Source: Polyangiales bacterium (GTDB lineage Bacteria > Myxococcota_A > Polyangia > Polyangiales > JADJQN01). Taken from it: 64,000 nucleotides of DNA. The translations under genes were made by a program, and so were the position numbers. The stretch spans positions 1 through 64,000 of the forward strand of contig CAXNJO010000012.1 in the NCBI GenBank assembly GCA_964202905.1, read 5' to 3'. Of this stretch, positions 1-64,000 are shown in pieces. The notes beneath the pieces are model-generated. The model did no database searches and was not told the DNA's origin. It saw only the letters and a program-made list of their open reading frames with translations. Position 1 is the stretch's first letter. Every line of letters starts with the position of its first letter.

Positions 1-329
1 CGCCCCGCCTCGGCGAACTGCACCCCTGCCCAGGCCGCGCCGCCGCCCGACTCGTACTCCTTGCAGTGCGCGCCCTCGCCGACCACGACCTCGTCACCGC
101 GTCGGCAGTGCAACAGCAGCGCGAGCTGGTTCGCCATCGTCCCCGAAGGGACGAAGAGCGCGGCCTCCTTGCCGAGCAGCGCGGCCGTCTCAGCCTCGAG
201 CGCGTGCGCGCCCGGGTCCTCGCCGTAGACGTCGTCGCCCACGTCCGCCGCCGCCATCGCGCGGCGCATGCCCTCCGTGGGCCGGGTCACGGTGTCCGAG
301 CGGAGGTCGATGCGGTGCGCGGGCCTCAT
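1..329 (-). CDS. ltaE: Low-specificity L-threonine aldolase (runs off window start)
   Basis: Manual translation from ATG 329: [39 protein letters not shown]...[18 protein letters not shown]; canonical [17 protein letters not shown] and PSGTMAN motifs. Confidence 0.9.
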
Positions 330-360
330 GGGCCCGGGAGCATAGCCGAGCCGGTCACCC

Positions 361-389
361 TTGACAGTCCGCGACGGTCACGGTAAGCC
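361..389 (+). promoter_or_regulatory. Putative sigma70 promoter of the tRNA
   Basis: Perfect TTGACA (361-366), 17-nt spacer, imperfect -10 TAAGCC (384-389), just upstream of the tRNA. Confidence 0.55.
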
Positions 390-406
390 CGCGCCCTCGA
401 ATCGCC

Positions 407-478
<72 letters not shown>

Positions 479-753
479 CCGCAAGAAACCTCGTCCAGCG
501 AGGCGCCCCGCGACGACGACCGGGACGGCCTCACCGCCGACTGGTTCTGCGCGAGGGGGGACGGCTTCACGAACCGCTCCGGGGTGAAGGCACGGCTGCA
601 CGTGGGGTGCACGACGCCAGGACGCGCCACCCGGTGCAGCGCCTCCCGGCCCCGCAGCTTGGCGGAGCATGGGTGGTGGGCACCGACCGAGGGCGCGCCG
701 TCCACCCCGGGCGCAGCGCGCGCGGCACGCGCGGCGTGCGATGCTGCCGGCCC

Positions 754-1161
754 ATGGCCGACCTCGTGCTCCACAAGACCTTCCGCGCCCCGATCGATCG
801 GGTCTGGGCGCGCATCGACGATCACGCCGGCATGAGCGCGTGGATCGGCGCGCCCGTGCGCGTCCGCGGCGACGGCGCCGTCGGCACCGTCCGCACGATC
901 GGCGCGGGCTTCACCTTCGACGAGACGATCGTCGAGCGCGAGGCCCCGCACCGACTCGCCTACCGCATCACGCGCGGCGTGCCCGTCACGCATCGCGGCG
1001 AGATTTCCCTCACCGAATCGGCTCCCGGCACCACCGAACTGCGCTGGACGATCGCGATGACCTCGCGCATCCCGCTCTTCGTCCCCGTCCTCGCGCGCGT
1101 GCTGCGCTTCTCGCTCACCGGCGCGCTGGTGAAGCTCGCGCGCCTCGTCGAAGCGGGCTGA
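754..1161 (+). CDS. SRPBCC (START-like) family protein
   Basis: MADLVLHKTFRAPIDRVWARIDDHAGMSAW...GAVGTVRTIG...FDETIVEREAPHRLAYRI pattern; ~135 aa. Confidence 0.8.
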   Translation: MADLVLHKTFRAPIDRVWARIDDHAGMSAWIGAPVRVRGDGAVGTVRTIGAGFTFDETIVEREAPHRLAYRITRGVPVTHRGEISLTESAPGTTELRWTIAMTSRIPLFVPVLARVLRFSLTGALVKLARLVEAG

Positions 1162-1185
1162 CCGTCACGGACCACGAAGGCGCGA

Positions 1186-1248
1186 GACGGACAGCCGGCT
1201 GGCTGTGACGGACAGCCGGCTGGCTGTGACGGACAGCCGGCTGGCTGT
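1186..1248. repeat. 3 x 21-bp perfect tandem repeat, each unit a small hairpin
   Basis: GACGGACAGCCGGCTGGCTGT x3; internal ACAGCC-GGCT-GGCTGT inverted repeat; lies between convergent genes. Confidence 0.9.
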
Positions 1249-1262
1249 CCGCGCGGCGGCCG

Positions 1263-2954
1263 TCAGTCGCGGACCAGACCCACGACGACGGCGCCGGAAT
1301 CGCCCGTGTCCGTCGGGGCGAGCGTGCGCCCGCGGAGCTCGCGCGCGATGCAGGCGACGCGCTCGGGGGTCGGGGGCACGGGGCCCTCCGGGCCGACTTC
1401 GAGGACCTCCCCGGCGGCGCTGAGCCGCAGCTCGAAGAGCTCGGACTTCTGCAGCTCACCCGGCGCCGGCGCCTCGAAGCAGCGCGCGAGCCGGCCGCGC
1501 AGGGGCGCGAAGCGCGCGCGGAGCACGGACTCGGCGAGCACGCCGTGCGTCGTCACGAGGCTCAACTCGACGCGGGCGCCCTCGGCGGCCCGGGGCGCGT
1601 CGCCCTCACCGACCTCGGGAGCCGCGGCGTTCGGCTCAGCCGGCAGGGGCAGCGGCGCGAGCACCGCACCCTGCGGGGCGACGTCGGCGTCGGGCTGCGC
1701 CACGAGCAGGAGGGGCAGAAGCACGCCGCGCCCCCCGTCGTCCCGCGCGAGCACGCGGCGTTGGGCGTCGCTGAGCGCCGGGATGGCGGGCGGCGGCGCG
1801 GCGGGCCGGCGAAGTATCCAGGCGCCGACGACGACGAGGAACGCCGCCGCGAGCGCCGCGAGCGCGCCGACCACGAGCGTCGGTACGGCGAGGCCAAGCC
1901 CGTGCTGCAGCGGGCCGAGAACCGCGGGCCGCGCGTCCGGCGGCGGCGTCGACAAGCGCGCGGCCGCGGGGGCGCCGGGCATCGCGGGGCCGTCCGGCAC
2001 CGTGGCGCCGAATGCCGCCGCCGCATCGCCGGAGACTGCCAGGCGCGCGCTCGCGGGCGCGACGGGCGGGCGACTCGCGCTGCGGCCCGCGACCGAGGCC
2101 TCGGTGTCGACGAAGCGCGCGAGGGCCGCGCGCATCTCGCCTGCGGAACCGAAGCGGGACTCACGCAGCGGCGCGAGCGCGCGCTCGACGAAGGCCGCGA
2201 AGTCCGGATCGAGGCCGGGCACGCGCCCGGCGAGCGGCTCGAACGCGCCGGCGAGCACGCGGCGCACGGTCTCTGCCGGGTCCTGCACCCAGAAGGGCGG
2301 TGCGCCCGCGAGGCAGCCGTACATCACGACGCCGAGCGCGTAGAGGTCCGCGCGGCCGTCGATCTCCTCGCCGCGGAGCTGCTCCGGCGCCATAAAGCTC
2401 GGCGTGCCGATGACGTCGCCCGCCTGCGTCAACTTGATGGGTGAGTCGCTCAGCTTCACGACGCCGAAGTCGAGCACCTTCACGACGTCGCGGACCCCGG
2501 CGACGGAGGTGAGGAAGATGTTCGCGGGCTTGAGGTCGCGGTGCACGATCCCCGCGGCGTGCGCGGCCCCGAGCGCGTCGAGCGTCTGCCACGCGATGAA
2601 CGCGGTGCGCCCCGGGTCGAGCGCGCGCTCGCGCCCGAGCACCTCGGAGAGCGGCTCCCCCTGCAGCAGCTCCATCACGAGGAAGGGCGGCGCGCCCGCG
2701 GGCTCCACGAAGTCGGTGACCTGCACGACGTGCGGGTGCTCGAGTCCCCCCGCGGCCCCGGCCTCGCGACGGAAGCGCTCGAGGATGCGCGGGTCGTGCG
2801 CGAGGTGCGCGTGCACGACCTTGAGGGCGACTTTGCGATCGAGCCGCGTGTCGGTCGCACCGTACACGACGCCCATCCCGCCCCCGGCGAGCCGCCGCTC
2901 CACGCGGTAGCGGCCGCCGAGCACCGCGCCGCTCAAGTCCTGATCGCCCGCCAT
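1263..2954 (-). CDS. Membrane-anchored Hanks-type Ser/Thr protein kinase
   Basis: GGGMGVVY, VALK, HRDLKPAN, DFG, GTPSFMAPE motifs; TM helix; extracytoplasmic C-terminal domain; start reassigned to ATG 2954 (MAGDQDLS). Confidence 0.92.
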   Translation of the reverse strand: MAGDQDLSGAVLGGRYRVERRLAGGGMGVVYGATDTRLDRKVALKVVHAHLAHDPRILERFRREAGAAGGLEHPHVVQVTDFVEPAGAPPFLVMELLQGEPLSEVLGRERALDPGRTAFIAWQTLDALGAAHAAGIVHRDLKPANIFLTSVAGVRDVVKVLDFGVVKLSDSPIKLTQAGDVIGTPSFMAPEQLRGEEIDGRADLYALGVVMYGCLAGAPPFWVQDPAETVRRVLAGAFEPLAGRVPGLDPDFAAFVERALAPLRESRFGSAGEMRAALARFVDTEASVAGRSASRPPVAPASARLAVSGDAAAAFGATVPDGPAMPGAPAAARLSTPPPDARPAVLGPLQHGLGLAVPTLVVGALAALAAAFLVVVGAWILRRPAAPPPAIPALSDAQRRVLARDDGGRGVLLPLLLVAQPDADVAPQGAVLAPLPLPAEPNAAAPEVGEGDAPRAAEGARVELSLVTTHGVLAESVLRARFAPLRGRLARCFEAPAPGELQKSELFELRLSAAGEVLEVGPEGPVPPTPERVACIARELRGRTLAPTDTGDSGAVVVGLVRD

Positions 2955-3050
2955 CGCGGCGGACGATACCGCGCACGCCCGCCGCAGCGCGCGCAAAACG
3001 CACGCGGGGTGCTGGACCGGCGCCGGGACCGGAGTGAACATCCACGCCCG

Positions 3051-4133
3051 ATGAGCGCCACCGACGTCCCCGCCCCTGCTCCACCCGTCGTCGTCCGCGG
3101 CGAGGCGAACTACGTGCCGCCGGAGCACCCAGGACCGCTCGAGGGCTTCGCCCGGCGCGTGCTCCTGCAGGACCCGCGCGACTGGCCGCTGCTCTCGCTG
3201 AACCTGCAGATCAGCGCGGTGCTCGTGCCCTTCGCGGTCTACCTCTTCCTGCCGGGGGCGTTCCGCTGGTGGCTCGCGCCGATCTACCTCGCGCTCGTCT
3301 TCGGCGTCTTCGTCGACCGCTACATCCTGATGCTCCACAACGCGAGCCATCGCCCGCTCTTCAAGGCGCGCTACCGGTGGTTGAACCACTGGATCGTCTG
3401 GCTGCACGGGCCGCTCATGGGCGAGACGCCGGAGACGTACGCGGCGCACCACATCGGGATGCACCACGTCGAGGGCAACCTCGCGCCGGACCTCAGCAGC
3501 ACGATGCGCTACCAGCGCGACAACGCGCTGCACTTCGCGCACTACTACCTGCGCTTCGTGACGGTGGGGATCGTCGAGCTCTGCGCGTATTTCGTGAAGC
3601 GGAAGCGCTACCAGCGTCTGCGCCGGATGCTCGCCGGCGAGTTCGGGTTCTACGCGTTCGCGGGCACGCTCGGCGCGCTCGTGAGCTGGCAGGCGACGCT
3701 GGTGGTGCTCGTCGTGCCCTTCGTCGCCGTCCGCTTCCTGATGATGTGCGGCAACTGGGGGCAGCACGCCTTCGTCGACGCGGCGACGCCCGAGAGCAGC
3801 TACCGCAACAGCATCACGTGCATCCACACGCGCTACAACCGCCGCGCGTTCAACGACGGCTACCACATCGGGCACCACCTGCGCGCCGCGATGCACTGGA
3901 CGGAGATGCCCGGCGAGTTCCAGAAGAACCTCGCGAAGTACGCGGCCGAGCGCGCGCTCGTCTTCGAGGGGATCGACTTCTTCCAGGTGTGGGCGCTGCT
4001 CATGCTCCGGCAGCACCGCCGCCTCGCCGCGCGGCTCGTCTCGCTCGACGGGGTCGAGCGCAGCCTCGACGAGCGCGTCGCGCTGCTGCGTGAGCGGCTG
4101 CGCCCGATCGCGCCGCGGGCGTCGGCCGCCTAG
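3051..4133 (+). CDS. Membrane fatty acid desaturase family protein
   Basis: His boxes HNASH, HHIGMHH, HIGHH; hydrophobic segments; start ATG 3051. Confidence 0.85.
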   Translation: MSATDVPAPAPPVVVRGEANYVPPEHPGPLEGFARRVLLQDPRDWPLLSLNLQISAVLVPFAVYLFLPGAFRWWLAPIYLALVFGVFVDRYILMLHNASHRPLFKARYRWLNHWIVWLHGPLMGETPETYAAHHIGMHHVEGNLAPDLSSTMRYQRDNALHFAHYYLRFVTVGIVELCAYFVKRKRYQRLRRMLAGEFGFYAFAGTLGALVSWQATLVVLVVPFVAVRFLMMCGNWGQHAFVDAATPESSYRNSITCIHTRYNRRAFNDGYHIGHHLRAAMHWTEMPGEFQKNLAKYAAERALVFEGIDFFQVWALLMLRQHRRLAARLVSLDGVERSLDERVALLRERLRPIAPRASAA

Positions 4134-4801
4134 AGCACGAAGCCCGAGAGGTCCGCGACCACGCGCTCGGCGCCGGTCGCGCGGAGGGCCTCGAGGTCGT
4201 AGCTGCCCGTCGCGACCGCGACGATCTCCGCGTCGATGGCCCGCGCGGCGGCGACGTCCCTCGGCGTGTCGCCGATCACCACCACGCGGCAGGCCGCGCG
4301 CGGACGCCCCGCGACGGCGGCGCCGCGCTCCGCCCCGGCGCGCAGCAGCGCGGCCCGATCCTCCGCGTCGCAGCCGAACCCGCCGAAGCGGAAGGGCGCG
4401 TCGATCGCGGCGTGACGCAGCTTCGCGAAGGCCCCCTCGCGGACGTTGCCGGTCCCGAGACCGAGCGCGACGTCCTCGCGCGCGGCGAGCTGCGCGAGGA
4501 GCGTCGGCACGCCGGGGAGCACGCGGTGCGCATGCCGCGGGAGCGCGTCCGGAAGGTGCCGCAGGTAGGCGGCGACGAGCGCGTCGAGGCGCGCCTCGTC
4601 CGGTGACTCACCCGCGACGCCGAGCCCCTGCCGCGCGATCGCGCGATCGGTCATGCCGCCGAAGGAGAAGTCCGCGCACGCGTCCGGTCGCCCGCAGAGC
4701 TCGGCGAAGGCCGCCTGCATCGCTGCGCGCCCAGCGCCGCCCGTCTCGAGGAGGGTGCCGTCGATGTCGAAGAGCACGACGGTGGGGCGCGGGTCAGGCA
4801 T
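4130..4801 (-). CDS. HAD-superfamily hydrolase (phosphoglycolate phosphatase-like)
   Basis: LFDIDGTL motif I, TGN motif II, IGDTPRD motif IV. Confidence 0.88.
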   Translation of the reverse strand: MPDPRPTVVLFDIDGTLLETGGAGRAAMQAAFAELCGRPDACADFSFGGMTDRAIARQGLGVAGESPDEARLDALVAAYLRHLPDALPRHAHRVLPGVPTLLAQLAAREDVALGLGTGNVREGAFAKLRHAAIDAPFRFGGFGCDAEDRAALLRAGAERGAAVAGRPRAACRVVVIGDTPRDVAAARAIDAEIVAVATGSYDLEALRATGAERVVADLSGFVL

Positions 4802-4891
4802 CGCGGCCGCAGCGTAGCCCGCGGCGACGTGCAGCGGGCGGAGGATCGCGCCGCGCCGACGCGGGCCCCGACGCGGCGACGTGCGGCGCGG

Positions 4892-6115
4892 TCAGCCCGC
4901 GATCACGCCGGCGGCGGCGAGCGCGTCGATCGCGGCGTCGTCGAGCCCCAGCTCGCGCAGCACCTCGCGCGTGTGCGCCGAGCGCGCCGGCCCGGCCCAG
5001 CGGGTCTGGCCGGGCGTCTCCGTGAGGCGCGGGAACATCGCGGGCAGCGTGTAGGCGACGCCGTCCGACTCCGCGCGCTCGAAGAGCCCGCGCGCCGCGA
5101 AGTGCGGGTCACGCAGCATGGCGGCCGCGTCGTGGATGGGCCCGACGGGCACCTCCGCGGCCTCGAGCGCGGCGAGGACGTCCGCGGCGTCGCGCGCCGC
5201 GGTGAAGGCGCAGATCGCCGCGTCGATCACGGGCTGCGCGGCGACCCGCGCGGCGTTGCCCGCGAGGCCGGGGTCATCGGCGAGGTCGTCACGCCCGATC
5301 GCGCGCATCAGGCGCCGGAACACCGACTCGCCGTTCGCGCCGATCACGACGCGGCGCCCGTCGCGCGTGGGGTAGGCGTCGCTCGGCGCGACGCCGGTGA
5401 TGGTCGTGCCCGAGGGCCCGCGCACGACGCCCCGCGCGGCGTAGTCGGGGATCACGCTCTCGAGCATCGCGAAGACGCTCTCGTAGAGCGCGACATCGAC
5501 GACCTGACCGCGGCCCGTCGCGTCGCGCACGCGCAGCGCGAGCAGCACGCCGAGCGCCGCGTGCAGGCCCGCGAGCGTGTCGCCGAGGCTGAGGTTCGCG
5601 CGCACGGGCGGCTCTCCGGGGAAGCCCGTGAGGTGCCGCAACCCGCCGATCGCCTCCGCGATCGCCGCGTACCCGGGCCGCCGCGCATACGGCCCCGTCT
5701 GGCCGAAGCCCGAGACCCGCGCGACGACGAGGCGCGGGTTGTCGGCGAGGAGCACCTCGGGACCGAGGCCCCAGGCCTCGAGCGTCCCGGGGCGGAAGCT
5801 CTCGACGAGGACGTCCGCGCGCGCCGCGAGCCGCCGCGCGATCGCGCGCCCCTCCGGGCGCCGCAGGTCGAGCGAGACGCAGCGCTTGTTGCGCGCGAGG
5901 CTCCGCCACCAGTACGAGGTGCCGGCGTCGTCCGTCTCGCGCCAGGTGCGGAGCGGATCGCCCGTGCGTGGCTCCTCGACCTTCACGACGTCCGCGCCGA
6001 AATAGCCGAGCAGCGCAGCCGCTGTCGGCGCGGCGACGAGCTGCGCGAGTTCGAGCACGCGCACGCCCTGGAGCGGCGCCGGGAGCGCAGGCGGCGGAGG
6101 CGTCGGGCCGGTCAC
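4892..6115 (-). CDS. CaiB/BaiF family III CoA-transferase
   Basis: PLQGVRVLEL, GADVVKVE, RNKRCVSLDL, ESFRPG, VSGFGQTGPY motifs. Confidence 0.92.
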   Translation of the reverse strand: MTGPTPPPPALPAPLQGVRVLELAQLVAAPTAAALLGYFGADVVKVEEPRTGDPLRTWRETDDAGTSYWWRSLARNKRCVSLDLRRPEGRAIARRLAARADVLVESFRPGTLEAWGLGPEVLLADNPRLVVARVSGFGQTGPYARRPGYAAIAEAIGGLRHLTGFPGEPPVRANLSLGDTLAGLHAALGVLLALRVRDATGRGQVVDVALYESVFAMLESVIPDYAARGVVRGPSGTTITGVAPSDAYPTRDGRRVVIGANGESVFRRLMRAIGRDDLADDPGLAGNAARVAAQPVIDAAICAFTAARDAADVLAALEAAEVPVGPIHDAAAMLRDPHFAARGLFERAESDGVAYTLPAMFPRLTETPGQTRWAGPARSAHTREVLRELGLDDAAIDALAAAGVIAG

Positions 6116-6203
6116 GCGCCGCAACGTAGCGCAGCGGAGCCCGGGGCGATGCGCGCGCGCCCACGCGCGGCGTCGAACCGCCAGGACGGACGCGCAGCGT
6201 CGC

Positions 6204-6938
6204 TCAGTAGATGCCGACCTTCAGGTCCGAGAACCACTGCAGGAAACGCGCGACGTCCGCGCCCCGGTAGATCGCGCCGTGCTGCGGACAGAGCAGATCG
6301 ATCGGCAACTTGGAGACGCGGTCGATCCACGCGCGCTTGGCCTCGTTGGAGCCCATCCAGCGCTCATGAAAGGCATGCGCGTAGCGGATGTGCCGGTCGA
6401 AGTCCTCGACGTAGAGCCCCTCGCGGTCGGGCGGGAGCAGCGCGGCGCCGATGTCCCCGGTGAAGAGCACCCGCGCGACCGGGTCGTAGAGGTGGAAATT
6501 TCCCGACGAATGGAGGTAGTGCGCGGGGACGGCCTCGAGCGCGAGGCCCGCGAGATCGAGCGTCGCGCCCTGATCGGGGATGGCGGCCATCGTCTGACCA
6601 TCCCCGCCGAAATGCGGGATGAACGTCGTCCACAGGCGGCTCGCGTGGCAGCGCAGCGTCGGGTCGAGCTCGAGCCAGAGGCCGAGCGACGAGATGACGT
6701 CCGGGTCCTGGTGGCTCGCGAAGATGGCGCGGATCGTCCGTGGGTCGACGACGCGCCCGAGCGCCGCGAAGACCGCCGGGAAGATCTCCGAGCCGCCCGG
6801 GTCCGTGAGCAGCGCCTGCCCGGCGTGCTCGACGACGTACTCGTTGGTGTCGATCACGTGGCCGGGGCGCTCGGGGTCGCGCGCGACGACGATCCAGCGG
6901 TGCGCGCCGCGCTCGAAGATGACGTGGGCTTTCTTCAT
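6204..6938 (-). CDS. ODP-type (oxygen-binding di-iron) metallo-beta-lactamase-fold protein
   Basis: DPGG, SHQDPD, AHYLHSSGN, LFTGDIG, PQHG motifs; stand-alone ~245 aa with no flavodoxin domain; next to chemoreceptor genes. Confidence 0.85.
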   Translation of the reverse strand: MKKAHVIFERGAHRWIVVARDPERPGHVIDTNEYVVEHAGQALLTDPGGSEIFPAVFAALGRVVDPRTIRAIFASHQDPDVISSLGLWLELDPTLRCHASRLWTTFIPHFGGDGQTMAAIPDQGATLDLAGLALEAVPAHYLHSSGNFHLYDPVARVLFTGDIGAALLPPDREGLYVEDFDRHIRYAHAFHERWMGSNEAKRAWIDRVSKLPIDLLCPQHGAIYRGADVARFLQWFSDLKVGIY

Positions 6939-6960
6939 CGGAGGGTCCCCTTCGGCGCGT

Positions 6961-7626
6961 TCATGTGAGGTTCCCGGCGAGGCGCGAGAGCTCCCGCAGC
7001 GAGGGTCGAAGCCCCTCGATCGCCTCCTCGAAGCGGCGCGCGGCCTCGGCGAGGCGCTGCCCCTCGAGCCCGGCAGCGGTCGTCTCGAGCTTCGCCGTGC
7101 GGGCGGCGGCGAGCGCGTAGGCGGACGCATCGTTCACGACGTCGAGGCGCCCGGCGAGCGCGAGGCGCAGCACACGGAGCGATTCTTCGGCCGCGGCGTC
7201 GTGGGCCTCGGCGGCGCGGATCGCCGCGGCGAGTGGCGGGGAGGCATCCCCGCCCGCACCGTGCTCCCCGGCGCGCCGCAGGGCTGCGCTGCGCCGGCGG
7301 CGTACGGCGACCCCGGCGAGCAGCGTCGTGAGCGCGTCGGCGAGTTGGTCGAGGGGCCGCACGGAGTTCGCGAGGGTGTCGCCCGTGACCCGCAGGTCGG
7401 CCGCCACGACGGCGAACCCCCGCGCGGCGTGGCCGGCGCGCAGCGCGCTCGCCATCGTCCCGACGCTGAGAAGCTTCATGTCGCCGCACGTCTCGACGAC
7501 GCGCTTCACGCACTCGCGGAGCGTGACCGCGTCCCGCAGGCTCGCACGCATGCGCTCGACCTCCAGAGCGCGTCGAACGGCAGGAGCCGCGCCCCGCTGA
7601 AGGTCCCCGGCGGAGGATTCGACCAT
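6961..7626 (-). CDS. Small soluble degenerate MCP-signalling-domain-like protein
   Basis: KLLSVGTMASALRAGHAARGFAVVAADLR resembles the MCP tip [29 protein letters not shown]; helical, no TM; start uncertain. Confidence 0.65.
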   Translation of the reverse strand: MVESSAGDLQRGAAPAVRRALEVERMRASLRDAVTLRECVKRVVETCGDMKLLSVGTMASALRAGHAARGFAVVAADLRVTGDTLANSVRPLDQLADALTTLLAGVAVRRRRSAALRRAGEHGAGGDASPPLAAAIRAAEAHDAAAEESLRVLRLALAGRLDVVNDASAYALAAARTAKLETTAAGLEGQRLAEAARRFEEAIEGLRPSLRELSRLAGNLT

Positions 7627-7709
7627 CCCGCCGCGGCAGGCCGGCGTCCCCGAACGTGGGGGGTCAAGTCCGGCGGTGACCGGCCGTTCGGTCCCGGCGG
7701 AGAACCACA

Positions 7710-8105
7710 GTGCCCGAGCGCATCCTCATCGTCGACGACTCGGTCATCGCGCGCCGCATGCTGCGCCAGGCCCTCGAGAGCGGGGGCTACGTCGTCGACG
7801 ACGCCCCGAGCGGCGAGGTCGCCCTGACGAAGCTCGCCGCCGCGCCGCTGCCGGCCCTCATCGTCTCGGACGTCAACATGGACGGGCTCAGCGGCCTGCA
7901 GCTGCTGGCCCAGCTCCGCGAGCGCTGGACGCGGATCGACCTGCCGGTGCTGATGCTCACCACCGAGGGCAGCGTCGAGATGCGCGGTGAGGGGCGCCGC
8001 GGCGGCGCCAACGGCTGGATCGTCAAGCCGTTCGATCCCCCGACGCTGCTCGGCCTCGTCGACAAGGTCATCCAAGGGGCGAAGGCGCTCCGCGAGGGCG
8101 CTTGA
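7710..8105 (+). CDS. cheY: CheY-like single-domain response regulator
   Basis: ILIVDDS, SDVNM, MLTTE, WIVKPF motifs. Confidence 0.9.
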   Translation: MPERILIVDDSVIARRMLRQALESGGYVVDDAPSGEVALTKLAAAPLPALIVSDVNMDGLSGLQLLAQLRERWTRIDLPVLMLTTEGSVEMRGEGRRGGANGWIVKPFDPPTLLGLVDKVIQGAKALREGA

Positions 8106-10105
8106 GGAACGACGACGACATCGCGCTCTTCCAGGAAGAGGCCGCCGAGCTGATCGAGGCGCTCGAGTCGGGCCTCCTCGAGCTCGAGCGCGAGCGCTCG
8201 GACGACGTCATCAACCGCGTTTTCCGCGCCATTCATACGATCAAAGGAGGCGCGGGCCTCGTCGGCCTCGACGAACTCGCCTATTTCTCCCACGAGGTCG
8301 AGCACCTCATGCAGCACGTCCGCGCGGGCGACGTCGAGCCCGCGGAGGACGTGATCGCCGTGCTCCTCGGCGCGACGGACCTCGTCCGGATGTTCGTCGC
8401 GGAGAACATCCCCGAAGAGTCCGCGAGGCGGCCCATCCTGCGGGGCCTGCACGACGTGCTCGCGCACCGCGGCCTGAAGCCGGCGAAGCCGCTCGAGCTG
8501 CCTGGTCGCTCCTCACCCGCGCCGGCACCCGCCGCGAGCGCGCCTGGCACGCCTGCGCGGCCCTCCGCGGGCCCGCGCGCCGCCGCCGATCAGGACGTCC
8601 CGGTCTACTCGGTCATCCCGCCGGAGGGGACCCCCGACGCCGCCCGCGCGAAGTGGGGCTTCCTCTTCAAGACCGGCACGCTGCCGCCGATTCCGCACGA
8701 CCCCAGCGAGCCAGCGCCGGAAATCCCGACCACCGCCTCGCTCTTCGACGCGCTCGGGCCGTCCCGCGCGGCGCCCGACGCCCCGCGCGCGGCGACGCCT
8801 CCCCCGGCGCCGGTGACCTCCGCCGGCATGCACCCAGCCGCCGAGCCGGTGCGCGCCGAGGAGCGCAAGCCCGCCGAAGTGCACGAGCCGCGCAGCGAGG
8901 CAGGCGCGGCCACGGTGCGCGTTCCCCTCGAGAAGCTCGACCGCCTCGTGAACCTCGTGGGCGAGTTGGTCATCGCGCAAGCCACGGTCGCGCAGCTCGT
9001 CAGCCAGGTCGACACGAGCCGCGTGCCCGCGCTCGTCGAGTCGATCGGCGTCATGGAGCGCCACTGCCGCGAGTTGCAGGAGCGCGTTCTCGGCGTGCGG
9101 ATGCTGCCGATCGAGACGGTGTTCGGGCGCTTCCAGCGGCTCGCGCGCGACCTCGGCGCCTCGTGCGGCAAGCGCCTCGAGCTGACGCTCGAGGGCGGCG
9201 AGACGGAGCTCGACAAGACCGTGCTCGAGAGCATGACCGACCCGCTCACGCACCTCGTGCGGAACGCGATCGACCACGGTCTCGAGACGCCCGCCGAGCG
9301 CGTCGCGGCCGGCAAGCCGGAGCTCGGGCACCTCGCGATCCGCGCCGCCCAGAAGAGCGGCACCGTCCGCATCGACGTGTCCGACGACGGCCGCGGCCTC
9401 GACCGCGACCGCATCTTCGCCAAAGCCGTGAAGCAGGGCCTCATCGACCCCGGCGAGCCCATCGACGACGCGTCGGTGTACTCGCTCGTGTTCCGGCCAG
9501 GCTTCTCCACCCGCGACGAGGTCTCGAGCCTCAGCGGGCGCGGCGTAGGGATGGACGTCGTCAAGAGCACGGTGGAGCGGCTCAAGGGGAGCGTCGGCAT
9601 CCTCACCGAGGCCGGCCGCGGCACGACCTTCCGCATCACGCTGCCGCTGACGATGGCGATCCTCGACGGCCTCGCCCTCGAGATGGGCGGGCAGGTGTAC
9701 GTCCTGCCTCTCGTCGCCGTGGTCGAGTCGGTCCGCGTCAGCCCCCAGCAGATCCGGCGCGTCGCCAACCGGCAGGAGGCCGTCGAGGTGCGCAGTGAGT
9801 TGCACCCGCTCGTGCGGCTCGCGGACGTCTTCGACGCCCACGCCACCTCCGACGACGCGACCCGCGGCATCGTCGTGATCGTGGACGACGGCGCGCGGCG
9901 CTACGCGCTCCTCGTCGACGACGTCGTCGGCCAGTACCAGGTCGTCGTCAAGAGCCTCGAAGCCAACTACGGGCGCGTCGCAGGGCTCTCTGGCGCCACC
10001 ATCCTCGGTGATGGTCGTGTCGCATTGATCCTCGATCCCCTGACCCTCGCCGAGGTCGCGCGTCACAAGGCGCGCGCCGCGGCCCCGGCCGACGCAGCGG
10101 AGTGA
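8102..10105 (+). CDS. cheA: Chemosensory histidine kinase CheA
   Basis: HPt FRAIHTIKGGAG; LDRLVNLVGELVI; HLVRNAIDHG; DDGRGL; SGRGVGMDVV; C-terminal CheW-like P5. Confidence 0.96.
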   Translation: MRNDDDIALFQEEAAELIEALESGLLELERERSDDVINRVFRAIHTIKGGAGLVGLDELAYFSHEVEHLMQHVRAGDVEPAEDVIAVLLGATDLVRMFVAENIPEESARRPILRGLHDVLAHRGLKPAKPLELPGRSSPAPAPAASAPGTPARPSAGPRAAADQDVPVYSVIPPEGTPDAARAKWGFLFKTGTLPPIPHDPSEPAPEIPTTASLFDALGPSRAAPDAPRAATPPPAPVTSAGMHPAAEPVRAEERKPAEVHEPRSEAGAATVRVPLEKLDRLVNLVGELVIAQATVAQLVSQVDTSRVPALVESIGVMERHCRELQERVLGVRMLPIETVFGRFQRLARDLGASCGKRLELTLEGGETELDKTVLESMTDPLTHLVRNAIDHGLETPAERVAAGKPELGHLAIRAAQKSGTVRIDVSDDGRGLDRDRIFAKAVKQGLIDPGEPIDDASVYSLVFRPGFSTRDEVSSLSGRGVGMDVVKSTVERLKGSVGILTEAGRGTTFRITLPLTMAILDGLALEMGGQVYVLPLVAVVESVRVSPQQIRRVANRQEAVEVRSELHPLVRLADVFDAHATSDDATRGIVVIVDDGARRYALLVDDVVGQYQVVVKSLEANYGRVAGLSGATILGDGRVALILDPLTLAEVARHKARAAAPADAAE

Positions 10106-10109
10106 CCCC

Positions 10110-10583
10110 ATGACCGAGCCCACCAGCAGCGGGTCGACCCTCGCGGCGACCCTCCCGAACAAGTACCTGACCTTTTTCCTCGGCGAGGAGGAGTACGGCG
10201 TCGACATCCTCGCCGTGCAAGAGATCCGCGGGCTCTCGGCGACGACGCGGCTCCCGGGCGCCCCGGACGCCGTGCTCGGTGTCATCAACCTGCGCGGCGT
10301 CATCGTGCCCGTGCTCGACCTGCGCGTGCGCCTCGGCCTCACGCCGGCCGTCGCGACGCCGACGAGCGTGATCATCGTGCTCGGGATTGCCGGGCGCATG
10401 ATCGGGCTCCAGGTGGACGGCGTCAGCGACGTCCTCGACGTCGACGCCGGCTCGGTCCAAGCGGCCCCCGATCTCGGCAACGGCTCCGCCGATCTCCTCG
10501 GCATGGCGCGGCGGGGAGAGTCCCTCGTCGTGCTCCTCGATGCCGCCCGCGTCGTGAGCGTCGCGACCCCCAACGCATCCTGA
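10110..10583 (+). CDS. cheW: Chemotaxis coupling protein CheW
   Basis: [37 protein letters not shown]. Confidence 0.95.
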
Positions 10584-10609
10584 AACGCTCTCAAAAGGAA
10601 TCCGACACC

Positions 10610-12837
10610 ATGGAAGCAGACGACAAGCCGACGAAGCGCAGGGCCGCGGGGGACAAGGCGGCAGCCGACAGGGACGGATCGAAGGGTGAAGCCGGTGCCG
10701 CGCTCGCCACGGTCAAGGGCCGTGGTCTCGCCGCGAAGTCCCGCGCGAAGGGCGCCGCCGCCGAGGCGAAGCCCCTCGCCCTCGCGAAGCCCCGCGCGAC
10801 GCAAGCGAGCGCGATCACGGGCCTCGCTGCGGCCGCGCTCGGCGCGGCGCGCACGAACATCCTCGTCGCCAACCCCGAGCACGTGATCGTCTACGCGAAC
10901 GAGGCGTCGCTGCACCTCCTGCGCTCCCTCGAGGGAGACCTGCGCAAGACGCTCCCGAACTTCGCCGCCGACCGCGTCGTCGGGTCGTCGATGGACGTCT
11001 TCCACAAGAACCCCGACCACCAGCGGCGCCTCGTCTCGGACGAGAGCCGCCTGCCGCACCGCGCCGACGTGCGCCTCGGCGAGATCATCCTGAATCTCCA
11101 CGTCAGCCCGATCCACGGGGCGGACGGCAAACGCAGCGGGACGATCGTCGAGTGGCAGGACGTCTCGCAGATCCGCCGCGAGGAGACCGAGCGCGCCCGC
11201 CTCCTCGAGGAGCGCGCCCGCCTGTCAGCCGCCGTCGAATCGGCGCGGACGAACATCCTCTTCGCGGACACCAGCAACACGATCATCCTCGCGAACACGG
11301 CGTCGGTCCGGCTGCTGCGCGAGCTCGAGCCCGAGATCCGCAAGGCCATGCCGCACTTCAGCGCGGACCGCGTGCTCGGCTCGAACGTCGACATCTTCCA
11401 CAAGAACCCGGAGCACCAGCGCCGCATCATCGCGGACGAGCGCCGTCTCCCGCACCGCGCCGACATCCAGATGGGCACGGTGACGCTGAACCTCAACGTC
11501 ACGGCCGTGACGGACGGCAACGGCGTCCGCATCGGCACGATCGTCGAGTGGCAGGACGTCTCGCAGGAGCGGCGCGCCGAGAGCGCCATCCAGGGCCTCA
11601 TCCACGCCGCGTCCGAGGGCCGCATCGACGGCCGCATCGACGCCGCGACGTACACGGGGACCTACCTCGCGATCGCGCAGGGCGTGAACGCGATGCTCGA
11701 CGCCGTCGAGATGCCGCTCTCGGAGATGTCCACGGTGTTCGAGTCGTGGAGCAGGGGCGACCTCACCGCGCAGGTGCGCGGCGATTACCGCAACGACATG
11801 GGCGCGCTCAAGGACTCGGCGAACACGCTCGTCGAGACCCTGCGCAACATCGTCGGCGACATCCGCACGGCGGCGTCGTCGGTCGCGCACGCGTCGAACG
11901 AGATCTCGACGGGCACGGACGATCTCTCGCGGCGCACCGAGCAGCAGGCGGCCTCGCTCGAGGAGACCGCGAGCACCATGGAAGAGATGACGGCCACCGT
12001 GCGCCAGAGCGCGGACAACGCGCGGCAGGCGAGCCAGCTCGCGGTCGGTTCGCGCGAGACGGCCGACAAGGGCGGCGCGGTCGTGCGGCGCGCGGTCGGC
12101 GCGATGCAGGAGATCAGCAAGTCGTCTGCGCGGATCGGCGAGATCATCAACGTCATCGACGAGATCGCCTTCCAGACGAACCTCCTCGCGCTCAACGCGG
12201 CGGTCGAAGCGGCGCGTGCCGGCGAGCAGGGCCGCGGCTTCGCGGTCGTCGCCTCCGAGGTGCGCAACCTCGCGCAACGCTCGGCCTCCGCCGCCAAGGA
12301 GATCAAGGCGCTCATCCGCGATTCGAGCGAGAAGGTCGCGGACGGCGCGCGACTCGTCGAGCAGAGCGGCACGACGCTCGAGGATATCGTCAACTCGGTC
12401 AAGCGCGTCGCCGACATCGTGAGCGAGATCTCGGCCGCCTCGGCCGAGCAGAGCACCGGGCTCGAGCAGATGAACACGGCCGTCACGCAGATGGACCAGT
12501 TCACCCAGCAGAACTCGGCGCTCGTCGAGGAGACCGCCAGCGCGGCGGCGAGCCTGCGCGAGCAATCCACGGAGATGGAGCGGCTCGTCGGCTTCTTCCA
12601 GACCGGCGACGAGCAACAGACCCGCGCGCCGAAGCGTCTGGCTGCGCCCGCCGCCCGTCCGCAGCTTGCGGCGCGAGTCGCCCCGGCCCGCGCGCCGGTC
12701 GCTGCCCCGGCCACCCGCAGGGCCGCCCCCGTGTCTGCGCCCGTCCGCAAGGGTGCGCCGTCCGGAGCCGTCCGCGTGCAGCCCTCGAGCACGCGCCGGA
12801 CTCGGACGACGACGAGCCGGGCTTCGAAGAGTTCTGA
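10610..12837 (+). CDS. aer2: Cytoplasmic Aer2-like chemoreceptor (two PAS domains, HAMP region, signalling domain); frameshift near 3' end
   Basis: Two PAS repeats, each with FHKNPxHQ and [36 protein letters not shown]; alternative frame ends [16 protein letters not shown] at 12837 (CheR-tether pentapeptide). Confidence 0.85.
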
Positions 12838-12853
12838 GCAGGCGTCAGGGCCC

Positions 12854-13774
12854 ATGAACACGCCCGTGCAGCGGGGGTCGGGGACGGACGAGGTCGTCGC
12901 GGAGAGCGGAGGCTACGTCCTCTACCGCCACGAGTTCGAGGATCTGCGCGCGCTCATCCGGTCGCGCGCAGGGATCCACCTCCCCGACCACAAAGCCACG
13001 CTCGTGGCGTCGCGGCTCGCGCGGCGCCTGCGCGCGCTGGACCTGCGCTCGTACGGGCTCTACGCGGCGCTCCTCCAGGAGTACGGGCCCACCGCCGACG
13101 CCGAGCTCGAGCAGTTCATCAACGCGCTCACCACCAACAAGACCAGTTTCTACCGCGAGCGCCAGCACTTCGACGTGTTGCGCGACGAGGTGCTGATCCC
13201 GCTCTACAGCAAGCGCGGGGTCGGCGCGCGCGTGCGCATCTGGTGCTCGGCCGCCTCGACGGGCGAAGAGCCCTACACGCTCGCGCTCACCGCGCTCGAG
13301 GCAGCGGGCGCAGCGGCGCCGGGGCGCGGACCCTCGGACACCCTGATCCTCGCGACCGACCTCGACACCTCCGTGCTCGCGACGGCGAAGCGCGGCGTGT
13401 ACTCCGAGGAGGTCGTCGAGCAGGTGCCGCCCGCGCTCGCGACCCGCTACCTCACGCGTGGGACGGGCGAGCAGGAGGGCCGCGTGCGCCCGCGCCGCGA
13501 GGTGCGCGCGCTCATCTCCTTCCAGCAGCTCAACCTGATCGCCCCGAAATGGCCGATGCGCGGGCCCTTCGACGCGATCTTCTGCCGCAACGTCCTCATC
13601 TACTTCGACGCGCCGACGCAGGACGAGGTCGTGCGACGGCAGGCCGCGCTGCTCGCGCCGGAGGGCCGCCTCTTCCTCGGCCACTCGGAGTCGATGCTCG
13701 GCACGCGCGCCGGCCTGCGCGGCGCGGGGCATTGCGTGTTCCTGCACCGCGACCCGGCCCAGGCCGCCCGATGA
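12854..13774 (+). CDS. cheR: Chemotaxis methyltransferase CheR
   Basis: [45 protein letters not shown]; own ATG at 12854. Confidence 0.92.
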
Positions 13775-14340
13775 GCGAGGTCGGCGACGAGCTCACCGTG
13801 ACGCTCTACATCGGTGGCTACTACGCCACGCACGAGCGCGCCGTGATCCGCACCGTCCTCGGCTCCTGCATCGCGGTCTGCCTCTTCGACCCCGTCGCGG
13901 CCACAGGCGGCATGAACCACTACATGCTCCCGACGCCCGGCTCCGACGCCGCGGACCCCTCGCGCTTCGGGATCTACGCGATGGAGTTGCTGATCGGCGA
14001 CCTGCAGAAGGCCGGCGGGCAGCGCAAGCGCCTCGTCGCGAAGGTCTTCGGCGGCGCGCACGTGCTCGAGAGCCGCGAATCGCGCGACTCCGTGCCCAAC
14101 CAGAACATCGCGTTCATCGACGAGTTCCTCGCCGAGGAGCGCATCCCGGTGCTCGCGCGCGACGTCGGGGGCCGCGCCCCGCGCAGCGTGCGCTTCCACG
14201 CGAACTCCGGTCGCGCGTTCGTGCGATTGCTCCCGCCCGTCGCCTTCCAGGGCGTGGTCGCCCTCGAAGAGGCCGCCGTGCGCGGCAGCGTGCGGCCACC
14301 GCGCCCGCGCGCGACCGACGCCGAACTCTTCGAGGACTGA
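13771..14340 (+). CDS. cheD: Chemoreceptor glutamine deamidase CheD
   Basis: [31 protein letters not shown] motifs. Confidence 0.93.
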
Positions 14341-14343
14341 GCC

Positions 14344-15417
14344 GTGCCCTCCCGCAAGATCCGCGTCCTCGTCGTCGACGACTCCGCGCTCGTCCGCAAG
14401 ATCCTCTCGGAGGTCCTCGCGCGCGACCCGCAGATCGAGGTCGTCGGCACCGCGAGCGACCCCTACATCGCGAAGGACAAGATCCTCGCGCTGCAACCCG
14501 ACGTCCTCACGCTCGACGTCGAGATGCCGCGCATGGACGGCCTGCGCTTCCTCGAACTGGTCATGACGCGGCGCCCGATGCCCGTCGTGATGGTCTCGAC
14601 GATGACGGCCGAGGGCGCCGAGACGACGCTGCGCGCGCTCGAGCTCGGGGCCGTCGACTTCGTGACCAAGGCCTCGCTCGACGTCGCGCGGCGCCTGCCC
14701 GATCAGGTCTCGGAGATCGCGGAGAAGGTGAAGCTCGCCGCCAAGGCGCAGGTGGCCGCGATCACCCCGCGGCCCGCCCCGCCGCGCGCCCCCGAGGGCG
14801 GACGCCGACGCGCGGTCGCCTCGCGGCTCACGCGCACGACCCAGGCGATCATCGCGATCGGCGCCTCGACGGGCGGCACCGAGGCCCTCCGCGACGTGCT
14901 CTCACGCTTCCCCGCGGACGCGCCCGCGACCCTCGTCGTGCAGCACATGCCCGCCGCGTTCACCGCGGCCTTCGCGAGGCGACTCAACGAGACCTGCGCC
15001 GTCGGCGTGAAGGAGGCCGCCGATGGCGACCGCGTGCTCGACGGGCACGTGCTCCTCGCGCCCGGCGGCCGCCACATGCGCGTCGAGCGGCTCGGGACCT
15101 ACTACGTCGTGCGCATCGACGAGGAGCCGCCCGTCAACTTCCACCGCCCGAGCGTCGACGTCCTCTTCGACAGCGTCGCCGCGCACGTCGGCCGCGACGC
15201 GGTCGGCGTGGTGCTCACGGGCATGGGCGACGACGGCGCGCGCGGCCTGCTCACGATGCGCAACGCCGGCGCGCGGACGCTGGTGCAGGACCAGGCCACC
15301 TCGCTCATCTGGGGCATGCCCCGCGTCGCGTCCGAGCTCGGTGCGGCCGAGTTCGAAGTGCCGCTCGACGGCGTCGCCGACAAGGCCCTCGCCCTCGCGC
15401 ACGACCGCGGCGCCTGA
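14344..15417 (+). CDS. cheB: Chemotaxis response-regulator methylesterase CheB
   Basis: N-terminal receiver; [28 protein letters not shown]. Confidence 0.96.
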
Positions 15418-15497
15418 GCACGTCCTGCGACGCACGACCACGACCTTCGGTCACGACGTCCGACCACAGCGCGCGCAGGTGCCGCGCCGCACGTGCC

Positions 15498-16487
15498 ATG
15501 TCACACCCTGGCGCCATGCCGTCCGACCCCATCCCTGCGCGTGACGCCGCCCCAGCGGGTGCCGCGCCTTCCGGCGACCTCGAGGCCGCCATCGCGCGGC
15601 TCCGCGCGGGTGGGCTCGTCGCCTTCCCGACCGAGACGGTGTACGGCCTCGGCGCGGACGCGCGCCGCGAGGACGCCGTGCGGCGCGTGTTCGCGGTGAA
15701 GGGGCGTCCCGCGGATCACCCGCTGATCCTGCACTTCGCCAACGCCGCGGGCGCACTCGCCGCCGCGCGCGAGGTCCCGGAGGCCGCGCGCGTGCTGGCC
15801 GACGCGCTGTGGCCGGGCCCGCTCACGCTCGTGCTGCGGCGCGCGGCCTGGGTGCCCGACGTCGTGACGGGCGGGCAGGACACCGTGGGCGTGCGCGTGC
15901 CGGCCCACCCCATCGCGCAGGCGCTCCTCGCGGGGCTCGGCGCGCCGATCGCAGCGCCGAGCGCCAACCGCTTCGGCGCGGTGAGCCCGACGACGGCCGC
16001 GCACGTGCGCGCGGACCTCGGCGACGACGTCGACCTCGTGCTCGACGGGGGCCCCGCGACGGTCGGCCTCGAGTCGACGATCGTCGATCTGACGTGCGAC
16101 CCGCCTACCATCTTGCGTGAGGGTGGTGTCTCGCGCGAAGAGCTCGGCGCCCTGCTCGCGCTCGCCCCGCCCGGCACGGCCCACGGCGGCGTGCGCGCAC
16201 CGGGCACCCTCGCCGCGCACTACGCGCCGCGCGCCCGCGTGCGGCTCGTCGCCCCGGACGCGCTCGCCGCCGAGCACGCGCGCCTCTCCGCGCTCGGCGC
16301 CCGCGTCACGGTGCTCGAGGCGCCGCGCGACGCAGCGGAGACGGCTGCCCTCGCGCGCGACCTCTACGCACGCCTGCGCGGCGCCGACGACGCCGAGATG
16401 GACGTGGTGCTCGCGGTGCTGCCCGCGCCGCACGGGCTCGGCGCTGCCATCGCCGACCGCCTGCGCCGCGCGGCGGCGGCGGGCTGA
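15498..16487 (+). CDS. tsaC: L-threonylcarbamoyladenylate synthase (Sua5/TsaC, long form)
   Basis: VAFPTETVYGLGA, KGRPADHPLILH, PSAN, GLESTIVD, APG..HYAP; start may be 15516. Confidence 0.93.
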   Translation: MSHPGAMPSDPIPARDAAPAGAAPSGDLEAAIARLRAGGLVAFPTETVYGLGADARREDAVRRVFAVKGRPADHPLILHFANAAGALAAAREVPEAARVLADALWPGPLTLVLRRAAWVPDVVTGGQDTVGVRVPAHPIAQALLAGLGAPIAAPSANRFGAVSPTTAAHVRADLGDDVDLVLDGGPATVGLESTIVDLTCDPPTILREGGVSREELGALLALAPPGTAHGGVRAPGTLAAHYAPRARVRLVAPDALAAEHARLSALGARVTVLEAPRDAAETAALARDLYARLRGADDAEMDVVLAVLPAPHGLGAAIADRLRRAAAAG

Positions 16488-16630
16488 CGGCCCCCCCCGC
16501 GATGCCGGGGATGGGCGTCCACGCGTTCGGCGCGACGCGGCGTCGTGCACCCCCGATGTGCGCCGCGGTACCACGCGGGCCGCGCTGAATGGTCATTCAG
16601 CGGCGCCGCGGGGGAGCCGACGTCAGGCGA

Positions 16631-16966
16631 TCACGCTGCGCCGAAGCGCGGGGAGACGCCCGCGGCCTCGTGCACGATCCGCGCGACCGTGGCGAACAGC
16701 TCGTCGCCGGTGCCCTTGTCGTCGAGCCAGCGCCCCGTCGCCTCGTCCCACGAGAAGTGCCAGGCCCGCTGCCCGCCCGCGAGCCAGATCTGCCGCACGG
16801 GGCGCTGCGTGTTGACGATGCACTTGCGCCCCGTCGCGAAGGCGATCGTCACCACGTCGCCCGCGACGTCGAGGTCAGCGTCGTCGATGTCGATCGACTC
16901 GAAGCCGTCGACGAGCTGGCGGAAGACATCGTGCGCGAGGCGGAGATAACGCGGTTCGTCGAGCAT
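16631..16966 (-). CDS. cyaY: Iron donor protein CyaY (frataxin family)
   Basis: MLDEPRYLRLA...GDVVTIAF...IVNTQRPVRQIWLA...WHF. Confidence 0.88.
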   Translation of the reverse strand: MLDEPRYLRLAHDVFRQLVDGFESIDIDDADLDVAGDVVTIAFATGRKCIVNTQRPVRQIWLAGGQRAWHFSWDEATGRWLDDKGTGDELFATVARIVHEAAGVSPRFGAA

Positions 16967-17025
16967 GGCGCGTAGGCTTCTAGAACCGCTGGCACGCGCG
17001 CACAAGCCCCGGTACCGTCGGCACG

Positions 17026-17793
17026 ATGCGCGTCACGGTCCTCGCGAGCGGGAGCCGCGGCAACGCGACGCTCGTCGAGACGGAGACGACGCGGGTGGTG
17101 ATCGACGCCGGCCTCGGCGTGCGCGCCCTGCTGAAGCGCCTCGCGCTCGTCCCGCAGGCGCCCGGCGCGCGCACGGGCCTCGACGCCATCGTGCTCACGC
17201 ACGCGCACGGCGATCACATCGCGCACGCGGGCGCGTACGCGGAGCGCTTCGGCGCACCCGTCTACCTGACGGAGGCGACGGCCCGGGCCGTGCGGCTGCC
17301 CGCGGGGGTGCGCGCGCGCGTGTTCGGCGCCCGCGCCGCGTTCGACGTCGGCGACCTCGAGGTGCGGCCGCTCCCCGTGCCGCACGACGCGCCGCAGGTC
17401 GCGCTCGTGCTCGCCTCGGGCGGGCAGGCGCTCGGCCTCGCGACCGACCTCGGCGCCGTGCCGGACGCGCTGCCCGATCACTTCCGCGCGTGCGGCACCG
17501 TGCTGCTCGAGTCCAACCACGACGCGGGCCTGCTCGCGCGCGGCCCCTATCCCGACGCGCTCAAGCGGCGCATCACGGGCGGCCTCGGGCACCTCGAGAA
17601 CCGGCAGTGCGCGGCGCTGCTGCGCGCGCTCTCGCCGGCCACGCGGCACGTCGTGCTGATGCACCTCTCCGAGACCAACAACACGCCGGCGCACGCGCTC
17701 GAGGTCGCCGCGGACGCGCTCGCCGGCCGCGCGGTGACGCTGCACGCGGCGATGCAGGACGCGCTGCTCGCCGTGCCGCTCGCGCCCGCGTGA
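17026..17793 (+). CDS. MBL-fold metallo-hydrolase (YycJ/WalJ-like nuclease)
   Basis: LASGSRGN, IDAG, THAHGDH, ESNHD, GHLEN, HLSETNN. Confidence 0.85.
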   Translation: MRVTVLASGSRGNATLVETETTRVVIDAGLGVRALLKRLALVPQAPGARTGLDAIVLTHAHGDHIAHAGAYAERFGAPVYLTEATARAVRLPAGVRARVFGARAAFDVGDLEVRPLPVPHDAPQVALVLASGGQALGLATDLGAVPDALPDHFRACGTVLLESNHDAGLLARGPYPDALKRRITGGLGHLENRQCAALLRALSPATRHVVLMHLSETNNTPAHALEVAADALAGRAVTLHAAMQDALLAVPLAPA

Positions 17794-17845
17794 CCCGCGC
17801 GGCACGGGGCGGCTCGCGTGGGCAGCGCCGCGTCGGCGCGCCGCT

Positions 17846-18514
17846 TTGTTGACCTCTCCGGCCGCGCTGCCGCACAAAGCGAGGACCAGCACGGAGGAGC
17901 CCTTGTCGATCCCCAGCGGCATGCGCGTCACGGACGCGGTCACGTATTTTCGTCAGCGCGGCGAGCTCCGCGGCTCGGTCCAGATCGTGCGCACGCGGGC
18001 GCCCGATCGGCTCCGCTGGCGCTCGGCCGTGTCGTTCGTGACCGCTGCGGCCGCACCGCTGCTCGGCCGCGATCGGCTGCGCGTCGAAGAGCCCGTGCGC
18101 GAGCTGGTGCTCGACCTCCCCGACGCCCCGCTGCGCCGCGAGGTCGTGCTCGACGCGCGCAAGGTCGGGCTCGATCTCGACCGCGGCGAGGTGCTGCCGC
18201 AGCACACGCTCGGCGACCTCGGCCGGCTCACCTTCGTGACGGGCACCGACGTCGCGCAGATGCGCCGCTACGTGCGCCTGCCCGACGACTTCTTCGCGCC
18301 CATCGACACCGCGGGCGCCGCGGTCGTCGCGCGCGCGCTCGGCGACTTCCACCGGGTGCGCGCCCACCACCTGTTGCTGCAGCTCCCCGACCTCGACGCG
18401 AAGGAGCCGCGCCAGCGGCACCAGGTCTTCATGGCCGAGCGCGCCGAGTCCGAGTCCGCCGCGAGCGAGCGCTGGGCCGCCCTCGCGAAGGCGCTCGTCG
18501 CTGGCAGCGTGTGA
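17846..18514 (+). CDS. Hypothetical protein
   Basis: GC3-rich ORF following the MBL gene; no recognised motif; start could be ATG 17921. Confidence 0.65.
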   Translation: MLTSPAALPHKARTSTEEPLSIPSGMRVTDAVTYFRQRGELRGSVQIVRTRAPDRLRWRSAVSFVTAAAAPLLGRDRLRVEEPVRELVLDLPDAPLRREVVLDARKVGLDLDRGEVLPQHTLGDLGRLTFVTGTDVAQMRRYVRLPDDFFAPIDTAGAAVVARALGDFHRVRAHHLLLQLPDLDAKEPRQRHQVFMAERAESESAASERWAALAKALVAGSV

Positions 18515-18523
18515 GCGGCGCGG

Positions 18524-19489
18524 TCAGTCGAGCGTGATCGCGCCGAGCGTGCCCGTCGGCGGCTCGCCGGCCGACGAGACGGCGGCGTAGGTTCCAACGG
18601 CGCCGCCCACGACGACGACCGCGAGCAGGGTCCAGAACCACCAGCGCGAGGTGATGGCGCCGTCGTCGTCCGCGGGCGCGACGGGTGCCTCGGCGCCCGT
18701 GCTCCAGCCGCCTGCGGCGACCGACGACTGCGTGTCGAGCCGCGCGACCTCGGCGGGCGCGGGCGCGGGGCGATCGGCGGGCACCCGCACGACGCGCGGA
18801 TCGGCCTCCGAGCCGAGGCGCGCGAGCGGGGTGAGCGAGGGCGCGACGGCCTCGATGAAGTAGTCGATCGTGCCGGGCTGGTTCGCGTCACCCGCGAGCG
18901 GGATGCGCGCGCGCGCGACGCCCTGATCGAGCGCCATGACCACGCGCGTGAAGCGCGTCTCGCCCGCGTGACGGTAAGCGAGGCGGACCTCTTCGACGGC
19001 CTCGACGCCCACCGCGACGCGCACCGCGACGACGGGCGCCTCGCGGGGTCGGAGATCGAGCGGCGCCTGCTCGAGCCGCACGGCGATCGGCGCGGGGTGC
19101 GCGTCACGGGCCCGCGCGAACGCCGACTGCACGCGCGGGCTCGCGTCCGCGTCGGAGAGCCGATGCTGCGGGTCGCGGCGATAGAGCTCCTCGAGCGTGC
19201 CGCGCGCGTCGCTCTCGGCGCTCGTCGCGATCTGCACGGTCGCGAGCGCCTCGAGCGCCGCGTTGCGCTGCCGCGCGCCGAGATCGCCGCGCTGCAGGCA
19301 GCGACGGGCCGTGTCGAGCGCCTCGTCGTACCGCGCGAACGTCACGCTCTCGCGGAGCTGCGCGAGGACGGCGTCCGGATCGCCCGTGTCGGGCGAGACC
19401 TGCGCGCGCGCGGACGGCACGGCGGCGAGCACGATGAGCAGCGCGGCGAGCGGAGCGGCGAGGAGCGGGCGCATCGAACCCTCCGGCAT
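18524..19489 (-). CDS. Exported helical (TPR-like) protein with C-terminal membrane anchor
   Basis: Signal peptide ending ARA-Q, helical N-domain, beta domain, 'ITSRWWFWTLLAVVVVGG' tail typical of myxobacterial envelope proteins. Confidence 0.65.
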   Translation of the reverse strand: MPEGSMRPLLAAPLAALLIVLAAVPSARAQVSPDTGDPDAVLAQLRESVTFARYDEALDTARRCLQRGDLGARQRNAALEALATVQIATSAESDARGTLEELYRRDPQHRLSDADASPRVQSAFARARDAHPAPIAVRLEQAPLDLRPREAPVVAVRVAVGVEAVEEVRLAYRHAGETRFTRVVMALDQGVARARIPLAGDANQPGTIDYFIEAVAPSLTPLARLGSEADPRVVRVPADRPAPAPAEVARLDTQSSVAAGGWSTGAEAPVAPADDDGAITSRWWFWTLLAVVVVGGAVGTYAAVSSAGEPPTGTLGAITLD

Positions 19490-21249
19490 CAGGCGACGGC
19501 GTCCACGATGCCACGGAACGCCGCGACGAGTCCGTCGAGCAGCACGCGGCCGCGGGCGCGCGCGTCGACGACCGATTCACCGTCGTGCAGGGGCACGCGC
19601 AAGTCGAAGTAATACTTGATCTTCGGCTCCGTTCCGCTCGGCCGCAGCATCACGCGGTGCCCGCCGAGGAGCTCGAGCGCGAGCACGTCGCCGGGCGGCA
19701 GCGCGAGCGTCTCGCGCGTCCCGTCGGCGGCGGTGCGCGTCGCGCTCGCGAGGTCGACGACGTGCGAGACCGCGATCCCCGCGAGGCTGCGCGGCGGCGC
19801 GGCACGCACGGCGGCCATGATGCGCCGGATGTGCGCGGCGCCATCTGCGCCGGGCTTCGTCACCGAGACCTGCTCGCTCAGGGCGAGCGCGTAGCGGCGC
19901 GCCATGACCTCGAGCTCGTCGAGGAGCGTCTTGCCCTGCGCGCGGTAGAAGGCGGCCATGTCCGCGGCGATCGCGGCGCCCGAGACGCCGTCCTTGTCGC
20001 GCACGAGCGTCCCGACCGTGTAGCCGAGCGCCTCCTCGTAGCCCATCACGAAGCGGTATGCGCCCGACGCCTCGAGCGCGATCGCGCGGTTCGCGATCCA
20101 CTTGAAGCCGGTGAGCACCTGCTCCCAGTGCGCGCCGTGCGCCGCGGCGATCGCGCCGAGGAGCGGCGAGCTGACGATCGAGCACGAGACGAGCCGCTGC
20201 GGCGTGCGGGGCCCCGGGTCTTCGCTGAGCAGGTAGTGCGCGAGCAGCTGCCCGACCTCGTTGCCCGTCAGCTGCTGGTAGCCGCCCTCGCGCGTGCGCA
20301 CCGCGAGCGCGAGGCGGTCGGCGTCGGGGTCGTTCGCGATGACGAGATCCGCCTGTTTTTCCTGGGCGAGCGCGAGCACGAGGTCCATCGCGCCCTTCTC
20401 TTCCGGGTTCGGGAAGGCGACGGTGGGGAACGCGCCGTCCGGCTCGGCCTGCGCCGCGACGCTGTGCAGGTGCGTGAAGCCCGCCTCGCCGAGCGCGCGC
20501 CGCACGACGCGCTCGCCGACGCCGTGGAGCGCGGTGTACGCGATGACGAGATCGCGCGGCGTCTCGGGGTGCAGCGCGAGGGCGCGCACGCCGTCGAGGT
20601 AGCGGCGCTCGACGTCGGCCCCGAGCACCTCGAGGCGACCCGCGGCGATCGCCTCCTGCCGCGCGAGGCGCGGGATCGTGTCCATCGCGCCCACCGCCGC
20701 GATCGCCGCCGCGATGCCCTCATCGGTCGGCGGCACGATCTGCGCGCCGTTGCCCTGATAGACCTTGTAGCCGTTGTAGTCGGGCGGGTTGTGGCTCGCC
20801 GTCACCATCACGCCCGCGGCCGCGCCGCGATCGAGCACCGCGAAGGCGACGAGCGGCGTCGGCACGACGTGCGGGTACACGAGCGCACGCAGGCCGAAAC
20901 CCGCGACGATCTCCGCGACGTCCTGCGCGAACTCGGCGCTCATGCGGCGGCCGTCCCAGCCGATCGCGACGCCGCGCGCGCGCGCGTCCGGCACCGTCGC
21001 GAGCAGGTGCGCGCAGAGCCCCGCGGTGGCCCGCGCGACGACGACGCGGTTCATGCGGTTCGGGCCCGGCCCGAGCAGCCCGCGCAGACCGGCGGTGCCG
21101 AACTCGAGCGAGCCGCCGAACGCGTCGGCGAGCGCCGCGTGCGCGCCCGTCTCGAGCTGCCGCGCGAGCGCCGCGCGGGTGGTGGGGTCCGGGTCCTCGG
21201 CGAGCCAGGCGGCGCAGCGGGCGCGCAGATCAGGGGAGATTTCGCTCAT
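19489..21249 (-). CDS. Phosphoglucomutase/phosphomannomutase
   Basis: FGTAGLRG, TASHNP, DPDADR, YEEALG, RPSGTEPKIK. Confidence 0.94.
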   Translation of the reverse strand: MSEISPDLRARCAAWLAEDPDPTTRAALARQLETGAHAALADAFGGSLEFGTAGLRGLLGPGPNRMNRVVVARATAGLCAHLLATVPDARARGVAIGWDGRRMSAEFAQDVAEIVAGFGLRALVYPHVVPTPLVAFAVLDRGAAAGVMVTASHNPPDYNGYKVYQGNGAQIVPPTDEGIAAAIAAVGAMDTIPRLARQEAIAAGRLEVLGADVERRYLDGVRALALHPETPRDLVIAYTALHGVGERVVRRALGEAGFTHLHSVAAQAEPDGAFPTVAFPNPEEKGAMDLVLALAQEKQADLVIANDPDADRLALAVRTREGGYQQLTGNEVGQLLAHYLLSEDPGPRTPQRLVSCSIVSSPLLGAIAAAHGAHWEQVLTGFKWIANRAIALEASGAYRFVMGYEEALGYTVGTLVRDKDGVSGAAIAADMAAFYRAQGKTLLDELEVMARRYALALSEQVSVTKPGADGAAHIRRIMAAVRAAPPRSLAGIAVSHVVDLASATRTAADGTRETLALPPGDVLALELLGGHRVMLRPSGTEPKIKYYFDLRVPLHDGESVVDARARGRVLLDGLVAAFRGIVDAVA

Positions 21250-21337
21250 CGGTCTCCGTATATCGCGACTCGCATGCGCGGCCAACGGTCGCGCGCGGTG
21301 CTTGCGCGATCGGCACGCGCGGCGCAGAGGAGCGGCG

Positions 21338-21766
21338 ATGGGCGATCCGCGAGACGACGCGCCGCTGCCAGCCGATGCGCCCCCGCAGCCCGTCGACGTG
21401 CTCGCCGCCGTCGGGGGCCTCGAGGGGATGCGCGCGGTGCTGCGCGACCTCTACACGCGGCTCTTCGCGGACCCGATGGTCGGCTTCTTCTTCCAGGGCC
21501 GCGACCTCGAACGGCTCGTCGAGCACCAGCTCCGCTTCACCGCGCGCGCGCTCGGCGCGGACATCGCGTACACGGGGCGCCCGCTCCCCGAGGCGCACGC
21601 GGGCCTGCCGCCGATCCTCCCGGGACACTTCGATCGCCGGCACACCCTGCTCGCGCAGGTGCTGCGCGCGCACGCCGTGCCCGATGACGCCCGCGAAGCG
21701 TGGCTCGCGTACGACCGCGCCTTCCGACGCGCCGTGCTCGGCGCGCGCGGCGCCGGCCGTCCCTGA
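21338..21766 (+). CDS. Group I-like truncated hemoglobin
   Basis: VGGLEG...LYTRLFADPMVGFFF...HQLRF...YTGRPLPEAHAGL (2/2 globin pattern with proximal His). Confidence 0.82.
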   Translation: MGDPRDDAPLPADAPPQPVDVLAAVGGLEGMRAVLRDLYTRLFADPMVGFFFQGRDLERLVEHQLRFTARALGADIAYTGRPLPEAHAGLPPILPGHFDRRHTLLAQVLRAHAVPDDAREAWLAYDRAFRRAVLGARGAGRP

Positions 21767-21874
21767 CGCGGCCGCAACCCCGCCCGGGAACGCCTTTGTT
21801 CGCAGCGTCCCCGGCACGTCGTATCATCGCCGCGCCGGGTCGCTTCCGGCCCCTGCCCCCCGCGAAGGCCCGAC

Positions 21875-22837
21875 GTGAAACGCGACACGAACGCCGTCAC
21901 GAGAGATGAGCTGAGCCACCTCCACATGCTGCGCCGCGTGGCCATCGAGTCCGTCGAGGGCCTGCTCGGTGGCTGCGAGGTCCACCAGCTCGCGCCCGGC
22001 GAGGAGCTCCTCGCGCAGGGCCAGACCAACCAGACGATGTTCTTCGTCCTCTCGGGGCAGCTCGGCGTCTTCGTGCGGCAGGAGGACACCGAGCCCGTGG
22101 CGGTGCTGCAGCCCGGCGAGACGGTGGGCGAGCTCTCGGTGCTCGACGATCGGCCGGCGACGGCGTGGGTGCGCGCCCTCGACGACGTCCGCGTCCTCGC
22201 GGTCGGCGAGGAGTCTTTCTGGCAGCTCGTGGGCGCGTCGCACGAGCTCGCGGTGAACCTGCTGCTCCTGCTGGCGCAGCGCATGCGCTCGAACCTGCAG
22301 ACGATGGAGAAGGACGCGCGACGCCGCGTCGACCTCGAGCGCGAGGCGTGGACGGACGCGCTCACCGGCTGCCACAACCGGCGCTGGCTCGACGCGCGCC
22401 TGCCGCGGCTCGCAGAGCGACACCGCCGCGCGCGGTCCCCGCTCTCGGTGCTCGCGCTCGACATCGACTTCTTCAAGCGCGTCAACGACACGTGGGGCCA
22501 CGCCGCCGGTGACTCCGTCCTCGCGGCCGTCGGCCGCGCGATCCTCACGGGGCTGCGCCCCACCGATCTCGGCGCGCGCTACGGCGGCGAAGAGTTCGTC
22601 ATCGCCCTGCCGGACACGCCGCTGGAGGGCGCGGTGATCGCGGCCGAGCGGCTCCGCGCGCGCCTCGCCGAGCACCCGATCACGCTCGGTGACGGACGCG
22701 TGCTCCCGGCGGTCACGGCCTCGATCGGCGCCGCGGAGCTCGGCCCGGAGGAGGATGCCGCACACCTCGTCGAGCGCGCCGACGCCGCGCTCTACCGCGC
22801 GAAGGCGAACGGCCGCGACCGCGTCGAGACGGGCTGA
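21875..22837 (+). CDS. cNMP-binding domain diguanylate cyclase
   Basis: cNMP fold (LAPGEELLAQG, GETVGELS, ATAWVRA); DALTG, DIDFFKRVND, RPTD I-site, GGEEF active site. Confidence 0.92.
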   Translation: MKRDTNAVTRDELSHLHMLRRVAIESVEGLLGGCEVHQLAPGEELLAQGQTNQTMFFVLSGQLGVFVRQEDTEPVAVLQPGETVGELSVLDDRPATAWVRALDDVRVLAVGEESFWQLVGASHELAVNLLLLLAQRMRSNLQTMEKDARRRVDLEREAWTDALTGCHNRRWLDARLPRLAERHRRARSPLSVLALDIDFFKRVNDTWGHAAGDSVLAAVGRAILTGLRPTDLGARYGGEEFVIALPDTPLEGAVIAAERLRARLAEHPITLGDGRVLPAVTASIGAAELGPEEDAAHLVERADAALYRAKANGRDRVETG

Positions 22838-22900
22838 TCCGCCCACGCCCGCGCGGATGCCCGTCGCGGCGACCGCGCGGCCCGGTGTAGAACAGCGCGC

Positions 22901-23686
22901 ATGACCGACGCCGTCCTCTACGACGTGCACGAGCGCGTCGCGCTTCTCACGCTGAACCGCCCCGAGAACCGCAACAGCATGACGAGCGAGCTGCTCGACG
23001 CGTTCGCCGTCGCCGCGCGGCGCGCCGCGGCCGATCGCGACGTGCGCTGCGTCGTCGTCACGGGCGCGGGCCGCTTCTTCAGCGCGGGCGCGGATTTTCG
23101 CGCGCAGATCCAGCGCGAGGACGCGCACGCCGCGCTCCCGCACGAGCGCTCGTTCGCGATGTACGAGCCCTTCCTCACGCTGCTCGACGTCGAGGTGCCC
23201 GTGATCGGCGCGCTCAACGGGCACGCGGTCGGCGGCGGCTTCGGCCTCTCGCTCGTCTGCGACCTGCGCCTCGCCGCGGACGACGCGAAATACGGCGCCA
23301 ACTTCTGCCGCCTCGGCCTCGCGCCCGGCATGTCGATCACGTACACGCTGCCGCGCGTCGTCGGCCCGCAGCGCGCCGCGGAGCTGCTCTACACCGCGCG
23401 CCTCTTCGAGGGCCCGGAGGCCGTCGCGATCGGCTACGCGTTGCGCGCGCTGCCGGCCGCGGCCGTGCTCCCCGAGGCGCTCGCGATGGCCCGCACGATC
23501 GCCGCGAACGCCCCGCACGCCGTCCGCCAGACGCGGGCGATGCTGCGGCGCGCCCTCGGCTGGGACCCCCGCGCGCACGCCGCGATCGAGGCCTTCGCGC
23601 AGGCCGAGACGGTCGCGACCGAGGACGCGCGCGAGGGCGTCGCCGCGCTGCTCGGCAAGCGCGACCCCGTCTTCACGGGGCGCTGA
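22901..23686 (+). CDS. Enoyl-CoA hydratase/isomerase family protein
   Basis: LNRPENRN, FSAGAD, NGHAVGGG, CDLR, EDAREG, KRDPVFTG. Confidence 0.92.
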   Translation: MTDAVLYDVHERVALLTLNRPENRNSMTSELLDAFAVAARRAAADRDVRCVVVTGAGRFFSAGADFRAQIQREDAHAALPHERSFAMYEPFLTLLDVEVPVIGALNGHAVGGGFGLSLVCDLRLAADDAKYGANFCRLGLAPGMSITYTLPRVVGPQRAAELLYTARLFEGPEAVAIGYALRALPAAAVLPEALAMARTIAANAPHAVRQTRAMLRRALGWDPRAHAAIEAFAQAETVATEDAREGVAALLGKRDPVFTGR

Positions 23687-23756
23687 GCGCACACGCACGC
23701 GCCTCGCGAGGAAACGCACGCCGCGCGCACGACGGCGACGTTTACGCTCCAGCTTC

Positions 23757-24971
23757 GTGAACGCGCCCCAACCCCGCCGTCGACTCCCCCTCATCGCCAT
23801 CACGCTCACGCTGGCGCTCACGGCCTGCGCACAGGGCGCCGACACACGTCGGCGGACGCCGGGCCGCGACGCCGCGGCCGACGGCTTCGCCCCGGACACC
23901 GACGCCGGACGCCCCGACGCGGGCCCCGGAGCAGACGCCGGTCCGACCAGTGACCTCGGCCCCGGACTCGATGCAGGCCCTTTTTTCGACGGCGGTACGA
24001 GTTTCGACGCGGGACCGATGGCCGACGCAGGGCGCGACGCTGGTCCGACCAGTGACGCGGGCTTCGACGCGGGCTTCGACGCGGGGCGCGACGCAGGCTT
24101 CGACGCGGGCTTCGATGCCGGCTTCGACGCGGGACGCGACGCAGGCTTCGACGCGGGACGCGACGCAGGCTTCGACGCGGGGGCCTTCGATCGCTGCCTC
24201 GGCGTCGACTGCTCGCCCTTCTCGAGCGCGTGCACCGACGCCGCGTGCAACCCCGCGACGGGCATCTGCACGTTGACGCCGCGCCCCGTCGGGCTCGCGT
24301 GCGACGACGGCAACCTGTGCACCTCGCCCGACACCTGCCGGAGCAGCGGGCTCTGCATCGGCGACCTCGTCTCGCCCGTCTGCGGCGACGGGCGCTGCGG
24401 GTGCACGGAGACGATCGCTTCGTGCGCGGTCGACTGCGCGCCGACCGCTCCCTCGCTGCCGAGCAACGCCTGCACGAACGGCGCGCAGAGCCGCGACGGC
24501 TGCGGCAGCGCGCGCATCATCGGGCGCACGGGCGCGTCGGCGGGCTGGACCTCCGGCGCGCAGAACACGTGCACCGCGAACGACCGCCACGACGACGCGT
24601 GTCCGTCCTTCGACGTCGGCAACGACCACACCTACGCGCTCTACGTGAAGGCGGGCGAGCGCGTCACCGCGGACCTCACGACGACCACGACGCGCTGCGG
24701 GGCGCTCGAGGATTTCCGCAGCTACCTGAAGTTCAAGTTCAACGCGGACGCGACCAGCGCCGGCGCGCGGAGCTGCCCGACCTTCTCGACCTGCGCCGCA
24801 GGGCCGACGCGCACGGACACCTACGCGACGAGCCGCACCTACGACGCGACGGCCGACGGCTGGCTCTTCGTCATCGTCGATGGCGGCGCGGTCACCTTCG
24901 ACGAGCACCGCGGCTACTACAACCTCGCCGTGAGCCTCTCGCGCTGCGAAGCCGCGTCGTGCGGCTGCTGA
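23757..24971 (+). CDS. Cys-rich lipoprotein with DAG-repeat stalk
   Basis: Lipobox LTAC; DAG[F/R] repeats; CDDGNLCT and VCGDGRC motifs; C-terminal beta domain. Confidence 0.75.
   Translation: MNAPQPRRRLPLIAITLTLALTACAQGADTRRRTPGRDAAADGFAPDTDAGRPDAGPGADAGPTSDLGPGLDAGPFFDGGTSFDAGPMADAGRDAGPTSDAGFDAGFDAGRDAGFDAGFDAGFDAGRDAGFDAGRDAGFDAGAFDRCLGVDCSPFSSACTDAACNPATGICTLTPRPVGLACDDGNLCTSPDTCRSSGLCIGDLVSPVCGDGRCGCTETIASCAVDCAPTAPSLPSNACTNGAQSRDGCGSARIIGRTGASAGWTSGAQNTCTANDRHDDACPSFDVGNDHTYALYVKAGERVTADLTTTTTRCGALEDFRSYLKFKFNADATSAGARSCPTFSTCAAGPTRTDTYATSRTYDATADGWLFVIVDGGAVTFDEHRGYYNLAVSLSRCEAASCGC
24054..24185 (+). repeat. 11 x 12-bp coding tandem repeat (DAGF/DAGR)
   Basis: GACGC[GAC]GG[CGA](TTC/CGC) units in frame. 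Confidence 0.85.
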
Positions 24972-25023
24972 ACCGCAGCGCGCGCCGTCTCGGGTTCCGC
25001 GCTGCTAGGCTGCGCGCTTCGCG

Positions 25024-26625
25024 ATGATCGAGAAGCGCATCTACCCGCCGATCCCCAAGTACTTCAACACGACGGGGCCGTGCGAGGAGCACCAGCACTA
25101 CATGGTGCCCCCGCTGCCGCGCGTGCCCGAGGCGCCGAGCATCGTGGCGAGGGGCGGCTATTTCGTGCTGCACGCGCCGCGGCAGTCGGGGAAGACGACC
25201 TTCCTGCGGGCCTTCGCGCGCGCGCTCACGGCCGGCGGTGAGTACGCCGCCGTCTACATGAGTTGCGAGGCGGCCGAGGCGAAGGGAGACGACGAGGTCG
25301 CGGCGCAGCGATTGATCGTCGACGAGCTGATCGCCGAAGCGACGATGCAGCTCCCCGAGGAACTGCGCCCGGTGTCGGTCCGCGCGGATGCCTCGACCGA
25401 TCGCCTGCTGACGGAGACGCTCGAAGCATGGTGCGCGCGCTGCCCGCGCCGCGTCGTGCTGCTGCTCGACGAGATCGACGCGGTGCGTGGGCAGAGCCTG
25501 ATCGCGGTGCTGCGCCAGCTCCGCGCGGGCTTCCCGAAGCGGCCCGACCACGCGCCGTGGTCGGTGATGCTGTGCGGCCTGCGCGACGTGCGGGACTACA
25601 AGGCCGCGAGCGGCGGCGACGCGAATCGGCTCGGCACGTCGAGCCCCTTCAACGTCAAGCTGAAGTCGCTGACGCTCGGCACGTTCAGCGAGGCGGAGGT
25701 GCGCGCGCTCTTGGAGCAGCACACGACCGCGACGGGCCAGCGCTTCGACGACGACGCGCTCCTGCGCATCGCGGAGCTCGCCGGTGGGCAGCCCTGGCTC
25801 GTGAACGCGCTCGCGAGCGAGATCGTCACCGAGCTGAAGGTCGAGGGTCCGATCACGAAGGCACACGTCGAGGCGGCGAAGGAGCGCTTGATCCTCGCCC
25901 GCGCGACGCATCTCGACTCGCTCGTCAGCAAGCTCGTCGAGCCGCGCGTGAAACGGATCCTCGGCCCGCTGCTCGCGGGCGAATTGCCCGAGGCCGACGC
26001 CGTGTTCGACGACGATGTCTCCTACGTCGTCGATCTCGGTCTCGTGAAGAATCCCCCGCTGCGGATGGCGAATCCCATCTATCGGGAGGTCGTCGCGCGG
26101 GTGTTGTCGTCGCCCACGCAGGCCATCGTCACCGCCGATCCGCGGCGCTTCGTGCGCGCGGACGGGCGCTTCGATCTCGACGTGCTCCTGCGTGAATTCG
26201 CCGCGTTCTGGGTGGAACAGGGCGAGACGATGGCCGAGCGCGCGACGTATGCGGAATCCGGCGCGCAGCTCGTGCTGATGGCTTATCTGCAACGCGTGGT
26301 GAACGGCGGTGGCGTGGTGTCGCGCGAATACGGCATCGGCCGCCGCCGCATCGATCTCCTGATCGAATGGCCCTTTGCAGACGCCGCGGGCAAACAGCAG
26401 ATGCAGCGCGAAGCCATCGAGTTGAAGGTCTGGCGCGACGGCCGCAAGGACCCGCTCCCCGAGGGCCTGCGCCAGCTCGACGAATACCTCGAGCGCACCG
26501 GTCTGCCGGACGGCGTGCTCGTGCTCTTCGACCGCCGCAAGGACGCAGTGCCCCTCGAAGAGCGCGTGCATGAGGAGAGCGCCGTGACACCGACAGGCCG
26601 CCCCGTGCGCGTGCTGCGGGCGTGA
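25024..26625 (+). CDS. AAA/STAND-like P-loop ATPase with C-terminal PD-(D/E)xK-like nuclease domain, copy 1
   Basis: FNTTGPC, Walker A APRQSGKTT, Walker B LLLDEID, GQPWLVN; C-terminal REY...RIDL...IELK. Confidence 0.8.
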   Translation: MIEKRIYPPIPKYFNTTGPCEEHQHYMVPPLPRVPEAPSIVARGGYFVLHAPRQSGKTTFLRAFARALTAGGEYAAVYMSCEAAEAKGDDEVAAQRLIVDELIAEATMQLPEELRPVSVRADASTDRLLTETLEAWCARCPRRVVLLLDEIDAVRGQSLIAVLRQLRAGFPKRPDHAPWSVMLCGLRDVRDYKAASGGDANRLGTSSPFNVKLKSLTLGTFSEAEVRALLEQHTTATGQRFDDDALLRIAELAGGQPWLVNALASEIVTELKVEGPITKAHVEAAKERLILARATHLDSLVSKLVEPRVKRILGPLLAGELPEADAVFDDDVSYVVDLGLVKNPPLRMANPIYREVVARVLSSPTQAIVTADPRRFVRADGRFDLDVLLREFAAFWVEQGETMAERATYAESGAQLVLMAYLQRVVNGGGVVSREYGIGRRRIDLLIEWPFADAAGKQQMQREAIELKVWRDGRKDPLPEGLRQLDEYLERTGLPDGVLVLFDRRKDAVPLEERVHEESAVTPTGRPVRVLRA

Positions 26626-26707
26626 GGCGCGCGGGCCGAGTGCGTCCCTGCTTGGTCAGCCCCGGCCGAGCGGCTGCGCGATGTGGTGATATCCTGCGCA
26701 CGCCGCG

Positions 26708-28311
26708 ATGATCGAGAAACGCGTCTACCCGCCGATCCCCAAGTACTTCAACACGACGGGGCCGTGCGAGGAGCACCAGCACTACATGGTGCCGCCGCTG
26801 CCGCGCGTGCCGGAGGCGCCGGGCATCGTCGCGATGGGCGGCTACTTCGTGCTGCACGCGCCGCGGCAGTCGGGGAAGACGACGTTCCTGCGGACCTTCG
26901 CGCGCTCCCTCTCGGCGGGCGAGGACTACGCGGCCGTGTACATGAGCTGCGAGGCGGCCGAAGCGGCGGGCGACGACACCGTCGCTGCGCAGGAAACCAT
27001 CGTGCGGCGACTCGTGCAGGAGGCCGAGACGCAGCTCCCTCCCGCGCTCCGGCCCGCAGGCCTGCCCGAGCGTCTCGACTCGCAGTCGCTGCTCACCGAC
27101 GTGCTCTCCGCGTGGTGCGCGCGCTGCCCACGACGCGTCGTGCTGCTGCTCGACGAGATCGACGCGCTGCGCGGCCAGAGCCTCATCGCAGTGCTGCGCC
27201 AGCTGCGCGCAGGCTTCCCCGATCGGCCCGCGCGGGCGCCGTGGTCCGTGATGCTGTGCGGCCTGCGCGACGTGCGCGACTACAAGGCCGCGAGCGGCGG
27301 CGATCCCGGGCGGCTTGGCACCGTCGAGCCCGTTCAACGTGAAGCTGAAGTCGCTGACGCTCGGCACGTTCAGCGAGGCGGAGGTGCGCGAGCTCTTGGA
27401 GCAGCACACGACCGCGACGGGCCAGCGCGTTCTCCGACGACGCGCTCACGCGTCTCTCCGAGCTCGCGGGCGGGCAGCCCTGGCTCGTGAACGCGCTCGC
27501 GAGCGAGATCGTCACCGAGCTGAAGGTCGAGGGTCCGATCACGAAGGCGCACGTCGAGGCGGCGAAGGAGCGCTTGATCCTCGCCCGCGCGACGCATCTC
27601 GACTCGCTCGTCAGCAAGCTCGTCGAGCCGCGCGTGAAACGGATCCTCGGCCCGCTGCTCGCGGGCGAATTGCCCGAGGCCGACGCCGTGTTCGACGACG
27701 ATGTCTCCTACGTCGTCGATCTCGGCCTCGTGAAGAATCCCCCGCTGCGGATGGCGAATCCCATCTATCGGGAGGTCGTCGCGCGGGTGTTGTCGTCGCC
27801 CACGCAGGCCATCGTCACCGCCGATCCGCGGCGCTTCGTGCGCGCGGACGGGCGCTTCGATCTCGACGTGCTCCTGCGTGAATTCGCCGCGTTCTGGGTG
27901 GAGCAGGGCGAGACGATGGCCGAGCGCGCGACGTATGCGGAATCCGGCGCGCAGCTCGTGCTGATGGCTTATCTGCAACGCGTGGTGAACGGCGGTGGCG
28001 TGGTGTCGCGCGAATACGGCATCGGCCGCCGCCGCATCGATCTGCTGATCGAATGGCCCTTTGCAGACGCCGCGGGCAAACAGCAGATGCAGCGCGAAGC
28101 CATCGAGTTGAAGGTCTGGCGCGACGGTCGCAAGGACCCGCTCCCCGAGGGCCTGCGCCAGCTCGACGAATACCTCGAGCGCACCGGCCTGCCGGAAGGC
28201 GTGCTCGTGCTCTTCGACCGCCGCAAGGACGCAGTGCCCCTCGAAGAGCGCGTGCATGAGGAGAGCGCCGTGACGCCGACGGGTCGCCCGGTACGCGTGC
28301 TGCGGGCGTGA
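26708..28311 (+). CDS. Tandem paralogue of the AAA-nuclease gene, copy 2 (two apparent +1 frameshifts)
   Basis: Colinear with 25024-26625 (1604 vs 1602 nt); extra bases near 27322 and 27430. Confidence 0.78.
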
Positions 28312-28323
28312 GGCGCCCCCCCG

Positions 28324-28944
28324 CTACACCGCCTCCAGCTCCAAAATCACGTCGCCCGGCGCCAAATCGCTCTCGTCAGCGGGGAGGATCGCGAGGACGC
28401 GCGCGCGTGGCGGGAGGCCCTCGCCGCCGTACTGCACGCGGTTGAAGGTCTTCATCACCTCGAGGAGCGCGACGGACTGGCCCTCGACGACGACGTCGCC
28501 GACGGCGACGAAGGGCGCTTTGCCCGGGCCCGGCTTGCCGTAGTAGCGGCCGCTCGACGGCGTGCGGAACACGAGCGCGCCGGAGTCCGTCTGCGCGGCG
28601 CTGCGCGCCTCGGCCGCCCGCGGATCGGCCGCGGCGCCCACCGACGGGTCGAGCACGAGCAGCGCGTCGCCGTGCTGCGCGGCGCGGCGGGCGAGGACGC
28701 TGGCGGCGCCGAGCGCTTCGACGACGCGGCCCGAGACGCCCGCGGGGGCGCGCAGGCGCGTGAGCACGCCGAGCGTCTCGAGCTCGCCGATCGGCTGGCC
28801 GCCGACGATCACCTCGCCGGGCGCGGGTGCGCCGCGCCAGAGGCCCACGCCGGGGCTGCGCAGCTCGGTGAGGCCATCGGCGCGCGTCGTCGCCTTCGCG
28901 GTCAGTTCCGGCCGCGCGACGCGGCTCGAGTCGTGGCTGCCCAT
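28324..28944 (-). CDS. accB: Biotin carboxyl carrier protein
   Basis: [25 protein letters not shown] biotinylation motif. Confidence 0.85.
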
Positions 28945-28948
28945 CCGC

Positions 28949-30679
<1,731 letters not shown>

Positions 30680-30755
30680 GCGGCCGCGGTTGTACAACGA
30701 AGCCCACAGCGCGCGCACGCTTCTCCGGGCGGCACGGCGCGCGTATCGTCGCCGC

Positions 30756-32143
30756 ATGCCCCGCACGAAGACGCCGCTGTTCGTCGCCTCCCTGCTCGCC
30801 CTGCTGCTGCCGCTCGCGCCGCGCCCGGCGGCCGCGAACGGCGCCTTCTCGCACGTACACATGACGCAGCTCGCGCTCGAGCGGCTGCCGCCGGGCGAGC
30901 TGCGCAGCTTCTTCGCGGACCCGGAGCTCGTGCTCGCCGCGGAGGCGGGCTCGATGTTCCCGGACTCGGGCTATGCGGCGGGCGATCCCTACGGCGAGAT
31001 CGCGCACTGGGACCCGTTCCTCCGCAGCTACGTCGAGGATCTGCAGGCGCGCTATGCGGGCGACTACGCCTCGCGCGAGGCGAAGCTGCGCATCGCCTTC
31101 CTGCTCGGCTTCGCGGCGCACGGGCTCGAGGACCAGAGCTACGACACGACGCTGCTCGCGCGCGCCTTCGAGGCGGGCGACACCGAGGTCCCGGACCTCC
31201 CCTTCGACCAGCTCGCCGACTACTTCCTCACCTTCGATCACGGCGTCTCGTTCACGCTCGACGACCCTTACGCGCCCTACGCCGATCTGCCCGCAATCAT
31301 CGCCGCCGGGCCCGAGGGACACAGCGTGGACGAGGCCGTGGTCCGCGACGCGATGGGCACGATGTCGACGCTCCTCCGCGTGCAGGGCAACACCCGCATC
31401 ACGCGCAGCTGGTACGCGCAGGGCTGGGAGAGCTACCCCTTCCTCGGCACGCACTACTACAACGAGGACGCCGTGGGCTCGGTGCCCTGGCTCGCGACGC
31501 TGCTCGTGCGCTACTGGGAGGTGCTCTGGGCGCGCGTGCACCGCACCGACGTGCTCACGCGCGATCTGCTGATGCGCACGGTGCCCGAGGACGGCGCGAC
31601 GAACTGGAACGTCGACCTCGCGGACGGCCGCGCGTGGGGGCGCATCGCGCTCTTCTTCGCCTACGCGATCGACCGCGACACGCTCGGGCCCTTCGTCACG
31701 CTGCGCGACGCGGGCGGCGCGACGGTGCCCGTGAGCTTCGAGACGGCGTACGGCGGGCGCGATCGGCACCTGCTCTTCGTCGTGCCCGAGGCGACGCTCG
31801 CCTTCGACACCGAGCACACCGTCACGATCGGCGCGGGCGCCCCGACGCTCTACGGCGAGACGACCGACGCGCCGCTCTCCTTCTCGTTCCGCACGCGCTG
31901 CGCGGCCGATCGCCTCGCCGAATGCCCGCCGCTCACGCCGCCGCTCGTCGCCGGCATGCGCCCGATGCCGGACGCCGGCACGCCGCGCATGGACGCGGGC
32001 GCGCCCGCGGTCGACGCCGGGCAGCGACGACCACCACGAACGATGGTGGCTGCAGCGCGGCGCGCGGCACGCCTCGCGGCTCTGCGACGTGGTTCGCCGT
32101 ACTCGGGCTCGTCGCGCTGTGGCGCACGCGTCGCCGTCGCTGA
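30756..32143 (+). CDS. Secreted Zn-dependent phospholipase C/P1-nuclease-fold protein with Ig-like domain and MYXO-CTERM-like tail (frameshift near 32020)
   Basis: Signal peptide; early His, [18 protein letters not shown] metal-ligand pattern; alternative frame ends GGCSAA...[21 protein letters not shown]. Confidence 0.7.
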
Positions 32144-32155
32144 GCGGCGAGCGCG

Positions 32156-33503
<1,348 letters not shown>

Positions 33504-33562
33504 GGCGGCGACGGTAGCACGCTGCGCGCGGGCGCCCCGGTCCACAGGCCGCGCGTGATACC

Positions 33563-34906
33563 GTGCTCTCCGTGCCGGCGCGCTCGCACAGCTACCCCGA
33601 CGACCTCGCCGCGTTCGTGCACGCGCGCTGGGCCGACGTGGAGGAGTCGGTGCCGTGGCCCGAGGGCGCGTTCCCGAGCGAGCCGCCACCGCGCGCGGTC
33701 GTCGAGGCGCTCGTCTCGACGTCGTACCAGGCGAGCCTGCTCCGCGACGAAGAGCGCCCCGTGATCTTCCGCGCGGTGCTGGCGCCGCCCGAGGTCTTCG
33801 CCGCGCACCGCGGGCCTCCCTGGGGCGTGCACCGCCTCGTGTTCGCGCAGCCGCGGCCCCTCGACGCGCACGAGCTGCGCCGCCTCTCGCAGGCCGCGAA
33901 GTACCACCGCGCGCTGCTCGGCGTGCAGACCACGAGCGGCGGCGACCTCGAGATCTGGGGCATCGCGTACACCGGTCCGCGCTGGCTGCAGGTCTCGCAG
34001 GGCGGGCGCGGCGTGCGCGCCTCGCTGCCACCCGTGCCGGTCGTGTCGGTGAGCGGGCCGGGACGCGTGACGGTGTCGAAGGGCTTCGCGCCCGTCGCGC
34101 GGCTCGCGGGCGGGCGGCTCTCGGAGCCGGAGCACGACGTCTTCGACTCGCGCTGGCTGCCCGGGCTCTTCGCGGGCGCACGTGAAGAGATCGAGGCCCG
34201 CCATGCGGCCGCGCGCGCCGCCACGCCGACGCCATGGGCCGAGGTCGATCCCGACTTCGTGCGGCAGCTCGGCCAGCACTTCGTGCGGCGGATCGTCGCC
34301 ACGATCCGCGCCGCGAAGCACGGAGGGACGCTCGTCCTCGTGCCGCCCGAAGACGCCCCGCGCTTCACCGACGAGGACCGCTTCGTCACGCTCAAGCACC
34401 GCTTCCTCGAGGAAGAGCCGCGCCACCGCTGCGCGACCCTCATGGTGCGCACGCTCAACGCGCTCGCGGAGGTGTGCGCGCCGCTCGTGCCGCCGGGAAC
34501 CACCGTCGGCTGGAACGAGCACGCGTCCCTCGCCGACCCGCTCATCGCGGAGCTCGACGAGGCGCTCTTCGAGGTCGCGCACCTGATCGCGGCGCTCGCC
34601 GACACCGACGGCGCCGTCGTGATGACGAAGCGCTTCGAGCTGCTCGGCTTCGGCGGCGTCGTGTCGGGCGAGCTGCCCGACGTCGCCCGCGTCGCGCGCG
34701 CGCTCGACGTCGAAGGCGAGCAGCGCATCCGCGAGCGCACCGACCTCGTCGGCACCCGCCACAACGCCGCCTACCGCCTCTGCAACGCGCGGCGCGACGC
34801 GCTCGCCATCGTCGTCTCGCAGGACGGCGGCACGCGCTTCGTCCGCTGGAAGGACGACGCCGTCACCTATTGGGATCAGGTCGGCGTCGCGGCCGTCGAC
34901 ACCTGA
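33563..34906 (+). CDS. Diadenylate cyclase (DisA_N/DAC)-fold protein with N-terminal putative sensor (DACNV-like) domain
   Basis: HGGTLV, TDGAVV, GFG, GTRHNAAYR, VVSQDG; N-terminal ASLLRDEERPVIFR. Confidence 0.75.
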   Translation: MLSVPARSHSYPDDLAAFVHARWADVEESVPWPEGAFPSEPPPRAVVEALVSTSYQASLLRDEERPVIFRAVLAPPEVFAAHRGPPWGVHRLVFAQPRPLDAHELRRLSQAAKYHRALLGVQTTSGGDLEIWGIAYTGPRWLQVSQGGRGVRASLPPVPVVSVSGPGRVTVSKGFAPVARLAGGRLSEPEHDVFDSRWLPGLFAGAREEIEARHAAARAATPTPWAEVDPDFVRQLGQHFVRRIVATIRAAKHGGTLVLVPPEDAPRFTDEDRFVTLKHRFLEEEPRHRCATLMVRTLNALAEVCAPLVPPGTTVGWNEHASLADPLIAELDEALFEVAHLIAALADTDGAVVMTKRFELLGFGGVVSGELPDVARVARALDVEGEQRIRERTDLVGTRHNAAYRLCNARRDALAIVVSQDGGTRFVRWKDDAVTYWDQVGVAAVDT

Positions 34907-34974
34907 CGGCGCGCCGGGTGCGACGCTCGGCCGCACACCGCGCGGGGCGCGCATCCCGTACGTTCGGCGCCGCC

Positions 34975-35706
34975 ATGCACCCACGCACCGCACGCCACCG
35001 CCTCGTCCCGCGCGCCCTCGCCGGCGCCTCGCTCGCCTGCGCCGCGCTCGCCGCCTCCGCGGCCTGCGACGCGGGCACCGCCCCGACCTCGCTCATGCTC
35101 TCGCTCCGCGGCGGGCTCCCCGCGGACGGCGCGCTCGTCGCCGACGACGGCGCCACGCTGCGCATCGGCACCGCGCGCCTGACCATCCTCGCCGCCGAGC
35201 TCGAGGCGTGCCCGACGAGCCCCACGGCCGCGTGGCGTGCGCTCTGGCTGCCGGGCGTCGCGCGCGCGCACTCGGACGGCAGCGCGACGCGCCTCGGCGA
35301 GCCACACGTGGTCGATCTCCGCGCGGCGACGGCCACCGAGCTCGGCGAACTCAGCCCGCCCGCGGGCCGCTACTGCGGCATGCGCCTCACGCTCGGCCCC
35401 GCCGACGCCGACGCGGTCGGCCTGCCCTCGCCCGACTTCGCGGGAACGACCTTCGCGCTCGCGGGCGAGGTCGATCTCCCGACGGCCCACGCCGTCTCGG
35501 GTCGCTCGACGGGCAACCTCACGACGACCGCCGCGCTCACACCCGCGCTCGACCTCGCCGCGGGCGACGACGTGCGCGTCGAGCTCTCCGTCGGCGACGC
35601 GGACGCGCTCGTCGATGCCGCGATCGGCGGTCTCGCGGACGACGCGCTCGCCGGCGCGCTCCTGCTCGGCGCGCAGCGCACGATCACGGCGACCGTCTCG
35701 CGCTGA
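34975..35706 (+). CDS. Putative lipoprotein of unknown function
   Basis: Signal peptide ending SAAC; ARAH motif; GRYC; follows the DAC gene on the same strand. Confidence 0.65.
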   Translation: MHPRTARHRLVPRALAGASLACAALAASAACDAGTAPTSLMLSLRGGLPADGALVADDGATLRIGTARLTILAAELEACPTSPTAAWRALWLPGVARAHSDGSATRLGEPHVVDLRAATATELGELSPPAGRYCGMRLTLGPADADAVGLPSPDFAGTTFALAGEVDLPTAHAVSGRSTGNLTTTAALTPALDLAAGDDVRVELSVGDADALVDAAIGGLADDALAGALLLGAQRTITATVSR

Positions 35707-35728
35707 GCTCGGCCCGCGCCGCTCGCAT

Positions 35729-35749
35729 TGCAGCGGTGTTACCGCTGCA
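35729..35749. terminator. Hairpin between convergent genes
   Basis: TGCAGCGGT-GTT-ACCGCTGCA, 9-bp perfect stem directly after the kup stop; no U-tract. Confidence 0.5.
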
Positions 35750-37693
35750 TCAGAGCTGCACCTGCATGCCGATCTCGACGACGCGGTCGGGCGGGATCTG
35801 GAAGAAGGTGGTCGCGGGCCGCGCGTTCCGGCTGAGGAAGGCGAAGAGCACCTTGCGCCACTTCATCATCGCGGAGTCGCCGTCGGTGAGCAGCGTCTCG
35901 CGGCCGAGGTAGAAGGTCGTCTCCGTCTCGTCGTCGCAGGGGACGCCCGCCTTCTTCGCGCGGAGCAGGATCTCCTTCACGCGCGGCGACTGCATGAAGC
36001 CGTAGCGCGCGAGCACGTGGTGCACGCCCTCGCCGAGCTTCGTGACGACGACGCGCTTGTCGCCCGGCACCGAGGGCTCGTGCTCGAACTGGATGCTCAG
36101 GAGGATGACGTTCTCGTGGAGCACCTTGTTGTGCCGGACGTGGTGCGTGAGCACCCAGGGCGCGCCCTTGGGGCTCTGCGTCATGAAGACGGCCGTGCCC
36201 TCGACGCGGTGGACCTTGCGGTGCGCGATCTCGGCGAGGAAGTCGTCCGTGTCGACGACCTGTCGCTTGATGAACTCGTAGAGCGCCGCGCGGCCGCGCT
36301 TCCACGTCGTCATCACGCTGAAGACCACGGCGCCGAGCGCGAGCGGGAACCAGCCGCCCGCGGCGATCTTCACGACGTTCGCGAGGAAGAAGCTCAGGTC
36401 GAACGACAGGAAGAGGATGAGGAGCGGCAGCGTGCGCGCCGTGCCCCAGCGCTGGCGCATCACGGCGAAGAAGAGGATCGAGGTGATCGTCATCGCGCCC
36501 GTGACGGCGATGCCGTAGGCCGCGGCGAGGCGCGTGGAGCTGCCGAAGCCGAGCACCAGCGCGATGCACGAGACCATCAGCAGCCAGTTGATCTCGGGCA
36601 CGTAGATCTGGCCCTCGGCGTCGTCGGCCGTGTGCACGATCGTCACGCGCGGCGAGTAGCCGAGCTGCACGGCCTGGCTCGCGAGCGAGAAGGAGCCCGA
36701 GATGAGCGCCTGCGACGCGACGATGGTGGCGATGGTCGCGATGGCGACGAGCGGGTAGCGCAGCCAGCCCTCGACGAGGCCGAAGAAGGGGCTCGCCGCC
36801 GCGCTCTGGCCCTTCGCCAGCAGGAACGCGCCCTGCCCGAAGTAGTTGAGCAGCAGCGCGGGATACACGAGCGCGAACCACGCGAGGCGGATCGGCCCCT
36901 TGCCGAAGTGGCCCATGTCCGCGTAGAGCGCCTCGCCGCCGGTGATGCAGAGCACGACCGAGCCGAGCACGAAGAAGCCATGCAGTTTGTGCGCGACGAA
37001 GAACTGCGCGCCGTGGAACGGATTCATCGCCGCGAGTACACCGGGCTCGCGAAGGAGCCAGGGCAGACCAATCGCGCCGATCGTGAGGAACCAGAGCACG
37101 GTCGCTGGGCCGAACAACCTGCCGATCGAGCGCGTTCCGCGGCGCTGCACGGCAAAGAGCGCCACCAGGATGAGGATGGTCGCCGGCACGACGAAGGGCT
37201 TCAGCAGGCCGGGGTTCTCAGGCGTGATGACCTCGAGGCCCTCCATCGCGGAGAGCACGGAGATCGCAGGCGTGATGATGCCGTCGCCGAAGAGCAGCGC
37301 TGCGCCGACGAGCCCGAGCATCAGCAGTACGAGCGCGCCTCCGCGCAGCTGCTTGCCGATCTTCCCATCCGGATCGCGCGTGCGGAGAAAGAGCGCGAGC
37401 AGCGCGAGGATGCCGCCCTCGCCCTCGTTGTCGGCGCGGAGGATGAAGCCGAGGTACTTGACCATCACGGCTGCGGCGAGCGACCAGAACACGAGCGAGA
37501 GCACGCCGAGCACGTTCGCCTCGGTCACCGGCACGCCGTGGCTCGCGGCGGGGTGCAGCGGGTCGAAGGCGAAGCACTCCTTGATCGCGTAGAGCGGCGA
37601 GGTTCCGATGTCGCCGTAGACGACGCCGACGGCGCCGAGCGCAGCCCCGACGAGCGCGCGTCCCTTGAGCGGTTCCCCGTGTGCAGCGGTCAT
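35750..37693 (-). CDS. kup: KUP/HAK/KT potassium transporter Kup
   Basis: GVVYGDIGTSPLYA, ADNEGEGG, GDGIITPAISVLSA, EALYADMGHFG, GQIYVP, AAYGIAV; start ATG 37693. Confidence 0.96.
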   Translation of the reverse strand: MTAAHGEPLKGRALVGAALGAVGVVYGDIGTSPLYAIKECFAFDPLHPAASHGVPVTEANVLGVLSLVFWSLAAAVMVKYLGFILRADNEGEGGILALLALFLRTRDPDGKIGKQLRGGALVLLMLGLVGAALLFGDGIITPAISVLSAMEGLEVITPENPGLLKPFVVPATILILVALFAVQRRGTRSIGRLFGPATVLWFLTIGAIGLPWLLREPGVLAAMNPFHGAQFFVAHKLHGFFVLGSVVLCITGGEALYADMGHFGKGPIRLAWFALVYPALLLNYFGQGAFLLAKGQSAAASPFFGLVEGWLRYPLVAIATIATIVASQALISGSFSLASQAVQLGYSPRVTIVHTADDAEGQIYVPEINWLLMVSCIALVLGFGSSTRLAAAYGIAVTGAMTITSILFFAVMRQRWGTARTLPLLILFLSFDLSFFLANVVKIAAGGWFPLALGAVVFSVMTTWKRGRAALYEFIKRQVVDTDDFLAEIAHRKVHRVEGTAVFMTQSPKGAPWVLTHHVRHNKVLHENVILLSIQFEHEPSVPGDKRVVVTKLGEGVHHVLARYGFMQSPRVKEILLRAKKAGVPCDDETETTFYLGRETLLTDGDSAMMKWRKVLFAFLSRNARPATTFFQIPPDRVVEIGMQVQL

Positions 37694-37751
37694 GGCGCGC
37701 GACGCTACACCCGCGCGCACGCGATGCAACTCGGCGCGGCGCGCCTCAGAA

Positions 37752-39623
37752 CTAATCGGCTGGCTGGAAGGTGAGACACGTGCCCATCGAGCACGTGTAT
37801 CCGAGCGCGCAGCTCCTACCGCCGATGCAATCCCCGCGCATGCACGTGCCGCCGCAGACCGGCGCGACGCAGCGCAAGCTATCGGCGAGGGAGCCGTCGG
37901 CGGGACACTTGTCGGAGGTGCCGCTGCACGCCTCGACGACGTCGCAGCCGTCCGCGGCAGCGGGCCGGCACACGGTTCCGGCCGGTAGACGCGCGTTCGC
38001 CGTCGGGCATGCAGAGCTCGTCCCGGTGCAGAGTTCCGGCGCATCGCACGGATACATCCCCGCCGGGCGGCACACGGTCCCCGCCGGCCGGAACTCATCG
38101 AAGGGGCAGCCCCTGTTGACGCCGTCGCAGGTCTCGTCGTCATCGCAGTCGCCAGCGACCGCCCGGCAGATCGTCCCGGCCAAGGCGACCCTGTCCGCGG
38201 GGCATTCGGGCGTGGCCCCCGTGCAAGACTCGGCGCGATCGCAGGGGCCGCTCTCCGCGCGACACTCGGTGTCGGACGGGACGAAGGCGTCGGGCGGACA
38301 CGTGAAGGCCGTGCCGTCGCACACCTCCGCGACGTCGCACACGCCCTGCGCTGCGCGACACTCGGCGCCGGCCTCGCGCAGCCCCACAGACACGCACGTC
38401 GGCACGCCGCCCGGGCAGGAGACGCGTCCGACGGCGCAGAGCGCATCGGGCACCGCGCACGCCGCCCCGGGGATGCACCCGCTCAGGCACGTCGCGGACG
38501 AGCCGGCGCAATAGCCACCCGAGCACGCGGCACCGACCGAGACGAACGCGTCCGCGGGGCAGAGCGCGCTCGCGCCCGTGCACGTCTCGGGGAGATCGCA
38601 GCCGCTCGGGACGGTGGGACGACACGGCGTCCCGCCCGCGCGCACGAATGTGTCGACGGGGCACGCCGCGCTGCGCCCGGTGCACGACTCCGCGAGATCG
38701 CACGATTCCGCGGCGGCGCGGCACACGACGCCCGATTCGACGACCATGTCCGCCGGGCAGCCGACACCGGCGCCATCACAGCTTTCCGGGCGATCGCACT
38801 CCCCCGCGGCCCCGCGACACACCACCGAGGTCGCCGCCGCCTCGTCGCGCGGGCACATCGCCGACGTCCCGTCGCACGCCTCGGCGAAGTCGCACACACC
38901 GCGCGGCTCGCGGCAGACCGTGCCCGCAGAGAGGCGCGTCTCGCCGGGCCGACACTCGAGGTTGCCCGCCTCGCAGCGCAGCACGCCCTCGACGCAATAG
39001 CCCTCGCCGAGCTCGCAGCGCGTGAGCGGGTCGGCCGTGCACCCGGACGCGTCGATCGCCGCGTCCGGGGGCCGCGCGCTGCCATCCTCGCCCGCATCGG
39101 AGACATCCGTGCCGAGGTCCACGCCCGGCCCCGCGTCGAACGCGCCGATCGTGCCCGTGAAGGACGGCAGCGTCGCGGGATCGACGAGCTCGTCGGCGCA
39201 CGCGCCCTCGCGACACGTCGTGCCCGTCTCGCACGTCACGCCCACACAGGCGCCCCGCAGCACCACGCGCAAGAGCACGCGACGCCCCTCGACGAAGCGC
39301 GTGCGCACGCGCGTCGCGACGAACTCCGTGGACGCACGCAGGCCCGCGACGCGCACGGTGAGCGGCCCGGCGCCCGCGCTGCCCGGACGCAAGCCGAGCG
39401 TGAGCGGCAGACGCGTGGCGTCCCCGCCCACGAGCGAGGCGACCGCGCGCTGCCCGCGGGCGGCGGCGCCTTCGACCTCGACGACGACCTCGTCGAGCTG
39501 CGTCGGCACCGCGAGATCGCTCTCGACGACGACGACGACCTCCGTCAGGTCGGCGGCGCAGCCCGCGACGAAGACCACGATCGCCCCCCACAGCGCGGAT
39601 TGCGCGCTTGCACGCTTCAGCAT
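37752..39623 (-). CDS. Lipoprotein with nine disintegrin-like Cys repeats
   Basis: Lipobox VAGC; repeats CRxxxGxCDxxExCxGxxxxCPxD. Confidence 0.8.
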   Translation of the reverse strand: MLKRASAQSALWGAIVVFVAGCAADLTEVVVVVESDLAVPTQLDEVVVEVEGAAARGQRAVASLVGGDATRLPLTLGLRPGSAGAGPLTVRVAGLRASTEFVATRVRTRFVEGRRVLLRVVLRGACVGVTCETGTTCREGACADELVDPATLPSFTGTIGAFDAGPGVDLGTDVSDAGEDGSARPPDAAIDASGCTADPLTRCELGEGYCVEGVLRCEAGNLECRPGETRLSAGTVCREPRGVCDFAEACDGTSAMCPRDEAAATSVVCRGAAGECDRPESCDGAGVGCPADMVVESGVVCRAAAESCDLAESCTGRSAACPVDTFVRAGGTPCRPTVPSGCDLPETCTGASALCPADAFVSVGAACSGGYCAGSSATCLSGCIPGAACAVPDALCAVGRVSCPGGVPTCVSVGLREAGAECRAAQGVCDVAEVCDGTAFTCPPDAFVPSDTECRAESGPCDRAESCTGATPECPADRVALAGTICRAVAGDCDDDETCDGVNRGCPFDEFRPAGTVCRPAGMYPCDAPELCTGTSSACPTANARLPAGTVCRPAAADGCDVVEACSGTSDKCPADGSLADSLRCVAPVCGGTCMRGDCIGGRSCALGYTCSMGTCLTFQPAD

Positions 39624-39732
39624 GCACGGAGGCGTATCACGAACGCGCGCAATGGTCTTCCGTGCGCGGGGGCGCGCATCACGGCGAACGGTGTGTTGAC
39701 CGAGTGACGCACCGGATGGACGCCGTCGGACC

Positions 39733-40324
39733 ATGAACCTTTCCTTGTCCACCGCGGCCCCGGTCCTCTTCGCACTGCTCTTTTCCGGTGGCGCCCTCGT
39801 GGGCTGTGGGAGCGACGCTGCGCCGCCGCTGCCGCCGCCGACCGCCACGTGCGCCGGGCCCACGTGCCTCTGCGGCGCCGGCAACCTCTGCAGCTGCACG
39901 CGCGACGGCGACTGCAACGTGCAGTGCGGCAGCGCCGGCTGCGCGCTCGCCTGCGACGAGACCTCGAAGTGCATGGCGACGGGCACCGGCCCCGTCGTCG
40001 ATCACGTGCACGGACAGCGCCGACTGCAAGGGCCAGGGCGGCGATGACAGCGCCGTGACCTGCCGCGAGATGTCCGACTGCGATCTGAAGGCGGGCGACG
40101 ACTCCACCGCCCTCTGCGACGGCACCTCGAAGTGCAAGATCAACATCGGCCTGCGCGGCGACGTGCAGTGTCTCGAGATGGCGGACTGCGACATCAAGTG
40201 CGACGGCGACTGCACGGTCGTCTGCGCGACGACGGCAACTTGCATGGTGAACTGCGGCGCCGGCGACGCGGGGATCGCCGCGGAGACCTGCCCCGACGGA
40301 CGCATCGTCTGCGGCGGTTGCTGA
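39733..40324 (+). CDS. Small Cys-rich lipoprotein (frameshift near 39995)
   Basis: Lipobox LVGC; periodic CxxxxxC repeats continue across two frames. Confidence 0.65.
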
Positions 40325-40455
40325 CGCGCGCACGCCGCGGGCCGCAGAAGCGCCGACACGCGCCCTTCCCCGCGCCGTGATTCTCGGCTATTTCCGCCTC
40401 CATCGACCAGCCACGCCCCCAGCGCGGGATCGCGCCCGAAGCCCTCGTCGCGCAG

Positions 40456-41561
40456 GTGCGCAGCACGATGCCGTACCTGTTCGATGACGACGCCGGTGCG
40501 CTCGCGGCGCTGCCACCCGCGCGCGTCGTGCTCGGCTTCGCGCCGGGGCGCGCGCTCTCGCACGCGGAGTACTTCGCGCTCGCGCTCTCCTGTCATCTGC
40601 TCACGTGCGCGACGCCGGTGCCGACCGATGTCGACAACGCGATCCGCCTGAAGCTCTGGCCCGAAGGGCTGCCGCTCGCGACAGCGCTCGAGATGGGCGC
40701 GCTCGTTCGTCGCGTGCCACGACTGGGACTTCACGCCGCTCAGCGCGCGCGTCTGCATGGGCGCACCGGGCAGCGCATGGGCCGACGCGCCGCTGCACGG
40801 CCACTTCGGTGAGTGGTTCACCGTGGCGTGCGCCGCCTACGCCGCGCTGGGCCGCTACCGCGCGGCCGAGGCGAAGTCCCTCCGCGCGCAGCTCTTCGCG
40901 GCGATCGTCGCGGAGTGCGAGCGGCACGCGCAGATCTTCGCGTCGCTCTGGCGCGCGAAGGACGGCGTCGGCGCGCTCCGGGCGGCCGCGACGATCGCCC
41001 ACAACGTCGGCGACCTCGACCGCGTGATGGAGATGTGGTCGCTGCCCGTCGCGGACCCGCTGCGGCTGCGCTGCGGCGGGCTCACGACGCGGCCCTTCGA
41101 CGCCTCGGGCGCGCTCCGGCACGACGGCAGGCTCTGGACGGCGGGCGAGCTCTACAAGTCGACGATCGACGGCTCCTCGATGGCGCTCGAGAACCACCGG
41201 CACTTCGCGCTCCGCAAGCCGCGCGTGCTCCGCACCGCGCCCGCGCTGCGCGTGCCGCTCGGCCCGTTCTTCGACCCGTGGGGCGAGGCGGTCGCGCGCG
41301 GCGTGCCCGACGACGCGCTCCACGAGGTGATCACGGCGCTCGTCGAGGGCTGGGCGCGATTGCCGAAGACGCTCGGCTACGGCCGCGCGCTCGCCGGGAT
41401 TCTCGCGGTGCGCCCCGACGCGCGGAGCATCCCCGCGCTCGCCAGCCTGCGCGAAGGCCCCGCGCGTGAAGGCGCTGCTCAAGGAGCCGCGCGCCGACCT
41501 CGAGGCGCGCTGGTCCGCGAGCGCGCTCGCCCTGCTCGACGAGATCCCCTCGCGGGCGTGA
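40456..41561 (+). CDS. Hypothetical protein (at least two frameshifts; start uncertain)
   Basis: Coding-like segments PTDVDNAIRLKLW, GHFGEWF, IAHNVGDLDR, ENHRHFALRKPR; reconstructed end LLDEIPSRA-stop 41561. Confidence 0.6.
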
Positions 41562-41594
41562 TGGGGGAAACACGCCGCCGCGGCGGCGCATGCC

Positions 41595-42347
41595 TCAGCC
41601 GCGCGCGCGGAAGTCGAGCGCCGCGATGTCCGCGGCGACGAGCGCAGCCGACGCGCATGGCAGCACTGCATCCCGGGCCGACGCACCGTCGCCGACCACG
41701 ATCCACACGGCGTGCGGCAACGAGCGCACGTCCGTGGAGATCCACTCACCGAGCCGGATCGGCGCCTCGCGCGGGATGTCCGAGCGCGCGCGCAGCCACG
41801 TGCGCAGCTGCGCATCGAGCGCGGGATCGAGCGGGCGCGTGCAGGGGACACGACATGGTGCACGCGTGCGACCGGGGACGCCGACGAGCACCCCGTCGCG
41901 GAGCGCATGCTCGAGCCGGGGACGAGACGCCGACGTGGACGGTGTGACGCCAGCGCGACTCGGACCCGCAGAGACGGGCGACGACGCGCCCGCCTCGTGC
42001 ACGGCGCCCTCGTGAGGCCGGGGCGCCGGGGCGCCTCGCGCAGGCGCTGCGACGCGACCGGACGCGCCATGGACATGCGCGGCCCCGACGGCGAGCGCGG
42101 CGCGGACATCGTCGTCGCTCACCTCGAGGACCGCTTTGTGAATTTTGTACTGTTTCGGAGCTTCTCCAGATCGGAGCACCGCGACCACCGTCTCGAGCGG
42201 CGGGCAGCCCGGCTCGGTGCAGCGCAGCTCGCTCACCATGACCGTGTCGTCGGGTCCGATCGCGACGAGCGCCGCGACGCTCGCCTTCAGCGCGCGGACG
42301 GCCGCGCTCCGTGCCGCATCTCCGCCCGCGCCCCCACGGAGGCTCAC
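41595..42347 (-). CDS. Small CxxPGCPP putative metal-binding protein followed in frame by a second degenerate copy (may be two genes)
   Basis: GTG overlaps the WD40 stop; VSELRCTEPGCPPLETVVAV...YKIHK; HVHG. Confidence 0.55.
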   Translation of the reverse strand: MSLRGGAGGDAARSAAVRALKASVAALVAIGPDDTVMVSELRCTEPGCPPLETVVAVLRSGEAPKQYKIHKAVLEVSDDDVRAALAVGAAHVHGASGRVAAPARGAPAPRPHEGAVHEAGASSPVSAGPSRAGVTPSTSASRPRLEHALRDGVLVGVPGRTRAPCRVPCTRPLDPALDAQLRTWLRARSDIPREAPIRLGEWISTDVRSLPHAVWIVVGDGASARDAVLPCASAALVAADIAALDFRARG

Positions 42348-43384
42348 GGCGCCTTCCACAGCGCGACGTTGCCCGCGGCGTCGCCCGCGAAGACGGCACG
42401 CTGCCGCGGATGCCAGCCGAGCGCGGTGATCTCGTCGTCGAGGAACGCGTAGCGGACGGGCCGCCTGCCGCGCCGGGGCTCCCAGAGCAGGACCGAGGTA
42501 TCCTGCGCGCCGCTCGCGAGCATGCCGCTCCGTGGCGCGAACGCGAGTCGCGTGCAGAGCGCCTTGTGGCCCTCGAGCTGGATGGGCCGCGTCCCCTCGG
42601 GACCCTTGCCGCGGAAGTCCCAGAGCGTGACGTCGGCGTCGCCCGATGTCGCGAGCAGCCGCGCCTCGTCGTCCCACGCGAGCGCGCGCGGCTTGAACGC
42701 ATAGCCGCTCATCTGCGAGTCCTTGCCGGTCGACAGACGCCAGAAGTGAACCGCGCAGTCCTGACTCGCGCAGGCGACGACTTTGTCGTCGGGGCTGAGC
42801 GCGAGGGAGATGAGCGAGCCCTTCCAGGCGAACGTGCGCTCGCGCGCGCCGGCCACCATGGGGAAGAGCGTCACGCCGCCGTAGCAGGACGCGAGCACAC
42901 CGCTGCCGTCGCTGCGCCAGGCGAGCCCGGTGACGCTGCTCGCGAGCGGCTCCGACTCGAAGCGCAGCGTGCCCTCGGCCGTCCACACGCGGACGCGACG
43001 CCCCGCGCCCGTCGCGAGCAGCCCACCGACGGGCGCCCACGCGACGTGCTCGACCCACGCGGCTCCCCCGCCGGGCAACTCCGCGAGTGGCGCGCCCGCG
43101 GTGCTCCAGAGGCGGACGCTCGGCGCGTGGCCGCAGGTCGCGAAGCGCGCACCGTCCGGCGCGATCGCGACGCCGAGGAGACCATCGGCGTGGGCCCGCA
43201 CGCGGAGACGCTCGACGCCCGTCTCACCGTCGAGCCCGATCGCGTCCCCGTTCCCGGCCCCGACGAGGCACAGCGATCCATCCGGCGTGAAGGTCGCCGC
43301 GGTCACGTAGTCGCCGACGCTCTGCCGCCAGGCGGGCGCGAGCTCGTGGTCCGCGCGCGGCGGCGCGTCGCCTACGCGAGGCAT
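42344..43384 (-). CDS. WD40-repeat beta-propeller protein
   Basis: Repeated xPDG...A(T/S)G..D..V.LW units; overlaps the CobW-C stop. Confidence 0.85.
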   Translation of the reverse strand: MPRVGDAPPRADHELAPAWRQSVGDYVTAATFTPDGSLCLVGAGNGDAIGLDGETGVERLRVRAHADGLLGVAIAPDGARFATCGHAPSVRLWSTAGAPLAELPGGGAAWVEHVAWAPVGGLLATGAGRRVRVWTAEGTLRFESEPLASSVTGLAWRSDGSGVLASCYGGVTLFPMVAGARERTFAWKGSLISLALSPDDKVVACASQDCAVHFWRLSTGKDSQMSGYAFKPRALAWDDEARLLATSGDADVTLWDFRGKGPEGTRPIQLEGHKALCTRLAFAPRSGMLASGAQDTSVLLWEPRRGRRPVRYAFLDDEITALGWHPRQRAVFAGDAAGNVALWKAP

Positions 43385-43923
43385 CGTTCAACCCCCCGGC
43401 GCAGCCCGTCGCCATCGAGGCGACGACCGATGAAGACGAGGTCGCTCGCCCGGTGCGCGTCGCCCCACGGCCGGTCCTCGCGCCCATCGAAGAGCATGTG
43501 GACGCCTTGGAACACGAAGCGGTTGTCCATGCCGCGGACGTTCAGGATCCCCTTCATGCGGAAGATGTCGTTGCCCTGCGCGCGCAGGAGCGTCGAGATC
43601 CAATCCTCGAGCCGCTTCTCGTCGATGGCGCCCTCGAGATGGATCGAGACCGAGCCCACCTCTTCGTCGTGCGTGTGCGTCGCGCGCAGCTCCGCCTCGG
43701 CGTCGGGCAGCTTCGTGACGCCCGCGCGCGTGAGCTGCATCGAAAACTCGCTCGGGAGGTGCTGCGTGTAGAGGCCCGTCCCCCACAGGGCCGCGATGCG
43801 CGCCGCGCGTCAGAGCCCCGGCTCGCGCTGCACGAGCGCGGAGACCGCGACGACGTGGTCCGCGTCGATCGCGTGGCGTAGCCCGAGTCCCACGCCGAGC
43901 CAGAGCACCGACCACCCCGTCAC
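43372..43923 (-). pseudogene. Chimeric remnant: NiCoT/UreH-like transporter N-terminus fused in frame to COG0523/CobW C-terminal domain
   Basis: Frame from GTG 43923: VTGWSVLWLGVGLGLRHAIDADHVVAVS...EPGL-stop(43810)-RAARIAALWGTG, then LYTQHLPSEF...HTHDEEV...IFRMKGIL...FQGVHM...LVFIGR; GTPase domain absent. Confidence 0.75.
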
Positions 43924-43948
43924 GACGCGCTGCCGTCCGTGCGCCGGC

Positions 43949-44395
43949 TCATGGGCGCTCGACCGTCGTCACGACGAGCACGATCCGCGCGATCCCCTCG
44001 GCCTCGATGGGCGGCGAGCGATGCACGGCGCCACGCCCGCCCGGCGCGAGCGAACCGCGCATCCCGAGCACGTCGCCCGTCGCGGGACGGCGCACGGCTG
44101 CAGCGTCTCTCACGATCTCGCGGTTCGCGTCGAAGGGGCAGTCGGGCGGGTGCTCCATCGCGGCGCGGTCGAAGAGCGCGGGATGGGCAACGTCCGCGTG
44201 GCCCTCGAAGAAGTCGCGCTCCCCGACGCGACGCGCGTCGAGCAACGCCGCGATCTCCCCGGGGATGCCGCGCTCCCAGCCGGGGAGGAGCACGCCGGGC
44301 TCGCGCACGGCGGCGAGCACGGCGGGATCGGGCCCGAGCCGATACGAGACGGACCGGGGCTTCACGGAGCGCGAGGACGTGGCGTCGATCTGCAT
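43949..44395 (-). pseudogene. DUF1826-like protein, apparently internally deleted
   Basis: N-terminal PAVLAAVREPGV..WER and C-terminal ATGDVLGMRG...AVHRSPPI..RIVL; 148 aa; the central FHxD motif I expect for the family is missing. Confidence 0.6.
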
Positions 44396-44409
44396 GGGCG
44401 CGCACCATA

Positions 44410-44426
44410 ATGCATTCGTGTTGCAA
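44410..44426. promoter_or_regulatory. Putative Fur/Zur-family operator
   Basis: ATGCATTCGTGTTGCAA in an AT-rich patch 15 nt upstream of the DUF1826-like start. Confidence 0.6.
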
Positions 44427-44506
44427 AAACAACCAAGATTCTACTAACACCGAGATGCGTGAACGGCGCACTTCCTTCGCCGTCGCGAGACGCCGGTGGA
44501 CGCTGC

Positions 44507-44701
44507 TCAGACGGCGGCGGCGCGGGCCGCGCGGACGAGGCGGAAGTGCTCGCCGAGACCGCCGGCGAGCATCATCAGCACGCCCGTCCACTCGACCACG
44601 TGGAGGTCCCCGACGACGTGCCCCAGCACCACGAGCGCAGAGCCCGACAGCGCGTCGGCCTCGTGCGAAGGGGCAACGATGGGGAGCCGGGTCCTCGACA
44701 T
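44507..44701 (-). pseudogene. Short membrane-protein remnant (possibly MerC-like)
   Basis: 64-aa ORF with two hydrophobic segments and His residues; has its own upstream palindrome. Confidence 0.35.
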
Positions 44702-44730
44702 CGGCCGAGGATGAACGGGCCACCAACCAG

Positions 44731-44747
44731 TTGCAAGTCTACTGCAA
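44731..44747. promoter_or_regulatory. Putative Fur/Zur-family operator
   Basis: TTGCAAGTCTACTGCAA. Confidence 0.65.
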
Positions 44748-44777
44748 CAGCAATGGCATCTCAGGAGGCGTGATGCG

Positions 44778-45215
44778 TCAGGCGCAGGCGTCGCAGGTGC
44801 CGCGCACCTGAATCGCGGTGCCCGGGCGGCGGAGCGTGCGCTGCGCGCTGCGCGGCGCGACGACCTCGACGTCCGGCATGCACGAGACGGTGCCGCACTC
44901 GCCGCAGATGAAGTGCGGGTGGAGCGCGGCCTCGTGCGCGCCCTCGCCCGCGATCAGTTCGAAGCGCCAGACGTGGTCGCCGAGGTCGGTGCGGCGGAGG
45001 ATCCCCGCCTCCGTGAGATCGGTGAGGTTGCGGTAGACCGTGGCGCGGTCGATCCCCTGATCGGCGAGGCGGTCTGCGAGGTCGCCGTGCGTGACGGCGC
45101 CCTGTTGCGCCTCGAGGGCGGCGAGCACCTCGAGGCGGGGGCCGGTGGCGCGGAGACCCGCCTCACGGAGGCGCTCTTTCAGCTCGGTTCGACGCTGTGT
45201 CTTGCTCGCTACCAT
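44778..45215 (-). CDS. Fur-family transcriptional repressor (Zur-like by context)
   Basis: LREAGLRATGPR, DRATVYRNL, HPHFICGECG, GTCDAC; start ATG 45215. Confidence 0.9.
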   Translation of the reverse strand: MVASKTQRRTELKERLREAGLRATGPRLEVLAALEAQQGAVTHGDLADRLADQGIDRATVYRNLTDLTEAGILRRTDLGDHVWRFELIAGEGAHEAALHPHFICGECGTVSCMPDVEVVAPRSAQRTLRRPGTAIQVRGTCDACA

Positions 45216-45245
45216 GGGCGCGATCCTAGGCGGGGACCCGCGCCG

Positions 45246-45262
45246 CCGCAATGAGGTTGCTG
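45246..45262. promoter_or_regulatory. Weak putative operator (autoregulation)
   Basis: CCGCAATGAGGTTGCTG (GCAA-N5-TTGC core) 31 nt upstream of the Fur-family gene. Confidence 0.45.
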
Positions 45263-45329
45263 ATGTATCTGAGGCGCGATGGCGACGCCGTGCGGGCGCG
45301 ACGCCGTCCACCGCGGCCCGTCGCGGGGA

Positions 45330-46288
45330 TCAGTGCGCGTGACCCGTGCCGTCCCAGAGGCACTCGCCCTCGCCCTGGAAGTGGCCCTGCGTCTTGAGCT
45401 GCGCGAGCACGAAGTCCCAGCCCGACTCGATCGCGAAGGGCGCGCCGGTGAGCGAGTAGTCGGGCGCGGGGAAGAGGCCCGCGGCGTCGGCGGCCTCGAG
45501 CTCCGCGCGGGTGACCGTGTCGTCGCCGTCCGTGTCTGCGTTCGCGAGCCACTGCGCCCGGCGGACGAGCGCCTCCTCGCCCGTCGGGAACGCGCTGAAG
45601 AACGAGGTGGTCGCCGTGGCAGCGTGGCGTTGACCGAGGTGGTCGTGTTCGCGGCGACGGCGACGCCGGGCGCGCCCTCCTCGGCCTCGCAGTCGCTGAA
45701 GACGGTCGGCACGGGCACGCCGAGGCGGAAGGCGATCGACGAGGCGGGGCGGCACGCCGCGCCCGGCACGCAGGACTCGCCGCCCATCTTCGTGAGGGTG
45801 CCCTCGACGAGGTAGCTGAGGCCGCCGGCGACCATCTCGTCGAAGTCGGCCTGCGAGACGCTCGCGTCGCGCGTCGAGGTGGCCGAGGCCGCCGCGAGCT
45901 CGTACGAGAACTCGTCCCAGCGCTCGGCGGAGACGCCCTCGAAGCGCGCGAGCAGGAAGCCCGTCGGCGGCAGGGCCTTGAGGTCGACGACGTACTCCGT
46001 CTCCGCGTGGAAGTGCGGGTCGGGCGTCGCCGCGCGCGCGAGCTCGACGTGTCCGACGGCGACGACGTACTTCGTGAACGCGACCGTCCAGCCATCGCTG
46101 ATCTCGTCTTCGGCGGCCCCGGCGGCGATGCCGGCGGTGATCGTCTCCTCGGCTTCGAGACGCACTTCGACGTTCCCTGTGCCGAGCGGCGCGGCGTCGT
46201 CGCCGCACCCCGCAGCGACCGGCGCGAGAGACAGCAGAGAGAGCGCGGCGAGGCGCGCCGAGGGACGTACGAGAGACTTCGTGGACAT
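45330..46288 (-). CDS. Putative metal-uptake lipoprotein (frameshift near 45620)
   Basis: Lipobox AAGC; DGWTVAFTK; HGDH; EF-hand-like DTDGDDTVTRAE; ends HFQGEGECLWDGTGHAH. Confidence 0.7.
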
Positions 46289-46332
46289 GGGCGGTGACTC
46301 CTGATCGGTGAGGGGGAGAGGGACTTCCAGAC

Positions 46333-47115
46333 TCAAGGCGTGACGCTCGACTCCCCGGTGATCGCGGGCAGGCGCGCGTTGGTCATCGCGCCGTGGAGCG
46401 CGTTCCAGGCCGTGGTGCCGGGCGCGATCACGACGTCTTCGTCGGTGGCCGCGACGCGCGCACAAGCGAGCGCGTCGAAGTTCACGCGCGCGACCCACGC
46501 GCCCGGATCGACGCGCACGAGGAGGCGCTCGGAGGGGCCGGCGAGATCGCGCCGGACGGGCGCGCTCTGCACGCCGTAGAGGCCGGCCTCGCTCGGATCG
46601 ACGTCGACGTCGGCGGCGAAGCGCAGCCGCGTCGCGCCGCGCGTCGCGCTGCCGCGGAGGACGAGCGAGTGACCCTCCGGCGCGATGGCATCGGGGCGCA
46701 CGCCGGCCGAGGTGAAGAGCCAGGAGCGGCCGTAGTCCCACATGGCCGACTGCGCGCGTCCCGTGAGCGCGTGGCCCTCGCCGAGCAGGGCGGGCGTGGG
46801 GTCGAGCGCGTCGATCACGCCGACGTCGAGCAGCTCGGCGAGCGACTCGGGGCAGAGGTCGGGCTCGGCGCGCACGCTCGCGCAGAGGTAGAGCGGTCCG
46901 AACGCCACGTCGGCGCGCTCGAGCGTGACCTGCCAGTCGCCACCGTCGCAGGCGCAGGGCGAAGCACACGCCTCGGGCTCGCGCGCGGGGACGGTGAGCG
47001 TCGCCGTGGCCGTGCCCGCGCCCTCGACGCGGAGCGGATACACGTCCTGGCCCGTGCTGCCGCACGCAGCGCACAGGGCGAGAATCGGGAGAATCCGTGC
47101 GATGGTGGGGCACAT
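46333..47115 (-). CDS. Lipoprotein coupled to the TonB-dependent receptor
   Basis: Lipobox CAAC; DWQVTLERADVAFGPLYLC; start overlaps the receptor stop. Confidence 0.7.
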   Translation of the reverse strand: MCPTIARILPILALCAACGSTGQDVYPLRVEGAGTATATLTVPAREPEACASPCACDGGDWQVTLERADVAFGPLYLCASVRAEPDLCPESLAELLDVGVIDALDPTPALLGEGHALTGRAQSAMWDYGRSWLFTSAGVRPDAIAPEGHSLVLRGSATRGATRLRFAADVDVDPSEAGLYGVQSAPVRRDLAGPSERLLVRVDPGAWVARVNFDALACARVAATDEDVVIAPGTTAWNALHGAMTNARLPAITGESSVTP

Positions 47116-49800
47116 CACAGAGTCACTCCCAGCGTGCCGAGCACGGTGAGCGGCGCGCCCGCCGCGAGGTGCCGCGCGGGCAGGCGTGAAGGTGTCTCCG
47201 TGGTGCTCCACGTCGAGGCGAAGGAGTACTCGGTGGCCGCGTAGCGCGTGTCCGCGAGGTTGAAGGCCTCGACGCCGAGCTCGAACCAGCGCCAGCGCAG
47301 GGACGCCGAGGCGTCGAGCAGCGCGACGGGATCCGCGAACGCGCCGAAGGGCAGCGGGCGCGACGAGAGGTACGAGAAGCCGACGCCGACGCGCCCCGCG
47401 AGGTCGCCGCCGCCGACGCGCGCGAGCGTGTGCTTGGCGCCGACGTCGACGCGCAGCACGACGGGCGGCACGTACGGCAAGAGCTGGCCGGGCTCGTAGG
47501 GCGGGTTGGGGTTCGCGTTGGTCGGGACGGGCGGCGCATCCAGCGTCGCGCGCACGAAGGTCGCGGAGCCCGAGGCCGTGAGCCACGTCCACGGGCGCGC
47601 CGTCACGTAGAGCACCGCGCCGAGGCGCGACGTCGGGCCGACGGGCTCGAGCCGCGCGCTCTCCGGCTCGAAGACGACATCCGTCGAGAGCGCGGTGAGG
47701 TAGCCCGCGGCGGTGACGTCGAGACGGCCGCGCGTGTCGAGACGCCAGCGCACGCCGACGTCGCCGGAGCGCACGCGGGCGAAGGGCGTCGTCTCGCCCT
47801 CGTCGAGCGTGCGCGCCTGCGGCGAGCGGAAGCCCTCGCCGTACGACGCAAAGGCCGAGAACGTGGGCACGGGCGCGTACTCGAGCGTCACGCGCGGACC
47901 CGCGGCAAGGCCGAAGGCGGTGCGCCGATAGCCGACGATGTACGCGTCCGGGCGGATGCGCGGGATGAAGTTGCCGAGGCGATCGTCGACGTCGTACGCG
48001 AGCGCGTCGGCGCGCACGCCGCCGCGGAGCCGCAGCACGCGCGCGAAGCGCCAGTCGAGATCGACGAAGGCGCCGACGTCGAGGGTCTGCAAGGTGGCGT
48101 CGACGCGGCGGTCCCAGGTCTCGTTCTGCGGCGCCTGCAGGAGGTTCTGCGCCTGCTCGATGCGGTCGAGACGCGCCACCGCGCCGAGCTCGACGGTGCC
48201 GCGCGCCCATGAGGCGGGCGCGAAGGTGCGCAGGCGATAGCTGGCGTTCGCGCCGAGCGAGACGGCGTCGTTGAGCTGCTCGTTGAGGTCGCCGCGGCCG
48301 ACCCAATCGGGGTTGGTGCGCGAGCGCTCGCGGTAGCCCGTGAAGTTCGTGCGGACGCGCAGGTGCGTGAGCGATGTCCACGCGCCGAGGCGCAGGCGCG
48401 CGCCGCGCCTCACCGCGGCGATCGATCGTCACGCCGAGCTGCGCGCGCGAGGAGAGCGCGGACTGCGAGGTGGCCGTCGCGTCCGGGTAGGTGTCGTAGA
48501 AGCCCACGCGCCCCGCGTCGACGTCGTCGCGGCGCACGACGCCCGCGAGCCCCGCGCGCGCGCCGGAGAGCGCGGTGTGCAGCACGCCGCGCCATGCGCC
48601 GCCGCCGAAGCCGTACTGCGCGATCAGCGTGCCCGACTCGCCCGCGCGGTTCTGCCCGAAGCCGTTCGTGCGGCGATACGCGAAGGCGCCGAAGGTCTCG
48701 TCGCGCTCGCCCTCGGGGGCCCACGCGAGGAACTGCCGGAAGGTGCCGAAGCTGCCGTACGTCGTGCGCGCGACCGCGCCGCGCTCGCGCATGCCGAGCT
48801 CGAGGTCGATGCTGCCCGCGACGGCGAAGTCGCCCTGGTGCGGGTCGTAGACGCCCTCCGTCACGCGGAGCGAGCGCACGACCTCGGGCAGCACGAAGCC
48901 GAGATCCGCGTAGCCCTGCCCGTGCAGGTGCGAGGGCTGGTTGAGCGGGATACCCCCTGCAGAGATGGCGAGGTCCTGGCCATGCTCGGCGTCGAAGCCG
49001 CGCAACATGATCTGGTGCGCGACGGCGTCGCCCTCGGGGCGCGCGACGTAGACGCCGGGCGCGGTGCGCAGGAGTTCGCCCGCGTCGGCGTGCGGCGCGG
49101 CCTCGAGGAGATCGCGATCGACGACGACGTCGCTCCCGGTGCGCGACTGATCGCGGCGCTCAGCGGCGACGACGTCCGCGCTCGCGCGGGCACCGAACGC
49201 CGGCTCGGCCGCGGGGGTGGGCGTCGCCGGCGACGCGGGCGAGGCCGGGCGCGCACGGCGGCGGGGCGCGTGGCGCTCGACGAAAGGCGCCTCGTCGGGC
49301 TGGGTGACCTCGACCTCCGGCAGCGTGAAATGCACGGCGATGCGCACGCGACTCGCGACCGGCTGCGACCCGCGCCGCGCGGGCGCGAACGTCCAGCGCT
49401 GCACGGCCTCGGCCGCGGCCACGTCGAAGTCCGTGCCCATCGAGACCTCGACGTGCGCGTCGCGCACGCGCCCATCGGCCCCGACGAGGACGTGCAGGAC
49501 GACGGTGGGCTCGGTGCCCTCGCCCATGCGCTCCGGCGGGTAATCGGGCGGAGGCGCCTCGACGAGACGCGGCGGCTCGAGCGCGAGGGCGCCGCCCCCG
49601 CCCGTCGGCGGCGCATCGCCCGCGGGCGTCTGCGCGCCGACCGCGACCCCGCCGTCGACCGCGACCCCGCCGTCGACCGCGACGCTCGGCACCCCGCCGT
49701 CGACCGCGACGCCCGCGTCTTGCGCATGCGCGCCCGCGGCGGCGGCGAGAAACGCCCCGAACGCGAGCGCGGAGGCGGGGCGGCAGAAGCGGAAGAGCAT
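47115..49800 (-). CDS. TonB-dependent receptor with N-terminal TonB_C-like domain (frameshift near 48400)
   Basis: Signal peptide; PDYP...VGADGRV...AVQRWTFAPA; plug LRGFDAEHGQD, SHLHGQGYADL; barrel YGEGFRSP, AFNL; ends LGTLGVTL. Confidence 0.88.
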
Positions 49801-49832
49801 GCGCGGCCGGGCTTAGCGCGTCCGAAGTGTTG

Positions 49833-49849
49833 TTGCAACCGGGTTGCAA
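49833..49849. promoter_or_regulatory. Putative Fur/Zur-family operator (best copy)
   Basis: TTGCAACC-G-GGTTGCAA, a perfect 8-1-8 palindrome 33 nt upstream of the receptor ATG. Confidence 0.75.
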
Positions 49850-49876
49850 ACAAGGGGACGCGCGCCCGGCCCGCGG

Positions 49877-51796
49877 TCAGTGCGAGGGGCTGCCCTGCAG
49901 GTAGCTCTTGCCCTTGTACGTCCACGCCAGGAGCGTGAAGAGCAGCGCGGCGCCGACCATGAGGCCCGTGAAGACCCAGAAGAACTGGGACAGCTCGAGG
50001 ATCGCCTCCATCGGCGCGAGGAAGGCCACGAGCACGTTGCCGAACGTCACGCAGAGCAGCCAGACGCCCATCATCGTGCTCTTCATGGCGCGCGGCGCCT
50101 GCGTGTAGGCGAACTCGAGGCCGGTCACGCTGACGAGGACCTCCGCCGTCGTCATCACGATGTACTGGCCGAACTGCCAGAGCACCGGCACGTGGCCCTC
50201 GCCCGCGGCCTCGATCCGCTGCTGCAGGAGCGCGGCGACGGCGAACGCGACGGCCGCGAGGAACATGCCGACGCTCATCTTCTGGAGCGGCTTCACGGTG
50301 ATGCCGCGCGCCTCGAGCGGCCCGTACACGAACGCGCCGAGCGCGGGGATGATCATCATCACCATCAGCGGGTTGAGCGCGCTGATCTGCTCGGCCTTGA
50401 GCGCCTGGTCGACGAACTCGTGCGTCAGGAGATCGGCGATCCCGCAGGCGACGCCCGCGACGACCCACGCCCCCACGACGCCGAGCGTGACCTTGCGCGG
50501 GACGCGCAGGTTCGAGATCCACGAGAAGAGCCACACGCCGCCGAACGCCGCGAGCGCGACGGTGCCGTAGACGACGAAGGCGAACGTGTAGCGCGGCACG
50601 GTGATGGTGAGATCCATCGCCTGCGCCTGCGTGATCCACGTCGAGGCGTGCTGATCGAAGAGCGCCCAGAACACGCTGACCATCGAGAACACGACGACGA
50701 TGCGCATGACCGCGGGCGGGCCGTCGCCCGCTTCTTCGCCGAACTTCTCGCGCACCAGATCGAACATCGACTGCCCGGGCTTGCGCTCGCCGCGGTGCCG
50801 CAGCGCGTAGAAGAGCATCGCCACGAAGCCGGTGTCCGACGCGCGCCGCTGCCGGATCGAGAAGAGCACGGCGCCGAGCGTGACGGCCGCGACGGACGCG
50901 GCGAAATACGGCCACGCCTGCCCGGCGAGGAAGGCGAGGTATTCACGGATGTACTCGCCGTAGAACGCGCTCGCCGAGAGCGCGCCGCGCTCGGGGGCCT
51001 TGAAGTCGCTCGCGACGACGAAGACCGCGGCGATGATCGCGATCACGGGCGAGAAGAAGAGGACGGTGACGACGGAGTCGAGCAGGCCGAGGCTGCCGCC
51101 CGGCTTCGGGGGCACGCGCACGAAGCGGTTGCGCCCGATCCAGAAGACGATCGTCGCGAGCGCCATGAAGATGCCGGGCACGCCGAACGCGACCTCGGCG
51201 CCGAACTTGTCCTTGAGGATCGGCGTGAGGATCGTGGAGAAGAACGAGCCGAAGTTGATGATGAAGTAGAAGATCTGGAAGACGATCGTGACGAGGCCGC
51301 GGTTCTTCTCGCTGAACTGGTCGCCGACGTTCGCGCTGACGCAGGGCTTGATGCCGCCCGAGCCCATCGCGATGAGCGCGAGGCCGCAATAGAACCCGTA
51401 CTCGGCGAGCATCCAGTTCTCGCCGGCGGCGAAGCGCCCGGCGAGCGCGAGCACGCCGTGGCCGCCGCAGTAGACGAGCGAGAGCCAGAAGATGACGGGG
51501 TACTTGCCGAGCAGGCGATCCGCGAGGACGGCGCCGATCATGGGGAAGGCGTAGACGCCCGCGAAGAACAGGTGCGTGACCGCCGTCGCCTTGCTGCTCG
51601 CCGCCTTCGCCGCCGCCTCGCCCGCGACCTCGGGGAGCACGTTCCGCAGGTAGAGGACGACGAGGTACGTCTTCAGGATCGCGCGCATCCCGTAGAAGCT
51701 GAAGCGCTCGGCGCCCTCGTTGCCGACGATGAAGGGGATGCCGGCGGGGAAGCGCGAGGCCTCGGGATCGGCGGTCGCGGGGACGGTCTGGCTCAT
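49877..51796 (-). CDS. POT/PTR family proton-dependent oligopeptide transporter
   Basis: NEGAERFSFYGMR, ADRLLGKY, GSGGIKPCVSANVGDQF, FYFIINFGS, LEFAYTQAP. Confidence 0.93.
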   Translation of the reverse strand: MSQTVPATADPEASRFPAGIPFIVGNEGAERFSFYGMRAILKTYLVVLYLRNVLPEVAGEAAAKAASSKATAVTHLFFAGVYAFPMIGAVLADRLLGKYPVIFWLSLVYCGGHGVLALAGRFAAGENWMLAEYGFYCGLALIAMGSGGIKPCVSANVGDQFSEKNRGLVTIVFQIFYFIINFGSFFSTILTPILKDKFGAEVAFGVPGIFMALATIVFWIGRNRFVRVPPKPGGSLGLLDSVVTVLFFSPVIAIIAAVFVVASDFKAPERGALSASAFYGEYIREYLAFLAGQAWPYFAASVAAVTLGAVLFSIRQRRASDTGFVAMLFYALRHRGERKPGQSMFDLVREKFGEEAGDGPPAVMRIVVVFSMVSVFWALFDQHASTWITQAQAMDLTITVPRYTFAFVVYGTVALAAFGGVWLFSWISNLRVPRKVTLGVVGAWVVAGVACGIADLLTHEFVDQALKAEQISALNPLMVMMIIPALGAFVYGPLEARGITVKPLQKMSVGMFLAAVAFAVAALLQQRIEAAGEGHVPVLWQFGQYIVMTTAEVLVSVTGLEFAYTQAPRAMKSTMMGVWLLCVTFGNVLVAFLAPMEAILELSQFFWVFTGLMVGAALLFTLLAWTYKGKSYLQGSPSH

Positions 51797-52003
51797 GCGG
51801 GTGGCTCCGGGGGAAGGCCGCGACGGGACGCGTGTTCCGCGTCACGACCGGCCGTCGGCGATGGCGACGCTATCACGAACGTCACGCGACCGACGCAACG
51901 GCGACGCGCGCGGCGCAGGCCCATTTCGCGTGAGCTTTCGTGTGGCCGCCGGGGTGCCGCTGCGGCATCCTCCGCCGCTCTTTCGATCGGTGGAGGCACG
52001 TCG

Positions 52004-53584
52004 ATGATCACGCTCCAGAGCTACCTGAAAGGCACCTTCGTCGCCGGCGATGCCGCGGGCCACGCGACGCTCGTCAACCCGGCGACCGAGGCCCCCGTCG
52101 CCGTGACGAGCACGCGCGGGCTCGACCTCGCGGAGGCGCTCGCGTGGGGGCGCGACACGGGCGGCCCGACGCTGCGCGCGATGACGTTCGCCGAGCGCGG
52201 TGCGGTGCTCGAGGGCATGAGCAAAGCGCTCCACCAGGTGCGCGACGCGCTCATCGAGGCGTCGGTGGTGAACGCCGGCACGACGCGCTCGGACTCCAAG
52301 TTCGACATCGACGGCGCGACGGGCACGCTCGCCTTCTACGCGGCCCTCGGGAAGAAGCTCGGCAACGCGCGCACGCTCACGGACGGCGCGGGCGAGCAGC
52401 TCACGCGGAGCGCGCGCTTCTTCGGGCGGCACGTGAAGACGCCGCGCCGCGGCGTCGCGGTGCACATCAACGCCTTCAATTTCCCGGCGTGGGGCCTCGC
52501 GGAGAAGGCCGCCGTCGCGATCCTCGCGGGCGTGCCCGTCGTCTCCAAGCCCGCGACGAGCACGGCGCTCGCGACCTTCCGGCTCGTCGAGCGGCTGCAC
52601 GAGGCGAAGGTGCTGCCCGAGGGCGCGCTGCAGGTGGTGTGCGGTTCGGCCGGCGACCTGCTCGATCACCTCGGCCCGCAGGACGTGCTCGCGTTCACGG
52701 GCGGCAGCAGCACGGCGCGCGTGATGCGGCAGCTGCGCGCCGCCGTCGAGCGCAACGTGCGCGTGAACATCGAGGCCGACTCGCTGAACGCCGCCGTGCT
52801 CGGGCCCGACGTCGAGCCGGGGTCGGAGCTCTGGCAGATGTTCGTGCGCGACGTCGTGCGCGAGATGACGCAGAAGACGGGGCAGAAGTGCACCGCGACG
52901 CGCCGCGTCTTCGCGCCGCGCGCGCACCTCGACGCGCTCCAAGACGAGCTCGCGTCACGCCTCGGCGAGATCAAGTACGGCGACCCGGCGAACGACGAGG
53001 TGCGCATGGGGCCGCTCGCGACGGCACAGCAACTCACGGACGCGCGGGCGGGCGTCGCGGCGCTCGTCGCGGGCGGCGCGCGGCTCGTGCACGGCAGCCC
53101 CGAGCACGTGGCCCCGATCGGCGTCGAGGCGGGGCGCGGCTACTTCATGCAGCCGCTGCTCCTGCGCGCGGACGCGCCGCACGGGGCGCACATCGTTCAC
53201 GAGCACGAGGTCTTCGCGCCCTGCGCGACGCTGATGGGCTACGCGGACGCCGACGACGCCGCCACGCTCGTCGCGCGCGGGGGCGGCACGCTCGTCTCGA
53301 GCGTGTACTCGGACGATCGCGCGGCGCTCGAGGTGCTCGTCGCGGGCATCGCGCCGTTCACGGGGCGGCTGCTCATCGGCAGCAGCAAGGTCGCCGATCA
53401 GGCCATCTCGCCGGGTCTGGTCCTGCCCTCGTGCGTGCACGGCGGACCGGGGCGCGCGGGCGGCGGCGAAGAGCTCGGCGGCGAACGCGGGCTCGACTTC
53501 TACCTGCAGCGCACGGCGCTCCAGGGAGACCGCGCCGTGCTCGATCGTCTCACCCCCGGGAGCGACGCGCCGCAGACCGGCTGA
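52004..53584 (+). CDS. PaaZ/BoxD-like aldehyde dehydrogenase (no MaoC domain)
   Basis: HINAFNFP, KPAT, FTG, EADSLN, GQKCTA, HGGPGRAGGGEELGG; RBS GGAGG upstream. Confidence 0.88.
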   Translation: MITLQSYLKGTFVAGDAAGHATLVNPATEAPVAVTSTRGLDLAEALAWGRDTGGPTLRAMTFAERGAVLEGMSKALHQVRDALIEASVVNAGTTRSDSKFDIDGATGTLAFYAALGKKLGNARTLTDGAGEQLTRSARFFGRHVKTPRRGVAVHINAFNFPAWGLAEKAAVAILAGVPVVSKPATSTALATFRLVERLHEAKVLPEGALQVVCGSAGDLLDHLGPQDVLAFTGGSSTARVMRQLRAAVERNVRVNIEADSLNAAVLGPDVEPGSELWQMFVRDVVREMTQKTGQKCTATRRVFAPRAHLDALQDELASRLGEIKYGDPANDEVRMGPLATAQQLTDARAGVAALVAGGARLVHGSPEHVAPIGVEAGRGYFMQPLLLRADAPHGAHIVHEHEVFAPCATLMGYADADDAATLVARGGGTLVSSVYSDDRAALEVLVAGIAPFTGRLLIGSSKVADQAISPGLVLPSCVHGGPGRAGGGEELGGERGLDFYLQRTALQGDRAVLDRLTPGSDAPQTG

Positions 53585-53653
53585 CGCGCGGCAGGCCGGC
53601 CAACGCGTACCGAACACCCTCTTCCACGATTGTCGCCACTCGATGAACCACGC

Positions 53654-54187
53654 ATGAGCACCTCGTACCTCGTCCTCTCGGCCCTCGGGCCCGATCGCCC
53701 CGGCCTCGTCGCCGACCTCACCACCTTCCTCGCCGAGCGCGGCGCGAACGTCGAAGACAGCCGCATGGCCGTGCTCGGCGGCGAGTTCGGCATGATGGCG
53801 CTCGTGTCCGGTCCGGACGAGGCGATCGCGCGCGTCGAGCAGGAGCTCGCACAGCTCGAGCCGAAGACGGGCGCGGCGTTCGTCTCGCGGCGCACGCGCA
53901 GCCCCGAAGAGCACAGGAAGGGCGAGGCGCTGCCCGTCACGATCGAGGCCGAGTCGTTCGACCGAGAAGGCATCGTGCGCGCCATCGCCGCGGCGCTCGA
54001 GGCGCTCGCGATCAACATCGTGTCGCTCGAGACGACGCAGTGGAGCGCGCCGTTCACGGGCGCGACGCTCTTCCGCATCGTGGTGCAGGCGGATGTGCCG
54101 CGCGCGACGGGCCTCCTTCAGCTGCGCCGCGCGATGGAAAAGGTCGGCGTCGAGGAGAGCCTCGACATCGAGGTGCGCACGCGCTGA
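53654..54187 (+). CDS. GcvR-like tandem ACT-domain protein
   Basis: ALGPDRPGLV, NVEDSRMAVLGGEF, DREGIV, INI. Confidence 0.85.
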   Translation: MSTSYLVLSALGPDRPGLVADLTTFLAERGANVEDSRMAVLGGEFGMMALVSGPDEAIARVEQELAQLEPKTGAAFVSRRTRSPEEHRKGEALPVTIEAESFDREGIVRAIAAALEALAINIVSLETTQWSAPFTGATLFRIVVQADVPRATGLLQLRRAMEKVGVEESLDIEVRTR

Positions 54188-54241
54188 GCGGGCCGCGCGC
54201 ATGCCCCCGCACGCGCGTGTCGACGCGGCGGTGAGCGCCGA

Positions 54242-55414
54242 TCAGCGCGCGAACCCGAGCGCGTCGAGCGAGGCGCCCCAGAGCGCGCCACCGAGCAGGA
54301 GCGGCGTGACCGGCATGCGCCGACGCACGAGCAGCCAGGCCGCGCCGACGCCGAGCGCGAGCGTCGGCAGGTCGACGAGCGCCGCGCGCGCGAGCTGCAC
54401 GAGCACCGCGGCCATCAGCGCGAGCGAGGCGACGTTGACGCCGTCGAGGAAGGCCGACGCGCCCGGCGAGCGGCGGATCCACGGCACGAGCGGGCCGCTC
54501 AGCGCCACGTAGACGAACGCCGGCGCGAAGATGCCCGCGGTCGCGACGAGCGCGCCCGGGACGCCCGCGAGCACGTAGCCGAGGAACGTCGCGGTGGTGA
54601 AGACGGGGCCCGGCGTCACCTGCCCGACGGCGACCGCGTCGAGGAGCTGCGCGTCGCTGATCCAGCCGAGCCGCGCGACGAGCTCAGCGCGGAGGAACGC
54701 CACGAGCACGTAGCCGCTGCCGAAGAGCACCGCCCCGATCTTCGCGAAGATCAGGAAGATCGGGGGGAGCGCGGGTGCGCCCGCGACGCTGCCGGCAGCG
54801 GCCGCGAGCGAGGCGAGCGGTGCGAGCTGGTGCAGACCGGGACCGCGGCGCCCGGGGCCGGCGACCCGCGCGGAGAGCCACATCCCGAGCCCCGCGCCGA
54901 CGAGGATCGCGAGCTCGCCCACGCCGGCGAGCGCGAGGACGAGCGCGACGACGCCGAGCACGCGCAGACGCAGGTCACGCGCGGCCGTCGGGGCCAGGGC
55001 CACGATGGCCTGCGCGATGACCCCGAGGATCACGGGCTTGACGCCGTAGAGGACCCCGCCGACGTACGGGCGCGCGCCGAAGCGCACGTAGGCCCACGCG
55101 CACGCGCCGGTGATCGCCATCGCCGGCACGATGAACGCGAGGCCCGCGACGACGAGTCCGGTCCAGCGCCTGCGCTCCCAGCCGATGTGGATCGCGAGCT
55201 CGGTCGAGCTCGGGCCGGGGATGAGCGCGGTCGCGCCGACGAGATCGAGGAAGCGCGCCTCCGTCAGCCAGCGGCGACGCACGACGACCTCCTCGCGCAT
55301 CATCGCGACGTGCACCGCCGGGCCGCCGAACGAGGTCGCGCCTAGGCGGGCGAACAGCACCGCAAGCTCACGCAGCGAGGTGCGTGATGCGGGCGAGGAC
55401 GCGCCCTCGCTCAC
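54242..55414 (-). CDS. chrA: Chromate transporter (long-chain CHR)
   Basis: SFGGP, IPGPSSTE, LFGSGYV, GQVTPGPVFTTATFLGY. Confidence 0.92.
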   Translation of the reverse strand: MSEGASSPASRTSLRELAVLFARLGATSFGGPAVHVAMMREEVVVRRRWLTEARFLDLVGATALIPGPSSTELAIHIGWERRRWTGLVVAGLAFIVPAMAITGACAWAYVRFGARPYVGGVLYGVKPVILGVIAQAIVALAPTAARDLRLRVLGVVALVLALAGVGELAILVGAGLGMWLSARVAGPGRRGPGLHQLAPLASLAAAAGSVAGAPALPPIFLIFAKIGAVLFGSGYVLVAFLRAELVARLGWISDAQLLDAVAVGQVTPGPVFTTATFLGYVLAGVPGALVATAGIFAPAFVYVALSGPLVPWIRRSPGASAFLDGVNVASLALMAAVLVQLARAALVDLPTLALGVGAAWLLVRRRMPVTPLLLGGALWGASLDALGFAR

Positions 55415-56193
55415 GCGAGCCCGGCGACGAAGTCACGCACGCGGGGCGCGATGCGCGGCGCCTGATCGAGGGGGAGCATGTGGCCCGCGCCGGGGAAGAT
55501 CTCGAGGCGCGCGCCGCGCAACGTCGCCGCGAGGTGTTGCGCGTACTTCGGCGGCGTGAGCGGATCGTCGGCGCCCGCGAGGACGAGGGCGGGCGCGTCG
55601 ATCGCGTCGAGGGCGCGGAGGCGGTCGAAGGCGTCCGCGGCGAGCCAATCCGCGAGCGAGGTCGCAGGGGGCACGGCTCGCGCGTGCGCATCGATCGCGG
55701 CGATGCGCGCGGGATCGGCGCCGGGCGACCAGCCGAGGAGCGACGCGCTCTCCGTCGACGACGACGCCTGCACGCGCATCGCCTCGAGCACGCTCGGGTG
55801 CACCCGCAGGCGCGCGCCCGTCGACGCGAGCACGAGCCCCGCGAGCGGGCGCGTCGCCGCGAGCTCGAGCGCGACACCGCCGCCGAGCGAATGCCCGAAC
55901 ACGACGGCGCGCGGCGCGTCGAGCGCGTCGAGCACGCCCCCGACGAAGGTCGCGAGCGCCGCGACGGACGCGCACGGCGCGCCGGGCGTGCCACCGCGCC
56001 CCGGCAGATCGGGGGCGATCACGTCGAGCTCCGGGAGCGCCTCGGCGAGCGGATCGGCGACGTGCCGGTCGCAGCCCGCCCCATGCACGAAGAGCAGCAC
56101 GCCGACACGCGGCGCGCGCGCACGGTGCACGGCGACCGTGGTCTCGCGCCCCGCCGCGCGGACGTGGACGAGCGTGGGGCCGGGCGCGCTCAC
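55411..56193 (-). CDS. Alpha/beta-fold hydrolase
   Basis: FVHGAG, DLPGRG, GHSLGG, GADD, GAGH; GTG start overlaps the upstream stop. Confidence 0.88.
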   Translation of the reverse strand: MSAPGPTLVHVRAAGRETTVAVHRARAPRVGVLLFVHGAGCDRHVADPLAEALPELDVIAPDLPGRGGTPGAPCASVAALATFVGGVLDALDAPRAVVFGHSLGGGVALELAATRPLAGLVLASTGARLRVHPSVLEAMRVQASSSTESASLLGWSPGADPARIAAIDAHARAVPPATSLADWLAADAFDRLRALDAIDAPALVLAGADDPLTPPKYAQHLAATLRGARLEIFPGAGHMLPLDQAPRIAPRVRDFVAGLA

Positions 56194-57041
56194 GCGAGGC
56201 TCCCCGCGACGCTCGCGCGCACGAGCGACTGGAAACGGAAGCGACGCTCCGGCGCGTACACGCCCGAGAGGTTGAGCGACAGCGCGTCGAAGCCCTGCAC
56301 GCTCACGCGTCGGAAGCCCGCGTCGTGCACGAGGCGCACGGGGTCGTTCGTGCCGAAGTGCAGCGGCTCGCCGAGCTGCGCGACGCCCTCGCGCGCGGCG
56401 AGGTCGGAGGCGTCGTCGATCTCGCCCGCCGCGAAGCGCCGCCGCACGACGTCGAAGGCGACGATCGAGTGTGGCTCGCAGCCCTGCGCGAGGCGCGCGA
56501 GCGTCGCGCAGACCGCGGGCTCGCGGAGATAGTAGGTGACGCCCTCCCACACGAAGAGCGCGGGGCGCCCGACGTCGAAGCCACGCGCGACGAGGCGGTC
56601 GAGAAAGTCCTCGCGCGCGAAGTCGCACGGCACGTACGTGGCTGCGTCGCGCGGGTACGTCGGCAGCCGCGTGAGGCGCGCGAGCTTGTCCGCCTGGCTC
56701 GCGGGCTGGTCGACCTCGAAGACGCGCACGCCCCGCATCGCGAGACGCGCGGCGCGCGTGTCGAGCCCCGCACCGAGCACGACGATCTGCCCGAATCCAC
56801 TCGAGATTCTGGCGCGCACCTCGGCGTCGAGCGCGGCCGTGCGCGTCGCGATCCACGCCTCGATGTGCGGGAAGGCGCGCTCGTAGTCGGCCGCGTAGGC
56901 GAGCCCTTCGTCGCCCGCGAGCGCGGCGGCGAACCGGTCGTCGCAGAGTCCGTCGCCGCGTGCGGTCGCGCGACCGCGGAGCGCAGCGACCATGACCGCG
57001 GTGCGGCTCGCGCGCGGAGCCTCGGCAGGGAGTGTGTCCAT
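56190..57041 (-). CDS. SAM-dependent methyltransferase (leucine carboxyl methyltransferase-like)
   Basis: SRTAVMVAALR, QIVVLGAGLDTRA, FEVDQP, WEGVTYYL. Confidence 0.88.
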   Translation of the reverse strand: MDTLPAEAPRASRTAVMVAALRGRATARGDGLCDDRFAAALAGDEGLAYAADYERAFPHIEAWIATRTAALDAEVRARISSGFGQIVVLGAGLDTRAARLAMRGVRVFEVDQPASQADKLARLTRLPTYPRDAATYVPCDFAREDFLDRLVARGFDVGRPALFVWEGVTYYLREPAVCATLARLAQGCEPHSIVAFDVVRRRFAAGEIDDASDLAAREGVAQLGEPLHFGTNDPVRLVHDAGFRRVSVQGFDALSLNLSGVYAPERRFRFQSLVRASVAGSLA

Positions 57042-57077
57042 GGCGGCGTGAGCGTAATGCGCGCGAACGTCGGGCGA

Positions 57078-59949
57078 TCAGCGATTCTTGCGCCGCTCGA
57101 GCAGGCGCTCGGCGAGCGACGCGGGCGGCGCGCGCGACGGCGTGGACGAGGCCGACGCGTCCGCGGCGACGCGTCCGCGGCGGCAGTCGGCAAGCGCCCG
57201 GGGCGTCTGCCGGAGCGCGCACGGCGGCAGGCGTCACCGACGCGCGCGGCGCGGTCGGTGCGTCGGGGTCCGCCACGGCCGGTGCGTCGACGTTGGTCGG
57301 CACCGCTGCGCGGGGACGCCGTGCCACGCGGGCACGCGCACGCAGCCATGCCGGGACGAGCCGCGCGACGAGACGCTCGGGCAGCACGAGGCGGCGCAGC
57401 GCGACCGACGCGAGCAGCAGCACGAGCGCGAGCCGCACGAGCGCAGGCCAGAGCGGCGCGAACGCTCCGACGGGCGGGGGACGCGCGCCGAAGACCGCGC
57501 CGAGGTCACGCAGGACGCGGCCACCGGTCATCCCGGCGATCTGCGCGAGCTTCGCGTGGTCCGTGCCCTCGCCGCGCAGCTCGTCGCCCGCCGCGCGCAC
57601 CGCGCCCGCGCTGCCGACGAGTCCGCGGCCGCGCTCGCCGACCGTGACGAGGTAGGAGCCCGGCGCGTCGGCCTCGAAGCTGCCCTCGTAGCGTCCGGCG
57701 CCCGTCTGCACGAGCGCGACGTCGCGCGCCTCGCCCCCGGGCCCGGCGACCGTCGCGCTGAGCTCGAGGTGGTTGCGGTAGCGCCCGTCCGCGTCGACCG
57801 CCTCGACGCGCACGCGGCCGCGTCCCCCCACGATCTCCGTGGCGACGCGCGCGTCACGCCGCTCCGGAGAGCGCGCGAGGTCCCGCGCGAGCTGCCCGAA
57901 GAGCGCGCCGTATCCGTCCCACCCGAGCCAGGGGCGCGAGAGCGACGCCCCGGCGTCCGCCGCGAACACGGCGCTCCGCCCGAGCCCGTACTGCCAGACG
58001 AGCAGGAGCGGGTCCTCCCGCGTCGCGCCGAGCACGCGCTGCGCACGCGCGCGGGGATTGAGCACGACGTAGCCGGCGAGCGGTGGCGCCGCGTCGAGGT
58101 CGAGCCCGCGCGTCGCCGGCGAGGGGACGCCCGGGAGGGGGCGCGTCGGCTGCTCGACGACCGTCGCGCGGCTCGCCTCGAGCGTCTCCTGCGTGAAGAT
58201 GCGCGGCAGCTCGTGGAGGTCGTCGACGATGTAGAAGCGCCCGCCGCCGAGCCGCGAGAGCTGCTCGAGTTCCGGCGTGTCGGCGCCGGTGCCCATCGAG
58301 ACGACCGACGTCGTGATGCGCGCGCCGACCGCGGCGCGCACGAGCCCGCGCGCGGCGCGCATCTCCTCGGAGTCGCTGCCGTCGCTGAAGAGCAGCAGGT
58401 GCTTGAGCTGCGCGCGCTCCCCGCGAAGCGCGCCGTACGCGGCCTCGAGCGTCGGGTCCACGTAGATGCCGCCGCCCCCCACGGTCGCGCGGCGCACGCG
58501 CGCGGCGATCTGCGACGGATCGTCGACCGGGCCGAGCGGCACCGTCCACCCGACCTCGGTGTCGACGTGCGCGATCCCGAGGCGATCGAGCGGCGAGAGC
58601 AGCAGCGCCGAGCGCGCCGCGGCCTCGTTGGCGAGGTCGAGCTTCGTCGTGCCGGGCGACACCTCCACGCTCATCGAGCCGCTCTTGTCGATCGCGATCA
58701 CCATCGCGAGCGAGGCCCGGTCACGACGCTTGCGGAGGTCGAAGGTCGCGGGGAGCGCGTCTTCGACGGGCGTCGAGGCGTAGCCGCCGAGCCCGAACGC
58801 GTCGCGCGCGCCGAGCATGAGCAGCCCGCCCCCGAGCTCGCGCACCCACGCGGCGATCTGCGCGAGCCCAGCGGTCGTGAAGGCGCGCGCGCCGAGGTCC
58901 GAGAGCACGACGAGGTCGAAGCCCGCGAGCGTGCCGAGATCCGCGGGCACCCCCGTGCGGTCCCGCAGCGCGACCTCGAAGCCCGCGCCCACGAGAGACG
59001 CGACGAGGGCCTCCGCCTCGGGCGGCCGGTCGGAGAGCACGAGCGCCCGCGCACCGCCCGACACCCGCACGAACGCCCCGCCCGCGTTGTTCTCGCGCGC
59101 GGCGTCCGCGCCCGCCTCCACCGGATCGAGCAGCACCTCGTAGCGGTGCACCCCGGGCTCGGCGGCGACGTCCCGCACCGTGAGCACGTCGTCCCCCGCG
59201 CCGATGCGCGTGCGCGCCGAGAGCCAGGGCTCGCCGTCGCGCAGGACGCGGAGATCGACCTCGGCCTCGTGCGTCGCGCGCGTGACGACGCGGAGCGCGA
59301 TCGGCTCGCGCGGGTCCGCGCGCTCGGGCAGGCGCACGCGCTCGATCGCCACCTCGCGGACCGGGGCGCGCTCGAGGGGGAGCACGTCGATGGTCACGCC
59401 GCGCGCGGCCGCGAGCGTCGCCGCCGCGAGCGCGTCGCCGCGCGTCTCGACGCCGTCGGAGACGAGGACGATCCGACCCGCGTGGTCGGCCGGTAGATCG
59501 CCGAGCGCGCGGCGGATCGCGGCGGCGAGATCCGTCGCATCGCGCGGGACGCTCGCCTGCACGGCGCCGATCACGGGCGCCGGCGCGGGCACGACCTCCG
59601 TCGCGGCCTCGGCGCCGAACACGACGAGCCCCGCCCGATCGTCGGGCCGCATCGCGCCCACCGCGCGCCGGATCCCAGCGAGCGCCCGCGCCGCGCCCGC
59701 ATCCCCCGCGCGCTCGACCGAGCGGCTGCGATCGAGCGCGAAGACGACCGCGAGCCGATCGCGCCGCGTGCCCCACTCGAGACCGCCGAGCGCGAGCGCG
59801 CCGCTGAGCACCGCGAGCGCCATGAGCCCCTGCACCCCGCGCCGACGCGCGCCCGCGTGCTCGCGCGGGAGGCGCCGCAACCGCACGACGACGAGCGCCC
59901 ACGCGAGCAGGCCGAGCGCGAGCAGCCACGGCGCACCGACGCGGATCAC
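57078..59949 (-). CDS. Membrane protein with two VWA domains and a glutamine-amidotransferase-like domain (frameshift near 57190)
   Basis: MIDAS motifs DRSRS and DKSGS; SDG; GGGLLMLG...GGY; corrected end SLAERLLERRKNR-stop 57078. Confidence 0.82.
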
Positions 59950-61871
59950 GTCGCCCCCGCGCGCGTCGCCCAGAGCGCCTCGAGCACGAGCAGCAGCAGC
60001 AGGCCCCCGACGAGATACGGCCAGAGTTCGGCCGTCGCCTCGCGCTGCGCGACCGCCCGCACCACGCCGCCCGCGCTGCCGCGCTCGAAGCGCGCGCGCG
60101 GCCGCACGTCGCTCTCGCGCTCGTCGAGCAGGTTGCGCAGCGCGAACGTGCGCCGCTCCCCGACGCGCACGCCGTACACGCCCGCCTCCGCGCCGACCGG
60201 TACCAGCGCGAGCCCGCCGCGCGCGACGGCCCGGAGCGCGGCGCCGCCGGGCGTCTCGACCTCGACGGTGGCGCCCTCCGCTGCCGGGATCCGCAGCGGC
60301 TCTCCGCAGCGGCCGGGCGCGACGCCGCCCGCCGCCCGCCGCGACCGCGCACGCTCGACGACGTTGCGGAGGAACACCACGAACGACGCGCGCGCGGGCC
60401 AGTCGCTGCGCGAAGGGTCGAAGGCGAGGATCGTCGTCTCGCCCGCCGGCCGCTGCTGCACCGCGGCTACGGCGCCGACGTCGGCCGCGATGAGCGCGGG
60501 CAGCCCGCCGCGCACCGTGCGCGCCGCCGCGACGCGCACCTCACCGAGCGCGACGAAGCGCAGGCGCGGGTCGCCCTCCTCCCAGCGCACGAGGCGCGGG
60601 CGCTGCACCTCGGGACCGAGCGGCGCACCGAAGACGGCGGCGCCCGTCGGCGCGAGGACCAGCGAGTCCCCGGGCGGCGCCTGCGCGGGCGTCTCCCCGG
60701 TGTAGACGACGAGCCCATCGAGCGGCTCGGCCGACGCCTCCCGCGCGAGCGCGGCGAGCGACGTCGCGAACAGCTCGACCCCCGGATCCGCCCGCAGCGC
60801 ACGCTCGACCGGCTCTGGCGTCGGGCCGACGAGGAAGACCGGGAGCCGCCGCGCGCCCGGTCCCGGGACGACCACGCGATCATCGAGCGCGAGCGCGTCT
60901 TCGGCGCCTGCGTCGACGGCGCGGCCCGAACGCGACAACGACACGCGCACCAGCGCGCCGCGGCCGGCCGCATCGGGCGGGAGATCGGCCGCCATGACGA
61001 TCGACGCACGACCATCTCTGGAGATGGTCACTTTTCGCGAGGCGACGACGCCGCCGCCCTCGACGCTCGCGGTCACGTACAGCTCGGCCGACCGCGAGGC
61101 AAAGCGCGCGAGCCGCACGAAGATCTCCGCACGATCGGGCGACTCCGCGCCCTCGCGCGGGCGCACGTCGACCGCCACGATGCCCGTGTTGTCCGCTGCC
61201 GCGCCGCCCACCCCGACACGGCGCACCTCGACCGGGACGCGCCCCCCGTCGAGCACCTGCGCGCCCTCGCCCGCCGCGTCGGTGAACACCACGATGCGCG
61301 CGCCGCCCGGCGCCCCGCGTACCCGCTCCGCCGCGAGCGCGACCGCTTCCCCGAGATCGGCGCCCGCGCCCCGCACTCGCACCGCGGCGAGCGCACGCTC
61401 GAGCGCACCACGGTCGCGCGTCGGCGCGGTGAGCACCGCCGCGTCCGGCCCGGCTTCGACGAGCGTCATCGTGCCGCCCGTGGGCAGCCCCCGTGCGAGC
61501 GCGCGCACCGCCTCGACGGCCTCGGCGAGCCGCGTCACGGCGCCCGGCGTCGCGGGTGCCGCGCTCGCCGCCATGGACGCGCTCGTGTCGATCACCACCG
61601 CGAGAAGCGCGCCCGCCGGCGCGTCACCCGCGCCCACGGGCCGCGCGAGCGCCACCGCCCCCGCGACGAGGGCGAGCGCCTGCAAGGCGAGCGCGACCTG
61701 CGGCAACAGCCGACGAAACGGGCTCTCCGCGCGCAGGTCGCGGAGCGCGAGCGCCCAGAGCAGCGTCGAGCCGACCTCCCGCGCCTGGCGCCGGCGCTTG
61801 AGCACGTAGAGCGCGACGAGCGGCACGAGCAGCCCCGCCCAGAGCAGGGAGAGCGGCGAGAGCCAGGTCAT
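59946..61871 (-). CDS. BatA N-terminal domain plus VWA protein
   Basis: MTWLSPLSLL...LYVLKRR...STLLW, ALARP, VIDTSASM, FTD; C-terminal ELWPYL..LEALW. Confidence 0.85.
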   Translation of the reverse strand: MTWLSPLSLLWAGLLVPLVALYVLKRRRQAREVGSTLLWALALRDLRAESPFRRLLPQVALALQALALVAGAVALARPVGAGDAPAGALLAVVIDTSASMAASAAPATPGAVTRLAEAVEAVRALARGLPTGGTMTLVEAGPDAAVLTAPTRDRGALERALAAVRVRGAGADLGEAVALAAERVRGAPGGARIVVFTDAAGEGAQVLDGGRVPVEVRRVGVGGAAADNTGIVAVDVRPREGAESPDRAEIFVRLARFASRSAELYVTASVEGGGVVASRKVTISRDGRASIVMAADLPPDAAGRGALVRVSLSRSGRAVDAGAEDALALDDRVVVPGPGARRLPVFLVGPTPEPVERALRADPGVELFATSLAALAREASAEPLDGLVVYTGETPAQAPPGDSLVLAPTGAAVFGAPLGPEVQRPRLVRWEEGDPRLRFVALGEVRVAAARTVRGGLPALIAADVGAVAAVQQRPAGETTILAFDPSRSDWPARASFVVFLRNVVERARSRRAAGGVAPGRCGEPLRIPAAEGATVEVETPGGAALRAVARGGLALVPVGAEAGVYGVRVGERRTFALRNLLDERESDVRPRARFERGSAGGVVRAVAQREATAELWPYLVGGLLLLLVLEALWATRAGAT

Positions 61872-62737
61872 CCGTCCGACCGCAGCCAGGCGAGGAGCGC
61901 CTCTTCGAAGGGCACGTCGCCGCCCGCGAGCACGTAGGCGAAGCCGCGCCGCTTCGCGTAGCCGCGCACGCCCGCGAGGAAGGCGTCGAGCCGCGCGCGG
62001 TAGGCCGCGATCGCGCGCGCGTCGAGCGTGACCTCGACCCGCGTGCCGCGCTCGGCGTCGACGAGCACGAGGTCGCCGCCTGGTGTCGGCGCGAGCTCCT
62101 CGGCGTCGAGGACGTGGAACAAGACGGGCTCGTGCCGCGCGGCCGCGAGCCGGTCGAGCGCGCGCTCGTAGCCGCCCGGGTCGAGCAGATCGCTGATCAC
62201 CGCGACGACCCCGGGACGCGGCGCCCCGGCGAGGAACTGCTCGACCGCGCGCGCGAGATCCGTCTCGCCGCTCGGCGTGAGCGCGTCGAGATGTCGCAGC
62301 AGCGCGCCCACGCGGCGGGCCCCGCGCGCCGGCGGCAGACCGCGACCGAGCGCCCCTGCGAAGGGCACCACCGCGACGCGCTCGCTGCCCGTGAGCCCGA
62401 GGTAGCCGAGCGCCGCCGCGATGCGCCGCGCGACGTCGAACTTCGGCGGCGTCCCGAGCGCGAGCGAGCGGCTCGTGTCGAGCAGCAGGTAGAGCGTCAG
62501 CTCCTCCTCGGCGACGTACAGACGCAGGACGAGCTCTTCGAGTCGCGCGTACGCGTTCCAGTCGATGCGCCGCACGTCGTCGCCCGCGAAGTAGGGCCGG
62601 TGGTCGGCGAACTCCGCGCTCGCGCCGCGCCGCAGCGACCGCCTCGCCCCGCCCGCGGAGCCCGCGAAGCGACGCCGCGCCACGACGCGCAGCCGCGCGA
62701 GCCGCCGCAGGAACGCCGGGTCGAGCAGCGTGCTCAC
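61868..62737 (-). CDS. DUF58 family protein
   Basis: EFADHRPYFAGDDVRRIDWNAYAR, LLDTSRS, ISDLLD. Confidence 0.92.
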   Translation of the reverse strand: MSTLLDPAFLRRLARLRVVARRRFAGSAGGARRSLRRGASAEFADHRPYFAGDDVRRIDWNAYARLEELVLRLYVAEEELTLYLLLDTSRSLALGTPPKFDVARRIAAALGYLGLTGSERVAVVPFAGALGRGLPPARGARRVGALLRHLDALTPSGETDLARAVEQFLAGAPRPGVVAVISDLLDPGGYERALDRLAAARHEPVLFHVLDAEELAPTPGGDLVLVDAERGTRVEVTLDARAIAAYRARLDAFLAGVRGYAKRRGFAYVLAGGDVPFEEALLAWLRSDG

Positions 62738-64000
62738 GCCGCGTCGCCCTCCCCCTGCGCGGTCTCAGCCGCCCCGCGCCCCGCGGAGCCGGCACGCGCG
62801 GCGTCGGCCTGCGCAGCGCGGGCGGCCTGCCGTGCCCGCCGCGCCTCGACCTCCGCGCGAATCCCGACGACGCGGCGCTCGGTGAGCGCCCACAGGACCG
62901 CGGCGCCGAGCGCGTACAGCCCGAGCGGCGCGATGGCCGCGAACGCCGCCCCGGCGGTCAGGTGTTTGCCGGCGAGCCCCGCAGCGACGAAGAGCGGCGC
63001 GAGCGGCGACAGCCGCGCGAGCAGGGGCACCGACTCGTCGAGCTCCACGAGGGAGCCTGGCGACACGACGAGCTGCGCGAGCAGCGGCAGCACGAGCAGC
63101 ACGACCCAGACGCAGAGCGCGAGCACGCGCGCGGCGAGCCCGCTGCGCAGCACGATCCGCAGCCACGCCGCGAGGCTCGCGATGAAGAGCGTCGACGCGA
63201 CACCACCCAGGAAGATGGTCATCAACGCGACGTCGAAGCGCCAGTGTTCCGCGAAGCGCCGGTCGAGCGCGTGCCGCATCGCTGCGGGCACGAGCGTCGC
63301 GCCCGCGGCCAGCGCGACGACGACGACGGCCGTGAAGCGCAAGGTCGGCGCCGCGCCCGGCCCGAGGAGCGCCGCGAGCGGCCGGGCGCGCGCCGGGGCC
63401 CCACTGTGCGCCGGAGCCCCACTGTGCGCCGGGGCCACCCGCGGCGGCAGGGGCGGCTCGTCGCTGAAGAGCAGCGCGAGCGCCACCGTCCCGGCCATGC
63501 CGACCCCTGCGACGACGAGCCCCGCGGTGGCGCGGTCGTCGGGGCGCGAGATGAGCGCGAGCACGCCCGCCGCGATCGCCCAGACGCCCGCCACCGCGAC
63601 GATCGACCACACCTTGAGCTGCGTGCTGCGATCCTCGGCCGCGGGTTGCACCGCCGCGACGCTCGTCGCGAGGAAGAACCACGTCACCATGACGACGAGG
63701 TACGTCGGCAGCACCACGAGCAGCCCGAACGTGTCCCACTCGCCGAACCGCACGACGATCGCATCGGTGAACCAGAACGGCCCCGCCATCCCCGTGCCCC
63801 AGACGTCGCGGGCCAGCTCGCCGAGCCCCGCGAGCGTGCTCGTCCCGACGATCGCGGCACCGAAGGAGAGCGGCGCCGCGACGACGATCGCGACGCGCGT
63901 CGAGGGCAGCCGCGCGCTCACCGCCACGCCCGCCGCGATGGCCGTCGCGAGCACGTAAAGCAGCCCGACGTAGCCCGTGACGACGTGCCAGGGCGAGATG
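62734..64000 (-). CDS. Multi-pass membrane protein, ABC-2 permease-like (5' end outside window)
   Basis: Many TM segments; translationally coupled to DUF58; contains an 18-bp duplication (APAHSG x2). Confidence 0.6.
   Translation of the reverse strand, partial: ISPWHVVTGYVGLLYVLATAIAAGVAVSARLPSTRVAIVVAAPLSFGAAIVGTSTLAGLGELARDVWGTGMAGPFWFTDAIVVRFGEWDTFGLLVVLPTYLVVMVTWFFLATSVAAVQPAAEDRSTQLKVWSIVAVAGVWAIAAGVLALISRPDDRATAGLVVAGVGMAGTVALALLFSDEPPLPPRVAPAHSGAPAHSGAPARARPLAALLGPGAAPTLRFTAVVVVALAAGATLVPAAMRHALDRRFAEHWRFDVALMTIFLGGVASTLFIASLAAWLRIVLRSGLAARVLALCVWVVLLVLPLLAQLVVSPGSLVELDESVPLLARLSPLAPLFVAAGLAGKHLTAGAAFAAIAPLGLYALGAAVLWALTERRVVGIRAEVEARRARQAARAAQADAARAGSAGRGAAETAQGEGDAA

Follow-up and report, generated by a model that had tools for sequence, protein, structure and literature searches.

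An F7-class chemosensory operon with an Aer2-like receptor beside a predicted di-iron ODP/mini-receptor module in an uncultured myxobacterium

Results

An F7 operon next to a two-gene sensor module

This study analyzed a 64,000-nucleotide stretch of Polyangiales bacterium DNA (the window). It carries an F7 chemosensory operon, encoding an Aer2-like receptor with two PAS domains, beside a mobile module consisting of a metallo-beta-lactamase protein, a predicted oxygen-binding di-iron protein (ODP), and a mini-receptor. We give even odds to the reading that this module passes an oxygen/iron signal to the CheA of the operon. The parts and the ODP-MCP pairing were already known, and the present analysis adds the prediction of a two-tip bundle, the end of the bundle at which ODP docks, and a conserved patch.

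The gene order cheY-cheA-cheW-MCP-cheR-cheD-cheB on the plus strand (7710-15417) and the divergent unit of pseudo-MCP and ODP on the minus strand, both described in a first-pass annotation, were confirmed (Table 1). The 83-bp gap reported between the two units was corrected to 158 bp, because the pseudo-MCP starts at ATG 7551, which has a GGAGG site upstream, and not at 7626. In the sister contig L129, an in-frame stop lies within the extension from ATG 7626, and the gap to cheY is 159 bp. The ODP start was placed at 6938. The phospho-His, N box, and G box of CheA were all present, and ODP/CoA-transferase and Sua5/CyaY flank the che cluster. The pair and the operon may share a promoter in the gap, as the annotation proposed, but the searches lent this no support: no sigma-70-like site was found in 6000-16000 (0.2 expected), no sigma-54, sigma-28, or FNR pattern was found in the 158-bp gap, and the divergent layout was confined to the host lineage, with none among 17 other che-linked loci.

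Table 1. Features of the locus, in positions of the window
Feature	Position	Strand	Basis or remark
ODP, 244 aa, metallo-beta-lactamase fold without flavodoxin domain	6204..6938	-	PF19583
Pseudo-MCP (mini-receptor), 196 aa	6961..7551	-	Predicted single-chain four-helix bundle
Mini-receptor tips	Tip 1 about residues 25-55; tip 2 about residues 145-175		Tip 1 clear; tip 2 faint
Predicted ODP-docking surface on the mini-receptor	Residues 4-16 and 72-87		Tip-distal end
Divergent intergenic gap, 158 bp	7552..7709	.	Presumed promoter region, without identified motif
cheY, single receiver domain	7710..8105	+	PF00072, E 2e-24; aligned with other CheYs
cheA (Hpt, dimer, HATPase, and CheW domains), F7 clade	8102..10105	+	Trees
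cheW	10110..10583	+	PF01584, E 3e-35
Aer2-like soluble receptor, PAS-PAS-diHAMP-36H, flexible tail, C-terminal GFEEF	10610..12837	+	
Frame slip joining receptor to cheR	12795..12803 (near 12798-12800)	+	Sister contigs in frame
cheR, 306 aa	12854..13774	+	PF01739 and PF03705
cheD	13771..14340	+	PF03975, E 1e-26
cheB with receiver domain	14344..15417	+	NF001965 above cut-off

The operon belongs to the F7 class

The top NCBIfam match of the receptor was Aer2 (NF041847), at 675.8 bits against a cut-off of 1200; because the score lies below the cut-off, we call the receptor Aer2-like and not a Vibrio equivalog. It matched PaAer2 (3vol) with an E value of 2e-40, and the lack of any TM-like window indicates a soluble protein. 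Aligned with Tar/Tsr profiles, E. coli Tar, and Vibrio receptors, its 36H (36-heptad) signalling domain was free of net gaps, and it spans the same length as that of E. coli Tar. The heme His (E-eta) and Trp (I-beta) were conserved in PAS2, as aligned to 3vol/4hi4, and the same motifs were found in PAS1 (57% identical). The GFEEF tether matches the C-terminal pattern x-[HFYW]-x-x-[HFYW]; it is in frame in the sister contigs L128 and L129 and out of frame in the host assembly. A single-sequence fold of the receptor was of low confidence (pLDDT 52) and was left unused.

A CheA tree (43 rows, quick search) grouped the host protein with F7 references apart from F8 (SH-aLRT 93). The same grouping was obtained with concatenated CheA/CheB/CheR (19 rows, fast search; SH-aLRT 94), a tree that left the place within F7 open and omitted 15 CheA rows lacking CheB or CheR, 1 long branch, 7 dense-clade rows, and one row whose cheB/cheR came from the wrong cluster. 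The CheA phylogeny proposed as a check thus agreed with domain length and heme residues, and the F7/Aer2 assignment was upheld: judged by sequence, the operon is of the F7 class with an Aer2-like receptor, putatively sensing O2 through heme. The claim of a purely cytoplasmic array was unsupported, since Aer2/F7 arrays are described, in the portion of PMC7184735 consulted, as membrane-associated tall arrays.

The joined receptor-CheR reading frame

As assembled, a single 1054-aa ORF (10610-13774) covers both the MCP and cheR, a point missed in the first-pass annotation. Past the slip, the proper C-terminus of the receptor (GFEEF at 12820-12834, stop at 12835-12837) continues in another frame; the cheR start is fixed at 12854, and near 12780-12800 the codon scores begin to favor the GFEEF frame. 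A frameshift detector based on codon scores proved too blunt, flagging just 7 of 2769 pairs of adjacent genes, and an orthologue test was used instead; 15 of 166 orthologues changed frame in the host assembly, in which rpoB is split in three pieces. The joining is most likely an assembly frameshift.

Host and genome context

The first-pass guess of a myxobacterial host was borne out by a myxobacterial paralogue family (TIGR02266; four matches over the cut-off, none in the Gallionella control) and by RpoB affinity, the same-genus RpoB being 72% and 68% identical to those of two named Myxococcota versus 57% for Gallionella. TIGR03382 matched no genome, controls included, and was uninformative. 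No flagellar gene occurs among the annotated genes of the window, as had been noted, but the genome carries a complete flagellar cluster on contig C3, leaving the suggestion of an output unrelated to flagella by default unsupported. The genome also encodes two further CheA systems besides the F7 operon and a cbb3-type oxidase subunit, the latter indicating low-oxygen respiration. Two relatives (G001 and G003) have FliG and lack CheD, which fits an accessory role of the F7/CheD system.

The metallo-beta-lactamase protein is an ODP

The protein matched PF19583 at E 3e-70 (236.5 bits; cut-off 27.2). Its matches to the solved ODPs 6qrq (E 4e-72) and 6qnm (E 5e-58) far exceeded those to flavodiiron proteins (2e-6), and the identification as a true ODP, and not an FprA fragment, was sustained. 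The metal motifs are identical to those of 6qrq/6qnm, and the residues H76, D78, D80, H140, H143, D162, and H220, which presumably include the iron ligands, were invariant in 82 of 82 aligned paired ODPs. No flavodoxin Pfam match was found in its 244 aa, compared with 410 aa in solved FprA chains. By these sequence measures, the protein is an ODP, a predicted di-iron O2/Fe sensor. The ODP tree united five other Myxococcota ODPs in a clade (95) that excludes the host copy, which was placed near Betaproteobacteria (89); given this position, the host copy may represent a separate arrival.

The mini-receptor is a predicted four-helix bundle

The partner matched MCPsignal weakly (E 0.005) and fell short of a canonical MCP (PF00015 17 bits against a cut-off of 34.6; 196 aa), and 77 of 82 family members match MCPsignal. 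Profile comparison revealed that the family tip is homologous to MCP tips (99% probability, E 4e-19), and the family profile matched PDB MCP signalling domains at E about 1e-10. The second tip scored 20.2 (E 0.002), a small margin above 40 block shuffles, none of which exceeded 18.8, and direct comparison of the two halves yielded a probability of only 8%. In tip 1 of the host protein, the family ALNA motif (N in 76 of 82 members, G here) and the tip Phe, which presumably are trimer contacts, were lost; the RAG, GF, VV, and R positions were retained, and the tip-1 Glu was absent across the whole family. The mini-receptor of the sister species has the same altered tip and 86% overall identity. 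No CheR-tether motif was found at the end of the protein, which is probably too short for methylation helices.

The secondary-structure line of the model ran without a break at tip 1. Fold searches returned only generic designed helical bundles (best Z 14.7), matches of topology, not function, on which the four-helix reading is based. A word-based homologue search returned 2 proteins only, and an Atlas search returned unnamed clusters, one with 11% MCPsignal. The mini-receptor is predicted, on modelling grounds, to be one four-helix bundle mimicking the tip of a receptor dimer. The literature searched described neither a natural mini-receptor with two tips nor a docking site for ODP, although Muok et al. 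2019 may already describe the short MCP; PMC9855816 did not mention ODP.

Predicted docking of ODP on the mini-receptor

The predicted complex of ODP and mini-receptor scored 0.70, compared with 0.01 for the best of three controls. Of 157 solved complexes, 116 reached the mark used, as did 2 of 215 mismatched pairs; these rates apply only approximately to the present case. Runs shared at least 93% of their contacts, and the partner pLDDT was 81. The ODP patch E51/F53/P54/F57/L87 is conserved among paired ODPs (73-82 of 82) and altered in all eight other-type ODPs examined from the host's order, and the mini-receptor was absent from 9 of 9 stretches around other-type ODPs of that order. Positions F53/L87 are also kept in both solved ODPs. 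The models suggest that ODP very probably binds the mini-receptor. A review places ODP in direct interaction with its cognate receptors (PMC6978683, in part); according to sections of PMC7666581, the partner receptor of the Treponema ODP modulates CheA, and cryo-tomography of the arrays gave no obvious ODP position.

Distribution of the pair

The mini-receptor gene preceded ODP in all 80 related loci (4 of them in the seed profile). The pair was inside or beside che operons in 17 of the 80; of 45 long loci, 39 held it alone, lacking any core che gene within 9 kb. Only the host and L129 showed the divergent layout; elsewhere in Myxococcota, the pair was co-oriented behind cheB or unlinked. In L066 it follows the cheB of an F7 operon and in L068 it follows cheR-cheD-cheB, and three Myxococcota lineages (host with L129, L066, and L068) have it beside a cheR-cheD-cheB operon; in G029, the pair and the operon are on separate contigs, both short. 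CheD was present in all six Myxococcota genomes known to carry the pair versus 49 of 301 genomes in the host's order, counts drawn from kin and not from independent genomes, and in 46 of 50 genomes whose pair locus has no core che gene. Cultured relatives carrying the pair are Zoogloea, Azovibrio, Vogesella, Chitinibacter, and Leeia. The ODP-MCP pairing is a mobile module, as already published (TREND Fig. S1), which the first-pass annotation did not note. Of the synteny proposed for a check, adjacency to the operon recurred in the three lineages and the divergent layout did not extend beyond the host and L129; adjacency and CheD counts bore out the tie of the pair to such chemosensory systems.

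Discussion

Proposed mechanism

ODP is predicted to be a detachable sensor domain on the tip-distal end of the mini-receptor, leaving the tips free. Fe(II)/O2 loading of ODP would alter the bundle or its occupancy and, by way of the contacts that tip 1 would make with CheW/CheA, the activity of CheA; the Aer2 hemes would bind O2 alongside, and CheY would be the signal exit. The system would be an accessory low-oxygen pathway, not the motility core. Its most likely role would be to tune swimming, or else a surface/stress state, along the oxygen gradients of a lake. That the pair feeds the CheA of the F7 operon appears somewhat more probable than the opposite, whereas an output to the flagellar motor appears somewhat less likely than not. 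According to the part of PMC10107281 consulted, Aer2 systems elsewhere do not directly steer flagella.

Several other explanations were weighed. The module may work but signal through one of the two further CheA systems, or through whichever array is available; its position would then reflect an insertion accident kept in one small lineage. The many loci in which it stands alone, the separate (short) contigs of G029, the rarity of the divergent layout, the separate place of the host ODP in its tree, and the empty promoter-motif scans are in keeping with this explanation; nevertheless, the recurrent adjacency in three Myxococcota lineages and the co-occurrence with CheD render it unlikely. We consider it similarly unlikely that the mini-receptor has ceased to signal as a receptor in the host and acts under ODP control as a decoy or cap, binding CheW/CheA or receptor tips so as to damp or limit the array, or that it merely holds and stabilizes ODP. 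The lost ALNA and tip Phe, the missing Glu, and the untethered, short chain favor such a role, but the retained tip-1 positions, the homology of the family tip to MCP tips, and the same changed tip in the sister species argue against it.

Two further readings appear highly improbable. In one, the metallo-beta-lactamase protein is a fragment of an FprA-like oxygen/NO detoxifying enzyme and its helical partner has nothing to do with chemotaxis; a source gives the name flavorubredoxin to 6 of 10 cluster members, and similarity to flavodiiron proteins is present but weak. The ODP matches are more than 50 orders of magnitude stronger, the HQDPD motif is shared with both solved ODPs, the flavodoxin domain is absent, and the partner family matches solved MCP signalling domains. 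In the other, the strain truly makes the 1054-aa Aer2-CheR fusion, as a result of mutation or programmed frameshift, the covalent link replacing the pentapeptide tether. The frame is open across the junction, and among contigs of five runs none spans 12750-12822, so that reads neither confirm nor deny the slip. We rejected the fusion because L128 and L129, the sister contigs, keep the frame and have cheR as a separate gene, and because the assembly slips frame often, as the orthologues and rpoB indicate; the codon scores change frame at the junction, and three stand-alone 306-aa CheR members also occur in the same 90% cluster.

Returning to the module as an input to the F7 operon, the partner is possibly, though we would not wager on it, a natural single-chain pseudo-dimeric chemoreceptor (185-196 residues, two asymmetric tips, ODP at the far end), a portable plug-in through which F7 or F8 arrays would acquire di-iron O2/Fe(II) sensing; in the flagellated host, heme and di-iron signals would then meet at one CheA. 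Should the two-tip fold hold, this receptor architecture has no counterpart found in the searches made. With a soluble pair of 244 and 196 aa, a confident predicted interface, and named patch residues, communication between ODP and the kinase is directly testable. If docking occurs as predicted, a flagellated, uncultured myxobacterium would gain a second, iron-based oxygen input from mostly known parts. The function of the ancestral Aer2/F7 system is described as open in the part of PMC7184735 consulted, and a second oxygen/iron input on an F7 system would support an oxygen-linked role.

Comparison with known systems

The following comparisons draw on parts of the cited sources. An ODP with a cognate soluble receptor is known from Treponema denticola (TDE2498/TDE2496), and solved ODPs are 6qnm/6r9n and 6qrq/6qwo (Muok et al. 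2019 via PMC7666581, PMC6978683, and PMC7319448). The T. denticola protein is of the same family with the same metal motifs, and its gene is likewise coupled to an MCP homologue without transmembrane or sensing module; however, the 196-aa host partner is predicted to be a bundle with two tips and is not obviously homodimeric, the host order is MCP then ODP, and the host module adjoins an F7/Aer2 operon; T. denticola has a single CheA. The legend of TREND Fig. S1 (PMC7319448) marks two ODP-MCP operon orders and one MCP with 'a distinct sequence pattern'. Its tree includes Dechloromonas, Azonexus, Azovibrio, and Sulfuricella, genera also among the 80 loci, and shows myxobacterial ODPs mainly under protein-kinase labels; the part of the accompanying text consulted gives no structure, duplicated tip, or docking site.

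The F7 Che2/Aer2 systems of Pseudomonas aeruginosa and Vibrio cholerae/vulnificus have the same cheY-cheA-cheW-aer2-cheR-cheD-cheB order (PMC7184735, PMC10107281). The host receptor resembles V. cholerae Aer2 in being a soluble PAS-PAS-diHAMP-36H protein with His and Trp in both PAS domains and a pentapeptide tether. The match to P. aeruginosa Che2 made in the first-pass annotation held for gene order and F7 class, the host cluster being devoid of the McpA-like receptor, anti-sigma antagonist, and phosphatase of that stage 2 system. Further differences from known F7 Che2 systems are the single cheW, a DxT that reads DVS, the myxobacterial host, and the attached ODP module.

The F8 systems of Beta/Gammaproteobacteria (Gallionella, Methylobacter, Zoogloea) carry the same pair, in most cases inserted between cheW and cheR of the operon; at 34H, the receptors of these systems fall 13-14 residues short of the host's, and their CheA/B/R form a separate clade (support 100). 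The Cc-5 cluster of Corallococcus coralloides (PMC6194562) differs from the host locus in combining PAS plus globin in one MCP, in lacking CheY, and in belonging to a non-flagellated organism, and the part of the source consulted mentions no ODP; like the host locus, it is a myxobacterial, oxygen-sensing, putative aerotaxis cluster with two sensor types.

Gene layout of the divergent locus

The first-pass annotation had described a cheY-cheA-cheW-receptor-cheR-cheD-cheB operon on the plus strand, back to back with a helical and an MBL-fold gene on the minus strand, and all of these genes were found in the positions that it had given. The intervening gap, reported as 83 bp, required correction. 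In the sister metagenome contig L129, which has the same divergent layout, a stop interrupts the longer reading of the helical gene from 7626; because the start of this gene, here termed the mini-receptor (196 aa), is 7551 rather than 7626, the divergent gap is 158 bp (159 in L129). A CyaY/frataxin-like iron-binding gene is located 1.2 kb downstream of cheB (16631-17005, minus strand) and is a candidate link to the iron loading of the ODP. The region 54000-64000 displayed a strong AT skew (0.15-0.31) across several long minus-strand ORFs, and the three ORFs at 59946-63999 yielded no NCBIfam match at 1e-12.

Chemosensory genes of the window and further CheA clusters of the host genome (G000)
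Feature	Position	Strand	Basis
cheY	7710-8105	+	gene annotation
cheA	8102-10105	+	gene annotation
cheW	10110-10583	+	gene annotation
PAS-HAMP-MCP receptor	from 10610	+	gene annotation
cheD	13771-14340	+	gene annotation
cheB	14344-15417	+	gene annotation
ODP, MBL fold, 244 residues	start 6938	-	corrected start
mini-receptor, short helical gene	start 7551	-	GGAGG site upstream of corrected start
cheY-cheA-cheW-cheW-GAF-cheY	G000:C3 ~360000-365000 (L115:8182-13170)		host genome annotation
cheB, CheA (two CheW domains + receiver), cheW, cheR, cheX, double receiver, HDOD	G000:C12 ~72000-79000 (L116:5958-12805)		

The apparent receptor-CheR fusion

As assembled, positions 10610-13774 form a single 1054-aa frame, in which CheR follows the PAS, HAMP, and MCPsignal domains and which at face value represents a real receptor-CheR fusion. 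In another frame, GFEEF and a stop (12835-12837) lie 16 bases ahead of the cheR ATG at 12854. A metagenome pattern search retrieved two sister contigs, L128 and L129 (DNA identity approximately 83%), and in both the receptor remains in frame through GFEEF and cheR is separate; alignment of the window with L129 revealed a 2-base offset near 12799-12800. Three other members of the 90% cluster of the fused protein are stand-alone CheR proteins of 306 aa. Frame changes are frequent in this assembly, affecting 15 of 166 orthologues drawn from 400 kb of the same-genus genome G001, and rpoB is split into three pieces. Because the sister contigs are in frame, these cluster members are stand-alone, and the assembly is prone to slips, a real fusion was rejected as very unlikely, and we read the 1054-aa frame as an assembly artefact. 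Among the contigs from five runs, two cover 12360-12749 and 12823-13357 gap-free, and none bridges the fusion site (12749 to 12823). Two contigs from run X3 match 12802-12878 exactly and then diverge into unlike sequence; these are possibly graph chimeras or another strain.

Class of the operon and the Aer2-like receptor

The proposed F7 assignment agreed with both receptor length and the CheA phylogeny. The signalling domain of the receptor spans the same length as that of E. coli Tar and two Vibrio receptors (36H), and in nine proteobacterial ODP-linked operons the receptors fall short of this by 13-14 residues. According to passages of PMC7184735, 36H receptors belong to the F7 class and 34H receptors to F8. 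In quick tree searches, which place the window at the level of F7 only, it grouped with the E. coli, Cupriavidus, Sinorhizobium, and Vibrio systems on the basis of CheA (43 rows, SH-aLRT 93) and of CheA, CheB, and CheR combined (19 rows, SH-aLRT 94), and the 34H clade of ODP-linked proteobacterial operons stood apart with a support of 100.

When aligned to P. aeruginosa Aer2, PAS2 of the window receptor retains the His, Leu, and Trp positions, and PAS1 has the same motifs; His and Trp are the heme and O2 residues of the Aer2 PAS in the sections consulted of PMC10107281. The DxT motif is replaced by DVS. Aer2-type operons are not unique to the window within its order: a PAS-HAMP query matched 31 of 301 genomes, and the same seven-gene order occurred in 2 of 20 stretches examined, all 20 of which were devoid of an ODP. 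Many genomes of the order (L172-L185) carry a different cheA-cheW-PAS-receptor-cheB-cheR system with a PAS resembling that of Aer2, and the CheA of these systems belongs to neither F7 nor F8 but to a separate clade.

Spread of the ODP/mini-receptor pair

A detoxifying enzyme would be one reading of an MBL-fold protein. The earlier identification as an ODP was nevertheless borne out, and the metal motifs are invariant in 82 aligned sequences. From a species-genome scan we retained the best 80 of at least 587 confirmed relatives, mostly from Betaproteobacteria with four from Myxococcota. Within this set, a mini-receptor homologue (approximately 185 aa) was directly upstream of the ODP in all 80 loci, four of these homologues having belonged to the seed profile. 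A core che gene, always co-oriented with the pair, was present in 17 of the 80 (and in only 6 of the 45 flanked on each side by 9 kb or more). The back-to-back layout was limited to the window and L129 among the loci examined. In the Proteobacteria of this best-80 set, the pair is mostly inside F8 operons. In Myxococcota, it lies behind cheB of an F7 operon (L066) or, after a gap, behind cheR-cheD-cheB (L068); at locus L093 and in the Myxococcota genome G029, no operon adjoined the pair within the stretches examined. The pairing is already in print: TREND described two ODP-MCP operon orders, as well as one MCP whose sequence pattern is distinct (PMC7319448, in part).

The mini-receptor profile matched 2 of 301 genomes of the order (11 candidates scored per genome), and at the level of the phylum, 79 of 401 genomes contained an ODP of one type or another. 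In the ODP tree, the window copy did not group with the five further copies from Myxococcota and may have been acquired separately. CheD was present in 6/6 Myxococcota genomes with the pair versus 49/301 genomes of the order, and in 46 of 50 genomes chosen from pair loci without core che genes, counts that were taken among kin and are hence not independent. The ODPs from entries titled archaeon, Bordetella, Bacteroidota, and Ignavibacteria (L047, L049, L052, and L106) nest among Rhodocyclales sequences; these are probably mislabelled or mixed bins.

The mini-receptor and its predicted complex with the ODP

The mini-receptor family profile matched solved MCP signalling domains (E ~1e-10), and its N-terminal half matched MCP tips with 99% probability. 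An invariant Glu belongs to a C-terminal motif that aligned in register with the tip (E 0.002) and scored barely above 40 block shuffles, and direct half-to-half comparison was weak (8% probability). In the family consensus, tip 1, the clear hairpin tip, keeps ALNA, RAG, and GF and has lost the Glu, and the fainter tip 2 keeps an IEAA-like part; in the window and its sister, ALNA has drifted to SVGT. The AlphaFold2 model (pLDDT 92) most closely matched four-helix bundles made of a single chain (Z 14.7; 170 residues superposed with an rmsd of 2.7). We took the topology from these matches because the secondary-structure line of the model is unbroken at tip 1. The helix lengths suggest that both turns would lie at one end of the bundle, as the paired tips do in a dimeric receptor.

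Modeling the ODP, two irons, and the mini-receptor together produced a complex score of 0.70 (median of three runs) versus 0.01 for the best control. In calibration, 116 of 157 solved complexes and 2 of 215 mismatched pairs attained the mark for this score; these figures apply only approximately here because our own alignments and the ligand were used. The runs shared at least 93% of contacts, with a partner pLDDT of 81. The model supports, but does not show, that the ODP binds the mini-receptor. The score may possibly arise from likeness to a solved structure; among the entries listed by PDB sequence searches, none bore the name of an ODP/mini-receptor complex. The predicted interface places ODP 50-67 and 86-91 against mini-receptor 4-16 and 72-87, a docking surface approximately 25-45 residues from tip 1. 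Depending on the position, the ODP patch E51, F53, P54, F57, and L87 is conserved in 73-82 of the 82 ODPs that have a partner; it differs in 8/8 other-type ODPs from the order, and the mini-receptor was absent from 9/9 stretches around other-type ODPs of the order. Partner-side interface conservation is modestly raised (0.57 versus 0.43 for the rest of the helix and 0.53 overall). Direct binding of ODP to its cognate receptors is mentioned in part of a review (PMC6978683), and tomography of Treponema arrays shows no obvious ODP position in the portion consulted of PMC7666581. Neither the docking site nor the two-tip fold was described in the literature searched, which did not cover Muok 2019.

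Host, flagella, and other chemosensory systems

The suspected myxobacterial host was corroborated by TIGR02266, a myxobacterial paralogue family with four matches over the cut-off in the host and none in the Gallionella control, and by the same-genus RpoB, which shares 72% and 68% identity with two named Myxococcota versus 57% with Gallionella. The best metagenome matches to host DNA are from lake water, in one study, and the DNA may originate from these samples. A genome search for flagellar genes, as the first-pass annotation had proposed, located a complete cluster on contig C3 (motAB, fliC, fliF, fliG, fliM/N-type genes, flhAB, and fliA), and the motif opening the gene at the FliM position resembles the CheY-binding peptide. 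In this cluster, CsrA and FliW domains share one 200-aa ORF (L112:17357-17959). Also on C3, FliK C-terminal and FlgD domains occupy a single frame that runs off the edge of the locus (L113:18785-19999), which may be another assembly slip. A second FlhA-family gene (G000:C6:7389-9356) and a second flagellin (G000:C11:157765-158175) lie away from the cluster, and scanning their neighbours revealed no flagellar or secretion genes.

Besides the window operon, the host encodes two further CheA systems, on C3 and C12. The C3 cluster has no receptor, CheR, or CheB alongside, its CheA has an orthologue in G001, and it is a candidate motor-control system. In the C12 cluster, which shares its contig with the window, cheR and cheX each contain one frame slip. 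The genome also encodes a cbb3 oxidase subunit. Among the relatives, FliG was present and CheD and ODP were not found in G001 (80% complete) and G003 (90%); in G002 (94%), none of the three was found.

Proposed mechanism and comparison with known systems

Most likely, the ODP acts as a detachable sensor domain of the mini-receptor. Iron and oxygen loading would change how the ODP holds the tip-distal end of the bundle, and the mini-receptor tip would in turn act on CheW/CheA. The Aer2-like receptor, judging from its conserved residues, would sense O2 through PAS hemes and be adapted by CheR, CheB, and CheD, with its pentapeptide as the tether. Because of the repeated adjacency and the co-occurrence, we infer that the heme-based and ODP inputs both reach the window CheA, the signal leaving through CheY. 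The host's two further CheA systems bear on a rival routing, in which the pair signals through another CheA. The mini-receptor may alternatively be a decoy or cap.

With the detachable-sensor reading, the role that we favour is that of an accessory pathway tuning behaviour at low oxygen. According to part of PMC10107281, flagella are not steered directly by Aer2 systems elsewhere. Gammaproteobacterial clusters contain McpA and anti-sigma genes, whereas the flanks of the window operon contain neither. All component classes and the ODP-MCP pairing are already known; this analysis adds the predicted ODP docking site with its specificity control, a view of how the ODP/mini-receptor module is distributed between F7 and F8 systems, and the removal of the receptor-CheR fusion artefact.
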